NCBI GenBank assembly: GCA_964404285.1
Contig: CAYOJK010000007.1
Location: forward strand, 89,130-153,129
Direction: 5' to 3'
From: an uncultured bacterium
Lineage (GTDB): Bacteria; CSSED10-310
Length of the DNA stretch: 64,000 bases
Shown here: positions 1-64,000 of the stretch, one piece after another
Position numbering within the stretch: position 1 is the first letter of the stretch
How the letters are laid out: the number at the start of each line of letters is the position of its first letter
Notes under the pieces: generated by a model
What the model was told of the DNA's origin: nothing
The model's database searches: none
Seen by the model: only the letters and a program-made list of their open reading frames with translations
Made by a program: the position numbers and the translations under genes

Positions 1-57
1 TAGTTAAGCCGTGGCCTTTTTTTATTATTTAGGTATAGGCTTCGCCGGAATCGTTTC

Positions 58-90
58 TTCAGAAAAGCCGAAGGGAGTCCTTGGCTTCCG
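58..90 (-). terminator. Possible intrinsic terminator after vsr (AAGCC...GGCTT stem followed by a T-run on the minus strand)
   Basis: An imperfect hairpin followed by a U-run on the minus strand lies immediately after the vsr stop codon. Confidence 0.3.
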
Positions 91-186
91 GAAGATGTTC
101 GGTATTATAAAGTTGACGTTCCCCCGGGGACAACCGAGATAGAACTTTTGGCTCCATAACAATTATGGCTTTACCTGTTCGTCCGA

Positions 187-594
187 TTATCTTTTCAGTT
201 CTGCAACCAAATTCATTTTTCGCTCGCTTTGACCATGCTTTAGTTCATGCTCCCAAATTCTTATCACTTTCCAATTATTTAATCTCAGTTCATTTGTGAC
301 TTTTTTGTCTCTGGCCCTGTTCTTTTCAATTTTCAAGTTCCAATAATCCTTGTTAGAAGAAGGCTTTCGACAATGATTGGGACAGCCATGCCAAAAGCAT
401 CCATCAATGAATACAGCTATTTTAAGCCGCGGAAACACAAAATCCGGTTTGCCGATCAATGGATAGTTTCGACGCCAGCCGGTGATGCCGTTTTCCTTCA
501 GGAAAGCAATAAATTTGAGTTCAGTGGATTTTGTGTTTTTCGATTTGACACAAGCCATAATTCGCGAACGCTCGGCTTTCGAAAATTTATCCAT
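187..594 (-). CDS. vsr: Very short patch repair endonuclease (T/G mismatch-specific)
   Basis: The 135-aa protein carries the hallmark Vsr motifs (FIDGCFWHGCPNHC, KPDFVF) and is the right size. It lies next to a C5-cytosine methyltransferase gene. Confidence 0.85.
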   Translation of the reverse strand: MDKFSKAERSRIMACVKSKNTKSTELKFIAFLKENGITGWRRNYPLIGKPDFVFPRLKIAVFIDGCFWHGCPNHCRKPSSNKDYWNLKIEKNRARDKKVTNELRLNNWKVIRIWEHELKHGQSERKMNLVAELKR

Positions 595-597
595 TGA

Positions 598-1335
598 TCA
601 CTCTATTATTTCTATCCAAGATGTATCATAATTGATTGATTTTAGAAGGTCTTCACGATTGATAAGTGGAGGCTTTCTTATCCTTATTGCAAGCCTATCT
701 TTTGGAACAGTTTCGATTATTGTGAATTGAGAACCGTGCGGTTGCCAAGTGAAAACATGCTGATCACTATTCTTTTCGAAGCCTTCCAAGTTATTGTTTT
801 TATTCCATTGCCACCAAAAATTTTCCATTCTGTACAAAATTGTTTCAAATTCAAAAACAGCGACCTCCAACAGATCGTCCGACTTAATAAGAACAACAGT
901 CCGAACATGCCTATACAGCTTTCGAATGGCAGCAACACGCGCATTCCAAATAGCAAGAATTTTTTCACCTAACTCATTTGGCTCCACTGCGCTAATTTTT
1001 CTGTCTCCATATGAATAAACTGGAGAATTCCTACCAGATATTAATCGCACCTTGGACACAGTTGATGGACTTTTACTCTTTACAGTTTTGGCGCCCCATG
1101 CCATTTGTTCTAAAACAACATCATCAAGTCCAACATTCGACGGTTTCCATTCTGCGTCTACAAGCCTTGAAAAGATTTCTTCCCAATCCGTTCCTTCCAG
1201 TCTTGCTGTTCCACGTGAAGCTAAAAGATACACAATCTCTCTTCCTAAATTAACAGCAAAATTTGGAGGAAACTTATTTAGCGGATAACGTGGCTTATAT
1301 TTCTCCACCGTTCGTAATCTTGGTTCTTTAACCAT
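598..1335 (-). CDS. Putative type II restriction endonuclease (cognate of the adjacent m5C methyltransferase)
   Basis: The 245-aa ORF is packed tightly between vsr and the methyltransferase on the same strand, with gaps of 3 and 10 nt. It has no recognisable housekeeping similarity. The assignment rests on position within an R-M cassette. Confidence 0.45.
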   Translation of the reverse strand: MVKEPRLRTVEKYKPRYPLNKFPPNFAVNLGREIVYLLASRGTARLEGTDWEEIFSRLVDAEWKPSNVGLDDVVLEQMAWGAKTVKSKSPSTVSKVRLISGRNSPVYSYGDRKISAVEPNELGEKILAIWNARVAAIRKLYRHVRTVVLIKSDDLLEVAVFEFETILYRMENFWWQWNKNNNLEGFEKNSDQHVFTWQPHGSQFTIIETVPKDRLAIRIRKPPLINREDLLKSINYDTSWIEIIE

Positions 1336-1345
1336 ATTTGACTTC

Positions 1346-2350
1346 CTATTTAAATATTCTCACTTGGCCATCAACTACATGAAAATGTTTCCATACGGGA
1401 TTCTCAGCCACTTGGTCGCTATGCCAATTCTGTGCAAGAAATAAATTTTTAATTACTGCTTTTGCAACCGGCACCGGCAAGCTATTCCCTGCTTGTTTTC
1501 TGGTTTGGCTATAATTGCAAATTATCTTAAAACTATCAGGAAAACCCTGTAAACGCAGCATCTCTCGTGAAGTAAGACGCCTTTCACCATTAACTAACAG
1601 GTAATTATAAGATGCTCCAGCACGCAAAGCGCAAGAAAACGGATAAGCGCTTATGTGCCCTGCCTTGTTTTCATGCCATATTGTAATCTCTTGTGTGGGT
1701 TTGTGCTTTTTCAAACGATTTTTTCTGATATGTTCCGACGCATAGTAAAATCTAGGCACATTCTCTTCTAAAACATCCTTTAATGGCTTCATTGGAAGTT
1801 TGTATCGAGGCCAATCAAAAGAACAAGCTTCTTTAAAACCTACAATAAAAACTCTCTCTCTTTTTTGTGGCAAACCGAAATCTAAAGCATTAAGCACGCG
1901 GTAGTCAATAAAATATCCCAAATCTTCCAAAGCTTGCATTATACGCGCAAGAGTCCTCCCTTTATTGTGACCAGTCAATAATTTGACATTCTCAAGCACA
2001 AATCCTTTGGGTTTTTTTGCCTCAATTATTCTGGCAATTTCAAAGAAAAGAGTTCCGCGTGTATCTTCAAAACCTTTCCTGTTCCCTATTATGCTAAATG
2101 GCTGACAAGGAAATCCGGCTAATAGCAAATCATGATCGGGTATGTCTTCTGACCTGATCGAAGTGATGTCTCCCGATGGCGTCTCATTAAAATTTTCTGT
2201 ATATACCCTACGGCAAGGCTCGTCAACATCACTAGAAAATACGCACTTAACCTTGACATCTAAATCATTGGCTACTTGTTCAACAGCAATCCGAAAACCA
2301 CCAATCCCACAGAATAAATCTATAAAAGTTATTTTAGTCTGATTCAGCAT
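1346..2350 (-). CDS. DNA (cytosine-5)-methyltransferase, Dcm/HhaI-like
   Basis: It has motif I FCGIGG, motif IV PCQPFS, ENV, and the QKRERVFIVG motif. The 334-aa length is typical of mono-specific m5C methyltransferases. Confidence 0.9.
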   Translation of the reverse strand: MLNQTKITFIDLFCGIGGFRIAVEQVANDLDVKVKCVFSSDVDEPCRRVYTENFNETPSGDITSIRSEDIPDHDLLLAGFPCQPFSIIGNRKGFEDTRGTLFFEIARIIEAKKPKGFVLENVKLLTGHNKGRTLARIMQALEDLGYFIDYRVLNALDFGLPQKRERVFIVGFKEACSFDWPRYKLPMKPLKDVLEENVPRFYYASEHIRKNRLKKHKPTQEITIWHENKAGHISAYPFSCALRAGASYNYLLVNGERRLTSREMLRLQGFPDSFKIICNYSQTRKQAGNSLPVPVAKAVIKNLFLAQNWHSDQVAENPVWKHFHVVDGQVRIFK

Positions 2351-2494
2351 TTTAAAATGTGCCTTTCCCTTTTTATCTGGACAATTCTCCTTATTGCCGT
2401 TTAAATATAACTCGGCTGAATAAGATACTATATTTCCTTCTGGAATATATCATAATATAAAGAAAATTAACAATTGACTTTCAGAAAACCTCTT

Positions 2495-3895
2495 TTATAT
2501 CCCATCCAAAAACATATCACCGACTTTAGTGACATTGCCGGCGCCTAACGTGATGACAACTGAGTTGGGTTGCACATTTTGTTTTAATAATTGAACAGCA
2601 TTTTCAAAGTCTGTGGCGGCAAAAACTCGCTTGCCATAGCGTTCCCGACAGCGCTCAACCAGTAAATCAGAAGAGATGCCCTGATGTTCCTGCTCTGATG
2701 CGGCATAAACCGGCAGAATAACAAGCATGTCCACACCCTCGAAAGCATCGACGAAATCATCCAGAAAAAACTTGGTTCTGGAAAACCGATGAGGTTCAAA
2801 AACGGCAATGATCGGCTTGTTCTGCCAATTTTTCAATGTCTCCAAAGTAGCTTTGATTTCTGTAGGATGATGCGCATAATCATCAATAATTAAAACACCT
2901 TTTTCGGAACCCTTCAGCTCCATTCGACGTCGGACTCCCTGATAGCTTGCCAGAGCCTGTTTGATACATTCCGGCGAAATCATCAATTGAAGCCCGACTC
3001 CAATAGCCGCCAAGCTGTTCAAAAGCATGTGTTTTCCAGGCGCCGGCAGTGTAAACAACCCTAGTGATTTAGATTGTAAATAAACTTCAAACGTCTGATG
3101 GTCATCGGAAGCTGATACGGGAACTCCCACCAGATCGTTGTTTTTGCCCAAACCGTATTTTAAGACGCGACGTCTATAGGTTCTAATAAGACTGCGTATA
3201 TTCGAATCATCTCCACATACAACGGCTGTACCGAAAAAGGGCACTCGATCAAGAAAGTTCCGAAACGTCCCTATTATTTCTCCAATGTCACGATAGTGAT
3301 CTAAGTGATCTTCTTCGATATTGGTAACCACTGCAATCTCGGGTGTCAGATGCAAAAAACTCGCATCACTTTCATCGGCTTCAGCTACCAAATAACTCCC
3401 GGCCCCCACCCTGGCGTTAGCTCCGATATTTCTGGCGTTTCCACCGATAATGACAGTGGGATCCAACTCGGCACAGCTCATTACCAACGCTATAAGTGAT
3501 GTCGTCGTCGTTTTGCCGTGTGTGCCTGCAACTGCAATCCCCGTCTGAAACCGCATTAACTCAGCCAGCAACTCAGCACGACGAATCACGGGAAGCCGCG
3601 CACGCCAGGCTGCAAGAATTTCCGGGTTGTCATTGCGAACCGCCGATGTATGAACAACCACATCAGCAGTTTGGATTTGCTCAGCACGATGGCCGATGAA
3701 AACATTTGCGCCCAATTGTTCCAGGCGTTTGGTTGTCGGCGAATCCTTAATATCAGAACCTTGAACATTAAAGCCAAGATTCAACAAAATCTCCGCCAAA
3801 CCTGACATGCCGACTCCACCTATTCCGACAAAATGAACCGTCTTAATTTTACCCGAAAACCATGGTTTTGAACGCATTTTTGTTTCCTCGATCAA
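2495..3895 (-). CDS. murC: UDP-N-acetylmuramate--L-alanine ligase
   Basis: It has the N-terminal GIGGVGMSGLAEIL motif and the Mur ligase central GTHGKTTTTS motif. It is 466 aa. Confidence 0.95.
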   Translation of the reverse strand: MIEETKMRSKPWFSGKIKTVHFVGIGGVGMSGLAEILLNLGFNVQGSDIKDSPTTKRLEQLGANVFIGHRAEQIQTADVVVHTSAVRNDNPEILAAWRARLPVIRRAELLAELMRFQTGIAVAGTHGKTTTTSLIALVMSCAELDPTVIIGGNARNIGANARVGAGSYLVAEADESDASFLHLTPEIAVVTNIEEDHLDHYRDIGEIIGTFRNFLDRVPFFGTAVVCGDDSNIRSLIRTYRRRVLKYGLGKNNDLVGVPVSASDDHQTFEVYLQSKSLGLFTLPAPGKHMLLNSLAAIGVGLQLMISPECIKQALASYQGVRRRMELKGSEKGVLIIDDYAHHPTEIKATLETLKNWQNKPIIAVFEPHRFSRTKFFLDDFVDAFEGVDMLVILPVYAASEQEHQGISSDLLVERCRERYGKRVFAATDFENAVQLLKQNVQPNSVVITLGAGNVTKVGDMFLDGI

Positions 3896-5511
3896 TCAAT
3901 TTTAAGCAGTTTGGTTATAGGCTGCTTCAACAAACGTAAAAAGCTGATATAAACTATTAAAAATACGGCGCTACCTAGACAGAGCCCCAACAAAGACTCA
4001 AAGAATATAGAATTGCCACCTACAAAGCGGATCTGCAAAAGCGAAACCGCCACCGATGAAATCAGTTTCTTAATAAAAGGCGCCGACAGATCAATCAGAT
4101 AAAATGAAGCCGCTGACGCTGCCAACGATGAAATCAGTATCTTGATAAAAGGCGCCAACAAGCTGAAATGGATAGCCCCATCCCCTGTCTGAGTTCTGAT
4201 TTTTTTCCTGATGAGAAGCAACAGTGCGACACCAGCGAAAGAATATGCGATCGATGTCGCCAAGGCCAGGCCGGCGTGCTGAAGAGGTGTTTTGACCAGC
4301 GCGTAATTTAACACAATGTTTATGAACATCATTGCAATTGAGACGATCACCGGTGTCAGCGTATCTTTCATGGAATTGAATGCGCGTGACAGAATTGAAA
4401 GCGCAGTCATACCGACCAAGCCAAGACTGTAATAAGCAAAAGCGGATGAGCTGAGTAGTACTGCTGTTTCATCAAAAGCTCCTCTTTGATAGACAATACG
4501 AATGATCAACTCGGAAAACACAAAGAGCGCCAATGTCGCAGGAGTCATGATAGCCAGCGTAAAACGCAACGCTCCGCTTATCAACCGAACGAACTCGTAA
4601 AGGTCTTCAACCGCATCGACCATGTGTTGAAAAAAAGTTCTCGCAATTCCTAAAACAAGGATGCCGTGCGGCAACTGAAGCAGTCGAAAAGAGTATCCCA
4701 GCGCGGCGATGCTTCCAGTTGAAACGATTGAAGCCAGTCTTCGGTCGACAAGGACAATCGTCTTATCCAAAATCGTTTCGACCAAAACGGGGCCGGCTAA
4801 CTTATTCACTTTTTTCACGTTGGGGTCCGACAGTGCAATTTTGTGGTGGTTGAATCTGAATGTTTGTCTGACGGTCGGCCACATGACAAGAGCTTCCAAG
4901 AGTCCACCGATCAATACCCCAACTGCAGCAGTCAATGGTCCATATCGAGACATACCGATCCACATAATCACGACGGTGCCGACGTTAAACATGGCGGGAG
5001 CAATACCGTAGATACCAAATTTTTCACGGGTTTGCAGTATCACGCCAAACATGGAAATTACGCTGATAATGACCAGAAAGGGGAACATGATTCGAGTCAT
5101 TGTAACAGCGAGCACATGCGTTTCGGGATCAAAACCCGGCGCGAATAGTTGAACCAGCCAAGGCGCTACCGCCATACCCAACGCGGTGACAAACGATCCT
5201 ATTGAAATCAGTAAAAACAATGTTGTTTTGGCTAAATTTCCTGCAGCCTCCTTGTCGCCGGCTCTATCCAGCAGTTTGTAGGTGGGAAGCATCGCGGTTT
5301 CGAGCAGTTTTTCTCCAAAAATTCGTCTAAAAAGGTTTGGAAGCGTATAAGCAATCACGTACGCATCCATCACGGATCCGGACCCTAGAAAAAAAGCAAG
5401 AGCCATCTCGCGTATCAAGCCGGTGACCCGGCTGATCATCGTCGTAGAACTCAACTTTAAAAAACCACTAAGAATTCTTGACTGGCGAGATTTTTCTTGG
5501 CTCATACTCAA
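3892..5511 (-). CDS. murJ: Lipid II flippase MurJ (MviN)
   Basis: The N-terminus matches the MurJ signature (ISRVTGLIREMALAFFLGSGSVMDAYVIAYTLPNLFRRIF). It is a polytopic membrane protein of 539 aa. Confidence 0.9.
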   Translation of the reverse strand: MSMSQEKSRQSRILSGFLKLSSTTMISRVTGLIREMALAFFLGSGSVMDAYVIAYTLPNLFRRIFGEKLLETAMLPTYKLLDRAGDKEAAGNLAKTTLFLLISIGSFVTALGMAVAPWLVQLFAPGFDPETHVLAVTMTRIMFPFLVIISVISMFGVILQTREKFGIYGIAPAMFNVGTVVIMWIGMSRYGPLTAAVGVLIGGLLEALVMWPTVRQTFRFNHHKIALSDPNVKKVNKLAGPVLVETILDKTIVLVDRRLASIVSTGSIAALGYSFRLLQLPHGILVLGIARTFFQHMVDAVEDLYEFVRLISGALRFTLAIMTPATLALFVFSELIIRIVYQRGAFDETAVLLSSSAFAYYSLGLVGMTALSILSRAFNSMKDTLTPVIVSIAMMFINIVLNYALVKTPLQHAGLALATSIAYSFAGVALLLLIRKKIRTQTGDGAIHFSLLAPFIKILISSLAASAASFYLIDLSAPFIKKLISSVAVSLLQIRFVGGNSIFFESLLGLCLGSAVFLIVYISFLRLLKQPITKLLKID

Positions 5512-6701
5512 TACACGTCCTTGGATAACATCAAATTGACAATTCTTTCCGCAGCATCAGGCTTACCAAGCTCTTTAGCTTTTTGAGCCATAATACCCAA
5601 TCGAGCAGGATAGGCATTCAATGATTTAATGGTATCAGCAATCCGCACTCCGGAGACTTCGCTCTCAGGCATTACAAAAGCAGCGCCGGCACGGCTTAAT
5701 TCCCCGGCATTCGTGGTTTGGTGGTTTCGCACAGCTCCCGGCCAAGGAACAATAATGGAAGGAATTCCCCGCGCTGTTATTTCTGCAAGCGTCATAGCGC
5801 CGGCTCGGCATAAAATTAAATCAGCTGCTGCTAACGCTTGATGTGTATCATAAATAAATGGAAACGGGTGATAATTTGAACGTGGGGATATCGTTTGGAT
5901 AAATTTTTCATATTTCCCTTTACCTGTGGCGTGTAAAATCTGCCAGTTTCCAAGAATCAACCCATCGCGATCTAGATTCATCAGATCACGAACCAGAGAG
6001 TTCAACACTTCTGAGCCCAAGCTACCCCCGATTACCAAGAGCGTCCTTTTCGATGGGTCCAATTCAAATTTCACGATACCGGATTGCCTGTCAGCCGTGA
6101 TAATCTTTCTCAATACCGGATTTCCAACTAACTCAACACATGTGCGTGACGGCAACTGACTTCGAGTTATTTCATAGGCAGTTCCAACCCCATCTACCCA
6201 ACGAGCCAGTAATTTGACAGTGAGGCCGGGAACCGAGTTTTGCTCCAATAGCCAAGTGCGTATTCCAGCTATTTTCGATGCTATCATTACGGGCGCACAA
6301 ACATAACCTCCAGTTCCTAACACAAAATCCGGCGCAAATTCCTGAATAATTGCTCGAGCTTGCCTAACCGGACGCAAGGTCATCCAGGAAGCCATTGTTC
6401 CCACGTTGCGGGAGATCGCTTTAAAGCTAATTGATCGATCCAATCCTCTTAATTTTAGGGTAGTCAAAGGAATATCGAAGCGTGGAACCAAATCTTCTTC
6501 ATGACGTCCTCTAACTCCAACCCAAAGGATTCTTGGATGACGTATACGTTCACGAACTGCCTCGACAACGGCGAGTCCAGGCGTGATATGCCCACCCGTT
6601 CCGCCACCTGCAATCAACAATCGAAAATTATTAGACACTTTAACTCTCCCAAAAAGTATTATAAAAAGGTTTACACCAAAGACAATTTTTACTACTCTCA
6701 A
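5508..6701 (-). CDS. murG: UDP-GlcNAc:lipid I GlcNAc transferase
   Basis: It has the LLIAGGGTGGHITPGLAV N-terminal motif and a GT28 C-terminal domain. It overlaps murJ by 4 nt. Confidence 0.9.
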   Translation of the reverse strand: MRVVKIVFGVNLFIILFGRVKVSNNFRLLIAGGGTGGHITPGLAVVEAVRERIRHPRILWVGVRGRHEEDLVPRFDIPLTTLKLRGLDRSISFKAISRNVGTMASWMTLRPVRQARAIIQEFAPDFVLGTGGYVCAPVMIASKIAGIRTWLLEQNSVPGLTVKLLARWVDGVGTAYEITRSQLPSRTCVELVGNPVLRKIITADRQSGIVKFELDPSKRTLLVIGGSLGSEVLNSLVRDLMNLDRDGLILGNWQILHATGKGKYEKFIQTISPRSNYHPFPFIYDTHQALAAADLILCRAGAMTLAEITARGIPSIIVPWPGAVRNHQTTNAGELSRAGAAFVMPESEVSGVRIADTIKSLNAYPARLGIMAQKAKELGKPDAAERIVNLMLSKDVY

Positions 6702-6730
6702 ATCGCGCGATTATGAGGACTAACTAAATC

Positions 6731-7318
6731 ATGAAACAAAATACCAAAATAAAAGTGCTTCGTGAAATAAAAGATTGGTCTCGCAGCCTGTTATGGGGAG
6801 CCATTTTCGTTTATTTTTTTACCAGCTACGTATTCAAAGCCTATAAAGTTGAAGGCAGATCGATGCAACCCCTTTTGCAAAATGGTGAACGTATATTTGT
6901 CAATCGCTTAGTTTATCGGTTAGATGATATTGAACGGGGAGATATTGTTGTATTTTATCATCCTGCGGAACCCAAGGATTTTTTTATAAAACGAGTTTTG
7001 GGATTGCCGGGTGAAACGATCGAGGTCAGACGAGGCAAAGTGTACATCAATAATCAGCCAATAGACGATCAATTTGTTCCAGACTATTTCAGTAGCCGTG
7101 AAAATGTTAAAAGATTGATGATTCCTCAAGGCCACTATTTTGTTTCAGGAGACCATCGTAATCAAAGTTACGACAGTCGTATATGGGCCAACGAACCAGA
7201 CAAGTCACCATTTGTTCCTGAACAGTATATAATGGGTCGAGCATCATTTCGTTATTGGCCGTTAGCATCATTTGGCGTGATTAAAAATAATTTTATCCCT
7301 TTGGAGTCTTCAAGCTAA
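6731..7318 (+). CDS. lepB: Signal peptidase I
   Basis: It has the S26 motifs GRSMQP, RGDIVVF, KRVLGLPGE and GDHRNQSYDSR. Confidence 0.9.
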   Translation: MKQNTKIKVLREIKDWSRSLLWGAIFVYFFTSYVFKAYKVEGRSMQPLLQNGERIFVNRLVYRLDDIERGDIVVFYHPAEPKDFFIKRVLGLPGETIEVRRGKVYINNQPIDDQFVPDYFSSRENVKRLMIPQGHYFVSGDHRNQSYDSRIWANEPDKSPFVPEQYIMGRASFRYWPLASFGVIKNNFIPLESSS

Positions 7319-7321
7319 TTT

Positions 7322-9589
7322 ATGGCCTTGACACCCAACCCTCTAACCTCTGCTGTTTCCCTTGCCGATGAACCTAGCGCTATTCGTCGGTCTTGGCATA
7401 GTTGGATCACTCTTCAAAGCCAAAAAGCTTGGGTTTTGCCACACGTAGAACGACGATTCGATGCCATTGCCTACAAGAATATCACGGTATTTACTGCGCC
7501 TATTTTTCCTATATGGCTGGCCCACCTACTACGGAATCGCCTTCTCACTGAAGGATGGCCTGCACCTAAATACCTTTTAACAACTGGAAATATTTTTAAG
7601 CGACAAGCAGATACTCTTGCTTCAATACAAAATGAACCGGTCTTTTTTCTAGAATTGGGGATTGATCCAAAGCTTTCACATACCGCAAAAGAATGGATCG
7701 TTCAATTATTGGAAGAAGCTGCAATTCAAAATAAAACACTTCAATTCATACCACTCATATTCCTGTGGAATCGATCACCAAAACGCCAATACCTTTATCC
7801 TCTATATGGTTTTCTTCGTCACCGGCATCACAATGTGATCAGCACAGGGCTTCCAAAAACGATTCAACCAGGAATAACGAAAGAGATACCCTCAGCTCAA
7901 ACAATCCGCCGTGAACAGCTTGCTGCCTGGAACCAAGAAAGCCGATGCATAATCGGCGATAAAAAGGAGCCTATAAGAAAAACTATACAGACTATTCAAT
8001 CTGAACCGGTATTGTTGAATCTGTTGAAAAGCTTGGCTGGTCAAGGAAAAGATACGTTGCCGACCCTTCAATCCCGAGTCTCGGCTTATGTGCGGGAAAT
8101 TGCCGCTGATTATTCCCATGTTTCACCATGGGTCTGGGAAAAAGCCCTAGGACCATTCTTGAAGAAAAACTTTTCTTCCCTTGACTTTGATCACGACGGT
8201 TTGGACGAACTGCGAATTTTACTCCGAAAACGCGATATTGTTATTCTAACCCCAACACATCGAAGCCACCTGGACTATATTTTCATCTCATTCGCTATCT
8301 ATAAACAAGGGCTGGCCTGTCCACTTGTCGCAGCAGGACAAAATCTCTCTTTCTGGCCGATGGGATACGTGTTTAGAAAAACTGGAGCGTTTTTCATCAG
8401 AAGAACTTTTCGTGGACTTGATATCTATCCCCATGTATTCCGCTCATATTTATGGATGATTTTGCGAAAATTTCAACCGGTCGAATTCTTTATTGAAGGA
8501 GGTCGGAGTCGAACCGGCGCTCTTCTTCCTGCAAAACTTGGCATGCTAAACATGATTATTGACGCCTACACTGCAGGAAAACTCAAAGATGTTAAATTTG
8601 TACCACTAGCTGTCAATTATGACCGTATTATAGAAGAAGATAGCTACATCCGTGAATTGAAAGGCCTGCCCAAACAAACAGAACATGTGTCCAGCCTTTT
8701 TAAAAGCCGACACTTACTTAAAAGACATTTTGGAAATGTATGCTTTGCTATCGGTAAACCTGTCTCATTGGCTGAAACACTTACAACTAACGCTTCACAA
8801 ACTGAACAAAAAGATATGCTCAGCATGGTGATTATGAATAGCCTCAGGCTATCCATGCCGATAACATCAACTGCCCTGGTTGCCACCGTTCTAATGGCCA
8901 TTGATCCCAACCATGAAATTAGTTCGAATGAAATAATTGCCAACGCATGTGGTTTGCTACAAATCATAGAAGAGGTTCATCCAGACGCTAGCGTTGCCAG
9001 GGAATGTTCAGATAAATCCAAACTGGATTCAGTGTTACAATCCGCTCTGTTACGAATGCAAGAATTTCAAAATATTCTTCCAACTCAAGAACCTGACAAA
9101 TGGAAATTGAACGAAAACCGCCGCTTCCAAGTGGATTATTTAAGAAATAGTATTGTCAGCCTGCTCTTAGCGCCGGCGCTGGCAATCATTTATAACTCCA
9201 AAGAATGGGATTCTCCTGAGTCTATCAAACTATTGGAAATTTTCTGCCCTGGAATTCATCCTGTACCAACTCATGTCTTTAAACACGAAATTGATAAAAG
9301 CCTTACCCTTTTACCAGGCTGGTCCTTCGAACAGAAAAAACTCTTAATCCAAACTGTGTCACCCGTTTTAAACTTAATACAAAATATTCAAGCTATCGTC
9401 ATGTCAAAAAATATCGACGTTAAAAAGGCGACAACTCAGGTTTGGAACGATATTTTTAATCAGGTGATCGACAAAAAAACTAAAGAAACCTATCCGGAAA
9501 TTTGTACAAAATTCTTTGTTAACGAACTATTTAAAGCATTTAAGCAAAGTGGCAGTGAACCTGCTGATCACACCGACGGATCAGAATAA
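7322..9589 (+). CDS. plsB: Glycerol-3-phosphate 1-O-acyltransferase
   Basis: It has the GPAT blocks HRSHLDY, FFIRR, FIEGGRSRTG and VPLAVNYDR. It is 755 aa. Confidence 0.8.
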   Translation: MALTPNPLTSAVSLADEPSAIRRSWHSWITLQSQKAWVLPHVERRFDAIAYKNITVFTAPIFPIWLAHLLRNRLLTEGWPAPKYLLTTGNIFKRQADTLASIQNEPVFFLELGIDPKLSHTAKEWIVQLLEEAAIQNKTLQFIPLIFLWNRSPKRQYLYPLYGFLRHRHHNVISTGLPKTIQPGITKEIPSAQTIRREQLAAWNQESRCIIGDKKEPIRKTIQTIQSEPVLLNLLKSLAGQGKDTLPTLQSRVSAYVREIAADYSHVSPWVWEKALGPFLKKNFSSLDFDHDGLDELRILLRKRDIVILTPTHRSHLDYIFISFAIYKQGLACPLVAAGQNLSFWPMGYVFRKTGAFFIRRTFRGLDIYPHVFRSYLWMILRKFQPVEFFIEGGRSRTGALLPAKLGMLNMIIDAYTAGKLKDVKFVPLAVNYDRIIEEDSYIRELKGLPKQTEHVSSLFKSRHLLKRHFGNVCFAIGKPVSLAETLTTNASQTEQKDMLSMVIMNSLRLSMPITSTALVATVLMAIDPNHEISSNEIIANACGLLQIIEEVHPDASVARECSDKSKLDSVLQSALLRMQEFQNILPTQEPDKWKLNENRRFQVDYLRNSIVSLLLAPALAIIYNSKEWDSPESIKLLEIFCPGIHPVPTHVFKHEIDKSLTLLPGWSFEQKKLLIQTVSPVLNLIQNIQAIVMSKNIDVKKATTQVWNDIFNQVIDKKTKETYPEICTKFFVNELFKAFKQSGSEPADHTDGSE

Positions 9590-9665
9590 TCACCTATTTA
9601 AATAACCTATGCGTAGATTTAGACCCTTCAGACGGAAACATAAGTACCCGAATTTAATCATCTAA

Positions 9666-10742
9666 TCAGCGAGATCGGCCATATTGAAGCTTTGAAAAAA
9701 GCTCAGTCAGTACAGGGTCGTCTTTATCTTCTTTTTCAGCGATAGTCTGCGGTAAAGCCATTTCTTCGACATACTCGCCTACAATCAATCCCAACCGGAG
9801 CTCCCCTAGTTCGCCGGGACTTTGATCAACACCATAGATTAAATCAACATCATCACCCCAATTTGAGGTTATCAGATGAGCAACCTCTTCAACTTCGAAC
9901 AGGCTTAACGGCCCATCAGACCGAAGATGCATTAAAAGACTTGCTTTACGATTCAGAAAGCTTTCTACAGAATAATCCACCATGATACTCTCGGCTACCT
10001 CTTGAGCACGATGTTGTCCTCTCGCCCGTGCAGTTACTATCGTACTGCTCGACGATCCCGTCAAAGCTATTCGAATACGATTGAAATCGATCGGAACCAT
10101 TCCTGGAGCCAAAGCATCCATCAATGCCTGAATTTTATCAGCAAAACTCGTGTTGAAAGCCTCCAAATAACCTGGAAAATCCGCTTGATCAAATACCACA
10201 GGAACTTCTTTCATAGCACACAATTCACTGATCGTTCCCCTAGCTGTCATATGACGTTTTCTTCCAACAATTTCAGCATCCGGTAAACTCAATAATGACA
10301 AACAGGGAATTCCCGCTTTATTGAAAAGGTTAGCTAGAGCGGTCGTAACTCCGGAACCAATACCATCACCGGGCTGAGCAATTAAAAGCACAAAAAATGA
10401 GGACAGGGTCAATTCCAGTAAATCCGAGCTGATTTCAGCCATAGCTTTTGAAGCGGCTAGGGGATCACCACTGCTAAAACCGCGATAACGAGTATTTAAA
10501 GCGATATGAATATAATCATCCTGTAAATTGGGCAAAGAATCATCCCAGTTAATGCGAAACAATAACGGTCGAAAATCTTTCCTAAAAGATATTTTTTGCA
10601 ATACTTCAGCTCCAAAATCACCTATTGCTATGACAGCAATCTCACCCTTAGGTCTGACGTGACCGTCTCTCCTGTTCATGATCCCCCTCCTTATCTTCAA
10701 ACTTGTCCTGCCAAATCGATAATGGCCAGATTTCAAAATCAA
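9666..10742 (-). CDS. Degenerate FtsZ/tubulin-like protein (probable non-catalytic FtsZ paralog)
   Basis: It is colinear with FtsZ over its whole length, but the nucleotide-binding motifs are substituted. GGGGGN is replaced by GDFGAE, GGGTGTG by GDGIGSG, NTDAQ by NWDDS, and the T7 NxDFAD by IDFNR. The true start probably lies downstream, near 10679. Confidence 0.55.
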   Translation of the reverse strand: MILKSGHYRFGRTSLKIRRGIMNRRDGHVRPKGEIAVIAIGDFGAEVLQKISFRKDFRPLLFRINWDDSLPNLQDDYIHIALNTRYRGFSSGDPLAASKAMAEISSDLLELTLSSFFVLLIAQPGDGIGSGVTTALANLFNKAGIPCLSLLSLPDAEIVGRKRHMTARGTISELCAMKEVPVVFDQADFPGYLEAFNTSFADKIQALMDALAPGMVPIDFNRIRIALTGSSSSTIVTARARGQHRAQEVAESIMVDYSVESFLNRKASLLMHLRSDGPLSLFEVEEVAHLITSNWGDDVDLIYGVDQSPGELGELRLGLIVGEYVEEMALPQTIAEKEDKDDPVLTELFSKLQYGRSR

Positions 10743-11073
10743 GCCCGGTTCCCATCACAACATACCGATCTGCTTTATTCGCCAGATCCAAATGCTTAAA
10801 CTGAACCCTTCCTTGCAAATCGATATTCAGAGACATAACGTTCAACATAAAAGCACGCCGTCTATCTCTGACATCAGGATCTATGGATTTTCCAGGTATC
10901 TCCACTTCAAGGACCTGTTTCAATCGACCCGGATCAGTGGCGACCCAATAGTTATCCATCGGGTAAACACACAATTCTCCTCCACGTTCAATATTTCCGC
11001 TTTTAAACAATGAGGTCGGCAAGGTGATTCGACCTTGTTTATCCAACTGTATAAAACTTGTATTAAAATACAT
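10648..11073 (-). CDS. mraZ: Transcriptional regulator MraZ
   Basis: It has the two DxxGR repeats (LDKQGRITLP and IDLQGRVQF) and an FEIW motif. It is 141 aa. Confidence 0.8.
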   Translation of the reverse strand: MYFNTSFIQLDKQGRITLPTSLFKSGNIERGGELCVYPMDNYWVATDPGRLKQVLEVEIPGKSIDPDVRDRRRAFMLNVMSLNIDLQGRVQFKHLDLANKADRYVVMGTGLDFEIWPLSIWQDKFEDKEGDHEQERRSRQT

Positions 11074-11119
11074 TTTTAAGCAAATCCAAGTTTTTGATTC
11101 TTATTAGAACCTATTTACT

Positions 11120-11149
11120 ATTAATAAGCAAAATTTCAACTATGTCAAG
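11120..11149 (-). promoter_or_regulatory. Candidate sigma70 promoter for mraZ (TTGACA, 16-17 nt spacer, TATTAA)
   Basis: The minus-strand -35 and -10 hexamers lie about 47 nt upstream of the mraZ start. Confidence 0.3.
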
Positions 11150-11202
11150 GAATATTTTGTTAATTTCAAATAATATCAGAAATTTAATAGAACAGGAAAG
11201 AT

Positions 11203-12744
11203 CTAGACCAACCGAATTCCATCAGCATATACTGCTTCAATCTTTATGTTTCGTCCGCGAGTAGAGATTGGATCACTGTCCAAAATCACTAAATCAGCCG
11301 GGGAGCCTGGCATCAACAAGCCTCTTTTCATTTTGCCGGCTTCTATCATTGTTGGAGCAAATGTCATTGCTTTTAATGCATCTGTCGCTTTCATGCATTC
11401 TTCCGGATGCCAGGATCGCTTGTTCCAGGACTCTTTAACGTGTCGCCTGGTCACTGCCGCATCAAAATAGTGAAGAGGATTTTCATCATCTATTGGAGCA
11501 TCGGAGCCAAAAACAACACATGCTCCTGATTCTGCCAGTGATCCGTATGGATAAAAAAGACCCTCTTGTTCGCTCCAGAAACGTTCGACCATTTCGATAT
11601 CAGAGATCATATGGCAGGGTTGCACCGAGGCACAAATATCGTATTGAGCAAATTTTTCTATATCTTCCCTAGCAATCAGTTGCGTATGTTCAATGCGCAA
11701 GCCTTTTAAATCCGGAAATGCTTTTCGAATGGTAATCAACGCTTGCAACGCATTTTTGACAGCTCGATCACCTATTGCATGTATCGATGTTGGAAAGCCG
11801 TGAGAAGCCGCCCACATTGACAAATCAGCTAACTCTTCAGGCTCCATGACATCGATACCTGTGTTCTTTGGTTCACCGGTATATGGCTTGCTCATTGCTG
11901 CAGTTCTAGAACCTAGGGCGCCGTCGGCATATAGTTTCAAACCACCTAGATGAATTGATGGCCATTGTTGACCGAATTTATAGCCACGTGAAATCACTTG
12001 GTCAAAATCTTCCAAGTTGACGAAAGCCATAATTTTGAGCGGAATTTTTTCTGTAACAGACATATCGATCAGCAAATCCAATTCTGAGATACCTTCGAAT
12101 GAGTGCACCGCAATTATTCCTTTAGCATGAAGTCCGCCCCAAGCTTTACGCAGTAAGTCACGTTTTTCTGAATCCAGTCGAGCTGGGATTTTTTGGCGAA
12201 TAATATCGACGGCTGTTTCCCTGAGAACACCCGTAAGGCTGCCATCCGGTCTGCGATCGAAACGACCTCCCGGCGGATCTGAAACCGTGTCGTCTATCGA
12301 CAGTTCCTGTAAAGCCCGGGAATTCAGCCATAATGAATGGCCATCTTTGGATAACAAAGCCACAGGATTGTCCTGGCTAAACCCGTCTATTTCCATGCGG
12401 TCCGGAAATCCGCCTTGGTGTCGGCAAGCTGCTTCCCAGCCGCGTCCTTGCACCCATTGAAACCGAGAAGCCTCATCGATTCGCATTTTAAGCTTCTGTT
12501 GAATATCCTCTAAACAAAGTCCATCCAATTTAAGCAACGATTGAGCTATTCCATAATTGATCAAATGAATATGGCAGTCAGTGAAACCAGGAACAACCCA
12601 ACTCAATCTGCCATCAAGGCAGTTATCATCCGCAAACGTGATACTGTCAATTTTGCCATCTTTTAGCGTCAATAAGCCGCACTGAAAACGCCGATGTTTT
12701 TGATTCCATATCATTATTTTGTCTAAACATACGTTTTGTGTCAT
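11203..12744 (-). CDS. Amidohydrolase family metal-dependent hydrolase
   Basis: It has the VVPGFTDCHIHL metal-binding motif and amidohydrolase-3 domain architecture. It is 513 aa. Confidence 0.8.
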   Translation of the reverse strand: MTQNVCLDKIMIWNQKHRRFQCGLLTLKDGKIDSITFADDNCLDGRLSWVVPGFTDCHIHLINYGIAQSLLKLDGLCLEDIQQKLKMRIDEASRFQWVQGRGWEAACRHQGGFPDRMEIDGFSQDNPVALLSKDGHSLWLNSRALQELSIDDTVSDPPGGRFDRRPDGSLTGVLRETAVDIIRQKIPARLDSEKRDLLRKAWGGLHAKGIIAVHSFEGISELDLLIDMSVTEKIPLKIMAFVNLEDFDQVISRGYKFGQQWPSIHLGGLKLYADGALGSRTAAMSKPYTGEPKNTGIDVMEPEELADLSMWAASHGFPTSIHAIGDRAVKNALQALITIRKAFPDLKGLRIEHTQLIAREDIEKFAQYDICASVQPCHMISDIEMVERFWSEQEGLFYPYGSLAESGACVVFGSDAPIDDENPLHYFDAAVTRRHVKESWNKRSWHPEECMKATDALKAMTFAPTMIEAGKMKRGLLMPGSPADLVILDSDPISTRGRNIKIEAVYADGIRLV

Positions 12745-12902
12745 TTGTTTTCCTTTTCTTCAGCTTTTCCGTTCTATGTGACTGAACCATTACATAAAAT
12801 CCCACACCTAAATTCTTGTCGGAACTGTTCACCTATGTCAAACGATATTAGCAGAGAGGGCATCGCTGTGATTTTCTAGTAAAAACTTGAAAGACGACTT
12901 CA

Positions 12903-14183
12903 TTGAGATTATTCTCATCGACGTCTGATCTTGATCACCATCCTGGAGGTTTGTTTATGATTAGATCACCCAATCGTTCAATTATTCTGCTGTCTGGATT
13001 ACTGTTTGTAACCTTGGTCTTTTTTTCATGTTCCAACCAGGATTCGGCAAGTATATCCTCTGATGTATCTTCCTCTGAAAAAGCTGAAAATATTTCTATC
13101 GCTGGCTCAACAAGAGCTAAATCTGCTGCTGAGAACGGTCCTCGTATTGTGTTCGATGAAACCACTCATGATTTTGGACGGCAGTTATCCGGTGAAGATT
13201 TGGAAAATATTTTTACCTTTACAAACAAAGGTGACGGAACACTGATAATCGAAAACGTAAAAGCCGGGTGAGGATGCACGGCAGCTCTGGTTTCCACCAG
13301 AGAAATTCCTCCGGGTGAGGAAGGAAAAATCAAGGTTACGTTTAAAACAGCTCATCGTACCGGTATTAATAGACACAGCGTCACGGTCACTTCTAACGAT
13401 AAAACCAGTCCGAATATGCAACTCGAGGTTGTTGCCGACTTGTACCACTTGCTAACAGTAGCGCCAACAAGACAATGGTTTGGACAGGTTAAGCAGGCTG
13501 AAGAAACAACCCGCCAATTCGTTTTTGAGGGTTTGAAAGTTAACGAGGTTGAATTCACCAGTCTCAAATTGAAAGATGAGTTGAAAAACCAGGATGCTTA
13601 CACCTGGAAGATCAACGATGCAAAAACTGATGAGACTCGCCAACTGACTTTAGATGTAACCGTCCATGGAGATAAAATTCCTCCTGGTCGTTTTGGTGAT
13701 GTGCTGATTATCGAAACAAATCTGGAGCCGACAGTTACCCTGGAATTAGTTTTGACCGGAGAAATTCTTGGACCTGTTTCAGCAAATCCACAACGATTGT
13801 ATTTCGGCCAATTTGAGATAGACAAAGAAATGGAAAGTGTCCTCAAATTGATAGCCAATACCGATATTCCATTCAAAATTCTTTCAGCTTCTATTGAGGA
13901 TTCGGAGTTCAAAATTGATTCCTGGAATCGTGAATCTCTCACTGAACATTCGTTGACAATCCGCTTTTTACCTAAAGAGACTCGAGATAGAATACGCACA
14001 TCTCTATCGATAAAAACAGACCTGGAATCTCAACCAAACCTGGAAGTTGAAATTCACGCTTATCAACGTAGAACCGGTCAGGCGAGAGACATGAAACAAA
14101 TGGATGCTCGAAGTCTGACATCATCCATAAAAGAATCTGACAGTAGTTCAGTCATTAAGACTCGTAAATTAAACGATAATTAA
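12903..14183 (+). CDS. DUF1573-family exported lipoprotein with an in-frame TGA (candidate selenocysteine) at 13269..13271
   Basis: A TTG start is followed by the lipobox FFSC. The DUF1573 core is HDFG...FTFTNKGDGTLIIENVKAG-TGA-GCTAALVS...IPPGEEGKIKVTF. A single TGA interrupts one continuous frame, so ORF-track entries 12903..13271 and 13416..14183 are co-frame. The sequence after the TGA is still conserved. Confidence 0.6.
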
Positions 14184-14231
14184 TGCAGTTAACGTGAAGT
14201 GATAACGAATATCGCTTTTTGAGAGAGACAA

Positions 14232-15302
14232 GTGAAAAATAATGTACTAAACATGTTTATCCGCGTCAGTTGGATGATTGCTATAGTGACCTGTATGGCC
14301 ATCGTAAAAGGATCTGACATCCCAGGTGAAAAGTCACCTGGGATTGCGTTCGACACAGTGGACCATGATTTTGGTGATCAGGTTTCAGGAAAAATTCTAA
14401 AGCATACATTTACCTTTAAAAACTTGGGGGCGACCCTCTTCTCCATTAAAGATGTAAAGGCTGGGTGAGGATGTACTGCTGTCCTGGTATCATCCAGTGA
14501 CATTCCTCCGGGTGAGGAAGGAAAAATTGACGTTGCATTCGACACCCAGTATCGATCGGGAAAAAATACGAAAACCATTACAGTTCGAACTGATGACCCG
14601 AACAACACCCATGTACAATTATCGGTGACAGCAAATCTCGATCTTCAACTGGATTCTACGCCCCGGCGATTGTGGTATGGGAAGTTAAACGGACCAAATC
14701 CGGAAACACGTTCCTGCACACTATCAGGATCTCGTATTGAAGAACTCGAAGTAAAACAAATAAGAATAGATGGAAATATCCCTGAAAAAGCTTTTTCTTG
14801 GCTACTAAACGATCAACGGGATTCAGGTAAAGCAGTAACGCTCGATGTGACATTTTATCCTGATGAGGCCATACCCGGAAGATTTCTTCATCAATTGATC
14901 ATTGAGACTAACTTGATCGATACGCCGGAATTAGTTGTCAGCCTGGCTGGAGAACTTACCGGATTTCTGTATTCATCACCATCAAGCGTATTATTTGGTA
15001 ACTTTGAAACGGGTGTCTCCATGAAAAAAACCGTCACTATTCAAACCTATCAAGAAATTCCGTTTTCAATAATTTCAGTTGACTCCGCTGATTCAGATAT
15101 TTCTATTACATTAGACAATGATCAGAAATCTCTGGAACACGTTATTGCTGTGCTCTTTGAACCAAGTGAAGATCGATCGGATATCCTTCAAACACAGATC
15201 AAGATAACGACGGATCTGGAAAAACAATCGGATTTTCTTCTGGATATTCATGGTTTTCCTAGACGGGCACAAAAAATATTACCGCCTCGTGATCAGAAGT
15301 AA
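14232..15302 (+). CDS. Second DUF1573-family exported protein with an in-frame TGA (candidate selenocysteine) at 14466..14468
   Basis: It is a paralog of the upstream gene with the same VKAG-TGA-GCTA context. ORF-track entries 14232..14468 and 14625..15302 are co-frame. It has a signal peptide and a conserved IPPGEEGKI downstream of the TGA. Confidence 0.6.
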
Positions 15303-15376
15303 TTTCATGCTTGACAGATCAAACCTGGATGTATATCGTTTGATTTCGATTGGTCACGTTGTCGATGACCCCGGTA

Positions 15377-15449
15377 GCCGAGGTAGCTCAGTCGGCAGAG
15401 CGAGGGACTGAAAATCCCTGCGTCGGGGGTTCGATTCCCTCCCTCGGCA
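15377..15449 (+). tRNA. tRNA-Phe (anticodon GAA)
   Basis: It folds as a cloverleaf. The acceptor stem GCCGAGG/CCTCGGC is a perfect 7 bp. The anticodon loop is CTGAAAA, the T-loop is GGTTCGATTCC, and the discriminator is A. No CCA is encoded. Confidence 0.9.
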
Positions 15450-15457
15450 AAAACTCA

Positions 15458-15485
15458 AACCCCTACTTGTTAGTAGGGGTTTTAT
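15458..15485 (+). terminator. Rho-independent terminator after tRNA-Phe
   Basis: The stem AACCCCTAC / GTAGGGGTT (9 bp) is followed by TTTAT. Confidence 0.65.
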
Positions 15486-15543
15486 GTTATGCTTATAAAA
15501 TGATGATGTTTTCTCATGATAATGTGATTGATGGGAGGAATTC

Positions 15544-17031
15544 ATGAAACCATTGGATGACGAAGAGCTGCTCTTGGAAAAACTTCGCGAAAAATTGGGA
15601 GCGCCTAAAAAGCAGGACGAGCGGGCGGAGTTGGAGCGTCTATTTGGAAAGCGAGAAAAAACTGACGAGGACCGATTGCGAGCCAAACTGGTTAAACCCT
15701 CCCTACAAGCTGGTGATATTATAGATGTCACTATCGAAAAACTCGCGTTTGGCGGCGAGGCCATCAGCAAATATAAAGCTTATCCTATTTTTGTTACTGG
15801 AGCTGTCCCCGGTGATACGGTTAGAGTCCGAATAAACACAGTTGCTAAAGATATGTGCCGAGCAGAGATACTTGAGTTTACAGCGAAATCTTCAAATCGA
15901 ATACCCGCTGAATGCCCCTATTTCGGTAAGTGTGGAGGCTGCCACCTTCAATGTCTGGTATATACAGCCCAGCTCAAAGCCAAAGAGGATATGATGGCGG
16001 ATATCCTGTCCCGAATAGGTGGAATCGATAGCCCTGTCAGAAATGTCGTCGGTTCACCGGAAAAGGTTGGCTACCGTATCCGAACTCGAATCCATGTAAG
16101 CATTTCCAATAATAAGATCGTGACAGGATATTATGCAGCTAAAACCCATGATCTTGTTCCAATAGATCATTGTCCGCTGTTGACAAAACCGTTGAATAGC
16201 GTAATTGCTGCTTTACCTGATCTGCTTCCTCTTCCCGGCACCGCTCCAATTCCTGCTGAAATCCAATTGCAAATGTCGGTTGATAGTGGAAATGTCCTTA
16301 TGTATCTAGTTGGTAAAGACCTGTATGGTGTTGAAAACATTTTGGAAAAATCAAAAAAACTGAACCTGCCACTCACAGGTGTTATTCAAGAAAGTAACGG
16401 TATGTATGCAGGCGATGTAACTCTCCTTCACTCTGTAGGGAAATATAGATACAGAACAACCGCAGATGCATTTTTTCAAGCCAATCACTATCTACATAAA
16501 AAACTGATTGACCAAGTTCTGTTGTTGGCTTCACCCTCGCTAAAAGATACGGTTTTAGACCTTTATTGTGGCAGCGGTTTTTTCAGTCTGCCCTTAGCGC
16601 CATTCGTCAATTCTTTGATCGGTTTGGACAACAATCCATCATCAATTGCAGATGCCGGCTTCAATACTGAACAAGCAAATTTGTCAAACACGAGCTTTTA
16701 TCTTTCAGATGACAAGAATTTTTTTAAGCATCCGGTTGTTAAAGACACAAAATTCTCTTTAGTTATAGTGGATCCTCCACGTCAGGGTTTGTCTTCTGAA
16801 GCTATCAAGGGAATTATCGCTTTAAAGCCGGAAAAATTGATGGTTGTTTCATGTGATCCGGCAACTTTGGCAAGAGATTTACGAATATTGGTCGAATCGG
16901 ATTTTCGAGTGCGGGTCATCCAGCCAATAGATATGTTTCCACAAACTTATCATTTGGAAAACCTTGTGTTTTTGACTCATAAGTATACGGGCGCTCAAGC
17001 AGCACATCGTGCTTTTTCAGATTTGCGTTGA
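15544..17031 (+). CDS. 23S rRNA (uracil-5)-methyltransferase, RumA/RlmD family (TRAM domain, 4Fe-4S cluster, SAM methyltransferase)
   Basis: It has an N-terminal TRAM region, the Cys cluster CPYFGKCGGCHLQ, the SAM motif VLDLYCGSGFFSLPLA and a C-terminal VVSCDPATLARD. It is 495 aa. Confidence 0.85.
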   Translation: MKPLDDEELLLEKLREKLGAPKKQDERAELERLFGKREKTDEDRLRAKLVKPSLQAGDIIDVTIEKLAFGGEAISKYKAYPIFVTGAVPGDTVRVRINTVAKDMCRAEILEFTAKSSNRIPAECPYFGKCGGCHLQCLVYTAQLKAKEDMMADILSRIGGIDSPVRNVVGSPEKVGYRIRTRIHVSISNNKIVTGYYAAKTHDLVPIDHCPLLTKPLNSVIAALPDLLPLPGTAPIPAEIQLQMSVDSGNVLMYLVGKDLYGVENILEKSKKLNLPLTGVIQESNGMYAGDVTLLHSVGKYRYRTTADAFFQANHYLHKKLIDQVLLLASPSLKDTVLDLYCGSGFFSLPLAPFVNSLIGLDNNPSSIADAGFNTEQANLSNTSFYLSDDKNFFKHPVVKDTKFSLVIVDPPRQGLSSEAIKGIIALKPEKLMVVSCDPATLARDLRILVESDFRVRVIQPIDMFPQTYHLENLVFLTHKYTGAQAAHRAFSDLR

Positions 17032-17062
17032 AAAACAACATGACACTGAGTAATCTATTAAC

Positions 17063-17159
17063 GGGAGCGGGTGGTGTCTGGTGATGCCTCCGGTCTTCAA
17101 AACCGGTATGGGGTCTTAAAAGGGTCCTAGGTGGGTTCGATTCCCATGCGCTCCCGCCA
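17063..17159 (+). tRNA. selC: tRNA-Sec (selC), anticodon UCA
   Basis: It is 97 nt with a long variable arm, the anticodon stem-loop CCGGT-CTTCAAA-ACCGG (anticodon TCA, which reads UGA), a GTGGG-TTCGATT-CCCAT T-arm, a long 7-8 bp acceptor stem, a G discriminator and an encoded CCA. The acceptor pairing at position 8 is imperfect (G-G) in my fold. Confidence 0.8.
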
Positions 17160-17186
17160 TTTTTATCTTCTTAAGCAGGACTCAAA

Positions 17187-18449
17187 ATGACAGAGAAACG
17201 GTTATATCCGGATATAGCCTCAGTCAAGCTACCAATAGTCGTCCAGAAATTTGGCGGCACAACAATGCAGGGCACAACTGCTTTTGAACCGATTAAAAAC
17301 GCGATAAAACGAGTGTTACAAACAAGACGAAAAGTCGTTGCAGTGGTTTCAGCTATCGGGCGCGGCCCGAATTCGGAATCCGGATTTCGAGGTGACCCTT
17401 ATGCGACGGATACATTACTGACACTTCTGCCACATGATCCAACACGTATATGCCTACGTGAAAAAGATTTGTTGATGATGTGTGGTGAAGTCATTTCTGC
17501 TGTAAAATTAGCCTGCTATTTGCGTTCACATAATATATCCGCTAGAGCACGAACAGGTTTTGAAGCCGGAATAATTACTGATGAAAACTCGTGTAATGCC
17601 AGAATAAAAGCTGTTTTTCCCAACCGTATTTTAAATGATTTAGGGTTAATGGATGTTGTTGTCGTTGCCGGCTTTCAAGGTATTTCTGAAAAAGGCAAAA
17701 TAACCACTCTTGGCCGGGGTGGATCCGACACGACTGCTGTCGCCTTGGGGAAAGCTTTGAATGCTGAGCAGATTGAAATTTACACGGATCAAAACGGCGT
17801 TTTTTCTGCGGACCCCCGTGATGTTTCTGAAGCAAAACACTTAGATATAATAAATGCTAAAGATATTGTACACATGACCTGGGCGGGTGCAAAAGTTCTT
17901 CATCCGCGTGCAGCTGAAATGATCGATCGGTTCAAGCTTCCCGTCACTATTGGAAGCGTTTTGGCGCCCGAAAATACAACGCTGGTAGAAGTAAAAGAAT
18001 CTTATGAGTCATCGCAGCTTATAACAGCAGTCGCTCATGGTGAAATTGTCACCCAAATAACTATTTTTGACCAAATACAGGGTAATGCTTCGTTTCTGGA
18101 AAAAGTATTCAAATTGGTCTCAGACGCATCAGTTAGCATGGATATGTTCACTGTCACAGAAAACCTGTTGCAATTTACTGTGGAAGATGCACAAGCTCCC
18201 CAAGTGATCAGTTTACTGAAGAAAAATGACTATCACTTTTCTGCTCGAAATAAATGTAAAAAGGTGTCTATCGTGGGTGCCGGTATGCACAAAATGAAGG
18301 GTGTCGCCGCACGTTTTGCAAAAGCATTGGCAAAAGCAGGTATTTCAATTCTGCAGACAGCAGACTCCCATGCCACTATTTCAGTACTCGTTGACAACAA
18401 TGACGCGAAAAAAGCTCAACAAGTATTACATGATGAGTTTTTAGCGTAG
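17187..18449 (+). CDS. lysC: Aspartate kinase
   Basis: It has the VVQKFGGTTM N-terminus, an amino-acid-kinase fold and C-terminal ACT domains. It is 420 aa. Confidence 0.85.
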   Translation: MTEKRLYPDIASVKLPIVVQKFGGTTMQGTTAFEPIKNAIKRVLQTRRKVVAVVSAIGRGPNSESGFRGDPYATDTLLTLLPHDPTRICLREKDLLMMCGEVISAVKLACYLRSHNISARARTGFEAGIITDENSCNARIKAVFPNRILNDLGLMDVVVVAGFQGISEKGKITTLGRGGSDTTAVALGKALNAEQIEIYTDQNGVFSADPRDVSEAKHLDIINAKDIVHMTWAGAKVLHPRAAEMIDRFKLPVTIGSVLAPENTTLVEVKESYESSQLITAVAHGEIVTQITIFDQIQGNASFLEKVFKLVSDASVSMDMFTVTENLLQFTVEDAQAPQVISLLKKNDYHFSARNKCKKVSIVGAGMHKMKGVAARFAKALAKAGISILQTADSHATISVLVDNNDAKKAQQVLHDEFLA

Positions 18450-18473
18450 ACAAATTGTTCTTGAATAGTCTTA

Positions 18474-19307
18474 TTATTCAGCAGGCTCTTCGATGTATTC
18501 TCGAATCAGCTCGATAAAATTCTTGTTTTGCCAAATAGGCTCAAAGTCCTCATCATTCATAGCTGTCTCGATGAATCGTTCATTGCTTTCAGATAAATCC
18601 CACAGGATATCCAACGCTTTTTCATACTCGCCCTGACGGCAATAAATACAGGCAATATTATATTCGGCATCTTCATAACCAGGGTCGAGATCAAGCGCTT
18701 TGTCAAAATGCTCCAGCGCCTCATCGAGCTTACTATTTTCAACAAGCTCGACACCTCGAATATAGTAATCCTCAGAAGTTTTTAGCTCTGAAACAGGCGC
18801 TTTGCTAAGAATTTTTATCCATGATTCCGCTCGGGAAACAATATCCAGCTCTTTAGGAAAATTTTCACGCACAAATATAAATTCCTGCCGTGCCTTTTCC
18901 TTATCCCCCGAATTCAACACTTCGATGGCATTCGTGAATTCCCTAATTGCTCGCTTACGCCTCTCCGTCATCTCAACAGGGCGAAATGGCACGTGAGGCG
19001 GCATCGGAACTTTCACAACTGGAACTTTACAGTTAAGGCGCTTGCGACGAAGCAGGGATTTATCTTCAGGTGTGTCTTTCTTTTGAGTAGAAGAAGAACT
19101 GTTCATATTTGAATCCGATTGAGCGCCGCCTTCCTCTTTACGATGCAAGCCCAATCGGCGTAATTTTCCCTGAATGGATTTTTTAGTGACTTGAAACATA
19201 TCGGCAAGCTCCTGATTATTATAATTCATATAGTTATCTCTAAGAAAAATATTATCTTTTTCATTCCATACTTTTGCCATACAGTCTCTCCTGATAAAGG
19301 TTGGCAA
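18474..19307 (-). CDS. GcrA-like N-terminal DNA-binding domain fused to TPR repeats (putative regulator)
   Basis: The N-terminus W-x2-E-x-D...ELADMFQVTKKSIQGKLRRLGL parallels the GcrA HTH (W..E....L...W..G.S...IA..LG..SRNAVIGKVHRLGL). The C-terminal half is made of TPR repeats. Confidence 0.45.
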   Translation of the reverse strand: MPTFIRRDCMAKVWNEKDNIFLRDNYMNYNNQELADMFQVTKKSIQGKLRRLGLHRKEEGGAQSDSNMNSSSSTQKKDTPEDKSLLRRKRLNCKVPVVKVPMPPHVPFRPVEMTERRKRAIREFTNAIEVLNSGDKEKARQEFIFVRENFPKELDIVSRAESWIKILSKAPVSELKTSEDYYIRGVELVENSKLDEALEHFDKALDLDPGYEDAEYNIACIYCRQGEYEKALDILWDLSESNERFIETAMNDEDFEPIWQNKNFIELIREYIEEPAE

Positions 19308-19936
19308 ACATTACCAACCTCAAGACATTGCAATGTAATGGGTTTTCGAATTCGTGTCAAGACATCCTTCTAACCCCTGTGCATTAATTTTAAGAAACAT
19401 CGTGTTGCTTATTATGCTCCAAGACAACATAAGTAATTCTTTAAAAATCTGCTATGTCCCTATTCTCCAGCTCATCAAACCCATTGTCGATTTACGAAAA
19501 GTGACTGTTTGAAACCCTATAAGTCTTCCCATAAATCCTATTTATACTTTTATTGATTTCTTTTAATTCGAGGTTTCAAAACGTATTTTCTAATTCCTGA
19601 TAATCACTTGTTAAGCCGTTATAAAAAAAAATTGTATTCAGCAGTGGAAGAAAACGGTTGAAGTCTTTAAATATTTCTGCTGATAAAAAATGATTTAACT
19701 GTCAGATCGATCTTATTATCTTGGTTCAATAATTAGAGATTACCTAGATAAACATGTCAATCAAACGAAAAATAATCTGATAAACTTTACAAGTAATGCA
19801 GATTACATTTTCATGATTTAAAATAGGGCCATATAACTGAAATTTTAATCACATGTAAAAGTCAGTTTTTTCTTAATTTATCATGACATACCATGATTAT
19901 CAGGCTTAACGATAGTGATAGTGAATATGGTTATCC

Positions 19937-19965
19937 TTGACGAATTATCCTTTTCGCTCTAAAGT
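19937..19965 (+). promoter_or_regulatory. Candidate sigma70 promoter (TTGACG, 17 nt spacer, TAAAGT) for the DUF507 pair
   Basis: The hexamers lie about 46 nt upstream of the 20012 start, at the 3' edge of a 700-bp AT-rich non-coding stretch. Confidence 0.3.
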
Positions 19966-20011
19966 ATGCATGCTCAAATGGATGTGTTAAACATTTCCAA
20001 GAGGAGGCAAC

Positions 20012-20290
20012 ATGAAGCTAAGGTCATCTCGAATAGAATATATAGCAGGCGCAATAGTGCGTATATTGGCAGAAGAAGAGTTTATTATTGTGTTTGACAA
20101 AGATGACGCTGTTGCTGCTGTGGCTTCCGTTATTTCTGATGATCTTTCAGTTGAAGATCAGTTGGATGAAGAAGTCAGAAAAATACTGGAGGATTACGAG
20201 AAGACAATGGATCTCGGCAATATTCAATATCATGAAATGTTTAAATTGGTAAAAGCGAAACTGATAAAACAAAGAGGCCTCATTTTATAG
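20012..20290 (+). CDS. DUF507 family protein (paralog 1)
   Basis: The 92-aa protein is acidic and helical with typical DUF507 composition. It forms a tandem pair with the next gene. Confidence 0.5.
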   Translation: MKLRSSRIEYIAGAIVRILAEEEFIIVFDKDDAVAAVASVISDDLSVEDQLDEEVRKILEDYEKTMDLGNIQYHEMFKLVKAKLIKQRGLIL

Positions 20291-20300
20291 GAGATAATCG

Positions 20301-20609
20301 ATGCGTTTGTCGGATCAAAAAATCAATCATTTAGCTCTCCTAGTCACAAAGGCCATTGAAAATGGCGTTAGCATGGATGTTTTACGTGAGACAAACGATA
20401 TTCGATTGAGAATTAAACTGATATTGACCGATGAATTAAAACTTGAAAATGAAGTTGATCGAGCTGTCAGACAGACATTTCGTTCCATGAGCAGAGTTCC
20501 TCCTGAAGGGAGTAGGGAGTGGGAGGTCATGTATGAGCAGTTCTATAAGGAACATATGCAGAAGCGACGAGGCTATGGAAAAATTAGGCGTATGACCCAA
20601 GAGAAATGA
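20301..20609 (+). CDS. DUF507 family protein (paralog 2)
   Basis: It is 102 aa and lies 10 nt downstream of paralog 1. Confidence 0.5.
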   Translation: MRLSDQKINHLALLVTKAIENGVSMDVLRETNDIRLRIKLILTDELKLENEVDRAVRQTFRSMSRVPPEGSREWEVMYEQFYKEHMQKRRGYGKIRRMTQEK

Positions 20610-21145
20610 AGCTTCTGGTTTCACCCCCGTCCAGTATTTTTTTCACTGCTATTTTAGCGAAAGATATTACATTGTTTTCCGAAGTGTCTTCACTTTTAGC
20701 GCAAAAACACGGTCAACCTTTGCATAAATTGAAACCGGATTATTTCCAACATACGAACTATTATGTAGCAGAAATGGGGCCTAATCTTGTCAAAGGATTT
20801 TTAGCTTTTGAACCCCCATTTGATCAAAGCGAACTGGTCAATCTAAAACGTGAAACACGAGGATTGGAATGGATGTTCGGACACTATGATAACAAAGACT
20901 TTCGTAGACAAGTCAATATTGATCCGGGATACGTCAGCCTCTACCATGTAGCTCTTGCAACCAGTAAAAACTTCGCGCATCGCTTCTATTTAAGCCAAGG
21001 AATATATGGAGAAGTTACACTATTATATCGAGCCTCCGGATGGGAAATATTACCGTGGACATATCCGGACTACAAAATTCCTCAAGTCCAAGAATTTTTA
21101 TCTCGATGTCGACAATCATTAAAAAAATATATTGATTCTTTCTGA
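20606..21145 (+). CDS. Hypothetical protein (DUF4416-like)
   Basis: The 179-aa ORF overlaps the second DUF507 gene by 4 nt, which suggests an operon. Confidence 0.4.
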   Translation: MKLLVSPPSSIFFTAILAKDITLFSEVSSLLAQKHGQPLHKLKPDYFQHTNYYVAEMGPNLVKGFLAFEPPFDQSELVNLKRETRGLEWMFGHYDNKDFRRQVNIDPGYVSLYHVALATSKNFAHRFYLSQGIYGEVTLLYRASGWEILPWTYPDYKIPQVQEFLSRCRQSLKKYIDSF

Positions 21146-21203
21146 TTCCTATACCCCAATATCCGACAACAATTTTCCTGGTCAACTTAAATACTGATAG
21201 GTA

Positions 21204-21770
21204 TTACAAACGTATGATCTCTGCAGTGGCTTTTCCTGAGTCCAAAGTCAACACAGCTACAGAGTGAAAGGGAGCGAAACGTTTATCGAAAGGACTTCCT
21301 GGATTGATCAACAGACAATCCTGCCACTCATCGATTGCTGGGTTATGTGAATGACCATAGACTATGACGGTAACATTGTCTGCTTCAAATGCTTCAAACA
21401 CACGTGTTTTCAACCCTACAGGAGAACCCCAACCATGTATTAAGCCGACTTTACAGTTTTCTAAATTCAAAATTCTTTTATCTGGCAAATTGGATACTTC
21501 TCCATGAATATCCATATTACCTTTTACTGCGTGAACAGGGGCTAAAATTCTGCAACAATCAAGAACAGATTGATGGGTTATATCCCCTGCATGCAGGATA
21601 AGATCCACTTGACCAAAAGCCTGTTGAATAGGCTTCAAAGTTGATAGCGAACATCCATTCAAATGCGTATCTGACAATAAACCAACCCGCATCATAAATA
21701 AACCCTCCCAACTTGCGACAAAACGCAAAATCAGTTGAAAATTATGTGCTAATCTTCTACCATACGTCAA
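21204..21770 (-). CDS. Metallophosphoesterase (YfcE/MJ0936 family)
   Basis: It has the motifs GLLSDTH, HAGD, GNMD, GHSH. Confidence 0.8.
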   Translation of the reverse strand: MTYGRRLAHNFQLILRFVASWEGLFMMRVGLLSDTHLNGCSLSTLKPIQQAFGQVDLILHAGDITHQSVLDCCRILAPVHAVKGNMDIHGEVSNLPDKRILNLENCKVGLIHGWGSPVGLKTRVFEAFEADNVTVIVYGHSHNPAIDEWQDCLLINPGSPFDKRFAPFHSVAVLTLDSGKATAEIIRL

Positions 21771-21812
21771 CCTGGAAGGTTTGTATACACCAGATAATCC
21801 AAGGAGAAACAG

Positions 21813-23720
21813 ATGTTAAGCACTTTTCGAACAAAAATTAAATTTTGGAGTCACTTTATTCTATGGCCGGTCATTATCTCATTCGTTGCATTTTATGGTT
21901 GGTCGTTTCTATCTCGTCCACAAAAAATCGATACCGCAGCAGCATTGGTCGGAGACGTCGAAATTTCACCCAACCAACTTATTGAAACGCGTCGCCGTAT
22001 TATCCAGTATTACCGAGATATGTATAAAGAAAATTTCGAACAGTACTCCAAACTTTTGGATTTTGACCAGCTTGCACTTGATGCTCTGGTTTTTGATGCC
22101 TTGCTGAATGATGCGGCCGATGAGCTGGGAGTCAAAGTCTCAACCAAGGATATCCAGGATGTTATAAGCTCCAGTCGAGCTTTCCAAATCAACGATAAAT
22201 TCTCGAGTGAGATATATCTGCAAGCCTTAAGGCGTGCCGGTATAACACCAGCACAGTACGAGGCATCAGTCGCTCAGGACCTGAGAAAAAGTCGAACGAG
22301 GTCGTTATTGGGATCATCGGGAGTTATTTCAGATTTTGAATTAAAGAAAATTTTTATTGATCAAAATGTTAAAATCGATACGGATTATTTCATATTCAGG
22401 CCAATGGAATTTAGGGATGCAGTTGAAGATTCACCCGAGCTGGCCAAGCAATATTATGAAGATAACCTCGAGGATTTTCGAGTTGGTGATCAGGTAAAAC
22501 TGAACTATATCCTCTTTGATCCCAAAACAATGGAAGGTGAGGCGGATATTGATGAATTCGATATCGAAGATTATTACGACGCAAATTTCGAGCAATACCA
22601 TGAACCGGAACAGATCAAAGCCAGCCATATCTTGGTTACTGTAAACAATGATGATGACGATGAAACCGTTGAAAAAGCACAACAAAAAACTATCGAAATT
22701 TTGGACAAACTTAAAGCTGGTGAAGATTTTGTCACTTTAGCAAAAGAATATTCGGAGTGTCCTTCTGCGGAAAACGGGGGTGATCTAGGGTATTTTCCCA
22801 AAGGCGCTATGGATCCGGCATTTGAAAATGCAGCTTGGAATCTTGAGCTCAACCAATTGACTGAAGCGCCTGTTCGTTCACAATTTGGTTTTCACATTAT
22901 TCAAAAGACAGGCTATAAAAAAGAAGGTTTAAAATCACTGGAAGACGTTCAGGATCAAATTGAGAAAACCCTGCGTAGCAGTGAAAGCAAAACAATTGCT
23001 ATGAGAAAAGCGCAGCGCTTGTTTGATCAAATTGAACCTTATCTTACCAAACTTGTCGACTTGACCGAAGGTTCAGAAATGACAGTTAAAACCAGCGATT
23101 TTTTTGAACCTAAGACGCCTCCAGGACTATTCGGCTATGCACAGAATCTTGGTGATATTCTTGCCAATCTTGAAAACGATGAAATCAGTATCCCGATAGA
23201 AACATCTGTCGGTGTATTTCTTTTTGAAATTGCTGACACCAGAGAATCCCATATTCCTCCATTTGAAGAAGTCGAAAATAAAGCTAGAACTCAATCCCGA
23301 AACGCAGCGCAAGCAGATCTTGCGCGTAAAAAAGCAGACTCAGTACATACTTTTCTTCTTGACAATCATACGTGGGAAGAAGCTGTTGAAACCTTCGATA
23401 TCAAAACAGAAACAACCGGATCGGTTTCTCGGCAAACAGGAATACCCGCTATCAGAACCGATGAATCTGTTCTAGACGCCTTGTTCGAAATGGAACCGGG
23501 AAAAATTAGTGATGTCTATACTGTCTATAACAACTCTTTCATTTTCCGCGTGACCGAAAAGATTGAGTTTGATCAAAAAGCTTTTGAAGGCGAACTACCC
23601 AAATTACGTCGGCAATCATTAATTGATCGACAGCATCATGCCGTCGATAGTTGGCTGGAACAACGTAAAAGGGAATTGGCACAGCAGGGTAAATACAAAG
23701 TCAATCTACCTGCTTTTTGA
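21813..23720 (+). CDS. ppiD: Periplasmic chaperone / peptidyl-prolyl isomerase PpiD-like (parvulin domain)
   Basis: It has an N-terminal TM anchor and the parvulin block IKASHILV...ENGGDLGYF...FGFHII. It is 635 aa. Confidence 0.75.
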   Translation: MLSTFRTKIKFWSHFILWPVIISFVAFYGWSFLSRPQKIDTAAALVGDVEISPNQLIETRRRIIQYYRDMYKENFEQYSKLLDFDQLALDALVFDALLNDAADELGVKVSTKDIQDVISSSRAFQINDKFSSEIYLQALRRAGITPAQYEASVAQDLRKSRTRSLLGSSGVISDFELKKIFIDQNVKIDTDYFIFRPMEFRDAVEDSPELAKQYYEDNLEDFRVGDQVKLNYILFDPKTMEGEADIDEFDIEDYYDANFEQYHEPEQIKASHILVTVNNDDDDETVEKAQQKTIEILDKLKAGEDFVTLAKEYSECPSAENGGDLGYFPKGAMDPAFENAAWNLELNQLTEAPVRSQFGFHIIQKTGYKKEGLKSLEDVQDQIEKTLRSSESKTIAMRKAQRLFDQIEPYLTKLVDLTEGSEMTVKTSDFFEPKTPPGLFGYAQNLGDILANLENDEISIPIETSVGVFLFEIADTRESHIPPFEEVENKARTQSRNAAQADLARKKADSVHTFLLDNHTWEEAVETFDIKTETTGSVSRQTGIPAIRTDESVLDALFEMEPGKISDVYTVYNNSFIFRVTEKIEFDQKAFEGELPKLRRQSLIDRQHHAVDSWLEQRKRELAQQGKYKVNLPAF

Positions 23721-23754
23721 GGTCTGACCCTTAAACGTCTTTATTGGAGTATTT

Positions 23755-24723
23755 TTGGGAGTGCTTGTACCTTTCCAGAATATCAATTACCTTTTTCATG
23801 AATTTGATCATCAACTATCTGAATATTTGTCTGATATCGATCCTGTTATCAATCAGACTGTTTTGCCCATGATTCTGGAAAAGGGAAAACGTGTTCGACC
23901 CACTTTGGTTTACCTATCAGCAGGAATATGCAACGCTGAATTTTCCCTTCGATGTCATCAATTTGCTATCGTCGTAGAACTGATTCACTCTGCATCATTG
24001 TATCAAGATGATGTTTTAGACCATGCCGAAATTCGTCGAGGACGCCCAAGTTTCAATAGGCTTCTAGGTAATGATACGGCTGTGCTTGTCGGCGACCTTC
24101 TCTACATGAAAGCGATGGCTCTGATGTCTTCACGCAATAAATTCATCAGAGACACTGTCAACCAGACGGTTATTGCGATGATTGAAGCAGAAATTTTTCA
24201 AGGATTGAACCGCTTTGTTATTCTAAGTGAAAAAAAGTATTACGATGTCATTAAAGGTAAGACGGCTGCATTGATGAGCCTTTCTTGTTGGCTGGGAGCA
24301 TCACTTTCTAAAAACAAAAAATGGATGTCCCTATTGGGGCAATACGGCGAAAAATTGGGGGTGGCCTATCAGCTTATTGACGATTTACTGGATTGGACAG
24401 GAAATTATACAAATAAAGGAATATACAGCGATGCTAAAGAAGGCCGCTTCACACTGCCGGCCTTACGTCTGTTGGACACGATGACATCTCAGGAAAAAAA
24501 AATATTTTTAGATGATTTGAACAAGCTTTCTGCCGATATGAAAATGGAAAAATTGCAAAAATATCGTGAAATGATCAATGAAAGAGGTATCGCATCCCGA
24601 ATTCGCGAAGAAGCTGAGCAAATTGTTCTTCAAGCTGCAGATACCCTCTCAGATCTGCCGCAATCTCCCTTTCTAACAAGCCTATGCGAATTATCGAGAT
24701 TACTTATTAAAAGAGGTGAATAA
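23755..24723 (+). CDS. Polyprenyl diphosphate synthase (trans-isoprenyl diphosphate synthase family)
   Basis: It has the first DDxxD (LYQDDVLDH) and the second (LIDDLLDWTG) aspartate-rich motifs. Confidence 0.85.
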   Translation: MGVLVPFQNINYLFHEFDHQLSEYLSDIDPVINQTVLPMILEKGKRVRPTLVYLSAGICNAEFSLRCHQFAIVVELIHSASLYQDDVLDHAEIRRGRPSFNRLLGNDTAVLVGDLLYMKAMALMSSRNKFIRDTVNQTVIAMIEAEIFQGLNRFVILSEKKYYDVIKGKTAALMSLSCWLGASLSKNKKWMSLLGQYGEKLGVAYQLIDDLLDWTGNYTNKGIYSDAKEGRFTLPALRLLDTMTSQEKKIFLDDLNKLSADMKMEKLQKYREMINERGIASRIREEAEQIVLQAADTLSDLPQSPFLTSLCELSRLLIKRGE

Positions 24724-25747
24724 GATGGTAAACAACCCAAACGGAAATCAATATGATCGTGAAGCTTTATATTATGAGAAACGGTCTGAAATGATGCTGC
24801 AATGCCATTTATGCCCACTGGAATGCAGATTGCGACCAGATGAAATCAGCGCCTGTCGATCTAGAAAAAACCAGGATTGTAAAATGTCGCTGACGACATA
24901 CGGCAAAGTCAGCGCCATACATGTTGACCCAATGGAAAAAAAACCTCTGTACCATTTCTTACCTGGCGCCTCCGTTCTATCCCTGGGAAACAATGGATGT
25001 AATCTAAAATGTGCGTTCTGCCAAAATTGGCAACTCTCCCAAACTTCTTTAGAATCTTATGACATGTCACCCGATGATGTCGTGAAATACGCTAAATCCC
25101 ACCATACACCTGCCGTTGCTTTTACCTATGCCGAACCCACTGTCTGGTATGAATACATACTTGATACATCCCGTTTACTGAAAGATGTTGGTATAAAAAC
25201 GATTTTAGTTTCGAACGGTTTTATAAACGAAAAACCTTTTCGAGCGCTTCGTCCTTTAATCGATGCAATAAATATCGATATAAAATCAATGGACGATAGT
25301 TTTTACAAACGGTTATGTAAAGGGTTTCTTGATCCGGTATTGCGAACCTGCGTGTTGGCAGCCGAAACCTGTCATGTTGAAATTACAAATCTGATTATAC
25401 CCGGGGAAAACGATTCAGATGATAATATACATCGGTTAGGCGCTTTTATTCGAGACAATTTGGGTATCAATACACCACTTCATCTTAGCCGATATCATCC
25501 AGCCTATCAGATGAAAACACCTGCAACACCAGAAAAAACGTTACAGAATGCTTTTGCGATCGCTAAACAATATCTCAATTTTGTATATCTTGGAAATATA
25601 GCTACTGACGAAATGAATAAAACACACTGCCCAAAATGTCATCACTGTCTTATCGACCGATCCGGTTATATCCTGAAACATATTTCTGTCAACCCAGATG
25701 GAACCTGCCCTTCCTGTGGATATCAGACAGAAATAACGCCCTCATAA
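24716..25747 (+). CDS. amrS: AmmeMemoRadiSam system radical SAM enzyme
   Basis: It has the CNLKCAFCQNWQLS radical-SAM cluster and an N-terminal Cys-rich QCHLCPLECRL motif. It is 343 aa. Confidence 0.75.
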   Translation: MNKMVNNPNGNQYDREALYYEKRSEMMLQCHLCPLECRLRPDEISACRSRKNQDCKMSLTTYGKVSAIHVDPMEKKPLYHFLPGASVLSLGNNGCNLKCAFCQNWQLSQTSLESYDMSPDDVVKYAKSHHTPAVAFTYAEPTVWYEYILDTSRLLKDVGIKTILVSNGFINEKPFRALRPLIDAINIDIKSMDDSFYKRLCKGFLDPVLRTCVLAAETCHVEITNLIIPGENDSDDNIHRLGAFIRDNLGINTPLHLSRYHPAYQMKTPATPEKTLQNAFAIAKQYLNFVYLGNIATDEMNKTHCPKCHHCLIDRSGYILKHISVNPDGTCPSCGYQTEITPS

Positions 25748-25749
25748 AA

Positions 25750-26325
25750 ATGTTGATTCTCGCTTCCAAATCACCACGTCGTCAATCACTTTTTAATCAG
25801 CTTTCCATCCCCTACAAAGTTGAAGCTCCAAAAAGTGACGAACCTGATTATGATCAAAATGAGACACCTGAGGATTTCGCTTGTAGATGTGCTCTGACGA
25901 AAGCTCATGATGTTTTTTTGCGATATCCGGATGCTGTTGTGTTGGGCGCTGATACCATAGTTGTCATTGGTAAGACAATATTGGGAAAACCCCATTCGAT
26001 CAGTGAAGCTAAAAAGATGATTCAATTCTTATCAGGAAAAGAACATGTCGTAATCACGGGTATTGCATTTCTCCAGCCTTTAAAAGAAAACATTGTTCGT
26101 TATGAAAAAACCCGAGTCATTTTCAGAAATCTGTCTCCTGAAGAAATAAACTGGTATACTCAGTCCGGCGATGGTTTGGATAAAGCAGGAGCTTATGGTA
26201 TTCAATCGCTTGGTGGATTTCTAGTCAAAGAAATCCATGGTGATTGGTTCAACGTCGTGGGTCTCCCAATGCCGATGATATTGGACATGCTGAAACTTGC
26301 TGATATCTGGCCGCCTAGAAAGTGA
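25750..26325 (+). CDS. maf: Maf-like nucleoside triphosphate pyrophosphatase
   Basis: It starts MLILASKSPRRQSLF and has the Maf family blocks GADTIV and AGAYGIQ. I chose an internal ATG at 25750, in frame with ORF-track entry 25636..26325, to avoid overlap with amrS. Confidence 0.85.
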   Translation: MLILASKSPRRQSLFNQLSIPYKVEAPKSDEPDYDQNETPEDFACRCALTKAHDVFLRYPDAVVLGADTIVVIGKTILGKPHSISEAKKMIQFLSGKEHVVITGIAFLQPLKENIVRYEKTRVIFRNLSPEEINWYTQSGDGLDKAGAYGIQSLGGFLVKEIHGDWFNVVGLPMPMILDMLKLADIWPPRK

Positions 26326-26367
26326 AATAATCATGTCAAAACCAAAGAGATTTTACTCAAATGATAT

Positions 26368-28002
26368 ATGGAGGAAGCTATGAGAGGTTTGCCCATTGAA
26401 GAACGTGAAATGGTTCTGGATGTTATCCGAACGCTAAAAAAGCGTATGCTTACACAGAAAAAATTACTTGAGCTGGATGAAACGGAAGCCTTTCCAGAAG
26501 ACATTATCCGCGAACTCCTTGGTCCTGAAATTGGGCTTCAACATGTCTTTATTCCCGAAGAATACGGTGGAATGGGTGGTGGTGCACGTGATATTGCAGC
26601 CGTCTCAGAAGAATTATCACGAATCTGTCTAGGTGTAGCCACGGCCTTTCTGGCCATACACCTAGGTGCAGAGCCCATTATTCTTGGGGGCACAGAAGAA
26701 CAGAAGAACAAGTGGCTGGGTAAAATTGCGGATGAAGGCAGTCTAGTCGCCTTTGCTGTAACCGAACCAGAAGCCGGTAGCAATCTTTCAAACCTAAAAA
26801 CCTATGCAACCCCTATAAAAGATGCATCCGAAGAAATTACGGGCTGGGAAATCACCGGAAACAAACAATTTATTTCCAATGGCGGTTATGCTGACTTTCT
26901 TACTATTCTAGCTGAAACACCGAATGGCCCAACCTTTTTTATTGTTGAAAAAAATACTCCAGGATTTAAACCCGGTAAACCGGAGTCCAAACATGGGATC
27001 CGCTGCTCAAACACCAGCCCCCTTGTACTTGACCATGTCCAAGTGTCTCCTGATCATCTAGTTGGAGGTGTCCCTGGTGAAGGTTTGAAACAGTCAAATG
27101 CGGTTTTTGGTTACACGCGCCTAATGGTAGCTGCTTTTGGCTTGGGTGCGGGTTGTGAAGCTATAGAACGAGCTATTTTATATGCAAAAGAAAGAGTTCA
27201 ATTTGGAACACTTCTGATTGAAAAAAGTGGTTATACACACAAACTTCTCGTTCCTGCCTGGGTCAAACTTGAAGCTGCCAGAGCGTATATTGAGCAAACG
27301 GCAGCGGTAATTGATTCAGGGGAAAGTGATTGTGAAGTTGAAGGCGCCATAGCAAAATATTTTGCAACCGAGGTGGGCAACCAGGCAGCAGAAATGGCCA
27401 TTCAAGCTTTCGGTGGATACGGCTATATGAAGGAATATGAAATTGAAAAGATTAAAAGAGATGTCCGTATCACGACGATTTATGAAGGCACGAGCGAAAT
27501 ACAACAGATGATTATTGGAACGTATCGCTGGCGTACAACGATTCGGAAAAAAGGTGAGTTTTATCAAAACATCGCCAAAATAATGGATGAAATCCATGAA
27601 AAGCAACCGGATATTGGCGCAACCTATGTCGCTCAGGCTACTCGATTGCTGAACAAATTGATTTTAGATCTTCATAATATCAAATTAACCCGTCACCAAC
27701 ATGTCATGTTTACACTTGCCGACCTGATGACCTATGTTGAAATCGCGGCAGCTATTGTTCAAAAAGTTCATTCTCACCCTAACAGAGAGAGCGTACATTA
27801 TAAACGCACATTTCTAAGTTCACGGATTTTCACTGCAAATGTAGCTGCACAAGCCAGGCTGATCGCAGAACAACTGATGTTGGGAACAGACAAGATATCT
27901 TCGGAATCAGCTTTCGCTTTTCTACAAGATAACACTGCAGGCCTAATAGCAGCTTCTAATGGCGTAATCCAAGACATGGATGCCTTGGTACTACTTCTTT
28001 AA
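26368..28002 (+). CDS. Acyl-CoA dehydrogenase family protein (with C-terminal extension)
   Basis: It has N-terminal, middle and C-terminal ACAD domains, a catalytic-base region YxxEGTSEIQ, and about 150 aa of extra C-terminal sequence. Confidence 0.85.
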   Translation: MEEAMRGLPIEEREMVLDVIRTLKKRMLTQKKLLELDETEAFPEDIIRELLGPEIGLQHVFIPEEYGGMGGGARDIAAVSEELSRICLGVATAFLAIHLGAEPIILGGTEEQKNKWLGKIADEGSLVAFAVTEPEAGSNLSNLKTYATPIKDASEEITGWEITGNKQFISNGGYADFLTILAETPNGPTFFIVEKNTPGFKPGKPESKHGIRCSNTSPLVLDHVQVSPDHLVGGVPGEGLKQSNAVFGYTRLMVAAFGLGAGCEAIERAILYAKERVQFGTLLIEKSGYTHKLLVPAWVKLEAARAYIEQTAAVIDSGESDCEVEGAIAKYFATEVGNQAAEMAIQAFGGYGYMKEYEIEKIKRDVRITTIYEGTSEIQQMIIGTYRWRTTIRKKGEFYQNIAKIMDEIHEKQPDIGATYVAQATRLLNKLILDLHNIKLTRHQHVMFTLADLMTYVEIAAAIVQKVHSHPNRESVHYKRTFLSSRIFTANVAAQARLIAEQLMLGTDKISSESAFAFLQDNTAGLIAASNGVIQDMDALVLLL

Positions 28003-28021
28003 TCCGTAGGGGGAGGTTCTT

Positions 28022-28894
28022 CTGAATCAAAATACTTCTAAAGCTTACTTTTGCAGTTTCATTCTTTTAATCTGCCTGGCGTGTGGCGGCTGCTCAGTCC
28101 GAAGAATTGCCAACAATGCCCTGATTGACCTGACAAGCGCTCTTTATCAACAGCGCGATGTGATTTTAGCTAAAGAGGCTTCAGCCCCTTTTCTCCTATT
28201 GACAGATACGATGATATTGCGACACCCTACCGATCCAATGTATCTCCTTGGAGGCGTTCAAGCTTATGCTGCTTATGCCTCGGCTTTTCTGGTGGGAACA
28301 GACCAAAAACGAGCTTTTACGTTGTTTGACCAAGCATTGAAATATGGTTTTTCGTTATGGGAAACTAGTTTTGGGTGGAAATATGTGCGCATGATACCCT
28401 TGGATGATTGGGATCAAGCGCTACAACGTGTCTCTGTTGACGATATTGCGATTCTTTTCTGGACAGCCAATACATGGGCCTCATGGATCACTGTACACCC
28501 TGATTCAATTCTGGCAATTTCAGATCTGTCACATGTTGTGGCGGCAATGAATCGGGTCCTTGAACTGGATGAGACATATCAAGATGGCGCAGTGCATTTG
28601 TTTTTCGGAATGTATTATGCCGTCCAACCGGCAGGACTTGGCAGAGATCTAAAAAAGTCTCACGATCATTTTCAAAATGCTATTCGGCTTGCGGGACCGG
28701 AAGCCATGCTTCCTCGGGTCTTATATGCACGTTATTATGCTAGAGCTAATTTTGATGAAGAGCTATTTACAGAGCTTCTGGAAGGTGTTTTAGCATCTCC
28801 TGTGGAGTTTTCTGATCCTAATCTAAACTTAATGAATGCCATAGCTCGAGATCGTGCGGCAGAATATCTCTCACAAATCAATGAATTGTTTTAA
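28022..28894 (+). CDS. tatT: TRAP transporter TatT-component family lipoprotein (probable CTG start; annotated GTG at 28160)
   Basis: The TatT-like helical body is followed by dctPQM. An in-frame upstream extension encodes MNQNTSKAYFCSFILLICLAC|GGCS (a lipobox). It is preceded by the SD GGGGGAGG 5 nt before CTG 28022, and no ATG, GTG or TTG is available. Confidence 0.55.
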   Translation: MNQNTSKAYFCSFILLICLACGGCSVRRIANNALIDLTSALYQQRDVILAKEASAPFLLLTDTMILRHPTDPMYLLGGVQAYAAYASAFLVGTDQKRAFTLFDQALKYGFSLWETSFGWKYVRMIPLDDWDQALQRVSVDDIAILFWTANTWASWITVHPDSILAISDLSHVVAAMNRVLELDETYQDGAVHLFFGMYYAVQPAGLGRDLKKSHDHFQNAIRLAGPEAMLPRVLYARYYARANFDEELFTELLEGVLASPVEFSDPNLNLMNAIARDRAAEYLSQINELF

Positions 28895-28908
28895 AGCATG
28901 GAGGAAAC

Positions 28909-29934
28909 ATGACTAACCCAATTATTCGCAGCGCTATTATAATCGCAATCCTGTCATTTGCTTTTGCTCTATCTTCTCCCGCCTGTGCTAACACCTTAAA
29001 ACTGGCGACAATGGCTCCAGAAGGAAGTATTTGGATGCAACAGGTTGAAGCATTGAACAAAGAACTAGCAGAAGTCACCAAAGGACAGGTTTCTTTCAAA
29101 GTTTATCCGGGTGGCATCATGGGCGATGATGATGTTGTATTGAGAAAAATCCGGGTAGGCCAATTGGATGGCGCCTTATTTACGACTAATGCTCTTTCCA
29201 AATTAAATGATGATATCTATTTACTTACCTACCCAGGAATCTTTTTAAACGATCAGGAAGTTGATCATTTTCTTGAATCGCAAGAAGATTTTTTTGTATC
29301 ACGGCTTCAATCTGAGGGTTATGAAGTTCTGGGAATCATGAGCTTAGGATTTACCTATGCCTATGCTACGTTTCCTATTCAGGATATGAGCGACATGAAA
29401 AATGCTAAAGCTTGGTTGTGGGATAACGATCAAGTAATGAATACTATGTATTCAAAGCTAGGGATAGCGCCAATAACAGTCAGTATTGGCGACGTAATGA
29501 CAGCTTTGCAAACCGGGCTTTTAAATACGGTCTTCAACACCCCCACAGGTATTGTATCGATGCAATGGTTTTCACGGGTCAAATATATGCTGGATTTTCC
29601 ACTGACACATTCATTCGGCGCTTTTGTCGTTAAAACATCCAGCTGGAAAAAAGTACCGGACGATCTGAAACCTAACATTAAAAATCTTGTTAAAAAATAT
29701 ACAGATGGTATTACAGAAAAAAACCGTATTGAAGATGACAAAGCTAAAGCGATCCTTCAAAGCCGAGGTATCACAATTTTGACGCCATCGCCTGAATTAA
29801 CCGATAATCTGCATGCTCTGTTTACAGAAGTTAGGGCTGATTTATTGCCGACTAGTATGGTTGAATCTTATCAAAATATTTATTCTGTAGTAGAAAATTT
29901 TAGAGTTAACTCGACACAGGCAACAACAGATTGA
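28909..29934 (+). CDS. dctP: TRAP transporter substrate-binding protein (DctP family)
   Basis: It has a signal peptide and the DctP fold. It sits immediately upstream of dctQM. Confidence 0.85.
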   Translation: MTNPIIRSAIIIAILSFAFALSSPACANTLKLATMAPEGSIWMQQVEALNKELAEVTKGQVSFKVYPGGIMGDDDVVLRKIRVGQLDGALFTTNALSKLNDDIYLLTYPGIFLNDQEVDHFLESQEDFFVSRLQSEGYEVLGIMSLGFTYAYATFPIQDMSDMKNAKAWLWDNDQVMNTMYSKLGIAPITVSIGDVMTALQTGLLNTVFNTPTGIVSMQWFSRVKYMLDFPLTHSFGAFVVKTSSWKKVPDDLKPNIKNLVKKYTDGITEKNRIEDDKAKAILQSRGITILTPSPELTDNLHALFTEVRADLLPTSMVESYQNIYSVVENFRVNSTQATTD

Positions 29935-30416
29935 AAAATTTTACCCGATTTTATCATAACCTTGAAAATACTGTTATGGTTGTATTGCTTCTGCTTCTGC
30001 TTCTGTTGTCTTTTTATCAGGTTGGCGGGCGCCTTTTTTTCAATACAGGTTTCAAGGATGGAGATACTATTGTTTATCATCTGGTTTTATGGACCGGCCT
30101 CTGGGGCGCTATCTTGGCTACCCGTGACAAACAACATATTACCATCGATGTGATCAGTCGCCTTACCTCAAAACATAACCAACTTCTTATTCAAGGTATA
30201 ACGAATCTATTCTCGGCAATTATCTGCGGAATTATCACCTGGGCTGCTATTTTATTCATTCGTGATGAAATCCAATATACGCAAACAAAGGTCTTATACC
30301 TTCCTCTATGGCTCTATCAATTGATTATTCCCTATACATTCCTAGTAATCTCGATTCGCTTTTTTAAGAATAGTACAAAGGATTTCTTAGCTTTTTCGAG
30401 AAAGGATCGATCATGA
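29931..30416 (+). CDS. dctQ: TRAP transporter small permease (DctQ)
   Basis: It is a 161-aa protein with 4 TM segments. It overlaps its neighbours by 4 nt on both sides. Confidence 0.8.
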   Translation: MKNFTRFYHNLENTVMVVLLLLLLLLSFYQVGGRLFFNTGFKDGDTIVYHLVLWTGLWGAILATRDKQHITIDVISRLTSKHNQLLIQGITNLFSAIICGIITWAAILFIRDEIQYTQTKVLYLPLWLYQLIIPYTFLVISIRFFKNSTKDFLAFSRKDRS

Positions 30417-31675
30417 TTCTTCTCAGCGGCCTCATCACCATAGTCCTCGCATTACTGGGAACCCCTCTCTTTGTCATCATTGCCGCTAATGCTCTGATTC
30501 AACTTCATGTTGTGCAATATGACATAACGCTGATGATTATTGAACTCTATCGTCTTGCAAACATGCCGATGCTTTTGCCAATTCCTTTATTTACGCTTGC
30601 CGGTTATATATTAGCGGAAAGCGGCGCTCCTCAAAGGCTGGTCAGAGTCTCCCAGGCGCTTTTTGGATGGATGCCCGGCGGCCTTGCAATTGTATGTATT
30701 GTCGCCTGCGCGATTTTTACTGCTTTTACCGGAGCCTCCGGTGTAACCATCATTGCATTGGGAGGGTTGATCTACCCAGCCCTACTAAAAGAAAACTATC
30801 CAGAACGGTTTTCTCTTGGCTTGATTACCTCGTCAGGAAGTCTTGGATTACTGTTTGCGCCTAGTCTTCCATTGATTTTATATGGAATAACAGCCCAAGT
30901 CTCAATTGATGACCTATTTAAAGCCGGTGTACTCCCCGGAATACTGATCTTGGCCTTTTTAGGTGTGTACAGTGGATTTAAAGCCAATGCATTCAAAGTA
31001 AAACGTCCTGCATTTAATCTTCAAGAACTGGGCAAAGCTCTTTGGGAAGCCCGATATGAAATCCCGTTGCCCATCATTATTTTATCCACCATTTATTCAG
31101 GAATACTCGCTATTTCAGAAGCTGCCGTATTCACAGTTTTTCTTGTTCTTTTTGTCGAAGCTATACTCTACCGAGAAATCAATCTGGCTCACCTTAACGA
31201 TATTGCTCGAAAAAGCACGATACTGGTCGGTGGAATCTTAATCATAATGGGATGTTCATTAGCCTATACAAATTGCCTTTTGGATGCTGAAATACCCATG
31301 AAAATTCTTGCTTGGCTTCAGAGTTTTATCAGCAGCCGAATTGCATTTTTGATTGCGCTAAACCTGTTTTTACTGCTTGTGGGATGTATGCTGGATATTT
31401 TCTCAGCTCTTATTGTCATTGTGCCTTTGATATTGCCTATTTCGCGAGAATTTGGGATCGACCCGATTCATCTTGGCATTATCTTCTTAGCCAATTTGAA
31501 TATAGGATATATGACTCCTCCTGTTGGCCTGAATCTATTTATCGCTTCATTACGATTTAAAAAGCCCGTTATCACACTTTACCTTGCCACTGTTCCTTTT
31601 CTTGTTTTTATGCTGGCAGCTTTAATCCTAATAACATATATCCCCTCTATCTCCCTGTGGTTTGTCAACCTTTGA
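30413..31675 (+). CDS. dctM: TRAP transporter large permease (DctM)
   Basis: It is a 420-aa polytopic membrane protein with the DctM family pattern. Confidence 0.85.
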   Translation: MILLSGLITIVLALLGTPLFVIIAANALIQLHVVQYDITLMIIELYRLANMPMLLPIPLFTLAGYILAESGAPQRLVRVSQALFGWMPGGLAIVCIVACAIFTAFTGASGVTIIALGGLIYPALLKENYPERFSLGLITSSGSLGLLFAPSLPLILYGITAQVSIDDLFKAGVLPGILILAFLGVYSGFKANAFKVKRPAFNLQELGKALWEARYEIPLPIIILSTIYSGILAISEAAVFTVFLVLFVEAILYREINLAHLNDIARKSTILVGGILIIMGCSLAYTNCLLDAEIPMKILAWLQSFISSRIAFLIALNLFLLLVGCMLDIFSALIVIVPLILPISREFGIDPIHLGIIFLANLNIGYMTPPVGLNLFIASLRFKKPVITLYLATVPFLVFMLAALILITYIPSISLWFVNL

Positions 31676-31768
31676 TTGAAGCGTCTATATTATGACGAAT
31701 CATTGCTTCAAATACTTTCCCTTAATATGGCATCAATCACTTGTGAATCTTCTTCACATTGATGGCAA

Positions 31769-33166
31769 TTGCAGATAAAATACTTTTTGGCTATGAGAAC
31801 AAAACACGATTTTCATGTTTATTTTCCTTTTCACAAGCAAGGTGAAGCCTATCTAGACTTACGCCAAGCGTTAAATGCTTCTGGAATTGAGGTGTGTGAA
31901 AATCTTGACTCAATTGAATCGCCCGATGCACTGCTCACGTGGTTTCATGGACACGGTCGGGTAACAAAAAAGGTGTATTCTCAGTTAACACATTTCGACT
32001 GTCCTATTATTGGAATTGAACAACTTGAATCAGGCGACAAATCTGACCCTGTTGCAATATTTGACCTACAATTAAGCTTTAACACTCCTGTAATGGTTAT
32101 AGCCCATGCTGTTTATTCCCAAATTCTGCTCCACCGTTCCAAAAAAGATCTAAACGATATAACAGCTCAATTGAATTATCATCGGATAAAACTGGATGAC
32201 GTCGTCACACTAGGAGTCCAACTCGCTCAAACACTATCATACCGGGAACTATTTCAACTGCTTGTTGATCATGCAAGTTCGTTGCTTCCTACATTTAGCC
32301 ATGCTTTTTATACTATTGACTCCAATAACGGTGAATGTCAATTGCGCTCAATCCAATCCACATTGGATATCAACGAATCTAGTCTTCCAACATCATTTCA
32401 AATTAGTAGAGATGTATTTGCAGAGCTGAAAGCTTTACAAAAACCGTTTGTTATTTGTAATCGAGCGTCACAATGGACGCATCAACTGCTGGAACTCTTC
32501 AACCAGCCACATTCGTTGTTGATTACACCTATAGTATCCAAAGACAACCTGTTGGGAATTTTAGTTTCTATTCATCATATTGAACAGCAACAAGATTTCG
32601 AAGCGGATATTGAGCGATTGGAAGTATTGGCTGCTTTTTCTGCCGTCAGTATGGGAAACGCCTTTGTATATGAACAAACCGAGGCTCTTTCAAAAATCGA
32701 TGATTTGACAGGTGTATATAATTTCTTTTTCATTCAAACCCGCCTGGATCAATTGATAAAAAATCGAAAATCATTTTCATTGATATTTTTAGATCTGGAT
32801 GGTTTTAAAACGATCAATCAACGTTTTGGCCATAAAACGGGAAACAAGGCCTTGCAAGACACAGCGAAAATAATCATGAAAATGGTGACTTCCGACAGTA
32901 TTTGTGGAAGATTTGGTGGTGATGAATTTGTTGTTATCATGCAAGATGTAGAAGCGAAAAATGCCAAAGACTGGACAGAAGACGTCATTCACTCAATAGA
33001 AAAAATCGTTATCAACTCAACGGTTCGCCTTTCTGCCAGCGCTGGAATTGCGGAATATCCCGTCGATGCCAACGATTTAAACTCGATTATTCATGCCGCC
33101 GATACAGCTATGTATGCAGCAAAAGATCTAGGTCGAGGATTCGTATTGTCGTTTAGAAATTTATAA
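31769..33166 (+). CDS. Diguanylate cyclase (GAF-like sensor + GGDEF)
   Basis: Its C-terminal domain has RFGGDEFVVI, an A-site and an upstream I-site region. Confidence 0.85.
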   Translation: MQIKYFLAMRTKHDFHVYFPFHKQGEAYLDLRQALNASGIEVCENLDSIESPDALLTWFHGHGRVTKKVYSQLTHFDCPIIGIEQLESGDKSDPVAIFDLQLSFNTPVMVIAHAVYSQILLHRSKKDLNDITAQLNYHRIKLDDVVTLGVQLAQTLSYRELFQLLVDHASSLLPTFSHAFYTIDSNNGECQLRSIQSTLDINESSLPTSFQISRDVFAELKALQKPFVICNRASQWTHQLLELFNQPHSLLITPIVSKDNLLGILVSIHHIEQQQDFEADIERLEVLAAFSAVSMGNAFVYEQTEALSKIDDLTGVYNFFFIQTRLDQLIKNRKSFSLIFLDLDGFKTINQRFGHKTGNKALQDTAKIIMKMVTSDSICGRFGGDEFVVIMQDVEAKNAKDWTEDVIHSIEKIVINSTVRLSASAGIAEYPVDANDLNSIIHAADTAMYAAKDLGRGFVLSFRNL

Positions 33167-33912
33167 TGGAGGGTATCATGCGAACGAACAAAATGTTTTA
33201 TTTATGTCTTTTCATTTTGTTCATCACGGGCTGTTCTCGAACACTTATCCTGTTATCGCCGGAAGATTTGTATTACATCGGTAATCATTATATGCAGCAA
33301 AATAATTACCGATCAGCGACAGATCAATTTGAACGCATTATCAAAGATTATCCAACCAGCGAGTATGCTGCGGTTAGCCAATTCAAGCTTGCAGAGTCCC
33401 TTTACTTGAGAAAAAGCTATTCAAAATCCGCTCTAGAATTCGAGCTATTTCTGGAGTTCAATCCGGGGCATAAACTTGCGCCTCAAGCCCAGTATTATCT
33501 AGCCATGAGTAAATTCAATGCCATCATTAACCCGGAACGTGATATCACCGTTGCTGTCGAGTCAAAAAAGAATTTGGAACAGTTTTTAATGCGATACAAG
33601 GACCATCCTGATTGTGCACAGGTTGAAGTTCATTTAGGAAAAGTCATTGACCACTTACAAATCCATGAAATCGAGGTGGCAAAATCATATATTCGGATGA
33701 GATATTACCAATCGGCCATCAACCGGCTGGAACCGGTCCTGGAATCAAAGGCATCTGAAAGTATTCACCACCAGGCTTTATATGAGTTAGGTCGAGCTCA
33801 TCTTTATGCAAAAAATTCTGATGATGCCAAGAAATATCTGAATCAAGCAGCCTCGATCACCGTGGATGCAAAATATCAACATCGAGCTCAGAAACTGCTT
33901 CGCCGCCTATAA
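33166..33912 (+). CDS. bamD: Outer membrane protein assembly factor BamD (TPR lipoprotein)
   Basis: It has the lipobox ITGC, TPR repeats and the size and architecture of BamD. Confidence 0.75.
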   Translation: MEGIMRTNKMFYLCLFILFITGCSRTLILLSPEDLYYIGNHYMQQNNYRSATDQFERIIKDYPTSEYAAVSQFKLAESLYLRKSYSKSALEFELFLEFNPGHKLAPQAQYYLAMSKFNAIINPERDITVAVESKKNLEQFLMRYKDHPDCAQVEVHLGKVIDHLQIHEIEVAKSYIRMRYYQSAINRLEPVLESKASESIHHQALYELGRAHLYAKNSDDAKKYLNQAASITVDAKYQHRAQKLLRRL

Positions 33913-33932
33913 TTTAGCGTGAGTCATTCAGT

Positions 33933-35123
33933 TTACGTGACCAGCTTTTTTGCCTCCCTGGCAATAACAAGCTCTTCATTGGTAGCTATCACCATCACCT
34001 TGACCGCCCCCTTAGAGATAATAGGCGATTCAACTGATTCGTTTAGCTTCTGATTGAGTTCAATCCCTAAGAATTCCAGACCTTCAAGCGCCTTATTACG
34101 GATAATTGGATTGTTCTCACCAACACCTCCTGTAAATACGATACAATCAACTCCACCCAGTTCGGCAATATAGGCGCCAATATACTTTTTCAGTCGAAGG
34201 CAATATACATCGATACTGATTTTTGCTCTGGCATTATCGTTCTCCGCCGCCTTCAAAATATCTCTCATGTCATATGATTCTACCCCTGCCAGACCATACA
34301 TACCCGATTCATGGTTCAACAATGAATTGATCTCATCGTAATTCAACTCTTCTTTTTCCATCAGAAAAGGAACGATAGCAGGATCCATATCACCACATCG
34401 CGTCCCCATAACCAAACCTTCAAGCGGAGTGAATCCCATCGATGTATCAATTGATTTTCCATATCGAATAGCCGCAATCGAAGCGCCATTTCCCAAATGA
34501 CAGGTGATCACTTTTATGTCTTCCACTGAACAATTCATCAATTTAGCGGCTTCAGAACAACAAAACACGTGTGAGGTTCCATGAAAACCAAACCGTCTGA
34601 TTTTATATTTTTGATACAACTCATATGGAATTCCATATAGATATGCTTCCGGAGGCATAGTTTGATGGAACGCCGTATCAAAGACACCAACTTGCAAAAT
34701 ATTCGGCAGTATTTCCTGACAAACCCGTATGCCTAAAATATTAGGAGGATTGTGTAAGGGCGCCAAATCAGTACAAGACTCCATCACTTCAACCATTTCT
34801 TTATCAACAATGCTTGAACCCGAAAACCGTTCTCCACCATGCACCACTCTGTGGCCAATCGCTTGAATTTCATTTATATCTTTCAGGATATTAAACTCTT
34901 TTGAAGTAATGACATCCAGTATGGTCGAAAGAGCCTCTTTGTGATTGGGCACTCGTACCTTCTCTTGAAAAAGACCCTGATTACCATATTTCAGAATAAC
35001 TTTGCCCATCCTCCTCGAACCAATATTTTCAACTCTACCCTTTCCAAGCGCCTTTTCGGTGTCCATATCAAATACCTGGAATTTTATGGACGAACTACCG
35101 GCATTGATCACAAGAATTTTCAT
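33933..35123 (-). CDS. ackA: Acetate kinase
   Basis: It begins MKILVINAGSSSIKFQVF. I chose the internal ATG at 35123 with the SD GGGAGA upstream. The ORF track extends to 35213. Confidence 0.9.
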   Translation of the reverse strand: MKILVINAGSSSIKFQVFDMDTEKALGKGRVENIGSRRMGKVILKYGNQGLFQEKVRVPNHKEALSTILDVITSKEFNILKDINEIQAIGHRVVHGGERFSGSSIVDKEMVEVMESCTDLAPLHNPPNILGIRVCQEILPNILQVGVFDTAFHQTMPPEAYLYGIPYELYQKYKIRRFGFHGTSHVFCCSEAAKLMNCSVEDIKVITCHLGNGASIAAIRYGKSIDTSMGFTPLEGLVMGTRCGDMDPAIVPFLMEKEELNYDEINSLLNHESGMYGLAGVESYDMRDILKAAENDNARAKISIDVYCLRLKKYIGAYIAELGGVDCIVFTGGVGENNPIIRNKALEGLEFLGIELNQKLNESVESPIISKGAVKVMVIATNEELVIAREAKKLVT

Positions 35124-35266
35124 AGTATCTCCCAAAGTCGCATGTGTATTTCTTAAATGAAAAAACGAACCCACTACAGGCTCCATAATCGACCTTGACA
35201 GCCTGTTTGTCAACTAATAATAGTTCAGCTCAAATGATTTAAATCTGGATTTATTTAAGATTTTAT

Positions 35267-36727
35267 CTATTCCACATAACCCAAAGAACGCAGCTTATCC
35301 ATCTCGCGAATCTCACCAGGATCAAATTCAACTTGTCTAGGCAGTAAATGCATATTTAGAACATTTGTTATTTGCTGCATCAGCTTTGTTTTTATTTGTG
35401 GATAGCGATCACTGATATCCTCTGTCTCAGAAGGATCTTCTGATATATTGAAAAGCAAATGTTCATCTGTATCAATAGCGCTGATCAACTTAAAATGTGG
35501 ATTATATGCCGCTAAAACAAGACCTTTACTGAGTTCTTTTCGCATTAGCGGTGGCGCCATCGTCATCCAAGAGGTATTTATGCCGGTTGAATTGAGTATC
35601 ATGGTTTGTTTCAAATCCATACCCCGGCCAGAAAATTCTTGATTTTCAAACTGACAAATCGACAAAGTCGTTGGAAAAATATCTTCATGACAGGCAATTG
35701 CCTTGGCCACGCGGTTCTGAATTTTGTTCAGCGGGAAACGAACAATCCATGGAACATGTGTTGCTGTTTCCCATAATCTATCTCCGTGAGCATAAAAATA
35801 ATCATGCTCAAAGCCTTCCCCATGATCCGAAGTCAAGATTACAAGGGTGCGCTCCCATCGCCCTTTTGATTGAAGGTAACGCCTCAATTGCTCAAGATGG
35901 TAGTCAACATAACACACTTCCGAAAGATACGCCGTCCAGTATTTGTGAAGCGTTTTCGAATCCGTTACAGATGTCATCGGATTACTGACTAACACCATAA
36001 AATCTTCAGCAGCACGAGCGCGCTCCGCGTGTTCTGAATATTTTTTTATTTGTTCAACGGAATAGTTTTCAACTTCTTTATTGATTTCATGGTCATCTCG
36101 TAATGAACGTATATAAGGCTCTCTATCTTGATAAGGGGCATGAGGATCGAACAAATGTAGCCAAATAAAAAAAGGGCTGGAATCAAGTGAATTTAACCAG
36201 TTTGTACAACTCGCAATCGTGTCGACTGCGTCTCGTTCTAAATGTGCCTTTGACCATTCATCATCATAAAGTTCAAACCCGGAATCCAAACCACAAGTTC
36301 GCGCTGTCAAAGAATAACCACTTAGAAATGCAGCTGTACGATATCCCGCATCCTTAAACACTTGTGCTAAACAGACATGCTTTTGAGAATATTTCATCGC
36401 ATTTCTAAAGACTTTGTGAGCAATTGGTGACAGTCCTGTCATGATGGTTGTATGTGACGGACCGGTGGTTGGGACAGGAGCATAAGCTCGTGGAAAAACC
36501 ATTCCTTTTCGAGACAATGAATCTGAAAATGGGGAATAGACATTAGGATTACCATACGCACCTATAGCATCAGCTCTGCAAGTATCGATAGTTATCAATA
36601 GAACATCCGGGTGGCGAACGCCGGCTATATCCTGAAGTCGGTGAAGGTAATCGTAAGCGTAGTACAAACTAATTCCAAGAAAAATCAGTAGGCCTGTCAG
36701 AAAAACATAGAACTTACGATAAAACAT
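35267..36727 (-). CDS. Sulfatase-like hydrolase/transferase (alkaline phosphatase superfamily), membrane-anchored
   Basis: It has an N-terminal TM segment and the blocks ITIDTCRADAIG and TTGPSHTTIMTG. It overlaps the upstream GT-C-like membrane gene (ATGA). Confidence 0.7.
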   Translation of the reverse strand: MFYRKFYVFLTGLLIFLGISLYYAYDYLHRLQDIAGVRHPDVLLITIDTCRADAIGAYGNPNVYSPFSDSLSRKGMVFPRAYAPVPTTGPSHTTIMTGLSPIAHKVFRNAMKYSQKHVCLAQVFKDAGYRTAAFLSGYSLTARTCGLDSGFELYDDEWSKAHLERDAVDTIASCTNWLNSLDSSPFFIWLHLFDPHAPYQDREPYIRSLRDDHEINKEVENYSVEQIKKYSEHAERARAAEDFMVLVSNPMTSVTDSKTLHKYWTAYLSEVCYVDYHLEQLRRYLQSKGRWERTLVILTSDHGEGFEHDYFYAHGDRLWETATHVPWIVRFPLNKIQNRVAKAIACHEDIFPTTLSICQFENQEFSGRGMDLKQTMILNSTGINTSWMTMAPPLMRKELSKGLVLAAYNPHFKLISAIDTDEHLLFNISEDPSETEDISDRYPQIKTKLMQQITNVLNMHLLPRQVEFDPGEIREMDKLRSLGYVE

Positions 36728-36728
36728 A

Positions 36729-38219
36729 TCACTCCTTAAGAAATGAGTCTTTCAACACATAATAAGAAAAATAACGTTCATCTACAACCGAGGTTTTTAT
36801 CGTATACTGAGACAAAAACGCCGGATTGTTCGGTAGATACTTTTCGTTCAAAACAGGTGACGCTCGCAACATATCGAATGATAATTCTTCGATTAAAACC
36901 ACATCCGGTTTACGGGAAATAATGATGTCATCAATTATCTTTTTTTCTTCCTTTTCCGATCGAGTCTGATGGATGATCTGGGCAATCTCTTTATCGTTGA
37001 GTCCACCCCGATCAATCGTTGTAAATTTTGAATGATAAGGAATTATTCCGGCTAAACCCGTACTGAGAATAGTTGTTTCTGGAAAAGATTTATTCAGCCA
37101 TTCTCCAACTAACTTCCAATCCTTCATATGCTCGTTTTCCCAAGTCAGAATCTCAAAATATCGGGTAGGTCTAAATCGAAAAAGATCATATTTTGCCGAT
37201 ATAACGGAAACAAGAATACCAGCGATCAATATAATTCCTAAAAGCACTTGCACCATCCCCTTTTCAATATGAATCCAGAATCTCGATGCTGCCAGGGCAA
37301 AAAGAGGTATCACTGGAACGATAAAGCGTCCGTATGGCATCCAATCACCACCGATATGATAGACATAAATCAGATAGCCGCTGCCCATTACTATCGATGG
37401 TAGGATAGATTTTCTAACTTTTTTTTCAAAGAGGCCGAAATACGCTATAGGCACAGTGACAACTCCAGTCATTGCTGCATAACGCTTAAAATATGCCCCT
37501 CCTCCTCCCTGAAACCGATGGCTTTTAACCCAGAAAGTGTTTGGCGCCCATGCCTGATAATAAATATATCGAAAAAAGATATGAGGAAGAAAAACTAGAG
37601 CATATCCACCCAAGTACTCCAACCAATTTTGGGGATGAGATCGAAAAATAAAAAATACGGTTATAGCAAATAAAGTAAAGAACAATATGCCTTCAGGGCG
37701 AGTCAATGTAGATAAACCAAAGCACACCCCACAAAAAAAACGACCTAAGGAATTATTTTTTTCATGAAAATAGATCGCGGTGACAAGGCAAAGAGTAAAT
37801 AAAATCGTTTCCAGGCCGGCAACCGCCCACATCTGGACACCTGGACATACGGCAACAATAAATGCAGCTAAAGCGCCGGAAAGCTTATCACTTTTCTTAT
37901 CTACAGTGGTAAAAATCAGAATTGACAATAATAACAGCCCCATCATTAGACCGGTTATCTTTGCTGCAAAAGGAAAATTCAGAAAAGATCGCGGCAGCGC
38001 CATCAATAAAATCCATAGAAAATTTGTATATCCTTCAACTCTATCTCCAGGATTAAAAACCAGCCCTTTACCCTCAAGCATATGATCACAATAGCGAAAG
38101 CTGATGTAGGCATCTTCGACGGTATAAAACCAGTATGTATGTGTTCCTGCCAAAAATAACAGTAATGCGCCTGTTATAAAGCAGATACGTACGATCCTGT
38201 AAAGGTCAAATGATATCAT
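36729..38219 (-). CDS. Polytopic membrane protein, probable GT-C-fold glycosyltransferase
   Basis: It has about 11 TM segments and an EDAYISFRY (D/E-x-Y type) motif in the first periplasmic loop. Confidence 0.45.
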
Positions 38220-38222
38220 TGT

Positions 38223-39377
38223 TTAGCGGCCATTCTTCCCCAAATGACTGGGTTTGGGCTTATCCAAGTAAACAAGCCCCATACGCATGAATTTATGCAA
38301 GATGATATAAAGCTCTGGTTTGGGTAGTCCTATAATATAGCGAAGATTCTTCAAATTCGTCTTTCCATCGAGTCTGAAAAATACCATTCCTTCCCTGTGA
38401 TTTAAATATAATTTACCTAGCGAAACATCAGCAACTGAATGTCTGACTTTCGGAATACTCTCATCTGACGTGAAAACCTGTTGAACAATCTTCCATACTT
38501 TCTGTTGAATCCTTTCTTTGACTTCTTTAGCTTCAACACAGTCACCATTTTTCAATAAGATTTCATCCAGGTTTGATAGCGCTTCGTGAAACCAGCCTTT
38601 TTGTTCCATTGTAACTGATAACTCTAAAAGATTGTTAATTCGCTCTTTTTGTTCTTTTCTCAGATTCGTCGCATTGATATCTTTAACGATTATTCCCTGC
38701 TCCAATAATTTATGGATTGAGCTAATGATCATGTATTCTGTTTCATTTACCATGTTCATAAGGTCAGCAAGCGACCTTGGAACAGCTAAATTGGCAAGTA
38801 AGTTTCTTGATGCATGATCCAGCTTTTCATAGTGAGCGGATGGAACATCGATTGCTTTAGAAAAAACTGTGTCAGGGTCGGAAATTGATTGCTTAAATCT
38901 GTTTATCTCATCACGTCGCCGAGCGCCTTCCAATAAAAGAGTGGAAATAACAATTGGTTTTAACTTAAATTCACTTTGTTCTAAAGGACGCTCTTCAAAA
39001 ACAAATTCACCTGTAACCCATGTCAAAAATTCAAAGATAATATCTTGCGCTTGTATATTCAGAGCTTTTTCAAGGTCTTCAGTTGACATTAATTTTTTTG
39101 CGACAAATAGCTCACCAAGAGGTTTATTACTAGAAAACTGCTCAGGAAAAACCTCTTCAAATTGACTATCCGACACATAACCCAGCCTTAGTAAAACCGC
39201 ACCAAGCCTATCCTGATATTTTGAGGAGGTTGCTCCAACAACTTCGCCTTTATGCAGAAAAATATGTTGTCGGCTATCTTTGTTAATACACGTCAATTGC
39301 CCGGTTTGTAGATTCCACATCAGCATTTGCAGCAAATCGGAGGGAGTTAGACTTTCCAGGCTTCCACTCAAAGGCAT
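38223..39377 (-). CDS. DUF4388 domain protein
   Basis: It has an N-terminal GSL..L.PSDLLQML....TG.L pattern. It is 384 aa. Confidence 0.5.
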   Translation of the reverse strand: MPLSGSLESLTPSDLLQMLMWNLQTGQLTCINKDSRQHIFLHKGEVVGATSSKYQDRLGAVLLRLGYVSDSQFEEVFPEQFSSNKPLGELFVAKKLMSTEDLEKALNIQAQDIIFEFLTWVTGEFVFEERPLEQSEFKLKPIVISTLLLEGARRRDEINRFKQSISDPDTVFSKAIDVPSAHYEKLDHASRNLLANLAVPRSLADLMNMVNETEYMIISSIHKLLEQGIIVKDINATNLRKEQKERINNLLELSVTMEQKGWFHEALSNLDEILLKNGDCVEAKEVKERIQQKVWKIVQQVFTSDESIPKVRHSVADVSLGKLYLNHREGMVFFRLDGKTNLKNLRYIIGLPKPELYIILHKFMRMGLVYLDKPKPSHLGKNGR

Positions 39378-39404
39378 TCACAACTCTTTTCTAATACTTT
39401 GACG

Positions 39405-40130
39405 TTAAAGGATATTATGAAGTTCATCGAGTTTTTGAATAATCATATCGGGTTCAACGGAAAGATTACTCGAATTTTCTCCTGAATCAGACCGATTCAG
39501 CCATACTGTTTTCATACCGATTGCTTTTGCCGGACGGATATCCCAATCCAACCGATCACCCACCATTATGATATTTTCAGGCTCTAATTCCATCTTAATC
39601 ACAGTATAACGATACAGTGTGATATTAGGTTTATGCCAAGGCGTCTGATCAGAAATCACGATAGTTGAAAAAAAAGTGTCAATTTTCAACTTGGCAAGCT
39701 GATCCATCTGAGTTGTTTCATCACCTTCCGTGAGAACGGCAAGGGCATATTTTTCCTTTAAATAAGTAAGCGTATCTATAACATCAGGGTATAATCTTGT
39801 GCCTGTGCTTCTTCCTCGGCCATAAGCCTCTGCCATTTCCATTAGAACCGAGCCTGACTGCTCTCTCCCCAGACCTTGTAATAACAATTGGAACCGGCGT
39901 ATTCGGTTATCTTTTGCAGACTCGGTGAATCCCGATAAGCTACTCCAAGCAGATTCCGCCTCAATGACGCCTTTGTAAGCTTCTTGAAAGATTTCGAAAG
40001 ATAATGACATCTGTGATTTTTCATTCAATGTAGTCAGCGCCAATCTCAACCCGGCTTCCGATCCAAATTTGTAATCCGTTAAGGTGCCATCCAAATCAAA
40101 AACTATCCCTGAAATATTTTCAAATTTCAT
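39405..40130 (-). CDS. HAD-superfamily hydrolase
   Basis: It has motif I VFDLDGTLTD and motifs II-IV. Confidence 0.8.
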   Translation of the reverse strand: MKFENISGIVFDLDGTLTDYKFGSEAGLRLALTTLNEKSQMSLSFEIFQEAYKGVIEAESAWSSLSGFTESAKDNRIRRFQLLLQGLGREQSGSVLMEMAEAYGRGRSTGTRLYPDVIDTLTYLKEKYALAVLTEGDETTQMDQLAKLKIDTFFSTIVISDQTPWHKPNITLYRYTVIKMELEPENIIMVGDRLDWDIRPAKAIGMKTVWLNRSDSGENSSNLSVEPDMIIQKLDELHNIL

Positions 40131-41010
40131 TCTCTTTTTCCTTTTTAAACTCCTGCGTCACCGGCAGGTTGTACAGGTCTGTTCGCATTTCTTTTAGAAA
40201 AGGAAACTCTTTTCGTGACTCATCGATATCCGCCAGATTGATATCGACAACCATTAAAGAATCTCTATGAAATGTGGGTTCATCAATTAATGATCCAAAA
40301 GGGTCCACACAAAAGCTTTCACCGTAAAATGTCAGATCCTTTTCTGTTCCACAACGATTGATTCTGACCAGAAACAGATTGTTACAAATTGCATGGCCAG
40401 ACAGAACTGACAGCCATCGAAACTTGGAGCCAAGCGCAGCAGCGGTTGGGGCTATAATGATTTCTGCGCCACGCAAAGCCATAGAGCGGAATGCTTCTGG
40501 AAAGAATACATCCCAGCCCATGGATACACCGATAGTTGCCTGTTTCGTTTTAAACAACGGAATATCTTGGCCGGGATCCGCCAGTAAGCGATCATTCCAA
40601 CCTTCAGCTGAAGCCAGATGAACCTTTCTGTAAATCCCAAGGATTTGACCCTCTTGAATACATACTGTTGAAAAGTAAAAATGCTTGTTTTGTTGATGGT
40701 AAATAGGACAGAAAAACGTTGATGGATACTCCATTGAAAGCTTTAAAAACGGTTCTGTTGATGGACCGGGTACAGGTTCTGCCAACTTGTGATAGGTATC
40801 TTTGGGTATTTGATGAAACCATGGTAGCGTGAAACACTCAGGGAAAACTATTATTTGAGCATTTTTTTCTAGGGCTTTCTGAGTAAAAGAAAGCGCTCTT
40901 TTAATATTCCTGTCCCGATCATCCTGAGCAGCAAATTGGATTCCTGCCAAGCGAATAAAATGTGGTAATCCTGTTGGCGTCTCATCTTGCATTTTTATGC
41001 TCCACAACAC
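40120..41010 (-). CDS. Carbon-nitrogen hydrolase (nitrilase superfamily)
   Basis: It has the catalytic triad context (E...K...C in FPEC / IGVSMGWD). Confidence 0.7.
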
Positions 41011-43694
41011 TTTTTATACTTCAATCCGCTCCCACAGGGGCATGGATCATTACGTCCAACCTTTGGTGTCGATCTGCGAACTGTGGTCACTTTTTCAGCT
41101 GATTGTCCTCTGTTCATAGTTGGGTCAGGCTGCCTTGAACCTTTCGGTGATAGAAAGCCATGTTGTTCATGCATTTTTGTTGAATCCGGTTGTAAATGTT
41201 TTGGATTTTCGGTGACGACGGGACGGTAGAAAAATAAATTTCGGACCGCTTCTACCTTAACAGAGTGAATCATTTCGTCGAAAAGCTCAAAGCCTTCACG
41301 CTTATATTCCGTCAACGGATCTTTTTGAGCGTAACCTCTGAGACCAATACCTTCACGAAGATGATCCATGTTCAACAGATGACCCTTCCAGTTAGTATCA
41401 AATCTTTCCAGCAAAACCATTCGTTGAAACCAGTCCATTATTTCAGAACCAATTTCTTCGCGTCGTTTTAAATAAATCGAATTATATTCTTCGATCAAGT
41501 AATCCAAAAACGTCGCTTCTTCCCAGAAATCACCTTCTGGATGCTGTAATGAAGGAACCACGCTGAATTGATGACGCAACGCGCTGTCAATACCCTCCAT
41601 ATCCCACATCTCTTGATGAGTTTTTGGAGGAATAAATGTTTCAAGAATTGTTTCCAAAACATCGGCTATCATTTCAAAAACCATTGACAACAAATCTGGA
41701 TTGCGAAGAATTTCCGTGCGCTGACTGTAAAGCACTTCTCTTTGCCTGTTCATGACATCATCATATTCCAACAGGTTTTTTCTCATGTGAAAATGATATT
41801 GCTCAACTTTCTTTTGCGCATTTTCAATTGCACGACTGACCATAGGATGCGTTATTTCCTGACCCTCTTCCATTCCAAGTCGATCCATAATGGCCGCTAT
41901 TCGTTCGGGTGCGAATATTCGCATCAGATCATCTTCTAAAGATAAATAAAATCGACTCGAACCCGGGTCACCCTGTCGCCCTGAACGGCCGCGTAGCTGA
42001 TTGTCAATCCGGCGGGATTCATGTCTTTCTGTTCCCAAAATATGTAAACCACCTAATTGTATCACTTCTTCATGCTCTTTTTTTGTTTCGCGCTGCTTTA
42101 CTTCAAGTATTTCCTGATACTTTTGTTGGCCTTCCGGTGTGTTTTCGTCTAAACCCGTTTGAGCGAATTCACGTCTCGCCAAAAATTCAGCGTTACCTCC
42201 CAACAAGATATCCGTTCCACGTCCGGCCATATTCGTTGCAATCGTCACTGCACTTTTTCTTCCTGCTTGAGCGATAATATCGGCTTCTCTAGCATGCTGT
42301 TTAGCATTCAAAACATTATGAGGTATCTTTTTCTGTTTTAGCATTCGAGAAAGAATTTCAGACTTCTCAATTGCAATAGTACCAACTAGAACCGGTTGTT
42401 TATTTTGGTGTAGTTTCTGAATATCCTCAACAACACGGTTGTATTTTTCCCTTTCAGAACGCATGACAATGTCCGGTTCTTCCACACGAATCAACGGCTT
42501 GTTTGTCGGTATCCGAACAACGTCCAACTTATAAGTATTAGCAAACTCCTCCGCTTCAGTTGCCGCAGTGCCTGTCATGCCGGCCAACTTGTCATACATC
42601 CTAAAAAAATTTTGATAGGTGATAGTGGCTAATGTCTGGTTCTCACTCTGTATAGGAACACCTTCTTTGGCCTCTACCGCCTGGTGCAAACCATCCGACC
42701 ACCTTCTGCCGGCCATCAATCTACCCGTGAATTCATCAACTATGGCTATCTGATTATCTTTTATCACATAATCAATATCTCGTTTAAATAAAGTATGTGC
42801 TCTCAAAGCTTGATTCAAATGGTGCAATTCCGACATGTTTCTTGGATCATATAGATTGTCTACACCTAGCTTTTTTTCACATTTGCCAATACCCTCTTCC
42901 GTCAGCGACACAGTTCTACTCTTTTCATCCAAAGTATAATCAATATCACGCCTCAAACCGGGAATTACCCGATCGATACGGATATAAAGATCGGTGGCAT
43001 CTTCACTCGGACCGGAAATAATCAATGGGGTACGCGCTTCGTCAATTAAAATCGAGTCCACTTCATCGACAATGGCGTAATGATGCTCTCGCTGAACGAA
43101 GGCCTTGAGATCAGTCTTCATGTTGTCTTTGAGATAGTCAAATCCAAATTCATTGTTGGTTCCATAGGTGATATCACAGCGATACGCCTTGTAATGACCC
43201 ATCACATCATAATCGCTTTTAATCACGCCAACAGTTAAATCCAGATATCGGTATATATGACCCATCCACTCAGCATCACGCTCAGCTAAATAATCGTTGA
43301 CAGTGACAACATGCACACCTTTCCCAACCAGACTATTCAATACCACAGGAAGCGTGGCCACCAGTGTTTTACCTTCCCCTGTTTTCATTTCAGCGATCTT
43401 GCCTTGATGTAAAACGACTCCACCAATCAATTGAACATCAAAATGACGCATGTTAAGAGTTCGTCGACTGGCTTCCCTAACTATCGCAAAAACTTCGGGA
43501 AGAATATCATCCAGTGATAGGCCACGTGAGATGCTTTCACGAAACTCCCTTATACGTGATTGCATCTGATGTTCATTCAAACTAGATATTTGCTCTTCTA
43601 ATTCATTGACCTGCCGAATTACGGGATCAATCTTCTTCAACGCACGATCATTGGCGGAAGGAAATAATTTCCAGATACTATCAAATATTGCCAT
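40995..43694 (-). CDS. secA: Preprotein translocase ATPase SecA
   Basis: It is an 899-aa protein with DEAD motor motifs, [15 protein letters not shown], and a C-terminal zinc finger [14 protein letters not shown]. Confidence 0.95.
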
Positions 43695-43785
43695 TTAAAC
43701 CGGTTTCCTCCAAATTGCAATCATACGGCAATTATCCATGATTCACTAATAGAATCAGATAAACCCGGAAAACACCTTTTTCTCG

Positions 43786-44709
43786 CTATTGAGAGAGATC
43801 TTCAGGAATAAAATAGTATGGATTGACCGGTCTGCCTTCGATTCGCACTTCATAATGAAGATGTGAATGAGTTGACCGCCCTGTGGAACCAAGAACCCCG
43901 ATTTGCTGACCCCTGCTGACACGATCCCCTGTATTGACGTCTTTCCTGTGAAGATGAGCATATAAGGTCGATATGCCATAACCATGGTAAATACTTATGA
44001 CATTTCCATAAGACGGACTTCTGGACACCAATGCTACAACACCATCTGCAGTTGCATACACAGGAACACGTACACTATGAGCGATATCGATTCCGGTATG
44101 CATCTTAATCGAACCCGTAAAAGGATCTTTACGGCGACCAAATGTTGAGGAAATATAACCACCATTGATCGGTCTCAAGGTTGGAAGCGCGGATATAAAA
44201 CCACTGCGTGTATCCAGAAACCTGGCTAAAAGAATACTTTTATCGAATTCATGGCCGGTTTCAAGTTCCAATTCTTCCATTTCCGACCACATATTTTCCA
44301 GAAACTCGCTTTCATAATTCAAATACGTCCGCATCTTGACGTTCTGTTCAGCAACTTCTCGGATAGGACCACCCAATCCACTTTCCATTACCGGATCACC
44401 ACGCCCCATCTTTTGCTCAATAGTCTGATTCATTCGACGGATAGAAGAAAGATCTGTTCGAATTTTTCCCATTCTCTCAGCAAAAAAACGTAATTGAGCA
44501 TTGCGTTCATCCAGTTTCTCCTGATACTGCTGACGCTCTCCCGCTAAAGAATGATAACGACATATTCCTCTGCCAAACCAGATAAAACCAGCAAAAAACA
44601 CAACACATAAAGCAATCGCTGTATATGCTGATAAACGGGAAACTCTGAAACGACGGTAATGTCCTGTCGTTGTCTCCCGAATTGCTATGTCCCATCCCTT
44701 ACGCATCAA
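43786..44709 (-). CDS. M23 family metallopeptidase (murein endopeptidase/activator-like)
   Basis: It has a coiled-coil N-terminus and a C-terminal LytM domain with HTGIDIA and HSHLHYEVR. Confidence 0.85.
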   Translation of the reverse strand: MMRKGWDIAIRETTTGHYRRFRVSRLSAYTAIALCVVFFAGFIWFGRGICRYHSLAGERQQYQEKLDERNAQLRFFAERMGKIRTDLSSIRRMNQTIEQKMGRGDPVMESGLGGPIREVAEQNVKMRTYLNYESEFLENMWSEMEELELETGHEFDKSILLARFLDTRSGFISALPTLRPINGGYISSTFGRRKDPFTGSIKMHTGIDIAHSVRVPVYATADGVVALVSRSPSYGNVISIYHGYGISTLYAHLHRKDVNTGDRVSRGQQIGVLGSTGRSTHSHLHYEVRIEGRPVNPYYFIPEDLSQ

Positions 44710-44942
44710 TTAAACAATTATCTCCACATTCCAGCCAAATTAAGCAACCAAAACGCGGCTTAACATATATACATAATACCAAGCCTGAGTCTTGTCAAAT
44801 ATCTTTTTAAACTTTTTTTTATAATACTGCATTTTCAATTAATGATTACCACCACTACCTATTGCTGTCACAGTATTTTCACCCGCTAAATAGGCTATTC
44901 ACCTCGACGAACTCAACAGCTTAAATAGCTCACGGACAAGAT

Positions 44943-47108
44943 GTGTTGACAGCCCGATTGCCAAACCCTAAAGTGCTTCAAGACACTCAAACGGAGGTCC
45001 TTATGCGAACAATTAATGCTCATACTAACCTTAAATATCGACTCAGCATTTTATCTCTAATTATAATCACTTTGACTGCCTGCCAAATAAAGCAAGCCCC
45101 TAAAACTCAAATCACCCAACAAACACCAAAATCACTCATAACTAGTGATTATCTTTCGCAGATTATTGCGAATGCGCCCGATTCTATCGATGCCGCTGAA
45201 GCTCACTACCGACTTGGTCTGATTAAAATAGAAGAACATCAACAGGATAAAGCCCTCGGACATTTCATAGCAGCTACCCAGAACCCTGATCATTTTCCAT
45301 GGAATATCACCTCAGAAATAGAAATCATGAGTATGAATATCTCTTCAGAGCCAACGGTCTTTGAACTGCTATCAGCGAAAAAAGCTTTATTGGAAGAAAG
45401 TGACAACATCCCGGATCATCTTGTTCATCGTGCAAATTTTCATCTTGCCAGATGGTATTTTGCCGACGAAAATTGGGAAGCTGTGATTGATACTCTGGAT
45501 GTTGTTGTTCCAAATTCACTGAATTCTGCCGAAATTATTACCTATTTCATTATGAATGGCGCCAGTGAATCACGATTAGGCCATTATCAAAATGCTTCAG
45601 ACTTTTTATTTAAAGCTCTCGATACTGATTATTCAGAGCGTTATCCTGCATTGATCGAGCTGATGGACATTCTGAAACAAACAGGCAAAGAAGTGAAAGC
45701 AGTCGAATTAGCTCTGGAACACTCCTCATTATTAACTCAAGGCGCTGTTGCCGAGAAATTTATGGACATCCTGGATTGCTATTCAAATCTTGAAGATTTG
45801 AAAACTCTAATCGAACAGCAGAAACCGGGTCCAGGGTTCTTCTTTTTAAGCCTCAAATACATTGATCGTCTCGCAGAATTCGATGATCCTGTTATAACTC
45901 TTAATTGTGCTGATGAACTTGCCTATAGCTATCCAGATTATTTGGATTACATCGTACCTCTAAGACATCAGTTGAAAAATGCTATCCAAGTAAACCCAGA
46001 AAAAATAGGTCTCCTTCTACCGCTTTCCGGGCAATTGGCATCGATCGGTCACAGTATTTACCGCGGCGCTCAACTTGCCCTGTCAGATTACCAACAAAAA
46101 GGCGGACATATTCCATTTTCACTTGTTCTTCAGGATGTCGGTGACACGCCTGAGACGATAGCAGATGCTTTCAAAAAACTGGTTGAGCAAGAAAACGTTG
46201 GCGCCATCGTCGGCCCCGTGCGCAGCGCGGTTACGGAAATGCTGTTGCCCTGGTGTTCAGCCTATCGAATACCCTTGATAACCCCAGGAAGTTCTCAGGA
46301 AAATATTGTTGAGAAATCCCGTTGGGCTTTTCGCTTATATCCTTCCATTTTATACGAAATGCGGGAACTTGTTCAGTTTTCAGTGCGGGAGCTTGGTTTA
46401 TATCGTTTTGGTTGCATTTATCCGGATACTGACTATGGCCAAGAGGCCTGCCGTATTATTGAAGAGATTATTGAGTCTGAACAAGCGGTAATGGTATTCA
46501 AACGCCAGTATCCACGTGATTTGGCAACGATTGGTGCACGCATAGGATTACTATCAGACAGCTCAACAGACATCATTGTCATACCTGATGTAGCCGAGCG
46601 TGCCGCCGTTGTTGCGGGACATATTCGCTATAAAGAAGCCCTGACGCCAACAATCGTAGGAACCAGCGCTTGGGAAAGACCAGAATTATTGGATATTGCC
46701 GGCCAACATCTTGAAGGTAGTTACTTCGTTAGTTCATATCCTGAATCTATTGGCAGCAGAAAAGACATTTCAAACAGATATTATGCCAGGTTTGGAGAGC
46801 AAGCCAATGCGTTTGCATTACGTGGTTACGAAGCAGTTTTTTTGATTATGTCAGCTGTTGAAAAAGGGGTCAAATATCGATCTGAATTGCGAGCCCATTT
46901 CACGTCCGAAAAGGGGTTCATCGGTCTCGATGGACCCTCCCGTTTTTCACAGTCAGGCGAATACGAACCTCCTGTCACTGTTTTCAAAATCCATAATTCA
47001 GAGTATACCCCTTGGCGCCTAATCCCTATCCGTTTGAACCAGAGTTCTCAAACTGAAGAAAATAGCTCTCAAAATCACACTATAGGGAGTCCCAATCCAG
47101 GTCAGTAA
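44943..47108 (+). CDS. LpoA-like lipoprotein (TPR + type-I periplasmic binding fold)
   Basis: It has the lipobox LTAC, an N-terminal TPR-like region and a C-terminal LivK-like PBP domain. It is convergent with and overlaps the PBP1A gene. Confidence 0.55.
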   Translation: MLTARLPNPKVLQDTQTEVLMRTINAHTNLKYRLSILSLIIITLTACQIKQAPKTQITQQTPKSLITSDYLSQIIANAPDSIDAAEAHYRLGLIKIEEHQQDKALGHFIAATQNPDHFPWNITSEIEIMSMNISSEPTVFELLSAKKALLEESDNIPDHLVHRANFHLARWYFADENWEAVIDTLDVVVPNSLNSAEIITYFIMNGASESRLGHYQNASDFLFKALDTDYSERYPALIELMDILKQTGKEVKAVELALEHSSLLTQGAVAEKFMDILDCYSNLEDLKTLIEQQKPGPGFFFLSLKYIDRLAEFDDPVITLNCADELAYSYPDYLDYIVPLRHQLKNAIQVNPEKIGLLLPLSGQLASIGHSIYRGAQLALSDYQQKGGHIPFSLVLQDVGDTPETIADAFKKLVEQENVGAIVGPVRSAVTEMLLPWCSAYRIPLITPGSSQENIVEKSRWAFRLYPSILYEMRELVQFSVRELGLYRFGCIYPDTDYGQEACRIIEEIIESEQAVMVFKRQYPRDLATIGARIGLLSDSSTDIIVIPDVAERAAVVAGHIRYKEALTPTIVGTSAWERPELLDIAGQHLEGSYFVSSYPESIGSRKDISNRYYARFGEQANAFALRGYEAVFLIMSAVEKGVKYRSELRAHFTSEKGFIGLDGPSRFSQSGEYEPPVTVFKIHNSEYTPWRLIPIRLNQSSQTEENSSQNHTIGSPNPGQ

Positions 47109-49431
47109 CAGTACTTATATGCCCGCCTCCTATGCTGGGACTGCATTGATCACAGTAATCCAGAGGCGTTGTGCCTATCTGATACGCTTCTCTTACCACT
47201 CGCTTGCAATCAGTCGAGGCTAGTTTTCCTGACTGACGGCATATCGTCGCAAACGTTATACCTTCTGGGACAGGAAAGTGATCAGGTTCATAGTCTTTCA
47301 CCACTTGCTTCATGTAATCTTTCCAGATAGGAAGTGCAGCTGAAGCTCCGGTCGCCTGCGGAAAAATCGGCTCAGACAAATCGACTCCAACCCAAACGCC
47401 TGTCAAAACATAGGGCGAAAACCCTATGAACCAAGCATCATAATAATTGTTGGTCGTCCCAGTTTTTCCGGCAAGAGGATACCCTATCTCATGCGCGGAA
47501 AACCCAGTGCCTTCACTGATAACTGCCGACAAAAGATTGGTTGTTAAAAACGCGGTTTCGGGCCGAAGCGCAGGATATAAAGCCGGATAGAATTCTTTAA
47601 TGATTTTTCTATCCTTATCAACGATTCGTTTGATCTTCAGCGGTTCAGATCGCATACCTAAATTAGCAAGAGCTCCATAAGCTTGTGTCAATTCCATCAA
47701 GGTGACTTCTGAAGATCCCAGCGCTAACGAATCTGAAGCGTAAAGTGGAGTTGATATCCCCAGTTTTCTAGCCATTTGAACAACCGCTGAAGCTCCTAAT
47801 TCACGTAACAAATGTATTGATATAATATTTCTGCTTTTTGCCAAGCCTTCACGAAGTGTAGTAGCTCCATAGAATTCTTCACCATAATTTTTAGGTTTCC
47901 AGAACTCTATATCCGCAAGCTCATCGTATTCAGGACGCCCGAATTGTCCCCTACCTTCCTTCTGAGACTCTTGAATCGAACCTCTACGAATATCCCAAGT
48001 TTTTTCGACAACAATGGGTGTATCATAAATCACATCGGACGCTGTATATCCTCTGTCAAGAGCTTCCGCATAAAGAATAGGCTTGAAGGCTGAGCCCGGC
48101 TGCCTTTTAGATTGCGTAACACGATCGTATTGGCTTCTCCAGAAACTATATCCGCCAACCCATGCAAGCGCTTCACCAGTTTGCACATCCATGCAAATCA
48201 ATGCTGCGTCTGCTTCCGGTTCTTGAACAATCCAACCTGATTCTATTTTCGTATGCGATGCATCCGCATATTGCGTCACAACAAAATATACTTTGTCACC
48301 TGGTTGAAGTTCTTTCAAATCTTTATTCTTTATCCAAATATCTTTAAATGATAACGTTACAGGCAATGATCCACATTCAAGGGTGAGCGTGTCTGCGCCA
48401 ACTTCGGTAATGACTGATAAAGCTTTTTCCCCGGGGGCTGGAGGGGATACTGCCGGTTGCCCCTCTACCGGACCTTTCCAGTTCCTTCGTCTTTTTTCTA
48501 TTTCAAAAAGCCTGTCCCTGACAGCTGCCTCCGCAATACGCTGGTAGTTATAGTCTAAACTTGTTTGTATATCCCAGCCGGATCGATACAGCGCATCATA
48601 TCCAAATTCTTCTTCCAGTTCGCGCCGGAGAATCTCAACAAAATAATGAGCCCGATATAACTTTCCTGACGACACATTTAAGCCTAGATCCATTTGTCTG
48701 GTTAGCTCGTACGCATCCTGTGAAATAAATTTCATTTCAAACATACTTTGCAATACGACATTTCGCCTTTCACGTGCGAGCTCAGGGTTTTTTAACGGTG
48801 AAAAACGGGAAGGGGCTTTTGGAAGGCCGGCAAGTAGCGCTGCTTCGTTTAGGTCAAGATCACTGGAGGATTTACTAAAGTATACTTGCGAAGCTGCTTC
48901 GATTCCATAAGCTCCACTACCAAAATATACCTGGTTTAAATAGAGCTCCAGAATTCTCTCTTTAGTCAGCTCCTCTTCAAGCCTAAAAGCTAAGATAGCC
49001 TCTTTTATTTTTCGCTCAAATTTGCGGTCATCGGTTAAAAAAAGTGTTTTTGACAACTGTTGAGTTATTGTGCTGCCACCCTGAACAACATTACCTGCTT
49101 TAAAATTTGTCCATGCTGCTCGTAAAATACCCAGACTGTCAACTCCACCATGACCATAGAAGTTACGATCTTCCGTCGCTATTATCGCATCGATTACAGT
49201 TGAGGATATTTCCGATAGCGAAACAGGTATTCGATTTTCCTGTGAAAACTCGGCTAATAGAATACCATGCTTGTCATAGACGTGTGCTACTGTTGCCGGA
49301 CGATAGTGGATCGCCGCATCCAGCTCGGGCAACTGCGATGAATAAAACATGTATATCGCCAATAATGCTCCTATTGGAAATCCGGTTAAAACAGCAAAGA
49401 GAATACTCAAAATTATTTTTAAAAATTTCAT
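47080..49431 (-). CDS. mrcA: Penicillin-binding protein 1A (bifunctional transglycosylase/transpeptidase)
   Basis: It has the GT51 motifs EDRNFYGHGGVD and RKxxE, plus the transpeptidase SxxK and KTGT. Confidence 0.9.
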   Translation of the reverse strand: MKFLKIILSILFAVLTGFPIGALLAIYMFYSSQLPELDAAIHYRPATVAHVYDKHGILLAEFSQENRIPVSLSEISSTVIDAIIATEDRNFYGHGGVDSLGILRAAWTNFKAGNVVQGGSTITQQLSKTLFLTDDRKFERKIKEAILAFRLEEELTKERILELYLNQVYFGSGAYGIEAASQVYFSKSSSDLDLNEAALLAGLPKAPSRFSPLKNPELARERRNVVLQSMFEMKFISQDAYELTRQMDLGLNVSSGKLYRAHYFVEILRRELEEEFGYDALYRSGWDIQTSLDYNYQRIAEAAVRDRLFEIEKRRRNWKGPVEGQPAVSPPAPGEKALSVITEVGADTLTLECGSLPVTLSFKDIWIKNKDLKELQPGDKVYFVVTQYADASHTKIESGWIVQEPEADAALICMDVQTGEALAWVGGYSFWRSQYDRVTQSKRQPGSAFKPILYAEALDRGYTASDVIYDTPIVVEKTWDIRRGSIQESQKEGRGQFGRPEYDELADIEFWKPKNYGEEFYGATTLREGLAKSRNIISIHLLRELGASAVVQMARKLGISTPLYASDSLALGSSEVTLMELTQAYGALANLGMRSEPLKIKRIVDKDRKIIKEFYPALYPALRPETAFLTTNLLSAVISEGTGFSAHEIGYPLAGKTGTTNNYYDAWFIGFSPYVLTGVWVGVDLSEPIFPQATGASAALPIWKDYMKQVVKDYEPDHFPVPEGITFATICRQSGKLASTDCKRVVREAYQIGTTPLDYCDQCSPSIGGGHISTVTDLDWDSL

Positions 49432-49432
49432 G

Positions 49433-50251
49433 TTATTTTATCCGGCGTTCATTATAAAAGGGTAGCCAATCCTCAAAACAAATTTTAAGCGCCGTCAACC
49501 CGGCTATTGCAGCCACTGGTGAGGTCAGGGTTGATGAGCCCAAGCTCATAAAAGTCACTCCTCTCTTTTCCAGGACAGAAATATCCAACGGACTCCATCC
49601 TCCTTCAGGGCCGACAATCCAGGCAAAACCGTCCGACGGCGCCTGCAGTGGTGGCTGAGCCTTCTCCATCATTCCTAAATCAGGTTCCCAGCCAACAAAC
49701 GCTGGAACAGAATCCTGCAGATCGTCAAAAAATTCCTCTAACTTCATAGGCCCCGCGATTTTAGGAAGCCATAATTGGCCACTTTGTTTGCAGGCTCCGA
49801 CCATAATTTTATACCGACGCTCCATAAATTTATTTTTATTCCCGGATTGCCTATATCCCGTATATTGAGAAATTAAGACATAAATTTCCGCGACTCCGAT
49901 TTCTACTGCACTTCGAATAATCAGGGCATCTGTATCCCGATTTTCAGTTGCAACAAAACCAAGAATACAAGTTTTTGTCAGCTTATCAAGATAGCGTGCC
50001 GATAAGACATTGACGGAGGCATTTTGTCCACTTTTAAACTCCAAAAGGCCCTCAATTTCCAATCCTTTTCCATTCAATACCCGAACGTGTTCACCATTTC
50101 TCAAACGGAGTACATTTTTGGCATGGTGCGATTCCGTCGAATCCAGTTTAATCACTGTATCTCCCGGAACCATCCCAGAATTAAAAAACCGATAAATTTT
50201 ATTTGGTCTTTTGTGCAAACAGAGCTCTCCATTCACCCTGTTCAAAAACAC
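49433..50251 (-). CDS. rsmE: 16S rRNA (uracil1498-N3)-methyltransferase
   Basis: It has a PUA-like N-terminus and a SPOUT C-terminus (GPEGGWS). The ORF overlaps prmA by 53 nt, so the true start may be internal, for example 50173. Confidence 0.8.
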   Translation of the reverse strand: MFLNRVNGELCLHKRPNKIYRFFNSGMVPGDTVIKLDSTESHHAKNVLRLRNGEHVRVLNGKGLEIEGLLEFKSGQNASVNVLSARYLDKLTKTCILGFVATENRDTDALIIRSAVEIGVAEIYVLISQYTGYRQSGNKNKFMERRYKIMVGACKQSGQLWLPKIAGPMKLEEFFDDLQDSVPAFVGWEPDLGMMEKAQPPLQAPSDGFAWIVGPEGGWSPLDISVLEKRGVTFMSLGSSTLTSPVAAIAGLTALKICFEDWLPFYNERRIK

Positions 50252-51086
50252 GCATTGCTGGTGAAAATTTCGATTCGATCAGGTATTTTTTCATCTCACT
50301 AAGAGATTCCGATGTAAAACCCGACAGAATCGCAACCCCATTTTCTCTGACCAAGCGATCGGGCAGGCCAGGTTGATGTTCAAAAAATTCCGCATGAACA
50401 TTGCCGATAAAACAATCGAAAACTCCAGTAAATGTTTCGATTTTTCCTGAGATTATCCGACAAACAGGCGCAACACCGTTTAATGCAGCATTTTCAGCGG
50501 CTTCATAGGCTGCTTCGTCCTCATGGTCTATACCGGTTACCGAACGAGCGCCCAATTTAGCAGCAGCAATACACAATATACCTGAACCGCACCCGGCATC
50601 CAGGACATCTAACTCTGAAAAATCAAGCTCTTCCATGCATTTAAGACACAGTGCAGTCGATTCGTGATACCCTGTGCCAAATGCCTGACCCGGGCGAATG
50701 CGTATGGGTATCCTCCCCTCAGCTTCAACGGTTTCCCACGATGGTAAAACCATGAATCGATTTCCCACCGGTATCGGTTTGAAAAATCTGTGCCAAGCAC
50801 TTCTCCAACCTGGGTCTTGAACAACACCCGAAACCAATTGGATGGTATCCGTATATATTTTTGCATATTTCAAGATTTGTTTTTCCGCTTTCTGACAAAA
50901 ACTAATATCTTGAAAATAGACACGGTGCCAACCGATATCCGGGCAATCTTCTTGGTTTCCACAAGAGTTTGATTCCCAACAAATATTCAAATAAATTTCA
51001 GGATCAATTATTCCAGGCTTTAAATCCAGATAGTACCACGCACGCTTAAATTGGTTATGATTTGATTGCAAATAACCACCCGACAA
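50199..51086 (-). CDS. prmA: Ribosomal protein L11 methyltransferase
   Basis: It has the VLDAGCGSGILCIAAAKLGA SAM motif and PrmA architecture. Confidence 0.85.
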   Translation of the reverse strand: MSGGYLQSNHNQFKRAWYYLDLKPGIIDPEIYLNICWESNSCGNQEDCPDIGWHRVYFQDISFCQKAEKQILKYAKIYTDTIQLVSGVVQDPGWRSAWHRFFKPIPVGNRFMVLPSWETVEAEGRIPIRIRPGQAFGTGYHESTALCLKCMEELDFSELDVLDAGCGSGILCIAAAKLGARSVTGIDHEDEAAYEAAENAALNGVAPVCRIISGKIETFTGVFDCFIGNVHAEFFEHQPGLPDRLVRENGVAILSGFTSESLSEMKKYLIESKFSPAMRVFEQGEWRALFAQKTK

Positions 51087-51094
51087 AAATGGAT

Positions 51095-52945
51095 TTATGG
51101 AGCAATTCCATCTATCTCTTCACCTGTTTCTTCCCCTTCAGTTTCCTGATACACAATCTGTGATAATTTTGTCGAGGCTTCTCGAAGAATGCGCACTGAA
51201 TCGATTATTTTGTCGACCTCACGGAATTCAAGGGCTTTTTTAGTAGTCATCAAAGCATCTTTGATGGTTTCAAGCTGCGCATCGGCAATTCTGTCACCAT
51301 ATCGAGCCAGGCTTCGCTCAGTAGTATAAATCAATGTTTCTGCAGAATTTCTTGCCTGAACGATTTCTCTGCGCTTTTTATCTTCAGCTTCATGCATTTG
51401 GGCATCACCGATAATTTCTTCGATTTCCCTATCTGTCAAGCCGGAAGAGGCTGCAATAACAACAGCTTGTTCCTGCTTCGTAGCTAGATCCCTGGCATGA
51501 ACACCTAAAATTCCATTGGCATCAACACTGAAAGTGACCTCAATTTGCGGCACCCCGCGTGGCGAGGCAGGAATTCCTTGAAGTTCAAACCTTGCAAGGC
51601 TTTTATTATGAGCAGACAATTCACGTTCACCTTGCAGCACGTGTATTGAAACGGTTGTCTGGTTATCTTCCGTTGTTGAAAACATACGGGTGTTTTTTGT
51701 CGGAATCGTGGTATTTCTGTCGATAATTCGAGTAAACACGCCACCAACAGTTTCTATACCCAATGAAATGGGAATAACGTCCAGCAACAAGATATCTTTC
51801 ACTTCCCCAGTCAACACTCCCCCTTGAATAGCCGCGCCAATAGCGACAACTTCATCGGGGTTGATACCGGAATGGGGAGTTCTTCCGAAATATTTTTCTG
51901 CTTTCTGCCTGATCAACGGCATACGGGTTTGACCCCCAACCAATAGCACATTATCGATTTGATTTTTATTCAGTTCCGCATCTTCCAGAGCCTGTGTGAC
52001 CCAAGGATCGAATGTCTCTTCAACCAAATCAATTACCAGTTCTTCCAATTTTTCTCTGGTCAATGTGTAATTAAGATGCTTAGGACCTTCTTCATCAGCC
52101 GTTATAAACGGCAAGTTGACGTCTGATGAATCGACTGCTGTCAATTCGCATTTAACTTTTTCCGCTGCTTCTTTCAGGCGTTGTAAAGCCATACGATCTT
52201 CACGCAAATCGATATTTTCTGCTTTGAGAAACTCTTCTGCCAGAAAGTCCATAATGCGTCTATCAAAATCATCGCCACCAAGAAATGTGTTTCCTCTTGT
52301 GGACATAACTTCAAAAATTCCGTCACCTAGCTCCAAAATAGAAATATCGAACGTTCCACCTCCTAAGTCGTATACGGCAATTTTTTGGTTCTTTTTGTCG
52401 TCAAGTCCATAGGCCAGGGCAGCAGCTGTAGGTTCCGGGATCAAGCGAAGCACTTCGACTTGAGAAATTCGGCCTGCATTTCGTGTCGCTGATTTTTGAT
52501 TATCATCAAAATAAGCCGGAACTGTGATTACCGCTTCTGTAATGGATTCTCCAAGATACTCTTCCGCCGTCTGCTTCATTCGGGTAAGGATCATGGCAGC
52601 AATTTCTTCAGCTGAGTATTCTGCTCCCCTTATTTTTACCCGACAATCACCGTTAGGCGCTTCAACAATTTTAAACGGCGCAACCGAGGCAAATTTTTCT
52701 GCTTCAGGCGAGTTGAACTTACGACCTATCAAGCGTTTAACGGAAAAAACAGTGTTTTCTGGGTTTGTAATCGCCTGTCGCTTGGCTATTTGACCAACTA
52801 ATCTCTCTTCATCATCCGTAATTGCTACAATAGAGGGTGTCGTTCGACTACCTTCAGAATTCGGAATGACGATAGGCTCCGAACCTTCCATAACAGATAC
52901 ACATGAGTTTGTGGTTCCAAAGTCTACTCCTATTACTCGTCTCAT
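51095..52945 (-). CDS. dnaK: Chaperone DnaK (Hsp70)
   Basis: It has [12 protein letters not shown] and DLGGGTFD. It is 616 aa. Confidence 0.95.
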
Positions 52946-53100
52946 CCTTTTAAGCCTCCTTGTCGAGGAATGTGCTTCATTTTTCCGACTTTTTCATGCG
53001 TAAACAACACGAAAACAGCCACTCTTATCCACCGTGTCACCGATGAAACAACAAGTTGATGGTTATTTTATCCAAATTAAACAAATATTACCACCTTAAT

Positions 53101-54195
53101 TTAATTCTCCGCGGCATCCGGAACATTTTGATCACCATTGACCAATGATTCGTCTTCAGTTTCAGGCGCCACTTCTTCTTTATCAGTGTCTTTTGACTCG
53201 ATATCAGGGGCATCCTGAACAGTTGGATCACCTTCTGATAACGATTCATTATCGGTTGCAGGTTCGACCTTTTTGTTGTTTGTGTCTTCCAAATCCAAAA
53301 CAGGCGTAACTTGATCATTTTTTGCCCTATAGCTGACACTTACTTTTGAAGGTCTTAAAACTTTATCACCCCAAAAATACCCTGTCTGGAGCTCTTCAAT
53401 AATGATATTCGAAGGGCCGTCATCCACCGGCACCCGGTTGACAGCTTCATGATTATAAGGATCAAAAGGTTCGCCAATTGCAGGAATCGTCCTGACATCG
53501 AGATTTTGAATAAAATTATCCATTTGCCGATAGATTAATTTTACACCTTCAACAAATGATTCAGACCCCGTGTCATAACTCATCGACCGACGAAAATCAT
53601 CGATCACGGGAAGAAACTGTCTGATAATCTTGCCTTTTTCTATTTCGATAAAATCAGCCAGCTTTTTCTTGGATTGCTTCTGATAATTCAGATACGACGC
53701 AACAGTCTCCTGCCATTTACGTTTGTGTTCTTCCGATTCTTCTGCTTTTTCAGCCAGGCCTTTCTCCAAATCAGCAGAACGATCACGAAGCTTATGAACC
53801 AATTTATTCGCTTCCTGAATAACGTGTGCTTGACTCTCCAATTTTTTCTTAGCTTGGGTTTGAACCCGTTTTAACGTTGCCTCGAGTTCGGTTATCCGCT
53901 CTTGCATCGGTGCTAAAACTGAAGACATATCAGTATATTGCTCTTCCTCAGTTTTCTCATTTGTCATCCCATCCTCTTCGACGTGTTCATAGTCAATACC
54001 ACGTCCAGAATGTTCTGGATAATTCTCCAGTGATGCCAAGGCCGACGCGATATAGTCATCACCCAGTTCCAACTCATCTTCACGGATGTCAAACTCCCCG
54101 GAATGATCATCCTCGAGTATGATTAAATCATCATTTTCCTCTAAGGTGTTATCAAATTCAGCGTCATTTCGCTTTTTTTCTTCAGGATCAGCCAC
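53101..54195 (-). CDS. grpE: Nucleotide exchange factor GrpE (with long acidic N- and C-terminal extensions)
   Basis: It has the central GrpE fold and is flanked by acidic low-complexity tails that include a roughly 20-aa tandem repeat. Confidence 0.85.
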   Translation of the reverse strand: MADPEEKKRNDAEFDNTLEENDDLIILEDDHSGEFDIREDELELGDDYIASALASLENYPEHSGRGIDYEHVEEDGMTNEKTEEEQYTDMSSVLAPMQERITELEATLKRVQTQAKKKLESQAHVIQEANKLVHKLRDRSADLEKGLAEKAEESEEHKRKWQETVASYLNYQKQSKKKLADFIEIEKGKIIRQFLPVIDDFRRSMSYDTGSESFVEGVKLIYRQMDNFIQNLDVRTIPAIGEPFDPYNHEAVNRVPVDDGPSNIIIEELQTGYFWGDKVLRPSKVSVSYRAKNDQVTPVLDLEDTNNKKVEPATDNESLSEGDPTVQDAPDIESKDTDKEEVAPETEDESLVNGDQNVPDAAEN

Positions 54196-55330
54196 GATGT
54201 TTGTCTCCCGTTTTATCCGTGATGTTCAAATCAGGGTCAATCCAATTTTGTAACAGTAACCCCAAGACAGTAGCCATATACGATACCAAAGAAACAACTT
54301 CTTTATAATGCATGCGCTTCGGCCCTATAACGCCCAGCCCGCCCGCAACATTTTCATTCACAGTATATTTTGCAGCAACCACGCTCATATCACTGATTTC
54401 AGGAATATCTGTTTCTGTGCCGATTGCAACGGAAACACCATCTTCTTCCATGCATCTGTCCAACAGACGAATCATAGCGGTACGTTCAGTAAATGTTCTG
54501 AACAGTTCACGCAATTTAGACAAATCCTTGAATTCCGGTAAATCCAGGATATTGAACGTACCCTCAATATAAACCTTATCAGCTTTTTCAAGCAGATTTC
54601 TGTTAATGGCCATCTCCCCCAACCGAACAGCGGAATCAAGCAACAGATCATATTTTCGCCTGTCTTCTTCCCAAATAGATGCAATATCTTTTCGTATCTC
54701 CACTAGACTTTTATCGGCAAACCGTTCGTTGAGCAGCCTCGTTATTTTATCGAGGAAATCTTGATCATAATCCTGTTCAGTAACCAGATATTTGTTTTGG
54801 ATCAATCCGTTTTCGGCAACAAAAACAGCCAGCACACGATACTCTTTGACACGGATAAACTGTATTCGTCTATAAATCAGATTTGTAAATCTTGGCGCAA
54901 TAACCAACCCTGTATAATTGGTTAAACGACTGAGAAGTTGTGATGCCTGCAGCATAACCCGTTCAATTTCGTTTCGTTCATCAAGACTTTTTTGAATTTT
55001 GCGTTGAGATTCCTGATTCAATAGAGTAGCCGGCTCATCGATTGAAATAAAATTATCGACATAAAACCGATATCCGGCATCTGTCGGGATTCGACCGGCG
55101 CTTATATGAGGTTGTTCAAGAAGACCGTGATCTTCCAAATCTGCCATAATATTCCGAATAGTTGCAGCGCTAAGACCAAATTCCTTGGCAATTTTTCTTG
55201 AGCCAACCGGCTCAGCAACTCGGATATACTCTTCCATGATAACGCGAAATACGTTCAAATCACGTTCAGACAGTCCTGAGCGACCTTCTATATTCTCTGC
55301 ATTTATTACCATGGCGCCTCGTTCATTCAA
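54188..55330 (-). CDS. hrcA: Heat-inducible transcription repressor HrcA
   Basis: It has an N-terminal wHTH (LSERDLNVFRVIMEEYI...PVGSRKIAK) and a C-terminal HrcA domain. It overlaps grpE by 8 nt. Confidence 0.9.
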   Translation of the reverse strand: MNERGAMVINAENIEGRSGLSERDLNVFRVIMEEYIRVAEPVGSRKIAKEFGLSAATIRNIMADLEDHGLLEQPHISAGRIPTDAGYRFYVDNFISIDEPATLLNQESQRKIQKSLDERNEIERVMLQASQLLSRLTNYTGLVIAPRFTNLIYRRIQFIRVKEYRVLAVFVAENGLIQNKYLVTEQDYDQDFLDKITRLLNERFADKSLVEIRKDIASIWEEDRRKYDLLLDSAVRLGEMAINRNLLEKADKVYIEGTFNILDLPEFKDLSKLRELFRTFTERTAMIRLLDRCMEEDGVSVAIGTETDIPEISDMSVVAAKYTVNENVAGGLGVIGPKRMHYKEVVSLVSYMATVLGLLLQNWIDPDLNITDKTGDKHRG

Positions 55331-55436
55331 TCTCTCCTCTTCCCTTCAATACCATACGTCAATCAAACGGTTTTTGGCAAATGTCATTGTTGCTTCCTAT
55401 TCCTCTTGATTTTTTTAGCCATCGGCTGTTATATAT

Positions 55437-57110
55437 TTGGTTATGAAAGCTATTATCCGACAATATAAGCTCCTGATAATAACCAGCCTTCTGGTCTTTT
55501 CAGGATGTAACCAAATACCATCCTCGGAAACATCACAATCGACAGGTCTAACTATTTTAGGTTTAGATGGCGCCACCTGGAGTATTATCGATTTTTTAGT
55601 TGACAGGAATGAATTGCCAGGTTTCAAACGATTGAAAGAAGAGGGTTCATGGGGATTTCTTGAAACGTATACTCCCACCGAATCCATTTCACTTTGGACA
55701 ACAGTCGCCACTGGTGTATCGCCGTCGCGGCATGGTATTCATACTTTTACAAGGCGGATACCCGGAACCGATCAATATGTGCCTTCTCCAGGCACAGACC
55801 GACAAGTCCCCGCTCTCTGGAACATGGTTTCAGATAAAGGCAAAACAGTTGTATCTGTCAAATGGTTTGCTTCTTGGCCGGCTGAACAAGTCAATGGAGC
55901 CATGTTGTCACCACGACTTGAAGCAGAAGACGCAGAACCAAGAACATATCCTGCGGATTTATTCAATGAAATCGATTCTTTCCGTTATCAAAGCACAATG
56001 GATGCTTTTCCACAGCCTCCACGTTCGAAACAGAATGCGCAGGCGATCTTTCAATCCCCAGCCCATGAATCTGACCGAAATGCGCCTCCTATGCTGATTG
56101 GCCAAAGCCAAGTGAACGCTAAAATGTTCGATGACACATCAGTCTGGCTTGCCGGTAAATATGTTTATCAGAAATACTCCCCCGATCTATTCATGCTGTA
56201 TTTGAAAAGCACTGATAGAGTTCAGCATTTTCTATGGGGTTCACAGCAAAATAATAGCGCCGATCCAGCTATACAAGCAGAAGCAGAAGCTATTTATGCT
56301 TGGTACCGCTTTTATGACGACATCATTTTAGAATTACTCGAAGACCGAACCCGTACCTTGATGGTTGTTTCAGATCATGGATTCCATTCGCTTAATAGTG
56401 TTGACGACCCCTACTTCATCTGGGATATCGACTTCGACTCGATCTTGGAGTTTTCAGGTTTTCTTGTACAAAACAACCAGAAAACTATCTGGCCGCAGAC
56501 ATCTGCATACACCTATCGCACCATGCCGTATGATAAGGCGGTCTTATTTCGGTTGAACCTGGTTGGACGTGAGCCGGACGGAGTTGTCAAGCAGGAAACA
56601 GCCTCATCACAGCTTGGAGACTTAGCTGTAACTTTGGAACAATTAAAGACAATGGATGGTATAAATCTATTCAATGATATCCAGATTTTCGATGAGGATG
56701 CCACCTTGTTTTGCAAATTAACCGATACGATATCATTGGATGATGTTATCTGTCTGGACAATCGTTTGTTAAAGCTCCGCAATATAATTATCCAAAAAGG
56801 ACTTCCCCGTGGATTGCACACCCATGCGCCGCCTGGAATTTTTGTTGCTCATGGTCCCGGAATTGAAAGAGGGCGAACAATAACAGGTGCAAAACTGTTC
56901 GATATAACTCCAACAGCATTGCGTATCTTGGGGCTTCCGGTGGCTCGAGATTTTGAAGGGCACGTGATCGAAAATATTTTCAGCCCAGGCTGGAAAGAGA
57001 TCGAATACATACCGACTTATGGCAGTAGGCAAACCACTGATGAGTTGACCGTAACGGATGGTGACAATCGTATGCTCGACGAACTTCGTACTCTGGGCTA
57101 TATCCAGTAA
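55437..57110 (+). CDS. Alkaline phosphatase superfamily protein (type I phosphodiesterase / nucleotide pyrophosphatase-like), exported
   Basis: It has a signal peptide and the LGLDGATWS and VVSDHGFHS metal-ligand blocks. Confidence 0.7.
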   Translation: MVMKAIIRQYKLLIITSLLVFSGCNQIPSSETSQSTGLTILGLDGATWSIIDFLVDRNELPGFKRLKEEGSWGFLETYTPTESISLWTTVATGVSPSRHGIHTFTRRIPGTDQYVPSPGTDRQVPALWNMVSDKGKTVVSVKWFASWPAEQVNGAMLSPRLEAEDAEPRTYPADLFNEIDSFRYQSTMDAFPQPPRSKQNAQAIFQSPAHESDRNAPPMLIGQSQVNAKMFDDTSVWLAGKYVYQKYSPDLFMLYLKSTDRVQHFLWGSQQNNSADPAIQAEAEAIYAWYRFYDDIILELLEDRTRTLMVVSDHGFHSLNSVDDPYFIWDIDFDSILEFSGFLVQNNQKTIWPQTSAYTYRTMPYDKAVLFRLNLVGREPDGVVKQETASSQLGDLAVTLEQLKTMDGINLFNDIQIFDEDATLFCKLTDTISLDDVICLDNRLLKLRNIIIQKGLPRGLHTHAPPGIFVAHGPGIERGRTITGAKLFDITPTALRILGLPVARDFEGHVIENIFSPGWKEIEYIPTYGSRQTTDELTVTDGDNRMLDELRTLGYIQ

Positions 57111-57300
57111 CAGACAAAATCATTATTTCATTTGATGGAGGCAACGACGACCTACCGCAAAATAGTCTCAAAGCCAGCGATCCTCGGTCAGCGCAACTCG
57201 TGAACCCGATTGAACAACTCGATCATTTTTACCAGCGTCCGGCTATCGTGCATCAGGAAATCGGTCATTTGCCGGTTTGAGATCGTCCGACATCTTCAAT

Positions 57301-60300
57301 TCAACCTGCTTCTACGGCCAACTCTTTAGCGCACGGCCTGCTGCATCCAGGCCCGGATATCTGGCTTCTGCCACCGGTTTGAGGCGTTACCTCGATCTGC
57401 GTGCTGATCCGCTCCTTCAAGGCGGTTACGTGTGAAATAACACCAATCAATTTGCCCTCCTGTTGTAGCCCCGCAAGGGTGTCCAGGGCGGTATCGAGGG
57501 CATCTTCATCGAGAGCGCCGAAACCCTCATCGAGGAAGAGCGAGTCAATCCTGACGTTTTTGCTGGCCATATGGGACAACCCCAAAGCCAGGGACAGGCT
57601 GACGATAAAGCTCTCGCCACCGGAAAGGTTTTTGGTGGAGCGGATTTCTCCTGCCTGATAGTTGTCAACCACGTTCAGCTCGAGGGGCTGCGCATTGTCC
57701 CTGGTCAGTAGGTAGCGGTCACTCATCTTCTGCAGTTGCCGATTGGCGTGGCCAATCATGATATCAAAGGTCAGTCCCTGGGCAAAATTGCGGTACTTCT
57801 TACCGTCGGCGGAGCCGATCAATGCATGCAGGTTCTCCCACCTGCCACACTCCTTTTTCTGTGCCTCTATAAGCGCCTGTTTCTCCTTGATACGCTCTTT
57901 TGCATCTATATTCTCACTTAGCTTGTACTCGAGACCGGCAATGATGTCACGGAGCTCTTTCAGAGCCTCCTCATGCTTCTTGAATTGTGGTTCAAGCTCT
58001 TCCAGCGACTTGTCAGTGATCTTGTGGGCCATTTCCCTGGCCAGGCGCTCATCACGATCCTTCCGGAGCGTCTCCAAATCTGCCTGGCGATCATCCAGCT
58101 TCCTGGCCTTGGCAGTCAATACAGTCCGGTTTTCAGCAGGCAGGATAGCTGTCAGGAACTCTTCTTCATTTGAGAAACCAGCGGGTGCAAGAGCTGCAGC
58201 GAAATCTTTTTCCAGCTCAGTCAGTTCGGGTTCTCGTTGGTCGATACGTTCCGTCAGAGATTCGACGCGCTCATTAGCAGTATTCAATTTTCGTTGGAGT
58301 TCATTGTGCTGTTCTCTGGCCCGTTTTTCGGCATCTTCGGCATCCAAAATCGCCTTGTTTAAACGGTCCTCCTCATCGTTGGGATTCTTGTCGCCGTACA
58401 GTGCAGTACGCTCTTCAATTCCAGTGGCGAGTTCCTTTTTCAAGGTCGCCAGGCGTTGCAGCTTTTCGGTCAGGGTGTTGCTTTGAGTTTTGATAACCGC
58501 ATCCAGCCGCTTCATTTCGCTCTCTATGGCGGTAATCTGTTTTTCGATCTCTGTTTTGTTCTCGACCCGGGCCTGCCAGGCTTCCAGCCGCTTCTTAAGT
58601 GATTCGATCAGTGATGAAATGTCCGTTTCAGGGATGTCCGAAATACCAAGCGGCTGGAGTTTTTCGGTAACGGTCTGCCTTAGTTCGGCAAAATCAGCAC
58701 GCAGCTTCTCTAGGTCACCCTTAACCTCGTCCAGATCTTTCTTGGCAGTGTTCTTGTCTTTCGCCGCTAATAACTCCTGCTTTTCAGCCTCCTTGAGTTC
58801 TTCGCGGGCCTGATTTTTAGCTTCTTCGAGTATCTTGATGGCGTCTTCCAGCTCCTCAGCTTTACTGATTAGACTGTCCAGGGAGTCAATCTTCTGTTGG
58901 GTTTCATCGGGAACAGGGACATTCCCCTCCGCATACGGGTGCTCGGTTGCGCCGCAGAGTGGACAGGGCTTGCCGTCTTCAAGTTGAGCCCGATGCTCTT
59001 CAAGCTCCGCAATCTTCGTCAGGAAGGCCTTTTCATGCAGCAGGGTATCTTTCTCGGTGCGGTATTCCCGCAACAAGCGGTCCCCCAGCAGTATGCTCAA
59101 ACTATCCTTGCCCTGCTGAAGCTGTTTTGAGGAATCTTCCAGTTCCTGCTTTCGTTTGCCGACTTGCTTCTGCGACTTAGCTAGTGATTCTGTTGCCGCT
59201 GCCAGTTCCTTATTGGACTTTTTTTGAGCCTTCTCTTTATGAACGATCTCATTTTGTTTGGAGAGCAGGCCACTCAGCTCTATCTCAACACCCGTCAGGC
59301 CACTGATCAGCCATTCATCCTGAGCATGCTCCTTGAGGTATTTGATCACAAGAGCAAGCATATCCTGGGCCTTGGAATGTTTTTTCTGTTCTTCTATCCG
59401 GGCTTTTTTGTCTGTGTCAATTCTGGTCGCGTCCTTTTTGCACTCATGATTCCCTGCCACAACAGCTTTTTTCTGATCGTCAATCCTCTGATCAAGGGAG
59501 CGCGCCTTTTGCAATGTGGGCATGGCTGTGCTCAGCTCTTCTTTTGCCCGGAGGGCATGTTGCTCGGCAGCTTTAAATAGTTCGGTGTGATTCTCAACAG
59601 CGGATTTAATTACGGGAAGAGCCTCTGCAGCGGTTTTCAACGCGGCTCTATCCTCCATCTGCTGCTTGCGGATGGCAGCAAGCGTTGCGTATGCGCCGTC
59701 CAATGAGGCGGCATTCAAAGCCCGGTTGAGCTTTTCACGATCCGGCTTGAATATTTCGATATCATTTTGCAGCTTATCCGCCTCGCCAGCCAGTTCACTG
59801 ATTTCCTTCTTCAGCCTATCGATGGTTCTGAGCCAGTCAATAGCTTTCCCGGTCTCAGTGGATTTAGCCTCAATGTCTGTCTTTTCCTTCTGCTTTGTCT
59901 CGAGCGTCTGTCCAATCTCTTGTTCCTGCTCCGGCTCAAGAATCACGATGCCTGCCGTTTCCGCCTGGAGCAGTTTCAGCTTTTCCTGCTCCTCGCGCCG
60001 GCGCTCATGGACGCGAATGGAGATGTCGCTGTAGATTTTTGTGCCTGTGATCTGCTCCAGGATCGGAGCCCGATCATCCGGCGCCGCCTGAAGGAACGCG
60101 GCAAAGCCGCCCTGGGCCAACAACATGGATCGGGTGAAACGATCAAAGTCCATACCGGTAGCTGATTCGATCCGGTTGGCAACCCCACTGATCTTGGATT
60201 CTAAAATTTCGCCGGAATCGGCATTTGCAATTTCGTGCTTCGGGGCCTGGAGTTCGCCATCCGGTTTCTTGCGTGCCCGGTGTTGGCTCCAGTGACAGCG

Positions 60301-60582
60301 GTAACGGCCGGATTGGGTTTCGAAGGTCACCTCGGCAAAGCATTCACCGGTCTGGCGCGACATGATTTCATTGCCGCTCTTGGTGACTTTATTTAGGCGA
60401 GGCGTCCGCCCGTAAAGGGCAAGGCAGATGGCATCGAGGATTGTAGTCTTCCCCGAGCCGGTAGGTCCGGTTATGGCAAAGATGCCGGCAGCGACAAAGG
60501 CCGGGTATGTCAGATCTATTTGCCATTCGCCGACCAGCGAGTTCAGATTTTTAAATCGTATCTGTAGTATTTTCATCGACAA
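57301..60582 (-). CDS. sbcC: DNA double-strand break repair ATPase SbcC
   Basis: It has Walker A GPTGSGKTT, long coiled coils, the zinc hook CPLCG, and the signature/D-loop LSGGESF...LFLDEGFG. Its C-terminal about 20 aa are atypical. Confidence 0.9.
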   Translation of the reverse strand: MSMKILQIRFKNLNSLVGEWQIDLTYPAFVAAGIFAITGPTGSGKTTILDAICLALYGRTPRLNKVTKSGNEIMSRQTGECFAEVTFETQSGRYRCHWSQHRARKKPDGELQAPKHEIANADSGEILESKISGVANRIESATGMDFDRFTRSMLLAQGGFAAFLQAAPDDRAPILEQITGTKIYSDISIRVHERRREEQEKLKLLQAETAGIVILEPEQEQEIGQTLETKQKEKTDIEAKSTETGKAIDWLRTIDRLKKEISELAGEADKLQNDIEIFKPDREKLNRALNAASLDGAYATLAAIRKQQMEDRAALKTAAEALPVIKSAVENHTELFKAAEQHALRAKEELSTAMPTLQKARSLDQRIDDQKKAVVAGNHECKKDATRIDTDKKARIEEQKKHSKAQDMLALVIKYLKEHAQDEWLISGLTGVEIELSGLLSKQNEIVHKEKAQKKSNKELAAATESLAKSQKQVGKRKQELEDSSKQLQQGKDSLSILLGDRLLREYRTEKDTLLHEKAFLTKIAELEEHRAQLEDGKPCPLCGATEHPYAEGNVPVPDETQQKIDSLDSLISKAEELEDAIKILEEAKNQAREELKEAEKQELLAAKDKNTAKKDLDEVKGDLEKLRADFAELRQTVTEKLQPLGISDIPETDISSLIESLKKRLEAWQARVENKTEIEKQITAIESEMKRLDAVIKTQSNTLTEKLQRLATLKKELATGIEERTALYGDKNPNDEEDRLNKAILDAEDAEKRAREQHNELQRKLNTANERVESLTERIDQREPELTELEKDFAAALAPAGFSNEEEFLTAILPAENRTVLTAKARKLDDRQADLETLRKDRDERLAREMAHKITDKSLEELEPQFKKHEEALKELRDIIAGLEYKLSENIDAKERIKEKQALIEAQKKECGRWENLHALIGSADGKKYRNFAQGLTFDIMIGHANRQLQKMSDRYLLTRDNAQPLELNVVDNYQAGEIRSTKNLSGGESFIVSLSLALGLSHMASKNVRIDSLFLDEGFGALDEDALDTALDTLAGLQQEGKLIGVISHVTALKERISTQIEVTPQTGGRSQISGPGCSRPCAKELAVEAG

Positions 60583-60587
60583 CCTCT

Positions 60588-61820
60588 CTATTCAGCCTGG
60601 ACATCCTCTTGGTGGGCAGAGACACGTGTTTCCCAGTATGTTTGAAGCAGCTCCGGCCACTGTTCCTCCGGCACATTATGGGCAACAAGGCAGCGTTCAA
60701 AGACCTCATTCACATCAAGAACATCGAGTGTTTCCTCTTCATGGATTTGTCCCAGCACGCGGTCGATGATGCGATTATTCCTGATGCGGAGGATTTCGAT
60801 TTGAGAATCGGCAACAGCCTCCTCCAGGCGTTCACGCAGGTCGCCGATGACCTCAGCGCCATCGTAGATGACTTCGAGCCAGCGGCGTGACTCCATTGCT
60901 GACAACTCGGCAACGCGGTTTGCGATAGTCTCCCACTCCCCTTTGATGCGCTCAAGTTGCTGGAAAACGGGCACATCGACCAACTCTACAGATGCAGAAG
61001 AGCCTTCAAGCTCAACCAGGCAAACGCTCTTTTGCTGTTTTGCCTCTCCAAACCCCATAGGCAGAGGCGATCCGCTGTAACGAAAAGTTTCGGAGTCGTT
61101 CACCTTTTGCGGGACATGGAGGTGCCCCAGCGCGAGATAGTTAAAGCAGGCCGGAAAAATCCCGGCCGGTACGTGAGCCAGGGAGCCGAGATAAAGTTCG
61201 CGCACGCTATCATCACCATCAGCGACTTGCCCTCCTACGGTGAAGAGATGGCCCATGCCTATAATGGGAATATCACTGTTCAACTCCGCCCGTATCTGCT
61301 CAGCCAGAGCTCCGACAGCGGCATAATGCTTACCAATGCCTTCAACCAGTTTGCGCCCCTTGTCCTCAACACTCTCACCGGCCTCCACCGTGCGGATATC
61401 CCGGTCACGAAGGTAGGGGACGGCGCAGACAATTAATTCCGGGACGTCCCGCTCATTACGGAGCAGCAGCGCTTCGTCCTCCGGGGATGCGGCGCTACTC
61501 CCGACCACGTGGATATCAAGGGCCTTGAGCAGCTCTTTCGGAGCATTGAGAAAAGAAGGGGAGTCGTGGTTGCCACCGATGATAACAACATGGCGGCAGC
61601 ACGAGGCCGCCACCCGTCGGAGAAAGCGATAATAGAGTTCTTGGGCACGATTGCTTGGAGCGCTGGTATCAAAGACATCACCTGCCACCAGCAAGGCATC
61701 GATTTCATTCTGCTGAATCGTCTCAGCCAGCCAGGTCAGAAAAGCCTCGAACTCTTCATAGCGTTTTCTGCCATAAAGGCTGCGGCCGAGATGCCAGTCG
61801 GATGTGTGGAGAACTCTCAT
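60588..61820 (-). CDS. sbcD: Nuclease SbcD (Mre11-like)
   Basis: It has the MRVLHTSDWHLG, AGDVFD and GNHD phosphoesterase motifs. Confidence 0.9.
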   Translation of the reverse strand: MRVLHTSDWHLGRSLYGRKRYEEFEAFLTWLAETIQQNEIDALLVAGDVFDTSAPSNRAQELYYRFLRRVAASCCRHVVIIGGNHDSPSFLNAPKELLKALDIHVVGSSAASPEDEALLLRNERDVPELIVCAVPYLRDRDIRTVEAGESVEDKGRKLVEGIGKHYAAVGALAEQIRAELNSDIPIIGMGHLFTVGGQVADGDDSVRELYLGSLAHVPAGIFPACFNYLALGHLHVPQKVNDSETFRYSGSPLPMGFGEAKQQKSVCLVELEGSSASVELVDVPVFQQLERIKGEWETIANRVAELSAMESRRWLEVIYDGAEVIGDLRERLEEAVADSQIEILRIRNNRIIDRVLGQIHEEETLDVLDVNEVFERCLVAHNVPEEQWPELLQTYWETRVSAHQEDVQAE

Positions 61821-61942
61821 AATACTGCCCAGCCACCGCAGAGGCGGGACGTTTCATGTATTCTTTGCGTCAATCTTTTAATCAAGTCCACTGTGCCGAT
61901 TTGTATTTTATATTCTGGAAACTCGATCTTGTCGTTGCTCAT
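61817..61942 (-). CDS. Small upstream ORF (41 codons) translationally coupled to sbcD
   Basis: ATG 61942 is preceded by the SD AAGGAG 8 nt upstream. Its stop TGA overlaps the sbcD ATG (ATGA). It is below the ORF-track size cutoff and has no recognisable family. Confidence 0.3.
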   Translation of the reverse strand: MSNDKIEFPEYKIQIGTVDLIKRLTQRIHETSRLCGGWAVL

Positions 61943-62035
61943 AAAATCGCTCCTTGTTTTTCGTCACCTCAGTGATGGCAGCCTTCACAGACATAACACT
62001 TCTACTCCTTGACCCTTGTGTTTGCGCCATCATCG

Positions 62036-62266
62036 TCAGTCCCGGCGAACTGTTAAGAAATTCTTAACAGTTGCCTGGGGCGTTAACTCTCCCTCCTCAA
62101 AAATGTTGCGGATGTGCATGCTGATATTCGGAACAGTGGTTTGGAACAACTCCGCTATCAATTGTTGCGTTAGCCAGACGGTCTCATCCTGCAAGCGCAC
62201 TTCCAGTTTAATATGCCCGTCATCGGACTGATAGACGATGATTTCACCCTTGTTCTCACAGTTCAT
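62036..62266 (-). pseudogene. Truncated RhuM-family (virulence-associated) gene fragment, N-terminal 76 aa only
   Basis: It has the canonical RhuM N-terminus (GEIIVYQSDDGHIKLEVRLQDETVWLTQQLIAELFQTTVPNISMHIRNIFEEGEL), then diverges and stops. Full-length members are about 330 aa. Confidence 0.6.
62051..62071. repeat. Perfect 10-bp inverted repeat CTGTTAAGAA-A-TTCTTAACAG at the RhuM truncation point
   Basis: The palindrome was read directly from the sequence. It coincides with the point where the RhuM homology ends. Confidence 0.6.
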
Positions 62267-62730
62267 ACCCTATTGCCTCCATCCATGATCGTCTTTGTTG
62301 CAGCGGCGGTTTTAGAGGTCGCTTTACTCTGTTCCGCCGCGCCGCCGGCCTTGACCCACCCGTCCACTTCATCTTTCTTGAATTTCCACAGACGTCCCAT
62401 CCGATGAGCGGGCATCGCATGCTTGTCGTCCAGTGGATAGCCGCCATAGTCACAAGCCACGCCGGCTACACAAGTTCCAGCCAGAGATGCAACTGCCTCT
62501 ATGATACCATTGCCGAGCAGGAGAGCAAGATGTTCGCTCTGAAAAACAGCAGCCAACCAGGGCTCAATTAGCTTTCTTTGGGGCTCGATGTTTTCGCTTT
62601 TATCCGAGTTCTGGTCATCAAATATTTCCTTGTTCCCGATGCGATAAAAGTGAGTTCCCCCTGTGTTTTTGCTCATTTCACCATCCCTTTCAGCGGGCAA
62701 AGAGCTTGTCGATATACCTGTCACGATCAT
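62263..62730 (-). CDS. Hypothetical protein with C-terminal excisionase-type HTH (possibly chimeric or decayed)
   Basis: Its C-terminus is MPAHRMGRLWKFKKDEVDGWVKAG, an HTH_17/Xis-like motif. It lies in a GC-rich segment and continues the frame-shifted reading of the upstream ATPase fragment. Confidence 0.4.
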   Translation of the reverse strand: MIVTGISTSSLPAERDGEMSKNTGGTHFYRIGNKEIFDDQNSDKSENIEPQRKLIEPWLAAVFQSEHLALLLGNGIIEAVASLAGTCVAGVACDYGGYPLDDKHAMPAHRMGRLWKFKKDEVDGWVKAGGAAEQSKATSKTAAATKTIMDGGNRV

Positions 62731-62779
62731 CGGTCATGAACAGCACGTGCATCTCTTCCAGCTCTTCCTGGGTGTTGCC

Positions 62780-63361
62780 TCATTTCAGTTGCGGGTATCG
62801 CGTCCAGGAAAGGATGAAACTGTTGAGAATTACGGCTGGGTCTTTCAACCGTTGCTCGACATCCTTAATCCGTTTGTGGAACAGAATCTTCTCGCTGGCG
62901 GGGCCTTCGTGCAAAAGACCGTGCGGCTCGATGAAGGTGACGTACTGTTTCCCGCCGATCAGTATCCACAGAATGAAAGCGGGGTGCAAGTTTCTCGGCT
63001 CGAAGAATCCCACACCTTTGCCCCGGCTCATGTTCCTGAGCAGGAAGAGTTCCATCCCATCCTTTTCCAGAGCAGCCTTATGGCCGTCGCACCAGGTTTT
63101 CAGATCGGTGACAAACTGATATTCGCTCTCGCCCAGGGCAACAGGCAGGATGACCCGGGAGAGTTCTTTATCCTTCCCATGCTTTGCGACGTAGTGCCGA
63201 TATTGCAGCAGGTTGATGTGCATCAGCAACGTCTTGCCGCTGCCGGTGGCGTTCTGCATGCAGAGCTTGTGCAGGTCATCCTCGTTGTAAGGCGGCACAT
63301 CGGCGTAATCGTCCCAGTGGCGGTTGAAACGCTCAACGAATGCATTGAGATCGGTAAGCAT
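62780..63361 (-). pseudogene. P-loop ATPase / SF2-helicase-like gene fragment (ResIII-type motif I), truncated
   Basis: It has Walker A QNATGSGKTLLM near the N-terminus. The 193-aa ORF ends prematurely and is followed by a different-frame ORF. The plus-strand 242-aa ORF over the same DNA looks antisense. Confidence 0.4.
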
Positions 63362-63387
63362 CCCTTCACGATTGCCAAAAAAGCGGT

Positions 63388-63978
63388 CTAGATAACGGTT
63401 TGGCTCACCGGCGGAGCGGAGCGACGTCCGGTGGAGCCAGTGTTAGCCTGCTGGTTATAATCACCACACTTTCTTGACCATACTATAGAATTTCTTGTAC
63501 ATTCCTGAAACCCAGCGCTTTCATAGAAATGCCGAAGAGCCTCTCCTGATTGAAGGAGAATGAAGTTCACGCCCATTCTACTGCCTTCGGCTCGTATTGC
63601 CTGTAATAACAATTTGCCAATTCCTTGACAGCGATATTCCTCACCAATTTCCACTTCGAACAAGCGGGCATAGCCTCCGAGGTTGGCGCAATATACCCAG
63701 CCTACCAAGTCGTTTCCTCTCAACAGCCAATATGGTTTGAAAATACTTGAGAAATGTAGTTGCAGAGGCTTCAGCTCTTGGAACCACTCTTCTTCGAAGT
63801 AGCCACGAGATTGAACGATGCGGCAAAACCACTCAATGTACTCATCTTGAGATGGTGTTTCCAGCCTGTACTCTGATGATGAGTGAGCTTCCAGCGGTGG
63901 GGCGGAGAAGAAGATGGCAGTTGATAACCTATATCCTTTCTTGAGCAGATAATCGCGCCACAAGTCCTCTTTCAACAC
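63388..63978 (-). CDS. GNAT family N-acetyltransferase
   Basis: It has the acetyl-CoA binding block RCQGIGKLLLQAI. Its C-terminal tail is atypical, so it may read into junction sequence. Confidence 0.7.
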   Translation of the reverse strand: MLKEDLWRDYLLKKGYRLSTAIFFSAPPLEAHSSSEYRLETPSQDEYIEWFCRIVQSRGYFEEEWFQELKPLQLHFSSIFKPYWLLRGNDLVGWVYCANLGGYARLFEVEIGEEYRCQGIGKLLLQAIRAEGSRMGVNFILLQSGEALRHFYESAGFQECTRNSIVWSRKCGDYNQQANTGSTGRRSAPPVSQTVI

Positions 63979-64000
63979 AGGAGGATAAATATCAAATCGG

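Follow-up and report, generated by a model that had tools for sequence, protein, structure and literature searches.

The window, by which we mean the whole stretch of 64,000 nucleotides that was analysed, carries two overlapping genes on the minus strand. The first of them, mraZ (positions 10648–11073, minus strand), encodes 141 residues and opens the operon; directly next to it lies an ftsZ-like gene (9666–10679, minus strand), whose product of 337 residues comprises an FtsZ core, a variable linker (residues 303–321) and a conserved C-terminal peptide. The ftsZ-like open reading frame spans 9666–10742 on this strand when begun at a TTG codon. We place the real start at the ATG at 10679 because the N-terminus from that point (MN..) is conserved and because a Shine–Dalgarno sequence, AAGGAGG (10686–10692, minus strand), lies 6 nt before this ATG, inside the end of the mraZ frame. 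A G-rich element likewise precedes the ftsZ-like start in L001, L004, L002 and L006, four of the related loci described below. From the ATG at 10679 the two genes overlap by 32 nt, in keeping with the 30–95 nt given in the preliminary description, a range which spans both candidate starts; the overlap in the remaining orthologues is 4–8 nt.

The first gene had been put forward as a bona fide mraZ with two DxxGR repeats, and the Pfam search bore this out. PF02381 scored 39.7 bits against a cutoff of 23, with two matched stretches corresponding to two SpoVT/AbrB-like halves, and each half contains one DxxxR DNA-binding motif (DKQGR and DLQGR). The match to TIGR00242 (E = 8e-8, 32.3 bits) lies under the equivalog cutoff of 98.35. 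The dN/dS of mraZ is ∼0.2.

The second gene was said to encode a protein that aligns to FtsZ throughout, and this was upheld by phmmer against the PDB, which matched residues 13–305 to Bacillus subtilis FtsZ (E = 3e-17). The profile searches on which that proposal had been staked also gave a significant relationship: TIGR00065 matched with E = 3e-13, at 49.7 bits against a cutoff of 295.2, which was not passed, and a profile built from the clade gave E-values of 6e-41 for bacterial FtsZ, 5e-11 for CetZ, 1e-4 for TubZ and 3e-3 for tubulin/BtubA. In Pfam the protein falls below the cutoffs for both Tubulin (23.9 versus 33 bits) and FtsZ_C (26.9 versus 27 bits), and the orthologues P0125, P0123 and P0121, from the matching locus, lie above both. 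An AlphaFold model (pLDDT 76.8) has the two-domain FtsZ/tubulin fold with an FtsZ-type C-terminal domain; when it was compared with the PDB by Foldseek, as had been suggested, all 50 matches listed were FtsZ, with TM scores of 0.72–0.83 for the best ones. These results support a genuine descendant of FtsZ that has kept its fold. Purifying selection on the gene is strong (dN/dS ∼0.06 against its L001 orthologue), and a pseudogene or chance reading frame was rejected on that ground.

Membership of the Tubulin_2 (FtsZl-1), TubZ, CetZ or BtubA/B families was rejected, as there is no Tubulin_2 match and the clade profile is far nearer to bacterial FtsZ. As PMC9871819 presents them, after Makarova and Koonin (2010), the FtsZl-1 proteins are also divergent bacterial members of the FtsZ/tubulin superfamily, with the Pfam domain Tubulin_2, no FtsZ_C, large extensions and a sporadic distribution. 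The present protein differs from that account in matching Tubulin and FtsZ_C only, in its compact 337 residues and in its vertical inheritance within one phylum.

Upstream of mraZ lies a promoter-like element (11120–11148, minus strand), in which TTGACA (11143–11148) and ATTAAT (11120–11125) are separated by a 17-nt spacer. Its TTGAC is invariant in seven aligned orthologous upstream regions. A generic scan for promoters and terminators overlooked this putative promoter because its −10 is non-consensus, and it found no terminator after the ftsZ-like gene. Between the −10 and the mraZ start is a candidate MraZ operator, TAGG-N6-TAAG-N10-TTGG (11086–11113, minus strand). The generalised pattern TAGG-N6-WARG-N10-TWRG has one match in the 64-kb window against 0.05 expected, and occurs once, at the matching position, in seven of nine related loci; since it was drawn from the very sequences in which it was counted, both figures are suggestive only. 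L008 and L010 also have TARG boxes 10 bp apart, and L007 has such boxes in the form TAAG. MraZ boxes have been described as phased 4-nt elements that stand 6 nt apart and lie immediately past the −10 (PMC12957436), and the layout upstream of mraZ in the window matches this. The position of the phased TAGG boxes, downstream of the conserved putative promoter, would fit autoregulation by MraZ, and the arrangement as a whole supports predicted translational coupling of mraZ and the ftsZ-like gene behind a promoter with MraZ-type phased boxes.

The pair belongs to a larger conserved block. Convergent with the ftsZ-like gene, and standing between it and murG, are a plsB-like acyltransferase gene (7322–9589, plus strand) and lepB (6731–7318, plus strand), and these are followed by murG (5508–6701), murJ (3892–5511) and murC (2495–3895), all three on the minus strand and, like the preceding two, assigned by Pfam. 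The block, comprising an amidohydrolase gene, mraZ, the ftsZ-like gene, the convergent plsB-like and lepB genes and murG-(murJ)-murC, was present in all 14 related loci examined (10 distinct), which span the rare, uncultured phylum CSSED10-310, include named CSSED10-310 MAGs (PMC8248873) and come from genomes such as ERZ21831077 contig_2, GCA_016931515.1, GCA_016927905.1 and GCA_964512995.1. This survey provides the phylogenetic distribution of the pair that had been called for earlier. The intervening lepB and plsB-like genes are conserved in every related locus that reaches that far, and the murG-(murJ)-murC order is kept wherever the locus extends far enough, murJ being missing in L008 and L011. 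An mraZ orthologue precedes the ftsZ-like gene in 12 of the 14; it has been lost from L011 and L012, which represent one lineage, so the coupling is not obligatory. The window also carries BamD- and SurA-like outer-membrane assembly genes.

An exhaustive HMM search recovered only seven representatives of the family at E < 1e-30, with a graded series, P0121–P0127, preceding canonical FtsZ. A metagenome scan with the deep-clade alignment returned ordinary FtsZ at 79 of 80 loci because the deep-clade patterns also match canonical FtsZ, the sole true member being L014, the P0121 locus; a broader alignment lacked any segment of sufficient conservation for such scanning. In the literature searched we found no paper tying CSSED10-310 to FtsZ or describing such an mraZ–ftsZ-like pair.

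With regard to the dcw cluster, rsmH, ftsL, ftsI, ftsA and a second ftsZ are all absent from the 64-kb window, and no ftsA was found in any related locus obtained. The ftsZ-like gene follows mraZ and does not occupy the distal dcw place after ftsA that is usual for ftsZ. It had been noted beforehand that murG-murJ-murC sit 3.5 kb away without rsmH, ftsL or ftsI, and essentially this was found, at a distance of ∼3 kb and within the same conserved block. To describe the pair as lying outside any dcw context was an overstatement, as four dcw genes (mraZ, the ftsZ-like gene, murG and murC) stand within 9 kb. Across CSSED10-310 the ftsZ-like gene has been inherited vertically, with its orthologues all at one fixed locus, and that locus looks like a shattered dcw cluster, of which the first gene (mraZ) and the last (ftsZ) are now neighbours.

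This fixed position bears on the idea that the pair is a toxin–antitoxin or defence module, in which MraZ, with its AbrB/MazE-like fold, would be the antitoxin or regulator and an FtsZ mimic the toxin. The antitoxin-like fold (according to the Pfam description) and the tight overlap of the genes would suit such a module. It is nevertheless barely credible here: both genes are under strong purifying selection, inheritance is vertical and synteny fixed at one chromosomal position phylum-wide, no mobile-element genes flank the pair, and PADLOC returned nothing for the FtsZ-like protein and only E = 0.007 for MraZ. We rejected it on the lack of a meaningful PADLOC match together with the fixed synteny.

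All seven of the loops T1 to T7 are altered relative to canonical FtsZ. The HMMER alignment to B. subtilis FtsZ confirmed each of the substitutions that had been claimed, in the G-box, T4, NTDAQ and T7. T1, canonically GVGGGGNN, reads AIGDFGAE (10605–10628, minus strand), so that GGGGNN has become GDFGAE, and T2 has changed from NTDAQ to NWDDS. T4, the tubulin signature, is AQPGDGIGSG (10350–10379, minus strand; coordinates checked by reverse-translation against the DNA) where AGMGGGTGTG is canonical, the core GGGTGTG being replaced by GDGIGSG. In B. subtilis numbering the branch that includes the window thus carries G21D and G22F in T1, and G107D and T109I/V in T4. T7 with the start of H8 (10071–10106, minus strand) reads PGMVPIDFNRIR against the canonical PGLINLDFADVK, with NLDFAD replaced by PIDFNR; in Escherichia coli numbering N207 is P, D212 is R and D209 is retained. 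In addition, the asparagine of T6 is lost, E139 is V, and the T6–H7 region is 11 residues shorter than in canonical FtsZ. The family and canonical sequences were misaligned by MAFFT in T6–H7, and the HMMER alignments were therefore relied upon.

These replacements are invariant across 12 members of the family at 51–100% identity. The GDFG of T1 is near-invariant, and in T4 (placed, like T7, by HMMER and family alignments) the residues A, Q, P, G, D, G, G, S and G are invariant within the window family. The deeper orthologues keep G.GG.G in T1 and have GLGGGVGSG as their T4, yet no member of the clade has kept D212 of T7, which is replaced by R, S, T, Q, Y or W. The motif table and the tree together show the clade to be monophyletic, with GGGVGSG in its deeper members and the window family representing the derived state. 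Read in this way, the motif states indicate that the order of loss across CSSED10-310 is T7 first and the phosphate loops afterwards.

Substitutions of D212 and D209 in E. coli FtsZ reportedly abolish GTPase activity, and T108A within GGGTGTG is said to lower GTP binding. From the motif states we infer that the FtsZ-like protein no longer hydrolyses GTP, and in the branch that includes the window GTP binding has probably been lost as well. There is a parallel in tubulin, where the change of E254 to K in the T7 of beta-tubulin leaves the interface nucleotide unhydrolysed and structural; here too the catalytic acidic residue of T7 has given way to a basic one (D212 to R). The likeness ends at the partner pocket, which in tubulin still binds GTP and which in the window's branch has gained aspartate and probably excludes phosphate.

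Constraint along the protein peaks at T4, T5, H5, T6 and T7–H8, i.e. the former nucleotide pocket and T7, and the T7/H8 segment is among the most conserved of the family, at 0.32 bits of entropy. Several residues have also been retained, namely R142 (B. subtilis R143), F175 in LEAF (F183) and D198 (E. coli D209), and T4 keeps its G.G.GSG backbone. Since the pocket is the most conserved region and R142 and F175 remain, a ligand may still bind. One could go further and suppose that the protein still works as a nucleotide-dependent FtsZ, its unusual loops accommodating GTP or some other nucleotide by non-canonical contacts; the surviving residues, the T4 backbone and the strong conservation of the pocket segments would be in line with this. 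Set against it are two Gly-to-Asp changes in the phosphate-binding loops, the missing T6 asparagine, the shortened T6–H7 region, E139 to V, D212 to R and N207 to P, and at several of these sites one substitution alone is enough to cripple E. coli FtsZ. We therefore consider a working enzyme very unlikely.

Beyond the core, the variable acidic linker is followed by the conserved C-terminal peptide, VLTELFSKLQYG (9681–9716, minus strand), with the family pattern E.F..L, in which E326, F328 and L331 are invariant. AlphaFold places a helix at 322–333 with low confidence. The tails of the deeper orthologues (IPFVK, SFAK or MFEK) resemble the canonical FtsZ tail, (D)IPxF(L)(R/K). The canonical peptide docks to FtsA, ZipA or SepF, and the FtsZ-style peptide retained here may have a docking role.

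The protein resembles canonical FtsZ in its two-domain fold, its end-to-end alignment, its architecture of core, linker and C-terminal peptide, its dcw linkage and a clade profile much closer to bacterial FtsZ than to archaeal FtsZ, CetZ, TubZ or tubulin. It is unlike canonical FtsZ in that its gene follows mraZ rather than ftsA, in its altered T1–T7, and in an identity of 30% within one phylum. Across CSSED10-310, the FtsZ-like protein and MraZ are 30–34% identical, compared with 46–69% for MurC, MurG and LepB.

Such fast divergence would also be expected of an accessory paralogue, and the model of the preliminary description, an extra, catalytically dead FtsZ which coexists with a canonical FtsZ and modulates it, is a real, though minority, possibility. 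One way in which it might act is as a filament capper: the T7 face, with its arginine, would dock on the GTP-bound end of an FtsZ filament without triggering hydrolysis, the degenerate top face would be unable to bring in a further subunit, and the C-terminal peptide might compete for membrane anchors. The rapid evolution relative to neighbouring housekeeping genes, a T7 face nearer to canonical than the pocket face, the retained peptide, and the progressive, lineage-specific decay of motifs with loss of mraZ in one lineage, which is typical of non-essential accessory genes, all agree with such a role. However, tblastn found no canonical ftsZ in the window or in the loci obtained (∼20 kb per genome). 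The best canonical matches, P0130 and P0135, lie in assemblies outside the known CSSED10-310 MAGs, and the SecA adjoining P0130 is only 50% identical to that of the window. A paralogue would moreover require duplication of ftsZ and insertion right behind mraZ, and one excision of the genes inside the dcw cluster is the simpler course; the deeper orthologues are ordinary, if T7-less, FtsZ proteins above the Pfam cutoffs; and the locus adjoins murG and murC, as expected of the original dcw copy. The fixed locus and the less degenerate orthologues fit a diverged sole FtsZ no less well than they fit an extra copy. Judged from the loci, what the lineage carries here is most likely its own FtsZ in diverged form and not an addition.

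A natural precedent for such a protein is the degenerate FtsZ homologue of the thaumarchaeon Nitrosopumilus maritimus (Nmar_1262), which has neither GGGTGTG nor the NVDFAD T7 loop and yet is retained; it does not polymerise in yeast, and its host is thought to divide by means of Cdv proteins (PMC3684127). Both are natural FtsZ homologues kept in the genome without a GTP-binding motif and T7 loop. By this analogy, the CSSED10-310 protein could be a relic which has left cell division for some other structural or ligand-binding role, with division carried out by different machinery, and the former pocket, being the most constrained part, would suit a new ligand or partner. We think this unlikely, as the coupling to the dcw regulator MraZ and the vicinity of murG and murC are kept in almost all lineages and the FtsZ-type C-terminal peptide, with its putative docking role, is conserved. 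Nmar_1262 is archaeal, has no link to MraZ or the dcw cluster and belongs to a host with Cdv proteins, whereas the present case is bacterial and peptidoglycan-making, with outer-membrane assembly genes, the conserved C-terminal peptide and the link to MraZ.

For the gene arrangement the closest comparison is Mycoplasma genitalium, which, according to PMC8475190 and PMC12957436, has a minimal dcw operon, mraZ-mraW-MG_223-ftsZ, with a dispensable ftsZ. As described there, it shares with the window a reduced dcw cluster, mraZ and ftsZ in one short operon and phased 4-nt boxes, which MraZ binds in Mycoplasma and which are candidate MraZ sites in the window. It differs, on the same description, in having rsmH/mraW and an ftsA-like gene in between, an FtsZ which keeps its GTPase motifs, and no cell wall; in the present case mraZ directly abuts ftsZ and the cell makes peptidoglycan.

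Our preferred account, to which we would give an even chance, is that of an MraZ-controlled two-gene operon, a dcw remnant, encoding a hydrolysis-independent FtsZ scaffold that is most likely the sole, diverged FtsZ of the cell. The operon would be a vertically inherited remnant of the dcw cluster of CSSED10-310, with mraZ abutting ftsZ, and MraZ would control its own two-gene operon through the phased boxes. The FtsZ descendant has kept the FtsZ fold, both regions of the longitudinal interface (the former pocket and T7/H8) and the C-terminal peptide for putative docking, the catalytic aspartate of T7 having gone phylum-wide and the phosphate-binding glycine loops also in the window's branch. 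Such a protein may act in an FtsZ-type assembly or scaffold that is independent of hydrolysis and tied to division and envelope growth. A bolder version, which we find rather doubtful, is that all CSSED10-310 are without canonical FtsZ and divide with or around a non-hydrolysing one, and that in the window's branch the protein assembles head to tail free of nucleotide. In that case the aspartates gained in T1 and T4 would replace the phosphates, and the arginine gained in T7 would replace the contact between Mg2+ and the catalytic aspartate.

FtsZ GTPase activity powers the treadmilling that, in almost every walled bacterium, is believed to organise the building of the septal wall. The exceptions known to us have simply lost ftsZ, and the Planctomycetota and Chlamydiota represent this FtsZ-less state. 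The mraZ–ftsZ-like pair is also, to our knowledge, the shortest MraZ regulon. With the residues for hydrolysis lost, and in the window's branch the GTP-binding loops too, the protein would amount to a natural ‘dead-enzyme’ FtsZ, kept under strong selection while its enzymatic apparatus was dismantled in steps that can be traced across one phylum. If it is the sole FtsZ, a walled bacterium with outer-membrane assembly genes can divide with a static FtsZ scaffold or repurpose FtsZ, and the lineage would represent an intermediate stage in the evolutionary loss of FtsZ. Should it instead be a second copy, it would be a natural FtsZ of the dominant-negative type under the dcw master regulator, and a new kind of endogenous division modulator. 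Nucleotide-free assembly, if true, would be the first case of an FtsZ polymer independent of nucleotide, and the protein would be a living intermediate toward the FtsZ-less state of Planctomycetota and Chlamydiota. On either reading of copy number, the family supplies ready natural variants with which the GTP requirement of individual FtsZ functions can be explored.

The protein encoded directly behind mraZ is FtsZ by descent. A phmmer search of PDB sequences matched it to B. subtilis FtsZ at E 3e-17 over residues 13-305, TIGR00065 was matched at E 3e-13 (positions 19-330 of 353), and its AlphaFold model (pLDDT 76.8, from a 42-sequence alignment) retrieved only FtsZ structures from the PDB with Foldseek, at TM 0.72-0.83. 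Taken singly, the protein misses all the curated thresholds (Tubulin 23.9 versus 33; FtsZ_C 26.9 versus 27; TIGR00065 49.7 versus 295). A profile built from the whole FtsZ-like clade and compared with PDB sequences ranks bacterial FtsZ first (E 6e-41), then archaeal FtsZ (about 1e-30), CetZ (5e-11), TubZ (1e-4) and BtubA/tubulin (3e-3). The result that would have refuted the preliminary description, the lack of any FtsZ/tubulin link, was thus not obtained.

The same description held that the nucleotide-contact motifs are replaced, and each replacement was seen in an HMMER alignment to B. subtilis FtsZ (B. subtilis numbering, except for T7, where that of E. coli is used). T1, canonically G20-G-G-G-N-N25, reads GDFGAE (G21D, G22F); T2, NTDAQ, reads NWDDS, with only N44 kept family-wide; T3, GLGAGANP, reads GFSSGDP; T4, GMGGGTGTG, reads QPGDGIGSG (G107D, T109I/V); and T5, PFTFEGRKR, reads PDAEIVGRKR (E139V, R143 kept). 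The PN of T6 is absent and the stretch from S6 to T7 is 11 residues shorter, the LEAF of H7 (F183) is kept, and T7, N207-x-D209-F-A-D212, reads PIDFNR, keeping D209 and carrying D212R. Across the 12 family members (51-100% identity) these states vary little or not at all. In E. coli FtsZ, substitutions at D212 and D209 abolish GTPase activity, and T108A in the FtsZ signature motif lowers GTP binding. From these effects and the motif states we strongly infer that the protein is GTPase-dead, and with Gly turned to Asp at two positions of the phosphate loops it is reasonable to suppose that the protein of the window's branch is also nucleotide-free.

The mraZ gene (10648-11073, minus strand) encodes 141 residues matching Pfam MraZ in two stretches (39.7 bits against a threshold of 23), with a DxxxR motif once in each half (DKQGR and DLQGR), which bears out the earlier report of an MraZ on the same strand beside the FtsZ-like gene. 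It is divergent: TIGR00242 has a cutoff of 98 bits, and the protein reaches 32.3. The FtsZ-like gene (9666-10679, minus strand) encodes 337 residues from an ATG at 10679. An alternative TTG start lies at 10742; the ATG is taken as the true start because all homologues begin 'MN..' and an AAGGAGG (10686-10692, minus strand) stands 6 nt upstream. With this start the overlap with mraZ is 32 nt, against 4-8 nt in other orthologues, and because the genes overlap they look translationally coupled. Upstream of mraZ, a 129-nt region contains TTGACA (11143-11148), whose first five bases are invariant in 7/7 aligned upstream regions, and an AT-rich -10-like hexamer 17 nt further downstream. Beyond the hexamer lies a candidate MraZ operator, TAGG-N6-TAAG-N10-TTGG (11086-11113). 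The pattern, itself derived from these same sequences, has a single match in the 64-kb window, where 0.05 would be expected, and is single and position-matched in seven of the nine related loci then compared. Two loci (L008 and L010) have 10-bp-phased TARG boxes and another (L007) a TAAG version. Boxes of four bases, spaced by 6 nt and lying shortly after the -10, are also the layout of the solved M. genitalium MraZ operator (PMC12957436), and this makes it plausible that MraZ autoregulates the pair.

Word-index searches returned 14 close clusters, the next matches being already canonical FtsZ. Among 1.84 billion representatives searched exhaustively with a profile, only 7 had E<1e-30; the deeper-branching orthologues P0121-P0127 form a graded series at 107-232 bits, and canonical FtsZ scores 96 bits or less. 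Source names and accessions assign the members to CSSED10-310, a rare candidate phylum, and PMC8248873 supports this in part; the members include the Zodletone MAGs JAFGEQ, JAFGMN and JAFGLW, metagenome contig SWBX01000357.1 and further MAGs. All 14 related loci with DNA retrieved, 10 of them distinct, share one gene block: DUF507 genes, DUF4416, a TPR protein, aspartokinase, a TrmA-like methyltransferase and DUF1573 genes; an amidohydrolase, mraZ and the ftsZ-like gene; a plsB-like gene and lepB, convergent with it; and murG-(murJ)-murC, in most loci with a SpoIIE-type phosphatase. As the block is shared at every retrieved locus, the FtsZ-like genes are orthologues inherited vertically through CSSED10-310.

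The amidohydrolase is of the Amidohydro_3 family (11203-12744, minus strand, in the window); all related loci have it directly ahead of mraZ, in the same orientation. The called 3' ends of the FtsZ-like and plsB-like genes, 76 nt apart in the window, overlap by ~80-110 nt in deeper-branching lineages (L007 10968-11080; L008 10953-11047; L010 10944-11032; L011 10941-11023); the convergent genes may truly overlap there, or a gene may have been called too long. In the neighbour-joining tree the clade is monophyletic relative to canonical FtsZ. Placed beside it is another naturally unusual FtsZ, the ftsA-linked 489-residue P0275 of an unrelated organism (L013 6764-9470; Logan SRR30592913), with T2 (MSLDER) and T7 (NLGLDEL) altered and GGGTGSG intact.

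The order of motif decay can be read across the clade. Canonical T2, T3, T5 and T6 and the T7 D212 are missing from all members, position 212 being R, S, T, Q, Y or W. In most deeper members T1 G.GG.G and T4 GLGGGVGSG survive; P0125, P0123 and P0121 score above the Pfam cutoffs in both domains, P0127 in Tubulin only. The T4 glycines were lost in the window family and independently in P0122 and P0127, and G21 of T1 was replaced by an acidic or polar residue on more than one occasion, by D in the window family, by N in P0122 and by E in P0126. Such patchy further decay also fits the main rival reading, that of the preliminary description, in which a dead paralogue caps or modulates a canonical FtsZ. 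So does the fast evolution of the protein: identity between the window and L007/L008 is 30-32%, and MraZ (32-34% across the phylum) and the FtsZ-like protein diverge faster than MurC (46-54%), MurG (53-55%) and LepB (65-69%). That one lineage has lost mraZ is likewise compatible with it, the gene being present in every related locus but L011 and L012. In this lineage (L011 9891-10001 and L012; GCA_964472395.1 and ERZ27257500) the gap from amidohydrolase to FtsZ-like gene measures just 109 nt and contains a TTGACA-N17-TATCAT of its own, and its P0127 is the most decayed FtsZ-like protein (T4 ALGGACASG, T7 PCDVSWF). As a third possibility, the protein may be a relic with a non-division role, of the kind suggested for the degenerate FtsZ of Thaumarchaeota (PMC3684127).

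The FtsZ-like gene is functional. Against the 83%-identical orthologue in L001 its dN/dS is 0.06 (dS about 1.5); that of mraZ is about 0.2. The lowest-entropy segments in the family are H5 (0.20 bits), T7-H8 (0.32), T6 (0.39), T4 (0.41) and T5 (0.62), and the linker (residues 303-321) varies freely at 2.0 bits. In FtsZ protofilaments the nucleotide-pocket face meets the T7-loop face; here the former pocket and the T7 loop carry the strongest constraint in the protein despite their altered chemistry. C-terminal to the linker, the family alignment conserves an E326-x-F328-x-x-L331 peptide, and the tails of deeper orthologues ('..IPFVK..', '..SFAK..' or '..MFEK..') recall the canonical docking tail (D)IPxF(L)(R/K).

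Elsewhere in the window, the TrmA-like and aspartokinase genes flank a selenocysteine tRNA (17063-17159, plus strand; Rfam 76.6 bits, anticodon TCA), and the host probably uses selenoproteins; a tRNA-Phe is at 15377-15449 (plus strand). What follows murC differs between loci: a Vsr endonuclease, an unknown 245-residue ORF and a C-5 cytosine methylase in the window (187-2350, minus strand), an N6/N4 methylase and a HinfI-like enzyme in L001 (18461-20842), and a SpoIIE phosphatase in more distant relatives. Positions 56000-64000, richer in G+C (0.48-0.54) than the rest of the window (0.39-0.46), encode SbcC-like (57301-60582) and SbcD-like (60588-61820) proteins, a GNAT acetyltransferase and two ORFs without a Pfam match, and may be foreign DNA or just a compositional shift. 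Two other envelope- and division-related genes occur at 43786-49431 (minus strand), for an M23 peptidase at 43786-44709 and for a class A penicillin-binding protein at 47080-49431. The 64 kb contain no SEDS, FtsI, FtsA or FtsQ gene.

The available literature yielded no description of the FtsZ-like family, nor of mraZ and ftsZ forming a two-gene unit, the nearest precedents being the Mycoplasma four-gene dcw operon, the thaumarchaeal degenerate FtsZ and laboratory T7 mutants. The best reading of mraZ, the ftsZ-like gene, murG and murC is a shattered dcw cluster, which would have lost its internal genes, rsmH through ftsA, and so brought its first gene next to its last. FtsZ would first have lost its catalytic T7 residues, in parallel with the Lys254 of beta-tubulin, which leaves the dimer-interface GTP unhydrolysed, and in the window's branch the phosphate-binding loops would have followed, both longitudinal faces and the docking tail staying under selection throughout. 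On the strength of these successive losses under maintained selection, we favour a hydrolysis-independent FtsZ-type scaffold; more speculatively, the Asp in the pocket and the Arg in T7 might be complementary and form a nucleotide-free interface.

Follow-up and report, generated by a model that had tools for sequence, protein, structure and literature searches.

A 64,000-nt stretch of DNA from an uncultured bacterium (the window) carries two adjacent paralogous genes of the DUF1573 type, gene a and gene b, each interrupted by a TGA, raising the question of whether these codons specify selenocysteine (Sec) and, if so, whether the pair represents a new selenoprotein family, as the initial annotation had proposed. 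Retranslation of 12957..14186 and 14232..15302 agreed with that annotation in giving a single continuous frame per gene with one TGA each, and the sequence context described as common to both paralogs, VKAG-TGA-GCTA, is present in both translations (VKAG-*-GCTAALVSTREIPPGEEGKIKVTF in gene a, VKAG-*-GCTAVLVSSSDIPPGEEGKIDVAF in gene b, the asterisk being the TGA), the proteins being 36% identical. Position 12903, originally taken as the start of gene a, corresponds to the earliest TTG in the open frame and was abandoned, as the ATG at 12957 with its GGAGG is likelier to be the start codon. For gene b, the ortholog at locus L004 has an ATG at the position at which the window has GTG, so GTG 14232 is probably the start (Table 1). 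A six-frame scan revealed no further credible TGA-interrupted gene in the window. The identical sequence was also recovered in assemblies of several independent samples. Automatic gene callers break each locus into two genes.

Table 1 Features of the tandem DUF1573 locus and the downstream tRNA-Sec gene (window positions).
Feature	Position	Strand	Evidence and details
Gene a, predicted DUF1573 selenoprotein	12957..14183	+	Translation; 408 aa, TAA stop
Gene a, protein features			Lipobox VFFS-C25, predicted Sec105-Gly-Cys107, three Ig-like domains (translation, PF07610, NF041425)
Ribosome-binding site GGAGG, gene a	12945..12949	+	Sequence read directly; 7 nt 5′ of ATG 12957
In-frame TGA, predicted Sec105, gene a	13269..13271	+	First Cys of [ST]-C-G-C-T in Cys homologs; TGA in all orthologs
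Hairpin 1, gene a (putative SECIS)	13285..13302	+	CUCUGGU-UUCC-ACCAGAG; 7-bp stem, starts 13 nt after UGA; RNAalifold and pair counts
Hairpin 2, gene a (putative SECIS)	13306..13322	+	UUCCUC-CGGGU-GAGGAA; 6-bp stem, G-rich loop; RNAalifold and pair counts
Gene b, predicted DUF1573 selenoprotein, paralog of gene a	14232..15302	+	356 aa from GTG, TAA stop
Gene b, protein features			Hydrophobic N-terminus, predicted Sec79-Gly-Cys81, three Ig-like domains (translation, PF07610, NF041425)
In-frame TGA, predicted Sec79, gene b	14466..14468	+	Translation, Cys-homolog alignment, TGA in orthologs
Hairpin 1, gene b (putative SECIS)	14480..14502	+	Family register 14482..14499 with 5/7 pairs only; fold given in text
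Hairpin 2, gene b (putative SECIS)	14503..14519	+	UUCCUC-CGGGU-GAGGAA; same sequence as gene a hairpin 2
tRNA-Sec gene	17063..17159	+	ARAGORN; Rfam RF01852, 76.6 bits; fold; anticodon UCA, long variable arm, encoded CCA end

The PF07610 (DUF1573) profile matched both gene a (4.8e-26, 91.1 bits, residues 64-153) and gene b (9.5e-26, 90.1 bits) above the Pfam gathering score of 26.1 bits, with each match spanning the TGA. In an alignment with five full-length Cys homologs (P0016, P0017, P0019, P0025 and P0035), the G-U-G-C-T of the window proteins corresponds to [ST]-C-G-C-T, in line with the initial assignment of the TGA to the first Cys of the CGC(T) motif; forms with TGC or TGT at this codon, which the initial annotation suggested looking for in relatives, are represented by three-domain homologs with Cys in the TGA column. 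More broadly, 73 of 90 database homologs contain a C-x-C motif, nearly always CGCT, and the 15 closest ones are all fragments that start 3′ of the motif, the form that a Sec gene takes when processed by gene callers. For the search of orthologous loci, an alignment of 16 sequences contained no conserved stretch and a closer alignment of eight sequences was used instead. The codon proved to be TGA in all 35 three-domain genes collected (33 loci from CSSED10-310, Thermodesulfobacteriota, Acidobacteriota and Zixibacteria) by this search, which was built on peptide patterns from the putative SECIS region and hence favoured Sec forms; such recurrence across several phyla excludes a chance TGA. Beyond these genes, TGA is also retained in further subclades. 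Relative to their L004 orthologs, the two window genes showed dN/dS values of 0.105 and 0.102 3′ of the TGA, indicating, as had been claimed, that this downstream part is translated and under purifying selection.

Within the coding sequence, two consecutive hairpins can be drawn at +17..+34 and +38..+54 from the U of the UGA. Across 33 genes, the RNAalifold consensus and a separately drawn structure agreed, 97% of cells were paired and five pairs showed compensatory changes; in hairpin 1, this applied to four of the seven pairs. None of 500 shuffles reached the observed score, and slid controls paired in only 48-67%. Third-codon positions are invariant or covarying in the stems and freely variable in loops and spacers. 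For hairpin 2, CCU/GAG of the window covaries with CCC/GGG of other genes, and in other subclades the stem is retained through different synonymous codons. While the 35 Sec genes form 6.7 of 7 pairs in hairpin 1 and 5.9 of 6 in hairpin 2 (mean MFE −19.5 kcal/mol), the corresponding ranges were 1-4 of 7 and 2-5 of 6 (mean MFE −11.6) in ten Cys genes, which are more distant than P0016 and P0017. Given the compensatory changes and the absence from Cys-encoding homologs, the two hairpins look like a SECIS (selenocysteine insertion sequence) specific to the TGA genes.

In gene b, single-sequence folding replaces the family register of hairpin 1 by an 8-bp stem from which a single U bulges. Some properties count against the recoding reading. 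Folding of single sequences is unremarkable (z about −1.3), and part of hairpin 2 comes free, because the P-P-G-G codons are inherently self-complementary. The loop of hairpin 1 has no conserved G, and the distance from the UGA to hairpin 2 exceeds that in the usual bacterial SECIS model. We found no Rfam family covering bacterial SECIS of this type, and an Rfam scan of the window matched only two tRNAs. The many orthologs collected, with their covariation, lend good support to a two-hairpin model of the SECIS in the DUF1573/OS_HP2 family.

One of the two tRNAs is the tRNA-Sec that had been noted about 1.8 kb away. ARAGORN and Rfam (RF01852, gathering score 47) both called the gene, 1.76 kb downstream of the end of gene b, and the order of DUF1573 genes and tRNA-Sec is kept at four other loci (L004, L005, L006 and L008). 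Neither selA, selB nor selD was found in the 64-kb window or in the 10 kb beyond either end, so we infer the remaining Sec machinery from tRNA-Sec alone.

Judged from sequence comparison, the window pair very probably comprises genuine DUF1573-type selenoprotein genes in which UGA is recoded as Sec. Were the TGAs true stops instead, the loci would be pseudogenes, assembly errors or two separate genes each, as the splitting of both loci by automatic gene callers would suggest and as the tRNA, the sole Sec machinery found in the region examined, might be taken to allow. Yet identical sequence was recovered from independent samples, the TGA persists across phyla in 35/35 genes, and dN/dS is close to 0.10 both before and after it; the latter two observations support the initial view that pseudogenes are unlikely. 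A stop at this position would also halve one beta-sandwich domain, which the Pfam match and the AF2 model both cover without a break. As to whether the halves might exist as separate genes in relatives, the Cys homologs are single genes, and the downstream ‘starts’ called by annotation pipelines vary between genomes. We thus regard true stops as extremely improbable. UGA is reassigned in some candidate phyla, being read as Trp or Gly in genetic codes 4 and 25, and this general precedent lends some weight to a reading in which the codon is decoded otherwise, by reassignment or through readthrough by a near-cognate tRNA. However, TGA is the ordinary stop of 15 of the 45 other genes in the window and occurs internally in these two frames only, the codon aligns with Cys rather than with Trp or Gly, and a tRNA-Sec gene as well as hairpins specific to Sec genes are present, making alternative decoding very improbable, too.

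Both products are most likely exported, according to their predicted N-termini. That of gene a (MIRSPNRS-IILLSGLLFVTLVFFS-C25) matches the lipobox pattern of PROSITE PS51257, including its invariant Cys, and gene a orthologs have lipobox-like Cys residues at the equivalent place (VFFAC, PLSGC, LFTGC). The initial assignment of the first protein as a lipoprotein accordingly stands, with Cys25 the most likely anchor. The N-terminus of gene b resembles a signal peptide, and its AIVT-C did not match the lipobox pattern. The AF2 structure used here as a stand-in for the window proteins is that of the Cys homolog P0017 (pLDDT 88); it consists of three beta-sandwiches, not an enzyme fold, with the CGC motif in a turn between strands 69-76 and 81-85. 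Foldseek searches with this model returned HYDIN/ASH-type Ig domains only, the best of them being HYDIN-type domains from the central apparatus of cilia. Pfam hits to PF22544 had E-values of 1.5e-17 and 4.5e-14. A PDB sequence search gave only spurious RecA matches. A thioredoxin-fold oxidoreductase was ruled out by the Ig-like beta-sandwich fold and by the motif, U-x-C in place of CxxC/UxxC.

Regarding novelty, the initial proposal of a new selenoprotein family stood insofar as the DUF1573 genes appear to encode Sec, and failed in that PF07610 selenoproteins with a UxC/UGC motif were described in 2007 as the OS_HP2 family (Zhang and Gladyshev 2007, PMC1976440), for which an NCBIfam model, NF041425, exists. 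The Global Ocean Sampling (GOS) study of 2008 lists ‘OS_HP2, pfam07610, UxC’ (PMC2398784), and reviews of 2022 and 2026 include DUF1573/OS_HP2 selenoproteins; in its published descriptions, the family rests on computational prediction, and the literature surveyed here that mentions the DUF1573 domain assigns it no function. NF041425 (‘OS_HP2 family (seleno)protein’) is the best NCBIfam match of both window proteins, with 79.5 (gene a) and 84.6 bits (gene b), short of the curated threshold of 100 bits; the same model gives 122-138 bits for the two-domain proteins of the core, 92-105 for orthologs with three domains and 82-84 for homologs with Cys. These subthreshold scores would speak for a new family, as would a neighbour-joining tree of domain 1, which sets the three-domain clade apart from the core OS_HP2 proteins with their two domains, and the truncation of close orthologs in public records to a start after the TGA. 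Nevertheless, both window proteins conform exactly to the published definition (PF07610 with Sec in place of the first Cys of UxC/UGC), one ortholog from the same three-domain clade, L023, clears the cut-off with 105 bits (other orthologs reach 92-94), and hairpin 2 recurs with the same sequence (UUCCCC-CGGGC-GGGGAA) in core OS_HP2 genes with the PP-U-GCDKH context. A new, unrecognised family is hence highly unlikely. The window genes are new members of the OS_HP2 kind, from a longer, three-domain sister clade of wide distribution, and their products are neighbours, not members, of the narrow curated NF041425 subfamily. With them, the family predicted in 2007 gains two members, both from an uncultured lineage resembling CSSED10-310, and known biology is confirmed. 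In public records, close orthologs appear as truncated ‘DUF1573 domain-containing protein’ entries beginning 3′ of the TGA. That a large three-domain branch lies just below the NCBIfam cut-off results in truncated public annotation, which is fixable.

Hints as to function came from gene neighbourhoods. In two of five distant Cys homologs, both with three domains, the DUF1573 gene forms an operon with genes for a membrane-anchored rhodanese and a MauE/DoxX protein, the MauE-like proteins having a CxCFG motif of their own, and in another two homologs DUF1573 is joined to cytochrome c domains. With the two partner proteins as queries, tblastn detected no rhodanese or MauE/DoxX partner in the window or at any Sec-type locus. 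Likewise, no conserved functional partner of the Sec genes emerged across 31 loci, where synteny was lineage-specific only (TetR, NAD synthase and HAD hydrolase genes); in the lineage of the window, the neighbours are genes for an amidohydrolase, tRNA-Phe, a methyltransferase and tRNA-Sec. The rhodanese and MauE/DoxX operon of the Cys homologs offers a testable lead on DUF1573 function.

We propose that genes a and b encode tandem, anciently duplicated cell-envelope selenoproteins of a bacterium related to candidate division CSSED10-310. UGA105 of gene a and UGA79 of gene b would be read as Sec by the Sec-tRNA(Sec) encoded 1.8 kb downstream, delivered by SelB, which the two conserved hairpins would recruit as an in-CDS SECIS. 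Each product would fold into three Ig-like beta-sandwiches, the first of which would present G-U-G-C-T in a tight turn between strands, where Sec and the Cys two residues on may form a reversible selenenylsulfide (Se-S bond) as an envelope redox centre for thiol/disulfide or sulfane-sulfur exchange. Two chalcogen residues one Gly apart can close a strained, oxidising 11-membered ring, which suits disulfide exchange. The rhodanese-MauE/DoxX operons and cytochrome c fusions of Cys homologs hint at redox chemistry, and we know of no DUF1573 protein for which an activity has been shown. A redox-active selenenylsulfide in the cell envelope is the favoured but tentative assignment, to which we give somewhat less than an even chance.

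The U-G-C turn might alternatively be a site for soft metals or metalloids (Cu, Hg, Zn, Cd, As), or for selenium or sulfur, in which case the proteins would serve in envelope metal handling or sequestration and not as redox relays. The reviews that list DUF1573 also name several metal-handling selenoprotein families whose Sec sits in a Cys-pair motif (MerT/MerP-like and CopZ-like proteins, a UxxC cation ATPase and the UxC Cu/Zn efflux transporter SO_0444); such a role would suit a non-enzymatic Ig-like sandwich whose exposed turn holds out two chalcogen ligands, and no candidate ligand other than the CxC pair is universally conserved across the family. However, two ligands in a tight turn alone make a weak site, the His of HDFG is not conserved beyond the clade of the window proteins, no metal-resistance or transport genes adjoin any locus examined, and the context of the Cys homologs (rhodanese, MauE/DoxX, cytochrome c) points to sulfur or thiol redox. 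We consider metal handling rather unlikely. Returning to the redox centre, a more elaborate version would define the three-domain G-U-GCTA proteins as a distinct, phylum-spanning extracytoplasmic clade missed and truncated by annotation, with an unusual bipartite SECIS, that forms the selenium end of an envelope thiol/sulfane-sulfur relay; we judge this version quite unlikely. It would place a G-rich SelB-type loop about 40 nt from the UGA, behind the first hairpin, and would make the relay a relative of the DUF1573-rhodanese-MauE/DoxX modules of Cys homologs.

Compared with known systems, the window proteins resemble core OS_HP2 proteins in having PF07610, Sec as the first residue of U-x-C in the same turn, and export, and at the RNA level in the placement of the putative SECIS within the ...EIPPGGEGKI... 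codons and in a common hairpin 2 sequence. They differ in their three domains (356-408 aa), G-U-GCTA context and tandem arrangement with Sec kept in both copies, whereas core OS_HP2 proteins have two domains (about 245-290 aa), occur in Desulfobacterales and carry TG-U-GCA or PP-U-GCDKH contexts. The three-domain Cys homologs (for example P0016, P0017, P0019, P0025 and P0035) share the architecture, signal peptide and [ST]-C-G-C-T turn and are 23-34% identical to the window proteins over most of their length, but have TGC or TGT in place of TGA and lack the two hairpins. The fold of all three domains matches that of ASH/HYDIN/VesB-like Ig domains (PF15780, PF22544); these are structural or adhesive repeats without CxC/UxC, and the likeness is one of fold only. 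As for the motif, the tail of Erv2p has a CGC shuttle disulfide, and peptides with CGC mimic protein disulfide isomerase; there, the scaffold is a flavoenzyme tail or a Trx fold, whereas here it is Ig-like and Sec would replace one Cys. Any redox role of the window proteins would, given the modelled fold, be analogous, not homologous, to that of thioredoxin-fold thiol-disulfide oxidoreductases.

Two adjacent frames in the window, each continuous apart from a single TGA as the initial annotation had described, encode proteins that share 36% identity along their full length. The most likely start of the first, gene a, is an ATG preceded by GGAGG rather than the TTG at 12903 originally proposed, and gene b most likely begins at a GTG, given that its ortholog in L004, a related locus from another genome, carries an ATG at the same place. 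The tRNA-Sec reported at 1.8 kb from the pair was recovered by both ARAGORN and Rfam. A six-frame scan of the 64 kb returned no further credible TGA-interrupted genes, and selA, selB and selD were not found in the window plus 10 kb of flank on each side.

Features of the window, and hairpins H1 and H2 located 3′ of the UGA
Feature	Position	Strand	Remarks
Vsr endonuclease gene	187-594	-	
Unknown 245-aa ORF	598-1335	-	
C5 cytosine DNA methylase gene	1346-2350	-	
FtsZ-like ORF	9666-11073	-	very divergent
Gene a	ATG at 12957 to TAA at 14183	+	most likely start; GGAGG before ATG
In-frame TGA, gene a	13269..13271	+	context VKAG-TGA-GCTAALVSTREIPPGEEGKIKVTF
Gene b	GTG at 14232 to TAA at 15302	+	most likely start
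In-frame TGA, gene b	14466..14468	+	context VKAG-TGA-GCTAVLVSSSDIPPGEEGKIDVAF
tRNA-Sec	17063..17159		1.76 kb downstream
H1	+17..+34 from U of UGA		7-bp stem, loop NUCN; begins 13 nt past UGA
H2	+38..+54 from U of UGA		6-bp stem, loop CGGGN

PF07610, the Pfam model of DUF1573, matches both proteins at ~1e-26 across the TGA, and alignment with full-length Cys homologs places the TGA column at the first Cys of [ST]-C-G-C-T, as had been suspected from the sequence. A C-x-C motif, nearly always CGCT, is present in 73 of 90 database homologs; the 15 closest are all fragments starting after the motif, which is the product expected of a gene caller confronted with a Sec gene. Scanning species-representative genomes yielded 45 loci. 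TGA occupies this codon in each of the 35 three-domain genes (three Ig-like domains, as in the window proteins), whose sources are CSSED10-310, Thermodesulfobacteriota/Deltaproteobacteria, Acidobacteriota, Zixibacteria and unclassified MAGs; the scan is uninformative on the Sec:Cys ratio, since its search patterns were taken from the peptide just 3′ of the TGA and favoured Sec forms. Contexts in further subclades were G-U-ACTA, G-U-GCAA, T[GA]-U-GCA and PP-U-GCDKH. Against the 78%-identical L004 orthologs, dN/dS was 0.156 and 0.21 upstream of the TGA and 0.105 and 0.102 past it. These low values on both sides argue that the two halves are translated in-frame and constrained, in keeping with the purifying selection earlier asserted for the downstream part. 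The genetic code is standard, as TGA also ends 15 of 45 ordinary window genes, and the identical sequence occurs in contigs from several independent metagenome assemblies. UGA recoding at the conserved Cys position is thus strongly supported; both are genuine selenoprotein genes, and their detection was correct and careful. Motif variants within the three-domain Sec clade (G-U-A-C-T, with Ala for Gly between Sec and Cys, and G-U-G-C-A; L021:6271, L032:1640) indicate that neither this spacer residue nor the Thr is strictly required. The database protein P0030 (276 aa) is a chimeric ORF call: it runs in another frame through the upstream region and the N-terminal part of the L004-like gene and enters the true frame past the TGA, indicating either a frameshift in the assembly or an artefact of gene calling.

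An alignment of 33 three-domain genes over the 75 nt surrounding the TGA contained no gaps, and RNAalifold predicted from it exactly the two-hairpin structure first read by eye. Standard pairs fill 97% of cells, with compensatory changes at five pairs (35 cells); none of 500 shuffles reached the observed pairing or covariation score, and pairing fell to 48-67% when the 3′ partners were shifted 1-3 columns. A Leu codon (CUG/UUG, synonymous) covaries with an Arg/Lys codon (AGR/AAR), and a Pro codon (CCU/CCC, synonymous) with Glu GAG or Gly GGG, so that the window genes read PPGEEG and most relatives PPGGEG. Third-codon positions are invariant or covarying in the stems and freely variable in loops and spacer, and other subclades retain H2 by different synonymous codons (UCCCUC...GAGGGA for UUCCCC...GGGGAA). 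On average, the 35 Sec genes form 6.7 of 7 H1 pairs and 5.9 of 6 H2 pairs (mean MFE of +13..+58, -19.5 kcal/mol), as compared to 1-4 and 2-5 pairs, respectively, in 10 Cys-encoding homologs (-11.6 kcal/mol). Single-sequence folding z-scores were modest, and the PPGG codons are self-complementary by nature, which weakens the case; with its covariation, we regard the SECIS as strongly supported. A further weak point is H1 of gene b (14480-14502), which fits the family register poorly, at 5 of 7 pairs, but refolds to an 8-bp stem carrying one bulged U. The b-paralogs of L004 and L005 allow the same refolding, L005 with a compensatory C-G to U-A change. H1 lies at the canonical bacterial-SECIS spacing from the UGA and H2 offers a G-rich loop, and either could be the hairpin bound by SelB.

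Both proteins carry N-terminal export signals. Gene a encodes a lipoprotein, as annotated, its signal peptide closing in the lipobox VFFS-C25 (kept in orthologs as VFFAC, PLSGC and LFTGC); the N-terminus of gene b is hydrophobic, without a lipobox. Sequence search detected no solved structure. For P0017, a Cys homolog of like architecture at 34% identity, AlphaFold gave a model (pLDDT 88) of three beta-sandwich domains, with C-G-C in a tight turn joining strands 69-76 and 81-85, and its Foldseek matches in the PDB were HYDIN/ASH-type and other Ig-like repeats only, with no enzyme fold among them. The export signals, and an Ig-like fold presenting the motif in a turn, are strongly supported.

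The literature searched assigns no function to DUF1573. We tentatively favour, at a little under even confidence, a redox role in which the U-G-C pair would form a reversible selenenylsulfide and serve thiol/disulfide or sulfane-sulfur exchange in the envelope. This reading draws on the fact that Sec nearly always stands in place of a redox Cys, on the strained and oxidising nature of CXC rings, and on the surroundings of Cys homologs: P0025 and P0035, distant three-domain members, are encoded in operons with a membrane-anchored rhodanese and MauE/DoxX (L054:1001-3092, L057:3001-5483), the MauE-like proteins bearing a CxCFG motif of their own (C-G-C-F-G or C-S-C-F-G), and two other homologs are fused to a cytochrome c domain. 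Such operons may constitute a thiol or sulfur relay and provide a lead to DUF1573 function. That the U-G-C pair instead binds a soft metal or metalloid is the main rival and, in our estimate, rather unlikely; it accords with the non-enzymatic scaffold and with reviews in which metal-handling selenoproteins stand beside the DUF1573 family. Among the loci compared, no conserved functional partner was found next to the Sec forms.

The source organism, an uncultured bacterium, is matched most closely by an unclassified MAG, at 78% amino-acid identity, followed by CSSED10-310 MAGs at ~51%. The order amidohydrolase, DUF1573-Sec gene(s), tRNA-Phe, RumA-like methyltransferase, tRNA-Sec and aspartate kinase is kept in L004, L005, L006 and L008 and not shared by loci of other phyla, which argues that the proximity of tRNA-Sec reflects lineage-specific synteny rather than general linkage. 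Both members of the tandem are Sec genes in the window and in L004-L006. In L007 and L008, the place immediately 5′ of the Sec gene is taken by a full-length Cys paralog with C-S-C-T (L007:4771-5874), so the pair there is Cys + Sec rather than Sec + Sec. A neighbour-joining tree of the motif-bearing domain 1, built without bootstrap, separates the a- from the b-paralogs, and both clades include copies from the window, L004, L005 and L006; the duplication thus predates these lineages, and Sec was kept in both copies.

Elsewhere, the cluster at 187-2350 is probably a restriction-modification/very-short-patch repair island; longer contigs show an N6/N4 methylase and a HinfI-like gene just past the window's left edge. 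The only match of the FtsZ-like ORF is FtsZ_C (7e-6); this ORF and the end of a MraZ-like gene overlap, an arrangement conserved in L004-L008. The right edge is a variable defence region. Past position 61820, the related loci L051 and L052 come from strains that share sbcCD and differ in the adjacent island: one carries a type I restriction-modification system with RhuM, the other a different set of methylase and helicase genes.

UxC-type DUF1573 proteins had been thought not to be a recognised selenoprotein family, which is wrong: OS_HP2 was described in 2007 among new selenoproteins of Olavius algarvensis symbionts (PMC1976440) and appears in the 2008 Global Ocean Sampling analysis as 'OS_HP2, pfam07610, UxC', with 354 Cys homologs (PMC2398784). 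Its NCBIfam model, NF041425 ('OS_HP2 family (seleno)protein'; cut-off 100 bits), is the best NCBIfam match of proteins a and b, at 79.5 and 84.6 bits. Cys homologs score 82-84, other three-domain orthologs 92-105 (L023 passes) and the two-domain Desulfobacterales proteins of core OS_HP2 122-138 bits; judged by these scores, the window proteins are not core members and lie outside the curated subfamily. The tree of domain 1 sets the three-domain Sec clade, which also takes in the Cys proteins P0016 and P0017, apart from the two-domain core. The H2 sequence is the same in the core PP-U-GCDKH group and most three-domain genes. What is modestly new is a three-domain clade that lacks annotation, a tandem pair with Sec in both copies, a two-hairpin SECIS backed by covariation and the functional lead offered by rhodanese and MauE/DoxX. 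The window genes are new members, forming a sister subclade, of the Pfam-defined DUF1573 UxC selenoproteins.

Follow-up and report, generated by a model that had tools for sequence, protein, structure and literature searches.

In E. coli fdhF, the minimal SECIS is a 17-nt upper hairpin, with a GGUC loop and a bulged U, that lies 11 nt after the UGA, and known recognition of SECIS elements by SelB, in the E. coli and Moorella complexes, uses extruded G and U bases of the loop. In eukaryotes, a distant SECIS is assisted by the Sec redefinition element (SRE), a hairpin within the coding region that closely follows the UGA. The geometry of the fdhF SECIS is quoted in a published account in which bacterial SECIS elements have a stem of 6-8 bp and a conserved loop G usually ~20 nt downstream of the UGA (PMC4605307). 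According to the bSECIS consensus, the upper stem comprises 4-16 bp, the apical loop comprises 3-9 nt and has at least one G in its first two positions, usually followed by G or U, the distance from UGA to apical loop is 16-37 nt, and the MFE is at or below -7.5 kcal/mol; a subset of bSECIS elements escapes this consensus (PMC13188914). DUF1573 proteins with a UGC motif are a listed prokaryotic selenoprotein family (PMC9312934; PMC13188914), whose discovery goes back to the symbiont metagenome of Olavius algarvensis (PMC1976440).

Here we describe a two-hairpin element that follows the in-frame UGA codons of a tandem pair of DUF1573 genes in a 64,000-nt stretch of DNA (hereafter, the window). 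Like the published DUF1573 'UGC' selenoproteins, the products of the two genes belong to PF07610 and would carry selenocysteine (Sec) at the first Cys of C-G-C; unlike them, they come from a different, uncultured lineage, for which the nearest named genome is a MAG of candidate division CSSED10-310, are encoded in tandem beside selC, and have a C-terminal extension of ~250 aa. We conclude, with a probability of about 0.78, that the two-hairpin element is the bacterial SECIS of the DUF1573 pair and that a 26-nt identity between the two genes is its distal half; in our working model, the distal hairpin (hairpin B) would dock SelB while the proximal hairpin (hairpin A) would act as a spacer.

Results

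A tandem pair of DUF1573 genes with in-frame UGA codons

The gene pair, its UGA codons and the nearby tRNA gene are as follows.

12957..14183, + strand: gene 1, DUF1573 selenoprotein, 408 codons (translation with a single in-frame TGA)
13269..13271, + strand: UGA of gene 1 (Sec codon 105, motif KAG-U-GCTA)
14232..15302, + strand: gene 2, DUF1573 selenoprotein paralogue, 356 codons, Sec at codon 79 (translation)
14466..14468, + strand: UGA of gene 2 (Sec codon)
17063..17159, + strand: tRNA-Sec gene (selC, anticodon UCA; ARAGORN; Rfam RF01852, 76.6 bits)

The N-terminus of gene 1 is signal-peptide-like, and its ATG is preceded by GGAGG, 7 nt upstream. Both genes match Pfam PF07610 (gene 1, E 4.8e-26, residues 64-153, with the TGA inside the match; gene 2, E 9.5e-26) and, arranged in tandem, have 38% protein identity and 48% DNA identity to each other. 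In alignments with full-length Cys homologues (P0016, P0017, P0019 and many others), the UGA falls on the first Cys of S-C-G-C-T, the DUF1573 motif, such that KAG-U-GCTA of gene 1 is aligned against KAS-C-GCTA, and ~70 Cys-type matches have [ST]CGCT. From the PF07610 matches, the position of Sec at the first Cys of C-G-C and the existence of Cys homologues, we assign both genes to the DUF1573 (UGC motif) family. One candidate for a fused form of the gene (P0030) was rejected, its assembly being riddled with frameshifts.

The tRNA-Sec gene is located 1.8 kb downstream of the DUF1573 pair. The same synteny is found in six related loci (L002, L005, L006, L008, L009 and L011), and wherever the sequence of a locus extends far enough, tRNA-Sec adjoins the DUF1573 genes. 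When in-frame TGAs lying between long open stretches were searched for, the window yielded the DUF1573 pair alone, and the fetched related loci yielded no credible selenoprotein genes beyond DUF1573.

These observations bear on the alternative that the UGAs are true stops, or sites of Sec-independent readthrough, in split genes or pseudogenes, and that the hairpins serve termination, readthrough or reinitiation. That alternative would agree with the public data, in which the gene calls of all close homologues end at the TGA and each gene is annotated as two ORFs split at the UGA, and with the finding of no selA, selB or selD among the 20 large window ORFs scanned, of 32 in all. We nevertheless regard it as highly improbable: all distinct Sec-type sequences in our alignment (22/22) retain the TGA in frame, with conserved protein on both sides and one Pfam domain across it; it stands at the conserved Cys of a C-x-C motif; tRNA-Sec lies beside the genes wherever the locus is long enough; DUF1573 is a listed selenoprotein family; and the 'C-terminal ORFs' of the public annotation begin at non-conserved M, L or V codons within the DUF1573 domain.

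Two adjacent hairpins follow each UGA

The hairpins and the 26-nt identity have the following positions.

13285..13302, + strand: hairpin A of gene 1, CUCUGGU/UUCC/ACCAGAG, 7-bp stem, starting 13 nt after the UGA (MFE -10.0 kcal/mol)
14480..14502, + strand: hairpin A of gene 2, UGUCCUGG/UAUCAU/CCAG(U)GACA, 8 bp plus one bulged U (-9.5 kcal/mol)
13306..13322, + strand: hairpin B of gene 1, UUCCUC/CGGGU/GAGGAA, encoding (I)PPGEE (fold and RNAalifold)
14503..14519, + strand: hairpin B of gene 2, UUCCUC/CGGGU/GAGGAA (fold)
13305..13330, + strand: 26-nt string ATTCCTCCGGGTGAGGAAGGAAAAAT, copy 1, in gene 1
14502..14527, + strand: 26-nt string ATTCCTCCGGGTGAGGAAGGAAAAAT, copy 2, in gene 2

The hairpins are 0-3 nt apart and together form a ~38-nt element, which occupies the interval 14-51 nt after the TGA, free of indels, in every one of the 22 sequences, the two window genes included. 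A preliminary description of this DNA, made from the sequence alone, had placed hairpin B 35-51 nt after each TGA, with the fold UUCCUC-CGGGU-GAGGAA; both the location and the fold are exact in each gene. It had also reported a second hairpin, with partly compensatory changes, and had called it the weaker of the two. The second hairpin (hairpin A) is indeed present after each UGA and does show compensatory changes, but it is the stronger one, with folding energies of -10.0 and -9.5 kcal/mol in the two window genes vs. -6.5 kcal/mol for hairpin B.

Across the 22 sequences, the folding energy of hairpin A averages -10.2 kcal/mol and reaches the -7.5 kcal/mol threshold in 21/22. The folding energy of hairpin B is -8.6 to -8.9 kcal/mol in the CCC/GGG forms, -5.6 to -6.8 kcal/mol in most CCU-type forms, and -3.6 kcal/mol in two gene-2 sequences, L002_g2 (UCU) and L003_g2; that of the whole element is -13 to -26 kcal/mol. 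Folding z-scores for single sequences are not significant (-0.7 to -1.9), and the significance of the element therefore rests on the comparative data.

The claim that both genes contain an identical 26-nt string holds: ATTCCTCCGGGTGAGGAAGGAAAAAT has exactly two occurrences in the 64 kb, each 34 nt after a TGA, no additional site in the 64 kb at up to 3 mismatches, and a match of any kind in 0/100 shuffles. It is the longest identical run between the paralogues, the next longest being 11, 11 and 10 nt. Since no other run exceeds 11 nt and the overall identity of the paralogues is as low as that given above, the 26-nt identity is local, not domain-wide.

Both hairpins show covariation and frozen synonymous sites

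The comparative set consisted of 22 distinct gapless Sec-type sequences: the two window sequences and 20 orthologues or paralogues, from at least 10 genomes. Most orthologues were obtained by exact-protein look-ups; a genome scan with a narrower alignment gave two genomes, and a metagenome scan gave one locus. Cys-type controls, a thin control set, were L016, L018 and four distant Bacteroidota plasmid genes.

RNAalifold applied to the 22 sequences predicts exactly hairpins A and B. Over both hairpins in all 22 sequences, 89.3% of cells are paired, vs. 43-61% with the 3' partners slid. The covariation score is 0.292, a value reached by 0/500 shuffles (0.164 in shuffles), and four pairs have changes on both sides. 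Covariation is strongest in hairpin A, where pairs 32-49, 33-48 and 34-47 covary. The two partners in pair 33-48 are both synonymous third positions (UA in 7 sequences, CG in 6, GC in 3, UG in 2), and pair 34-47 couples Leu CUG/UUG to R,S/K (CG in 15, UA in 7, no exception). In hairpin B, pair 57-65 couples Pro CCU/CCC to GAG/GGG (CG in 12, UA in 9, UG in 1, the U-G state being that of L006_g2). At least 8 independent state changes are needed for pair 33-48, at least 4 for pair 34-47, and at least 3 for pair 57-65 on a tree inferred from codons outside the element. Among gene-2 orthologues, hairpin A passes from GUC/GAC to GUU/AAC and to GUG/CAC. Pairing is kept in all 22 sequences, with the compensatory change from CCU/GAG to CCC/GGG, and among the Sec-type orthologues we found none that retains the peptide and has lost base-pairing.

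The two hairpins are conserved in different ways. Hairpin B is nearly sequence-invariant: 98.5% of its cells are paired, all six pairs are present in 21/22 sequences, and the first G of its CGGGN loop (G60, the third position of CCG and a synonymous site) is fixed in 22/22. Hairpin A retains its six-pair core (32-37 with 44-49) intact in 18/22 sequences, and its loop varies in sequence and size (UUCC, GACA, UACG, UAUCAU, CAACGU; site entropy 1.6-1.8). The entropy of third positions falls to nearly 0 only within the element, with values of 0-0.27 bits at codons -1, +6, +9, +12, +14, +16 and +17, compared with 1.4-1.9 bits at Gly, Thr and Ala codons of equal conservation elsewhere. A covariance model built from the 20 non-window sequences, used to scan the 64 kb, finds only the two window sites, with 82 and 75 bits. 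Against the same model, the Cys homologue L018 scores 21.7 bits, with 5/13 pairs broken and a different small hairpin at its Pro-Pro-Gly site; the Bacteroidota Cys genes (L019-L022) have no hairpins. We conclude from these alignments that RNA-level selection maintains both hairpins.

According to a contrary reading, the 26-nt identity and the hairpins are a by-product of the peptide ALVS..EIPPG[E/G]EGKI plus codon bias and have no RNA function. The peptide is the conserved DUF1573 core, the codons CCN CCN GGN are self-complementary and give rise to the small alternative hairpin in L018, and AUU, GAA and AAA are preferred window codons. Simulation from the peptide and window codon usage yields an in-register hairpin B in 3-4% of sequences (~1% if CCG is demanded too) and hairpin A in 2-8%, whereas the observed frequencies are 21/22 for hairpin B and 18/22 for the core of hairpin A. 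The codon CCG, with 24% usage, is present in 22/22 sequences, and the codon GGG, with 12% usage, in 21/22 and 13/13. Moreover, the covariation couples synonymous sites to each other (33-48) and synonymous choice to amino-acid changes (34-47, 57-65), and in-register pairing is broken in the Cys homologues L018 and L019-L022. We accordingly give this reading next to no weight, and the earlier suggestion that the identity exceeds what the shared peptide requires is borne out by the rarity of hairpin B under codon choice alone and by the frozen synonymous sites.

A second contrary reading is that the identity of the two window genes reflects recent gene conversion between tandem paralogues, not selection on an RNA element. 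In its favor, the CCU/GAG state, elsewhere typical of gene 2, is found among gene-1 sequences only in the window and in L002, the remaining gene-1 orthologues all having CCC/GGG, and a short gene-2 tract in the common ancestor of the window and L002 would shift both sides of pair 57-65 together. However, domain-wide conversion, raised in the preliminary description, was looked for and none was found: there is no conversion past ~26 nt, and the flanking codons are gene-specific (KIKVTFKT vs. KIDVAFDT; 48% DNA identity). A further 20 sequences, which come from at least 10 genomes, have the same element and its frozen synonymous sites, a pattern that conversion within one genome cannot produce, and the U-G state of L006_g2 is the intermediate expected of stepwise compensation. 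Gene conversion is thus an improbable source of the identity, and the orthologue sequences refute it as a full explanation; a micro gene conversion of ~26 nt in the window/L002 ancestor is possible as the cause of the 26/26 identity of the copies. The single covarying pair of hairpin B spans 8 nt, a span so short that micro gene conversion between paralogues could move the pair, instead of two-step compensation.

Comparison with described elements

The proposal that the conserved hairpin is a candidate bacterial SECIS is strengthened by the UGA/Cys match, the adjoining tRNA-Sec, the presence of the hairpin in 22/22 sequences, and the frozen synonymous sites within it. All the evidence that can be computed agrees with a bacterial SECIS, which supports this assignment, with SelB binding and Sec insertion as its inferred consequences. 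The alignments further indicate that the candidate SECIS is bipartite, with the proximal hairpin A at the canonical SECIS position and with most of the covariation.

Comparison with the bSECIS consensus (the Zhang and Gladyshev 2005 model, via PMC13188914) shows agreement in general plan: a coding-region stem-loop directly downstream of an in-frame Sec-UGA, a location shared by both hairpins; a small loop on 6-8 bp; and a Cys/Sec homologue pair. Both hairpins have consensus stem and loop sizes (hairpin A, 6-8 bp and a loop of 4-6 nt; hairpin B, 6 bp and 5 nt). The remaining features are divided between them. Hairpin B follows the loop-G rule in 22/22 sequences (C-G-G-G-N, with G in the first two loop positions and then G), and the MFE loops of hairpin A mostly do not (UUCC, UUCA, UAUCAU). 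The UGA-to-loop distance is 19-20 nt for hairpin A, inside the 16-37 nt range, and 40 nt for hairpin B, 3 nt beyond it. The energy threshold is reached by hairpin A in 21/22 sequences, and the CCU/GAG form of hairpin B alone, at -6.5 kcal/mol, lies above it. Thus, neither hairpin alone satisfies all bSECIS constraints, hairpin A having the spacing and hairpin B the G-rich loop, and the locus departs from the consensus in having two adjacent hairpins instead of one stem-loop. An Rfam scan of the window at the gathering threshold returned tRNAs only, and a permissive scan of positions 13200-14600 (E up to 10) returned no match, there being no curated bacterial SECIS model for comparison.

With the fdhF SECIS, hairpin A shares its start (13 nt after the UGA vs. 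11 nt in fdhF), a similar length, a G-G-U at positions 21-23 from the U of the UGA (22-24 in fdhF) and, in gene-2 versions, a single bulged U. It differs from fdhF in that its G-G-U is base-paired in the predicted fold, its loop is not conserved, and its bulge is on the 3' strand and in some gene-2 copies only; furthermore, hairpin A is followed by the sequence-invariant hairpin B, for which fdhF has no counterpart. The locus resembles the eukaryotic SRE system in that two RNA structures would share the work, one by the UGA and one with factor-binding determinants. That system belongs to another domain of life, with other factors and with the SECIS in the 3' UTR, and the resemblance is one of analogy, not homology.

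Discussion

The likeness of hairpin A to fdhF raises the alternative that hairpin A alone is the SelB-binding SECIS and that hairpin B is an accessory, either a clamp or insulator for the fold of hairpin A or a pause or efficiency element like the Sec redefinition element. The geometry of hairpin A differs from that of E. coli fdhF by no more than 2 nt, and hairpin A exceeds hairpin B in stability and contains most of the covariation. Its bases G36 (+18, a free synonymous site) and G37 (+19) never vary, and a suboptimal fold of hairpin A (5-bp stem, 8-nt loop beginning at G37) has the consensus loop size, loop G and spacing. Its start 13 nt after the UGA and its top 18-25 nt after the UGA fit the published geometry (PMC4605307). 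However, the MFE loop of hairpin A has no conserved unpaired G and varies in sequence and length at unconstrained synonymous sites, which, given recognition by SelB through extruded loop bases, counts against hairpin A as the sole site. The near-total sequence invariance of hairpin B, including loop base G60, is also left unexplained by a reading in which hairpin A suffices. On balance, we consider the sufficiency of hairpin A unlikely, at something like one chance in four.

According to the reading that we prefer, in which hairpins A and B act together, the UGA would occupy the ribosomal A site while hairpin A, with hairpin B immediately downstream, forms in the mRNA just outside the entry channel. 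The C-terminal winged-helix domains of SelB would dock, in a sequence-specific manner, on hairpin B and its invariant CGGGN loop, and the docked SelB would bring Sec-tRNASec, made from the tRNA gene 1.8 kb downstream. Hairpin A would be a collapsible spacer, selected for pairing and not for sequence: when folded it would take ~20 nt out of the path, leaving loop B effectively ~22 nt (13 + 3 + 6) from the UGA, close to the canonical distance of ~20 nt. SelB would then outcompete RF2, and the UGA would be read as selenocysteine. The division of labor between the hairpins, SelB binding and Sec insertion are all parts of this model that we infer from the conservation patterns.

A SECIS as such is an expected feature of the known DUF1573 selenoprotein family; the two-hairpin layout is somewhat unusual. 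We suggest tentatively, at odds somewhat short of even, that the layout represents a distinct bipartite SECIS class, in which hairpin A is a pairing-only foldable spacer and the distal CGGGN hairpin B is the SelB dock, 40 nt from the UGA and beyond the 16-37 nt that consensus-based tools search. Counting against our preferred reading, it is hairpin A that has the canonical position, and loop B, 40 nt after the UGA, is at twice the usual distance of ~20 nt (PMC4605307). If such a class is general in CSSED10-310 and its relatives, its elements would be missed or wrongly assigned by selenoprotein finders that rely on SECIS detection, and the SelB of this lineage would tolerate or require an unusual geometry.

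For annotation, the results mean that the tandem genes and their counterparts in at least 10 metagenomic genomes, now split in public calls, are probably intact selenoprotein genes. The analysis also provides a 22-sequence comparative set and a covariance model for a SECIS candidate in a little-known candidate phylum, and a well-supported, testable example outside the bSECIS consensus.

Three other interpretations were considered and rejected. The CCC variants do not conserve a pairing between UGAGGA, at the Sec codon, and the 5' arm of hairpin B; a kissing interaction between loop A and loop B would involve loop A positions that are variable; and an overlapping antisense ORF is at odds with conservation confined to ~40 nt. 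As regards the peptide, Pro-Pro-Gly...Gly is intrinsically self-complementary at the level of its codons. Against the division of labor proposed here, the top pair of hairpin A, G36-C45, is invariant (21/22) although both of its positions are free synonymous sites, which hints at a base-specific constraint on hairpin A too.

Two tandem DUF1573 selenoprotein genes

The products of both genes match Pfam DUF1573 (PF07610; E about 1e-26), and the TGA lies inside the domain, in the context KAG-[TGA]-GCTA. Distant full-length homologues have KAS-C-GCTA at the TGA site, and about 70 more matches have [ST]-C-G-C-T; the UGA therefore takes the place of the initial Cys in the DUF1573 C-G-C motif. Lists of prokaryotic selenoprotein families already include DUF1573 with a "UGC" motif (PMC9312934, PMC13188914, both citing for the DUF1573 selenoprotein an Olavius symbiont study, PMC1976440), and the selenoprotein itself is therefore not new. 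The relevant features of the window are:

12957-14183, + strand: gene 1, DUF1573 (PF07610), in tandem with gene 2
14232-15302, + strand: gene 2, DUF1573 (PF07610), in tandem with gene 1
13269-13271 (gene 1) and 14466-14468 (gene 2), + strand: in-frame TGA, 34 nt before each copy of a shared 26-nt string
13285-13302, + strand: hairpin A of gene 1, CUCUGGU-UUCC-ACCAGAG, directly upstream of hairpin B
14480-14502, + strand: hairpin A of gene 2, UGUCCUGG-UAUCAU-CCAG(U)GACA, directly upstream of hairpin B
13306-13322 and 14503-14519, + strand: hairpin B, UUCCUC-CGGGU-GAGGAA, perfect 6-bp stem, within the 26-nt string
17063-17159, + strand: tRNA-Sec (selC), anticodon UCA (Rfam RF01852, 76.6 bits)

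Public gene calls split every selenoprotein gene, in the window (12957-15302) and in the related loci fetched for comparison (L002-L015), into an N-terminal fragment of about 75-110 aa and a C-terminal fragment of 255-333 aa, the latter named 'DUF1573 domain-containing protein' by NCBI and given a false M/L/V start just past the UGA or further downstream. Truncation affects all 15 of the nearest database proteins (aligned at 44-99% identity; the top match is a C-terminal fragment of the window gene itself): nine carry an artificial M/L/V start 5 residues past the Sec position, and in the remaining six the start lies still further on. An in-frame TGA is present in every locus whose DNA was fetched for these proteins, one such related locus belonging to a candidate division CSSED10-310 MAG from Zodletone spring. 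An apparent fusion with ...HKEIPPGEEGKIKV (P0030, a Logan contig, 276 aa) was rejected as a frameshift-ridden assembly of a gene-1 orthologue.

The selC gene lies 1.8 kb downstream of both selenoprotein genes, between genes for a TRAM/RumA-type methyltransferase and aspartate kinase, and a tRNA-Phe gene (15377-15449) lies just after gene 2. This arrangement of selC and tRNA-Phe is kept in every related locus long enough to reveal it, and the gene order in most loci is, first on the minus strand, FtsZ-like, MraZ and amidohydrolase, then the two DUF1573 genes, tRNA-Phe, TRAM/RumA-type methyltransferase, tRNA-Sec, aspartate kinase. The tRNA-Sec genes of related loci are:

L002, 7107-7203
L005, 5086-5182
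L006, 6813-6909
L008, 6718-6814
L009, 6729-6822
L011, 6860-6956

No selA, selB or selD was found among the 20 large window ORFs scanned. The N-terminus of gene 1 (12957-13040), MIRSPNRSIILLSGLLFVTLVFFSC, is signal-peptide-like with a possible lipobox Cys, and that of gene 2 is hydrophobic too; the selenoproteins may therefore be exported or membrane-anchored. A third Sec-containing paralogue, with RSG-U-GCTG, occurs in L013 (2983), L014 (2132) and L015 (510) (JGI samples 3300077993, 3300077521 and 3300077746), in another neighbourhood, adjoining a CarboxypepD_reg-like gene and an SSF transporter gene, without a tandem partner; it carries the same two hairpins.

Two hairpins follow each UGA codon

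The preliminary description had reported a 26-nt string common to both genes, and ATTCCTCCGGGTGAGGAAGGAAAAAT indeed has exactly two occurrences in the 64-kb window, at 13305-13330 and 14502-14527 (+ strand), with no further site in the window even allowing 3 mismatches and none in 100 shuffles. Its coordinates and 6-bp stem for hairpin B are exact; its description of hairpin A as the weaker of the two is wrong, the stabilities being about -10 kcal/mol for A vs -6.5 kcal/mol for B. In single-sequence folding both genes are statistically unremarkable (z-scores -0.7 to -1.9).

Both hairpins are selected at the RNA level

The comparative set comprised 22 distinct sequences including both window copies (11 syntenic gene-1 type, 10 gene-2 type and one non-syntenic paralogue, L013_g1), in an alignment (A5) free of gaps over the stretch that begins 15 nt before the TGA and ends 89 nt past it. 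Unguided RNAalifold analysis of the 22 sequences returned hairpins A and B, exactly. Paired cells amounted to 89.3% for this structure vs 43-61% with the 3' partners slid, and the covariation score was 0.292 vs 0.164 ± 0.015 for shuffles, a value reached by 0 of 500. The orthologues keep the pairing through compensatory change, and the outcome that would have told against the hairpins, orthologues retaining the peptide and losing the pairing, was not observed.

Three informative pairs, numbered by alignment column, involve sites left free by the protein. In pair 33-48 of hairpin A, the third base of an Ala/Val codon pairs with that of a Lys/Arg/Ser codon (UA 7, CG 6, GC 3, UG 2; the 4 mismatches are all gene-2 copies, 3 of which fold alternatively with a bulged U). 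Pair 34-47 couples synonymous Leu CUG/UUG to Arg,Ser/Lys (CG 15, UA 7) without exception, and pair 57-65 of hairpin B couples Pro CCU/CCC to GAG/GGG (CG 12, UA 9, one U-G intermediate). When mapped on a tree inferred solely from the flanking protein sequence, the three pairs require a minimum of 8, 4 and 3 state changes, respectively, some of which separate close relatives, such as window gene 1 and L002 gene 1.

Third-position entropy is 0-0.27 bits at codons -1, +6, +9, +12, +14, +16 and +17 relative to the UGA (-1 GGG in 21/22; +6 Leu always NUG; +9 NCC; +12 AUU in 18/18; +14 CCG in 22/22; +17 GAA in 21/21), and 1.4-1.9 bits at Gly, Thr and Ala codons that are just as conserved and lie elsewhere. 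When synonymous codons were sampled with the window's own codon usage and the peptide held fixed, hairpin B arose in register in 3-4% of cases (about 1% with CCG too) and hairpin A in 2-8%. The identity exceeds the needs of the peptide, as had been proposed. Gene conversion across the whole domain is excluded as its source: the paralogues have 38% of residues and 48% of nucleotides in common, and no other identical stretch comes near the 26-nt run in length, the next being 11, 11 and 10 nt. A micro-conversion of ~26 nt, from gene 2 to gene 1 in an ancestor shared by the window and L002 lineages, is possible. The CCU/GAG state occurs among gene-1 copies in the window and L002 only. Such an event would account for the 26/26 identity of the window copies; it cannot account for synonymous sites frozen across some ten genomes. 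We conclude that hairpins A and B are both selected at the RNA level.

The two-hairpin unit as a candidate bSECIS

The published bSECIS consensus specifies a loop of 3-9 nt, a stem of 4-16 bp, a G in the first two loop positions, a UGA-to-loop distance of 16-37 nt and a ΔG of -7.5 kcal/mol or lower (PMC13188914). The element, proposed as a candidate bSECIS in the preliminary description, agrees with one in location, stem size, loop size, stability and covariation; neither hairpin alone satisfies all the constraints, the loop G and the spacing being split between the two. Hairpin A lies where the consensus expects a hairpin (stem from 13 nt, loop from 19-20 nt after the UGA), but its loop is free in sequence and size, without a conserved unpaired G. 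Hairpin B looks canonical, its C-G-G-G-N loop being invariant and the first G of that loop a free synonymous site, but this loop begins 40 nt after the UGA.

Judging from sequence comparison, we consider the two hairpins, taken together as one unit, to be the probable SECIS (roughly 80%): an mRNA structure just past the UGA would recruit SelB·GTP·Sec-tRNASec, and this recruitment would lead to decoding of the UGA as Sec. For the division of labour, we give even odds to an arrangement in which hairpin A, selected for pairing only, would be a structural spacer and hairpin B, selected for sequence, would be the docking hairpin for SelB; with hairpin A folded, the unpaired path from the UGA to loop B would be 13 + 3 + 6 = 22 nt, near the canonical distance. 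The reverse, in which hairpin A binds SelB and hairpin B is accessory, is consistent with the canonical position of A and with its invariant G36-C45 pair, both sides of which are free synonymous sites, and seems to us rather unlikely; the balance falls to contact with both hairpins or to something else. No further selenoprotein genes that could define the lineage's SelB motif were found in the window or the fetched loci.

A covariance model trained on the 20 non-window sequences detected, in the 64 kb, the window's two sites only (82.4 and 74.9 bits). At the homologous site of Cys-type genes it scored 21.7 bits in L018 (5/13 pairs broken) and 11.3 bits in L016. Comparable hairpins were absent from four Bacteroidota DUF1573 genes, and Rfam gave no match of any kind for the element. 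The signal is of a known kind and its selenoprotein family is known too; what is new is the instance, which comes from a lineage that has been little studied. The element's bipartite architecture is possibly a bSECIS variant, of experimental interest.

An unrelated hairpin, with 10 bp and a 14-nt loop, occupies L016 3257-3290 and starts 19 nt past the Cys codon of the Cys-type DUF1573 gene there (P0019, GCA_964518865.1, another lineage); it may have arisen by chance or be left over from a former SECIS. GGG, the Gly codon just before the UGA in nearly all sequences, is yet used less often than any other Gly codon of the window (12%). In RNAalifold output, G-C, U-A and G-C/U pairs enclose the UGA in a mini-hairpin (13266-13279 and 14463-14476; A5 columns 10-29), where variable synonymous sites all fall at unpaired positions and no covariation is possible; the GGG and mini-hairpin may reflect structure or a UGA-context effect. 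Pro-Pro-Gly stalls ribosomes without EF-P, and a Pro-Pro-Gly motif, 14 codons after the UGA and kept in 21 of the 22 sequences, encodes hairpin B (13308-13316 and 14505-14513).

Follow-up and report, generated by a model that had tools for sequence, protein, structure and literature searches.

A tRNA-Sec(UCA) gene and nearby DUF1573 selenoprotein genes in an uncultured member or close relative of candidate phylum CSSED10-310

Described UGA-decoding tRNAs and the gene in the window

In Escherichia coli, selC encodes a tRNA-Sec with the canonical 8/5 layout, which comprises an acceptor stem of eight positions, a GU linker, a 6-bp D-stem with a 4-nt loop, the anticodon loop CUUCAAA, a 5-bp T-stem with G49·U65, the discriminator G73, and CCA. 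A long variable arm and G73 are the identity elements for SerRS. Bacterial SECIS hairpins of the E. coli fdhF type place their apical loop roughly 16-37 nt after the UGA codon, and conserved G/U nucleotides in that loop contact SelB. Variants of tRNA-Sec with 7/5 and 8/4 arrangements (Cloacimonetes type, Epsilonproteobacteria, and others) have effectively 12 standard acceptor/T pairs (PMC5330540; PMC7609411), and in many bacteria selC adjoins selA or selB (PMC5330540). Two other kinds of tRNA come close to these forms, namely the selC*-type tRNA-Cys, which features a U73 discriminator, an 8/4 fold, and a bulged A51a, and the allo-tRNAs, whose acceptor/T domain is 12 bp long and takes an 8/4 or 9/3 form (PMC7609411). 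Among the proteins, the prokaryotic selenoprotein families on record include DUF1573 with a UGC motif, first described from an Olavius symbiont (PMC9312934; PMC13188914).

We analyzed a 64-kb stretch of contig DNA from an uncultured bacterium, hereafter the window, in which ARAGORN called a tRNA-SeC at exactly 17063-17159 on the forward strand (GGGAGCGGGUGGUGUCUGGUGAUGCCUCCGGUCUUCAAAACCGGUAUGGGGUCUUAAAAGGGUCCUAGGUGGGUUCGAUUCCCAUGCGCUCCCGCCA), with anticodon tca at position 35. The Rfam tRNA-Sec model RF01852 matched 17063-17155 over its full length with 76.6 bits (gathering score 47; E 5.7e-14). The gene spans 97 nt including an encoded CCA, and identical or orthologous copies are present in 12 related loci (L081-L092). 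The first-pass annotation had described a 97-nt tRNA with the loop CUUCAAA, a long variable arm, and a long acceptor stem, located between an rRNA methyltransferase gene and lysC; each of these elements was found at 17063-17159, and the ARAGORN run that it had proposed as a check returned the SeC tRNA at the same interval. Upstream lies rlmD (15544-17031, +), which encodes a 23S rRNA (uracil1939-C5)-methyltransferase (Pfam TRAM and tRNA_U5-meth_tr; TIGR00479, 273 bits against a cut-off of 184), and downstream lies lysC (17187-18449, +), which encodes an aspartate kinase (Pfam AA_kinase and ACT; TIGR00657, 294 bits against a cut-off of 209) and starts 27 nt after the tRNA. This placement differs from that of the many selC genes adjoining selA or selB. 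Apart from the tRNA-Sec, ARAGORN and Rfam found a single RNA gene in the window, a tRNA-Phe(GAA) at 15377-15449 (+), which is a conserved member of the same neighborhood.

Taken together with the comparative evidence below, these results leave us with high confidence that 17063-17159 is a functional selC encoding tRNA-Sec(UCA), from an uncultured member or close relative of candidate phylum CSSED10-310. The locus is ordinary and of standard bacterial type, with a known selenoprotein family nearby and a little-studied lineage as its host.

Structure of the tRNA and its eighth acceptor pair

The acceptor and T domain of the window tRNA consists of 8+5 positions on both strands, which is the 8/5 arrangement of 13 positions. 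The 5' strand of the acceptor stem (positions 1-8; 17063-17070, +) pairs with positions 86-93 (17148-17155), such that G1 pairs with C93 (G1-C72 in standard numbering); pairs 1-7 are standard and are paired in 100% of ten distinct orthologues, and the eighth is G8·G86. After the linker G9 U10 follows the D-arm (17073-17088, +), with a 6-bp stem (positions 11-16 with 21-26) and the 4-nt loop UGGU, which is supported by the Rfam alignment and is invariant and 100% paired in the clade; this 6-bp/4-nt geometry also fits 53 of 74 tRNA-Sec genes from the broad sample described below. The anticodon arm (17090-17106, +) has a 5-bp stem (28-32 with 40-44) and the 7-nt loop CUUCAAA, in which the anticodon UCA occupies 17097-17099 (positions 35-37), and both the loop and the anticodon are invariant in the ten orthologues. 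A long variable arm of 21 nt (positions 47-67; 17109-17129, +) forms a stem of about 7 bp with 95.7% of cells paired. The T-arm (17131-17147, +) has a 5-bp stem (69-73 with 81-85) and the loop UUCGAUU; all five of its pairs are standard, the outermost (49:65) being G69·U85. The 3' end (17148-17159, +) comprises the acceptor 3' strand, the discriminator G73 (G94, at 17156), and the encoded CCA (17157-17159), and it is invariant in the ten orthologues.

The single-sequence fold energy of the tRNA was not significantly better than that of shuffled sequences (z = -1.78), with the minimum-energy fold being the same cloverleaf. Because single-sequence fold energies were non-significant both here and for the post-UGA hairpins discussed below, we used comparative evidence. 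ARAGORN called tRNA-SeC at the same position in 12/12 related loci, in which the rlmD-selC-lysC placement is kept while lysC identity ranges from 100% to 50%, a CSSED10-310 metagenome-assembled genome (MAG) included. Seven orthologues tested with the Rfam tRNA-Sec model scored 72.5-78.9 bits, and the alignment of the ten distinct orthologues showed a mean column identity of 95%. Compensatory changes were observed in the acceptor stem (C6-G88 to U6-A88, in L088), in the anticodon stem (G30-C42 to U-A in L091; U32-A40 to A-U in L091 and L092), and in the variable arm, where three pairs are changed on both sides. When the 8/5 structure was imposed explicitly, 95.8% of cells were standard pairs with six compensatory pairs, and 0/500 shuffles reached the observed covariation score. 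As a control, shifting the 3' partners 1-3 columns out of register lowered pairing to 46-56% and left zero compensatory changes. The D-stem and T-stem are invariant in the clade and thus give no covariation signal there, and their support comes from the broad sample only. The presence of the same gene at the same place in 12 loci, combined with covarying stems, indicates that the tRNA is not a chance match.

The manual fold in the first-pass annotation had left a G-G mismatch at the eighth acceptor pair and had therefore questioned the 5' boundary. The mismatch is real, as G8 and G86 are unchanged in all ten orthologues. To place it among bacterial tRNA-Sec genes more widely, we searched metagenome contigs for a pattern in which the anticodon and T-loops, the spacing of 13 positions, and GCCA were fixed and the acceptor stem was free. 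The scan yielded at least 80 matching loci (L093-L172) and 74 unique sequences, of which 72 were called tRNA-SeC(tca) by ARAGORN and 65 were called from position 1. In this sample, which comprises the first matches reached by the scan and is phylogenetically unbalanced such that its frequencies are rough, acceptor pairs 1-7 of the 65 genes were at least 98% paired in 8/5 geometry. Pair 8 was Watson-Crick in 25/65 and non-standard in 40/65 (G·G in 10, G·A in 10, A·A in 6, C·A in 5, and others). The same acceptor strands as in the window, GGGAGCGG and GCGCTCCC, occur in three sampled genes (L120, L145, and L169). Because a non-Watson-Crick eighth pair is common among the sampled bacterial tRNA-Sec genes, the G·G is normal and 17063 is the correct 5' boundary, which removes the doubt about it. 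We also observed that the non-Watson-Crick appositions at pair 8 in the sample are mostly purine-purine or pyrimidine-pyrimidine, and that only G-C, G-U, or A-U occurs at the adjoining pair 49:65. For manual folding of tRNA-Sec, the sample carries a caution, which is that the eighth acceptor pair was more often non-Watson-Crick than Watson-Crick.

The same sample bears on the choice between the 8/5 and 9/4 folds, both of which the first-pass annotation had allowed. The 9/4 drawing, with nine acceptor and four T pairs, comes from the mixed-domain Rfam model; we rejected it, as the T-stem pair 49:65 is pairable in 74/74 sampled sequences and the alternative 9:65 in only 18/74, and the fold obtained is 8/5.

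Compared with the canonical selC of E. coli, of which L097 is an E. coli-like sampled copy, the window tRNA has the same layout, including a long variable arm in both, and differs at the eighth acceptor pair, which is G·G here and C-G there. Its identity to any sampled tRNA-Sec is at most 79%, and a blastn search of the window tRNA against E. coli genomes gave no match. Like the 7/5 and 8/4 variants, it has effectively 12 standard acceptor/T pairs; unlike them, it keeps 13 positions on both strands with a purine-purine apposition, has no bulge, and retains the full linker.

These structural features also weigh on the possibility that the gene encodes a selC*-type tRNA-Cys, which would insert cysteine at UGA and give the DUF1573 proteins discussed below Cys in place of Sec. 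Such tRNAs have in common with the window tRNA the UCA anticodon and a tRNA-Sec-like shape (PMC7609411), the recoded site is equivalent to a Cys position, and the Sec enzymes were not found in the window, with no selA, selB, or selD among its ORFs of at least 150 aa. However, the window tRNA has an invariant G73, a G1-C72 pair, and an unbulged T-stem of 5 bp, and it is followed by lysC rather than by a selB*-like or cysS*-like gene, which makes insertion of cysteine by this tRNA very improbable and favors the assignment as tRNA-Sec.

DUF1573 selenoprotein genes and candidate SECIS hairpins

The first-pass annotation had read a DUF1573 pair 1.8-4 kb upstream of the tRNA as selenoproteins, and the conserved TGA, a Cys paralogue, and covarying hairpins bear this out. 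DUF1573 selenoprotein gene A (12957-14183, +) has its Sec TGA at 13269-13271, and gene B (14232-15302, +) has its own at 14466-14468, each within the motif VKAG-U-GCTA, such that U occupies the first Cys of a C-x-C motif (AG-U-GC) in both genes. When TGA was entered as Cys, matches to Pfam DUF1573 (PF07610) ran across it with 91.1 bits for gene A and 90.3 bits for gene B (gathering score 26.1). The best model for both was NCBIfam NF041425 (OS_HP2 family (seleno)protein), which, with U entered as C, scored 79.5 bits (E 1.8e-22) and 84.7 bits (E 4.2e-24), respectively, below its cut-off of 100. Like the OS_HP2 family, the window proteins have the DUF1573 domain, and their conserved Cys-x-Cys site reads U-G-C; they differ in scoring under the cut-off and in their greater length of about 350-410 aa, which includes a C-terminal extension without a family match. 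Across the window and nine divergent relatives, TGA is found at the same position in 18/18 distinct DUF1573 copies. A Cys homologue is present as the first paralogue in L092, which is an uninterrupted gene of 362 aa that reads T-C-S-C-T-A-A at the Sec site. A frame-aware scan of the 64-kb window found no credible in-frame TGA genes beyond the two DUF1573 genes.

In every clade assembly examined, public gene callers cut each DUF1573 gene at the TGA into an N-terminal ORF of about 70-110 aa and a C-terminal ORF of about 190-330 aa. These split ORFs are a systematic mis-annotation, which affects 12957-15302 of the window and the equivalents in L081-L092, and recognition of selC allows the DUF1573 genes to be annotated as single Sec-containing proteins. 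In the L091 locus, a porin gene (6890-7921, -) stands in place of the second DUF1573 selenoprotein gene. Combined with the Cys-form first copy in L092, this replacement indicates that DUF1573 copy number and the Sec/Cys state vary within the clade.

Downstream of each Sec codon we identified candidate SECIS elements that comprise two hairpins and are supported by covariation in 18 genes. In gene A, the element spans 13285-13322 (+), with hairpin 1 at 13285-13302 and hairpin 2, with loop CGGGU, at 13306-13322; in gene B, it spans 14482-14519 (+), with hairpin 1 at 14482-14499 and hairpin 2 at 14503-14519. Numbered from the Sec codon, hairpin 1 pairs +17..+22 with +29..+34 around a loop at about +23..+28, with five pair types observed at 18:33 and both CG and UA at 19:32. 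Its loop lies within the range of roughly 16-37 nt that published bSECIS criteria give for bacterial SECIS loops. Hairpin 2 pairs +38..+43 with +49..+54 around the CGGGU loop, with 100% of cells paired in the 18 genes, and its pair 42:50 alternates among CG, UA, and UG, such that a synonymous Pro change is coupled to a Glu/Gly change. For the hairpins overall, 0/500 shuffles reached the observed covariation score, and their fold energies relative to shuffles were non-significant (z = -0.9 to -1.3).

As a control, we examined the Cys paralogue, in which only 1/6 pairs is kept in the register of hairpin 1, and a different 7-bp hairpin is present in L092 near the position of hairpin 2, offset from it by about 3 nt. 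In hairpin 1, the loop varies and lacks a conserved G, whereas the CGGGU loop of hairpin 2 is invariant but about 44 nt from the UGA. Since the Cys paralogue lacks it, hairpin 1 appears to be the better SECIS candidate of the two, with that paralogue serving as the one control. Hairpin 2, at about 38-54 nt after the Sec codon, is farther than a canonical SECIS loop, and it includes frozen synonymous sites, with CCG for Pro and GAA for Glu in 18/18 copies.

The DUF1573 genes also bear on whether the tRNA could be a decaying, non-functional opal-suppressor pseudogene, with the ORF pairs upstream being broken genes. The non-Watson-Crick G8·G86 in the acceptor stem and the splitting of both DUF1573 genes by public callers would fit such decay. 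However, the tRNA retains 95% column conservation while lysC diverges to 50%, it shows compensatory changes in three helices, and its G·G is invariant and of a kind common among tRNA-Sec genes; furthermore, the TGA and hairpins are kept in 18/18 DUF1573 copies, whose halves are in frame and share a domain that spans the stop. We therefore regard decay as highly improbable and retain the reading of a functional tRNA-Sec with recoded client genes.

UGA decoding, lineage, and neighborhood

Within the window, TGA ends 14 of 46 family-supported genes, including rlmD. We rejected a global reassignment of UGA on these grounds, and the ordinary use of TGA as a stop in those genes means that Sec recoding is site-specific. 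General suppression of UGA through EF-Tu by an allo-tRNA or another non-canonical serine-accepting tRNA, which the long variable arm and G73 would allow and for which allo-tRNAs known in Acidobacteria (PMC7609411), of which CSSED10-310 is a reported sister phylum (PMC8248873), might be cited, has a probability close to nil given the 8+5 positions of the window tRNA, the use of TGA as a normal stop in 14/46 genes, and the occurrence of only two in-frame TGA candidates in 64 kb, both with downstream hairpins.

The tRNA and the recoded DUF1573 genes agree with the earlier claim that the organism reads UGA as Sec. On these two lines of evidence, the lineage does decode UGA as Sec, and we infer that it also encodes the enzymes SelA, SelB, and SelD, genes for which were not found among the window ORFs of at least 150 aa. 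By analogy with the established bacterial Sec pathway, SerRS would charge the tRNA-Sec with serine through G73 and the long variable arm, and SelA would turn Ser-tRNA-Sec into Sec-tRNA-Sec using selenophosphate from SelD. SelB, rather than EF-Tu, would then bring Sec-tRNA-Sec to those UGA codons that have a SECIS hairpin downstream, and the 13-position acceptor/T helix would be the feature that steers the tRNA to SelB.

The tRNA would probably be transcribed from a promoter-like element of its own. A putative sigma-70-type promoter is located at 17028-17056 (+), with the -35 element TTGAAA at 17028-17033, a 17-nt spacer, and the -10 element TAATCT at 17051-17056. The gap between rlmD and selC is 31 nt; the -35 element overlaps the rlmD stop TGA (17029-17031), and the -10 element ends 6 nt before G1. 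Among ten aligned relatives, a -35-like TTGAAA and TAnnnT are fixed in their spacing and the spacer sequence drifts. A consensus promoter scanner made no call at selC, because the -10 element matches the consensus at only 3/6 positions, and the promoter is thus proposed from its conservation. Transcription from this TTGAAA-17 nt-TAATCT element probably starts very near the mature 5' end of the tRNA, and it may continue into lysC. A T-run follows the CCA in only three relatives, which makes read-through into lysC, 27 nt downstream, plausible. The tRNA-Phe gene has a near-consensus promoter-like site of its own, TTGACA-17 nt-TATCGT at 15311-15339, and is followed, just before rlmD, by a perfect 11-bp palindromic hairpin (15457-15482) with a terminator score on both strands.

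To place the organism, we examined homologues of its lysC product. The exact LysC protein of the window was found in at least 50 assembly blocks, which indicates that the organism is recurrent in metagenomes. Its homologues form a graded series from 84% to 45% identity, in which several named "candidate division CSSED10-310 bacterium" appear from about 60% to 45%. Gene order over about 20 kb is identical in the loci of nine lysC homologues, and runs from signal peptidase, acyltransferase, FtsZ-like, MraZ-like, amidohydrolase, and DUF1573 gene(s) through tRNA-Phe, rlmD, tRNA-Sec, lysC, a TPR protein, two DUF507 genes, and DUF4416. One of the related loci, L091, is contig JAFGLW010000016 of the MAG Zod_Metabat.419, which its authors place in GTDB phylum CSSED10-310 (PMC8248873). 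The window lineage thus appears to be CSSED10-310 or a close sister, a placement that draws on the nearest named homologues and synteny rather than on phylogenomic placement. In contrast to the conservation within these relatives, no tRNA-Sec was found in 80 loci of distant RlmD homologues (at most 35% identity, from many other phyla), and the rlmD-selC-lysC arrangement is specific to the clade.

In the open-access literature, we found no paper that mentions Sec use in CSSED10-310, and the locus adds this poorly known uncultured lineage, with its relatives, to the Sec-using bacteria. Its value lies in annotation and taxonomic range, and the understanding of the Sec decoding mechanism is unchanged by it. 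A more far-reaching joint reading would combine three proposals: that the locus is the first explicit evidence of Sec use in CSSED10-310 and relatives, with a phylum-wide neighborhood (DUF1573 pair, tRNA-Phe, rlmD, selC, and lysC) that keeps selC less than 4 kb from its client genes; that recoding depends on a bipartite signal, with hairpin 1 at the canonical distance and a strictly conserved hairpin 2 (CGGGU, frozen synonymous sites); and that the invariant purine-purine apposition at acceptor position 8 itself helps to select SelB and exclude EF-Tu and is not merely tolerated. We consider it rather unlikely that this combination holds.

Several features elsewhere in the window were also observed. 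At 9666-11073 (-), a very divergent FtsZ/tubulin-like gene, which scores 49.5 bits with TIGR00065 (cut-off 295), overlaps a MraZ-like gene at the 3' end of the latter; the MraZ-like gene matches the first 29 MraZ model positions only, and the pair is kept clade-wide. At 598-2350 (-), a C-5 cytosine DNA methyltransferase gene (1346-2350) adjoins a 245-aa ORF without a Pfam match (598-1335), and the two could form a restriction-modification pair. Within 57000-64000, sbcC/sbcD and several ORFs without a family match (62263-63391) have a higher GC content, which climbs there to 0.48-0.54 from about 0.40-0.43, and this segment may be horizontally acquired. Finally, the genes at 28160-31675 (+) comprise a TAtT (TPR-protein) and DctP/DctQ/DctM operon, which corresponds to a TPR-protein-associated TRAP transporter and lies beside an acyl-CoA dehydrogenase gene in most relatives.
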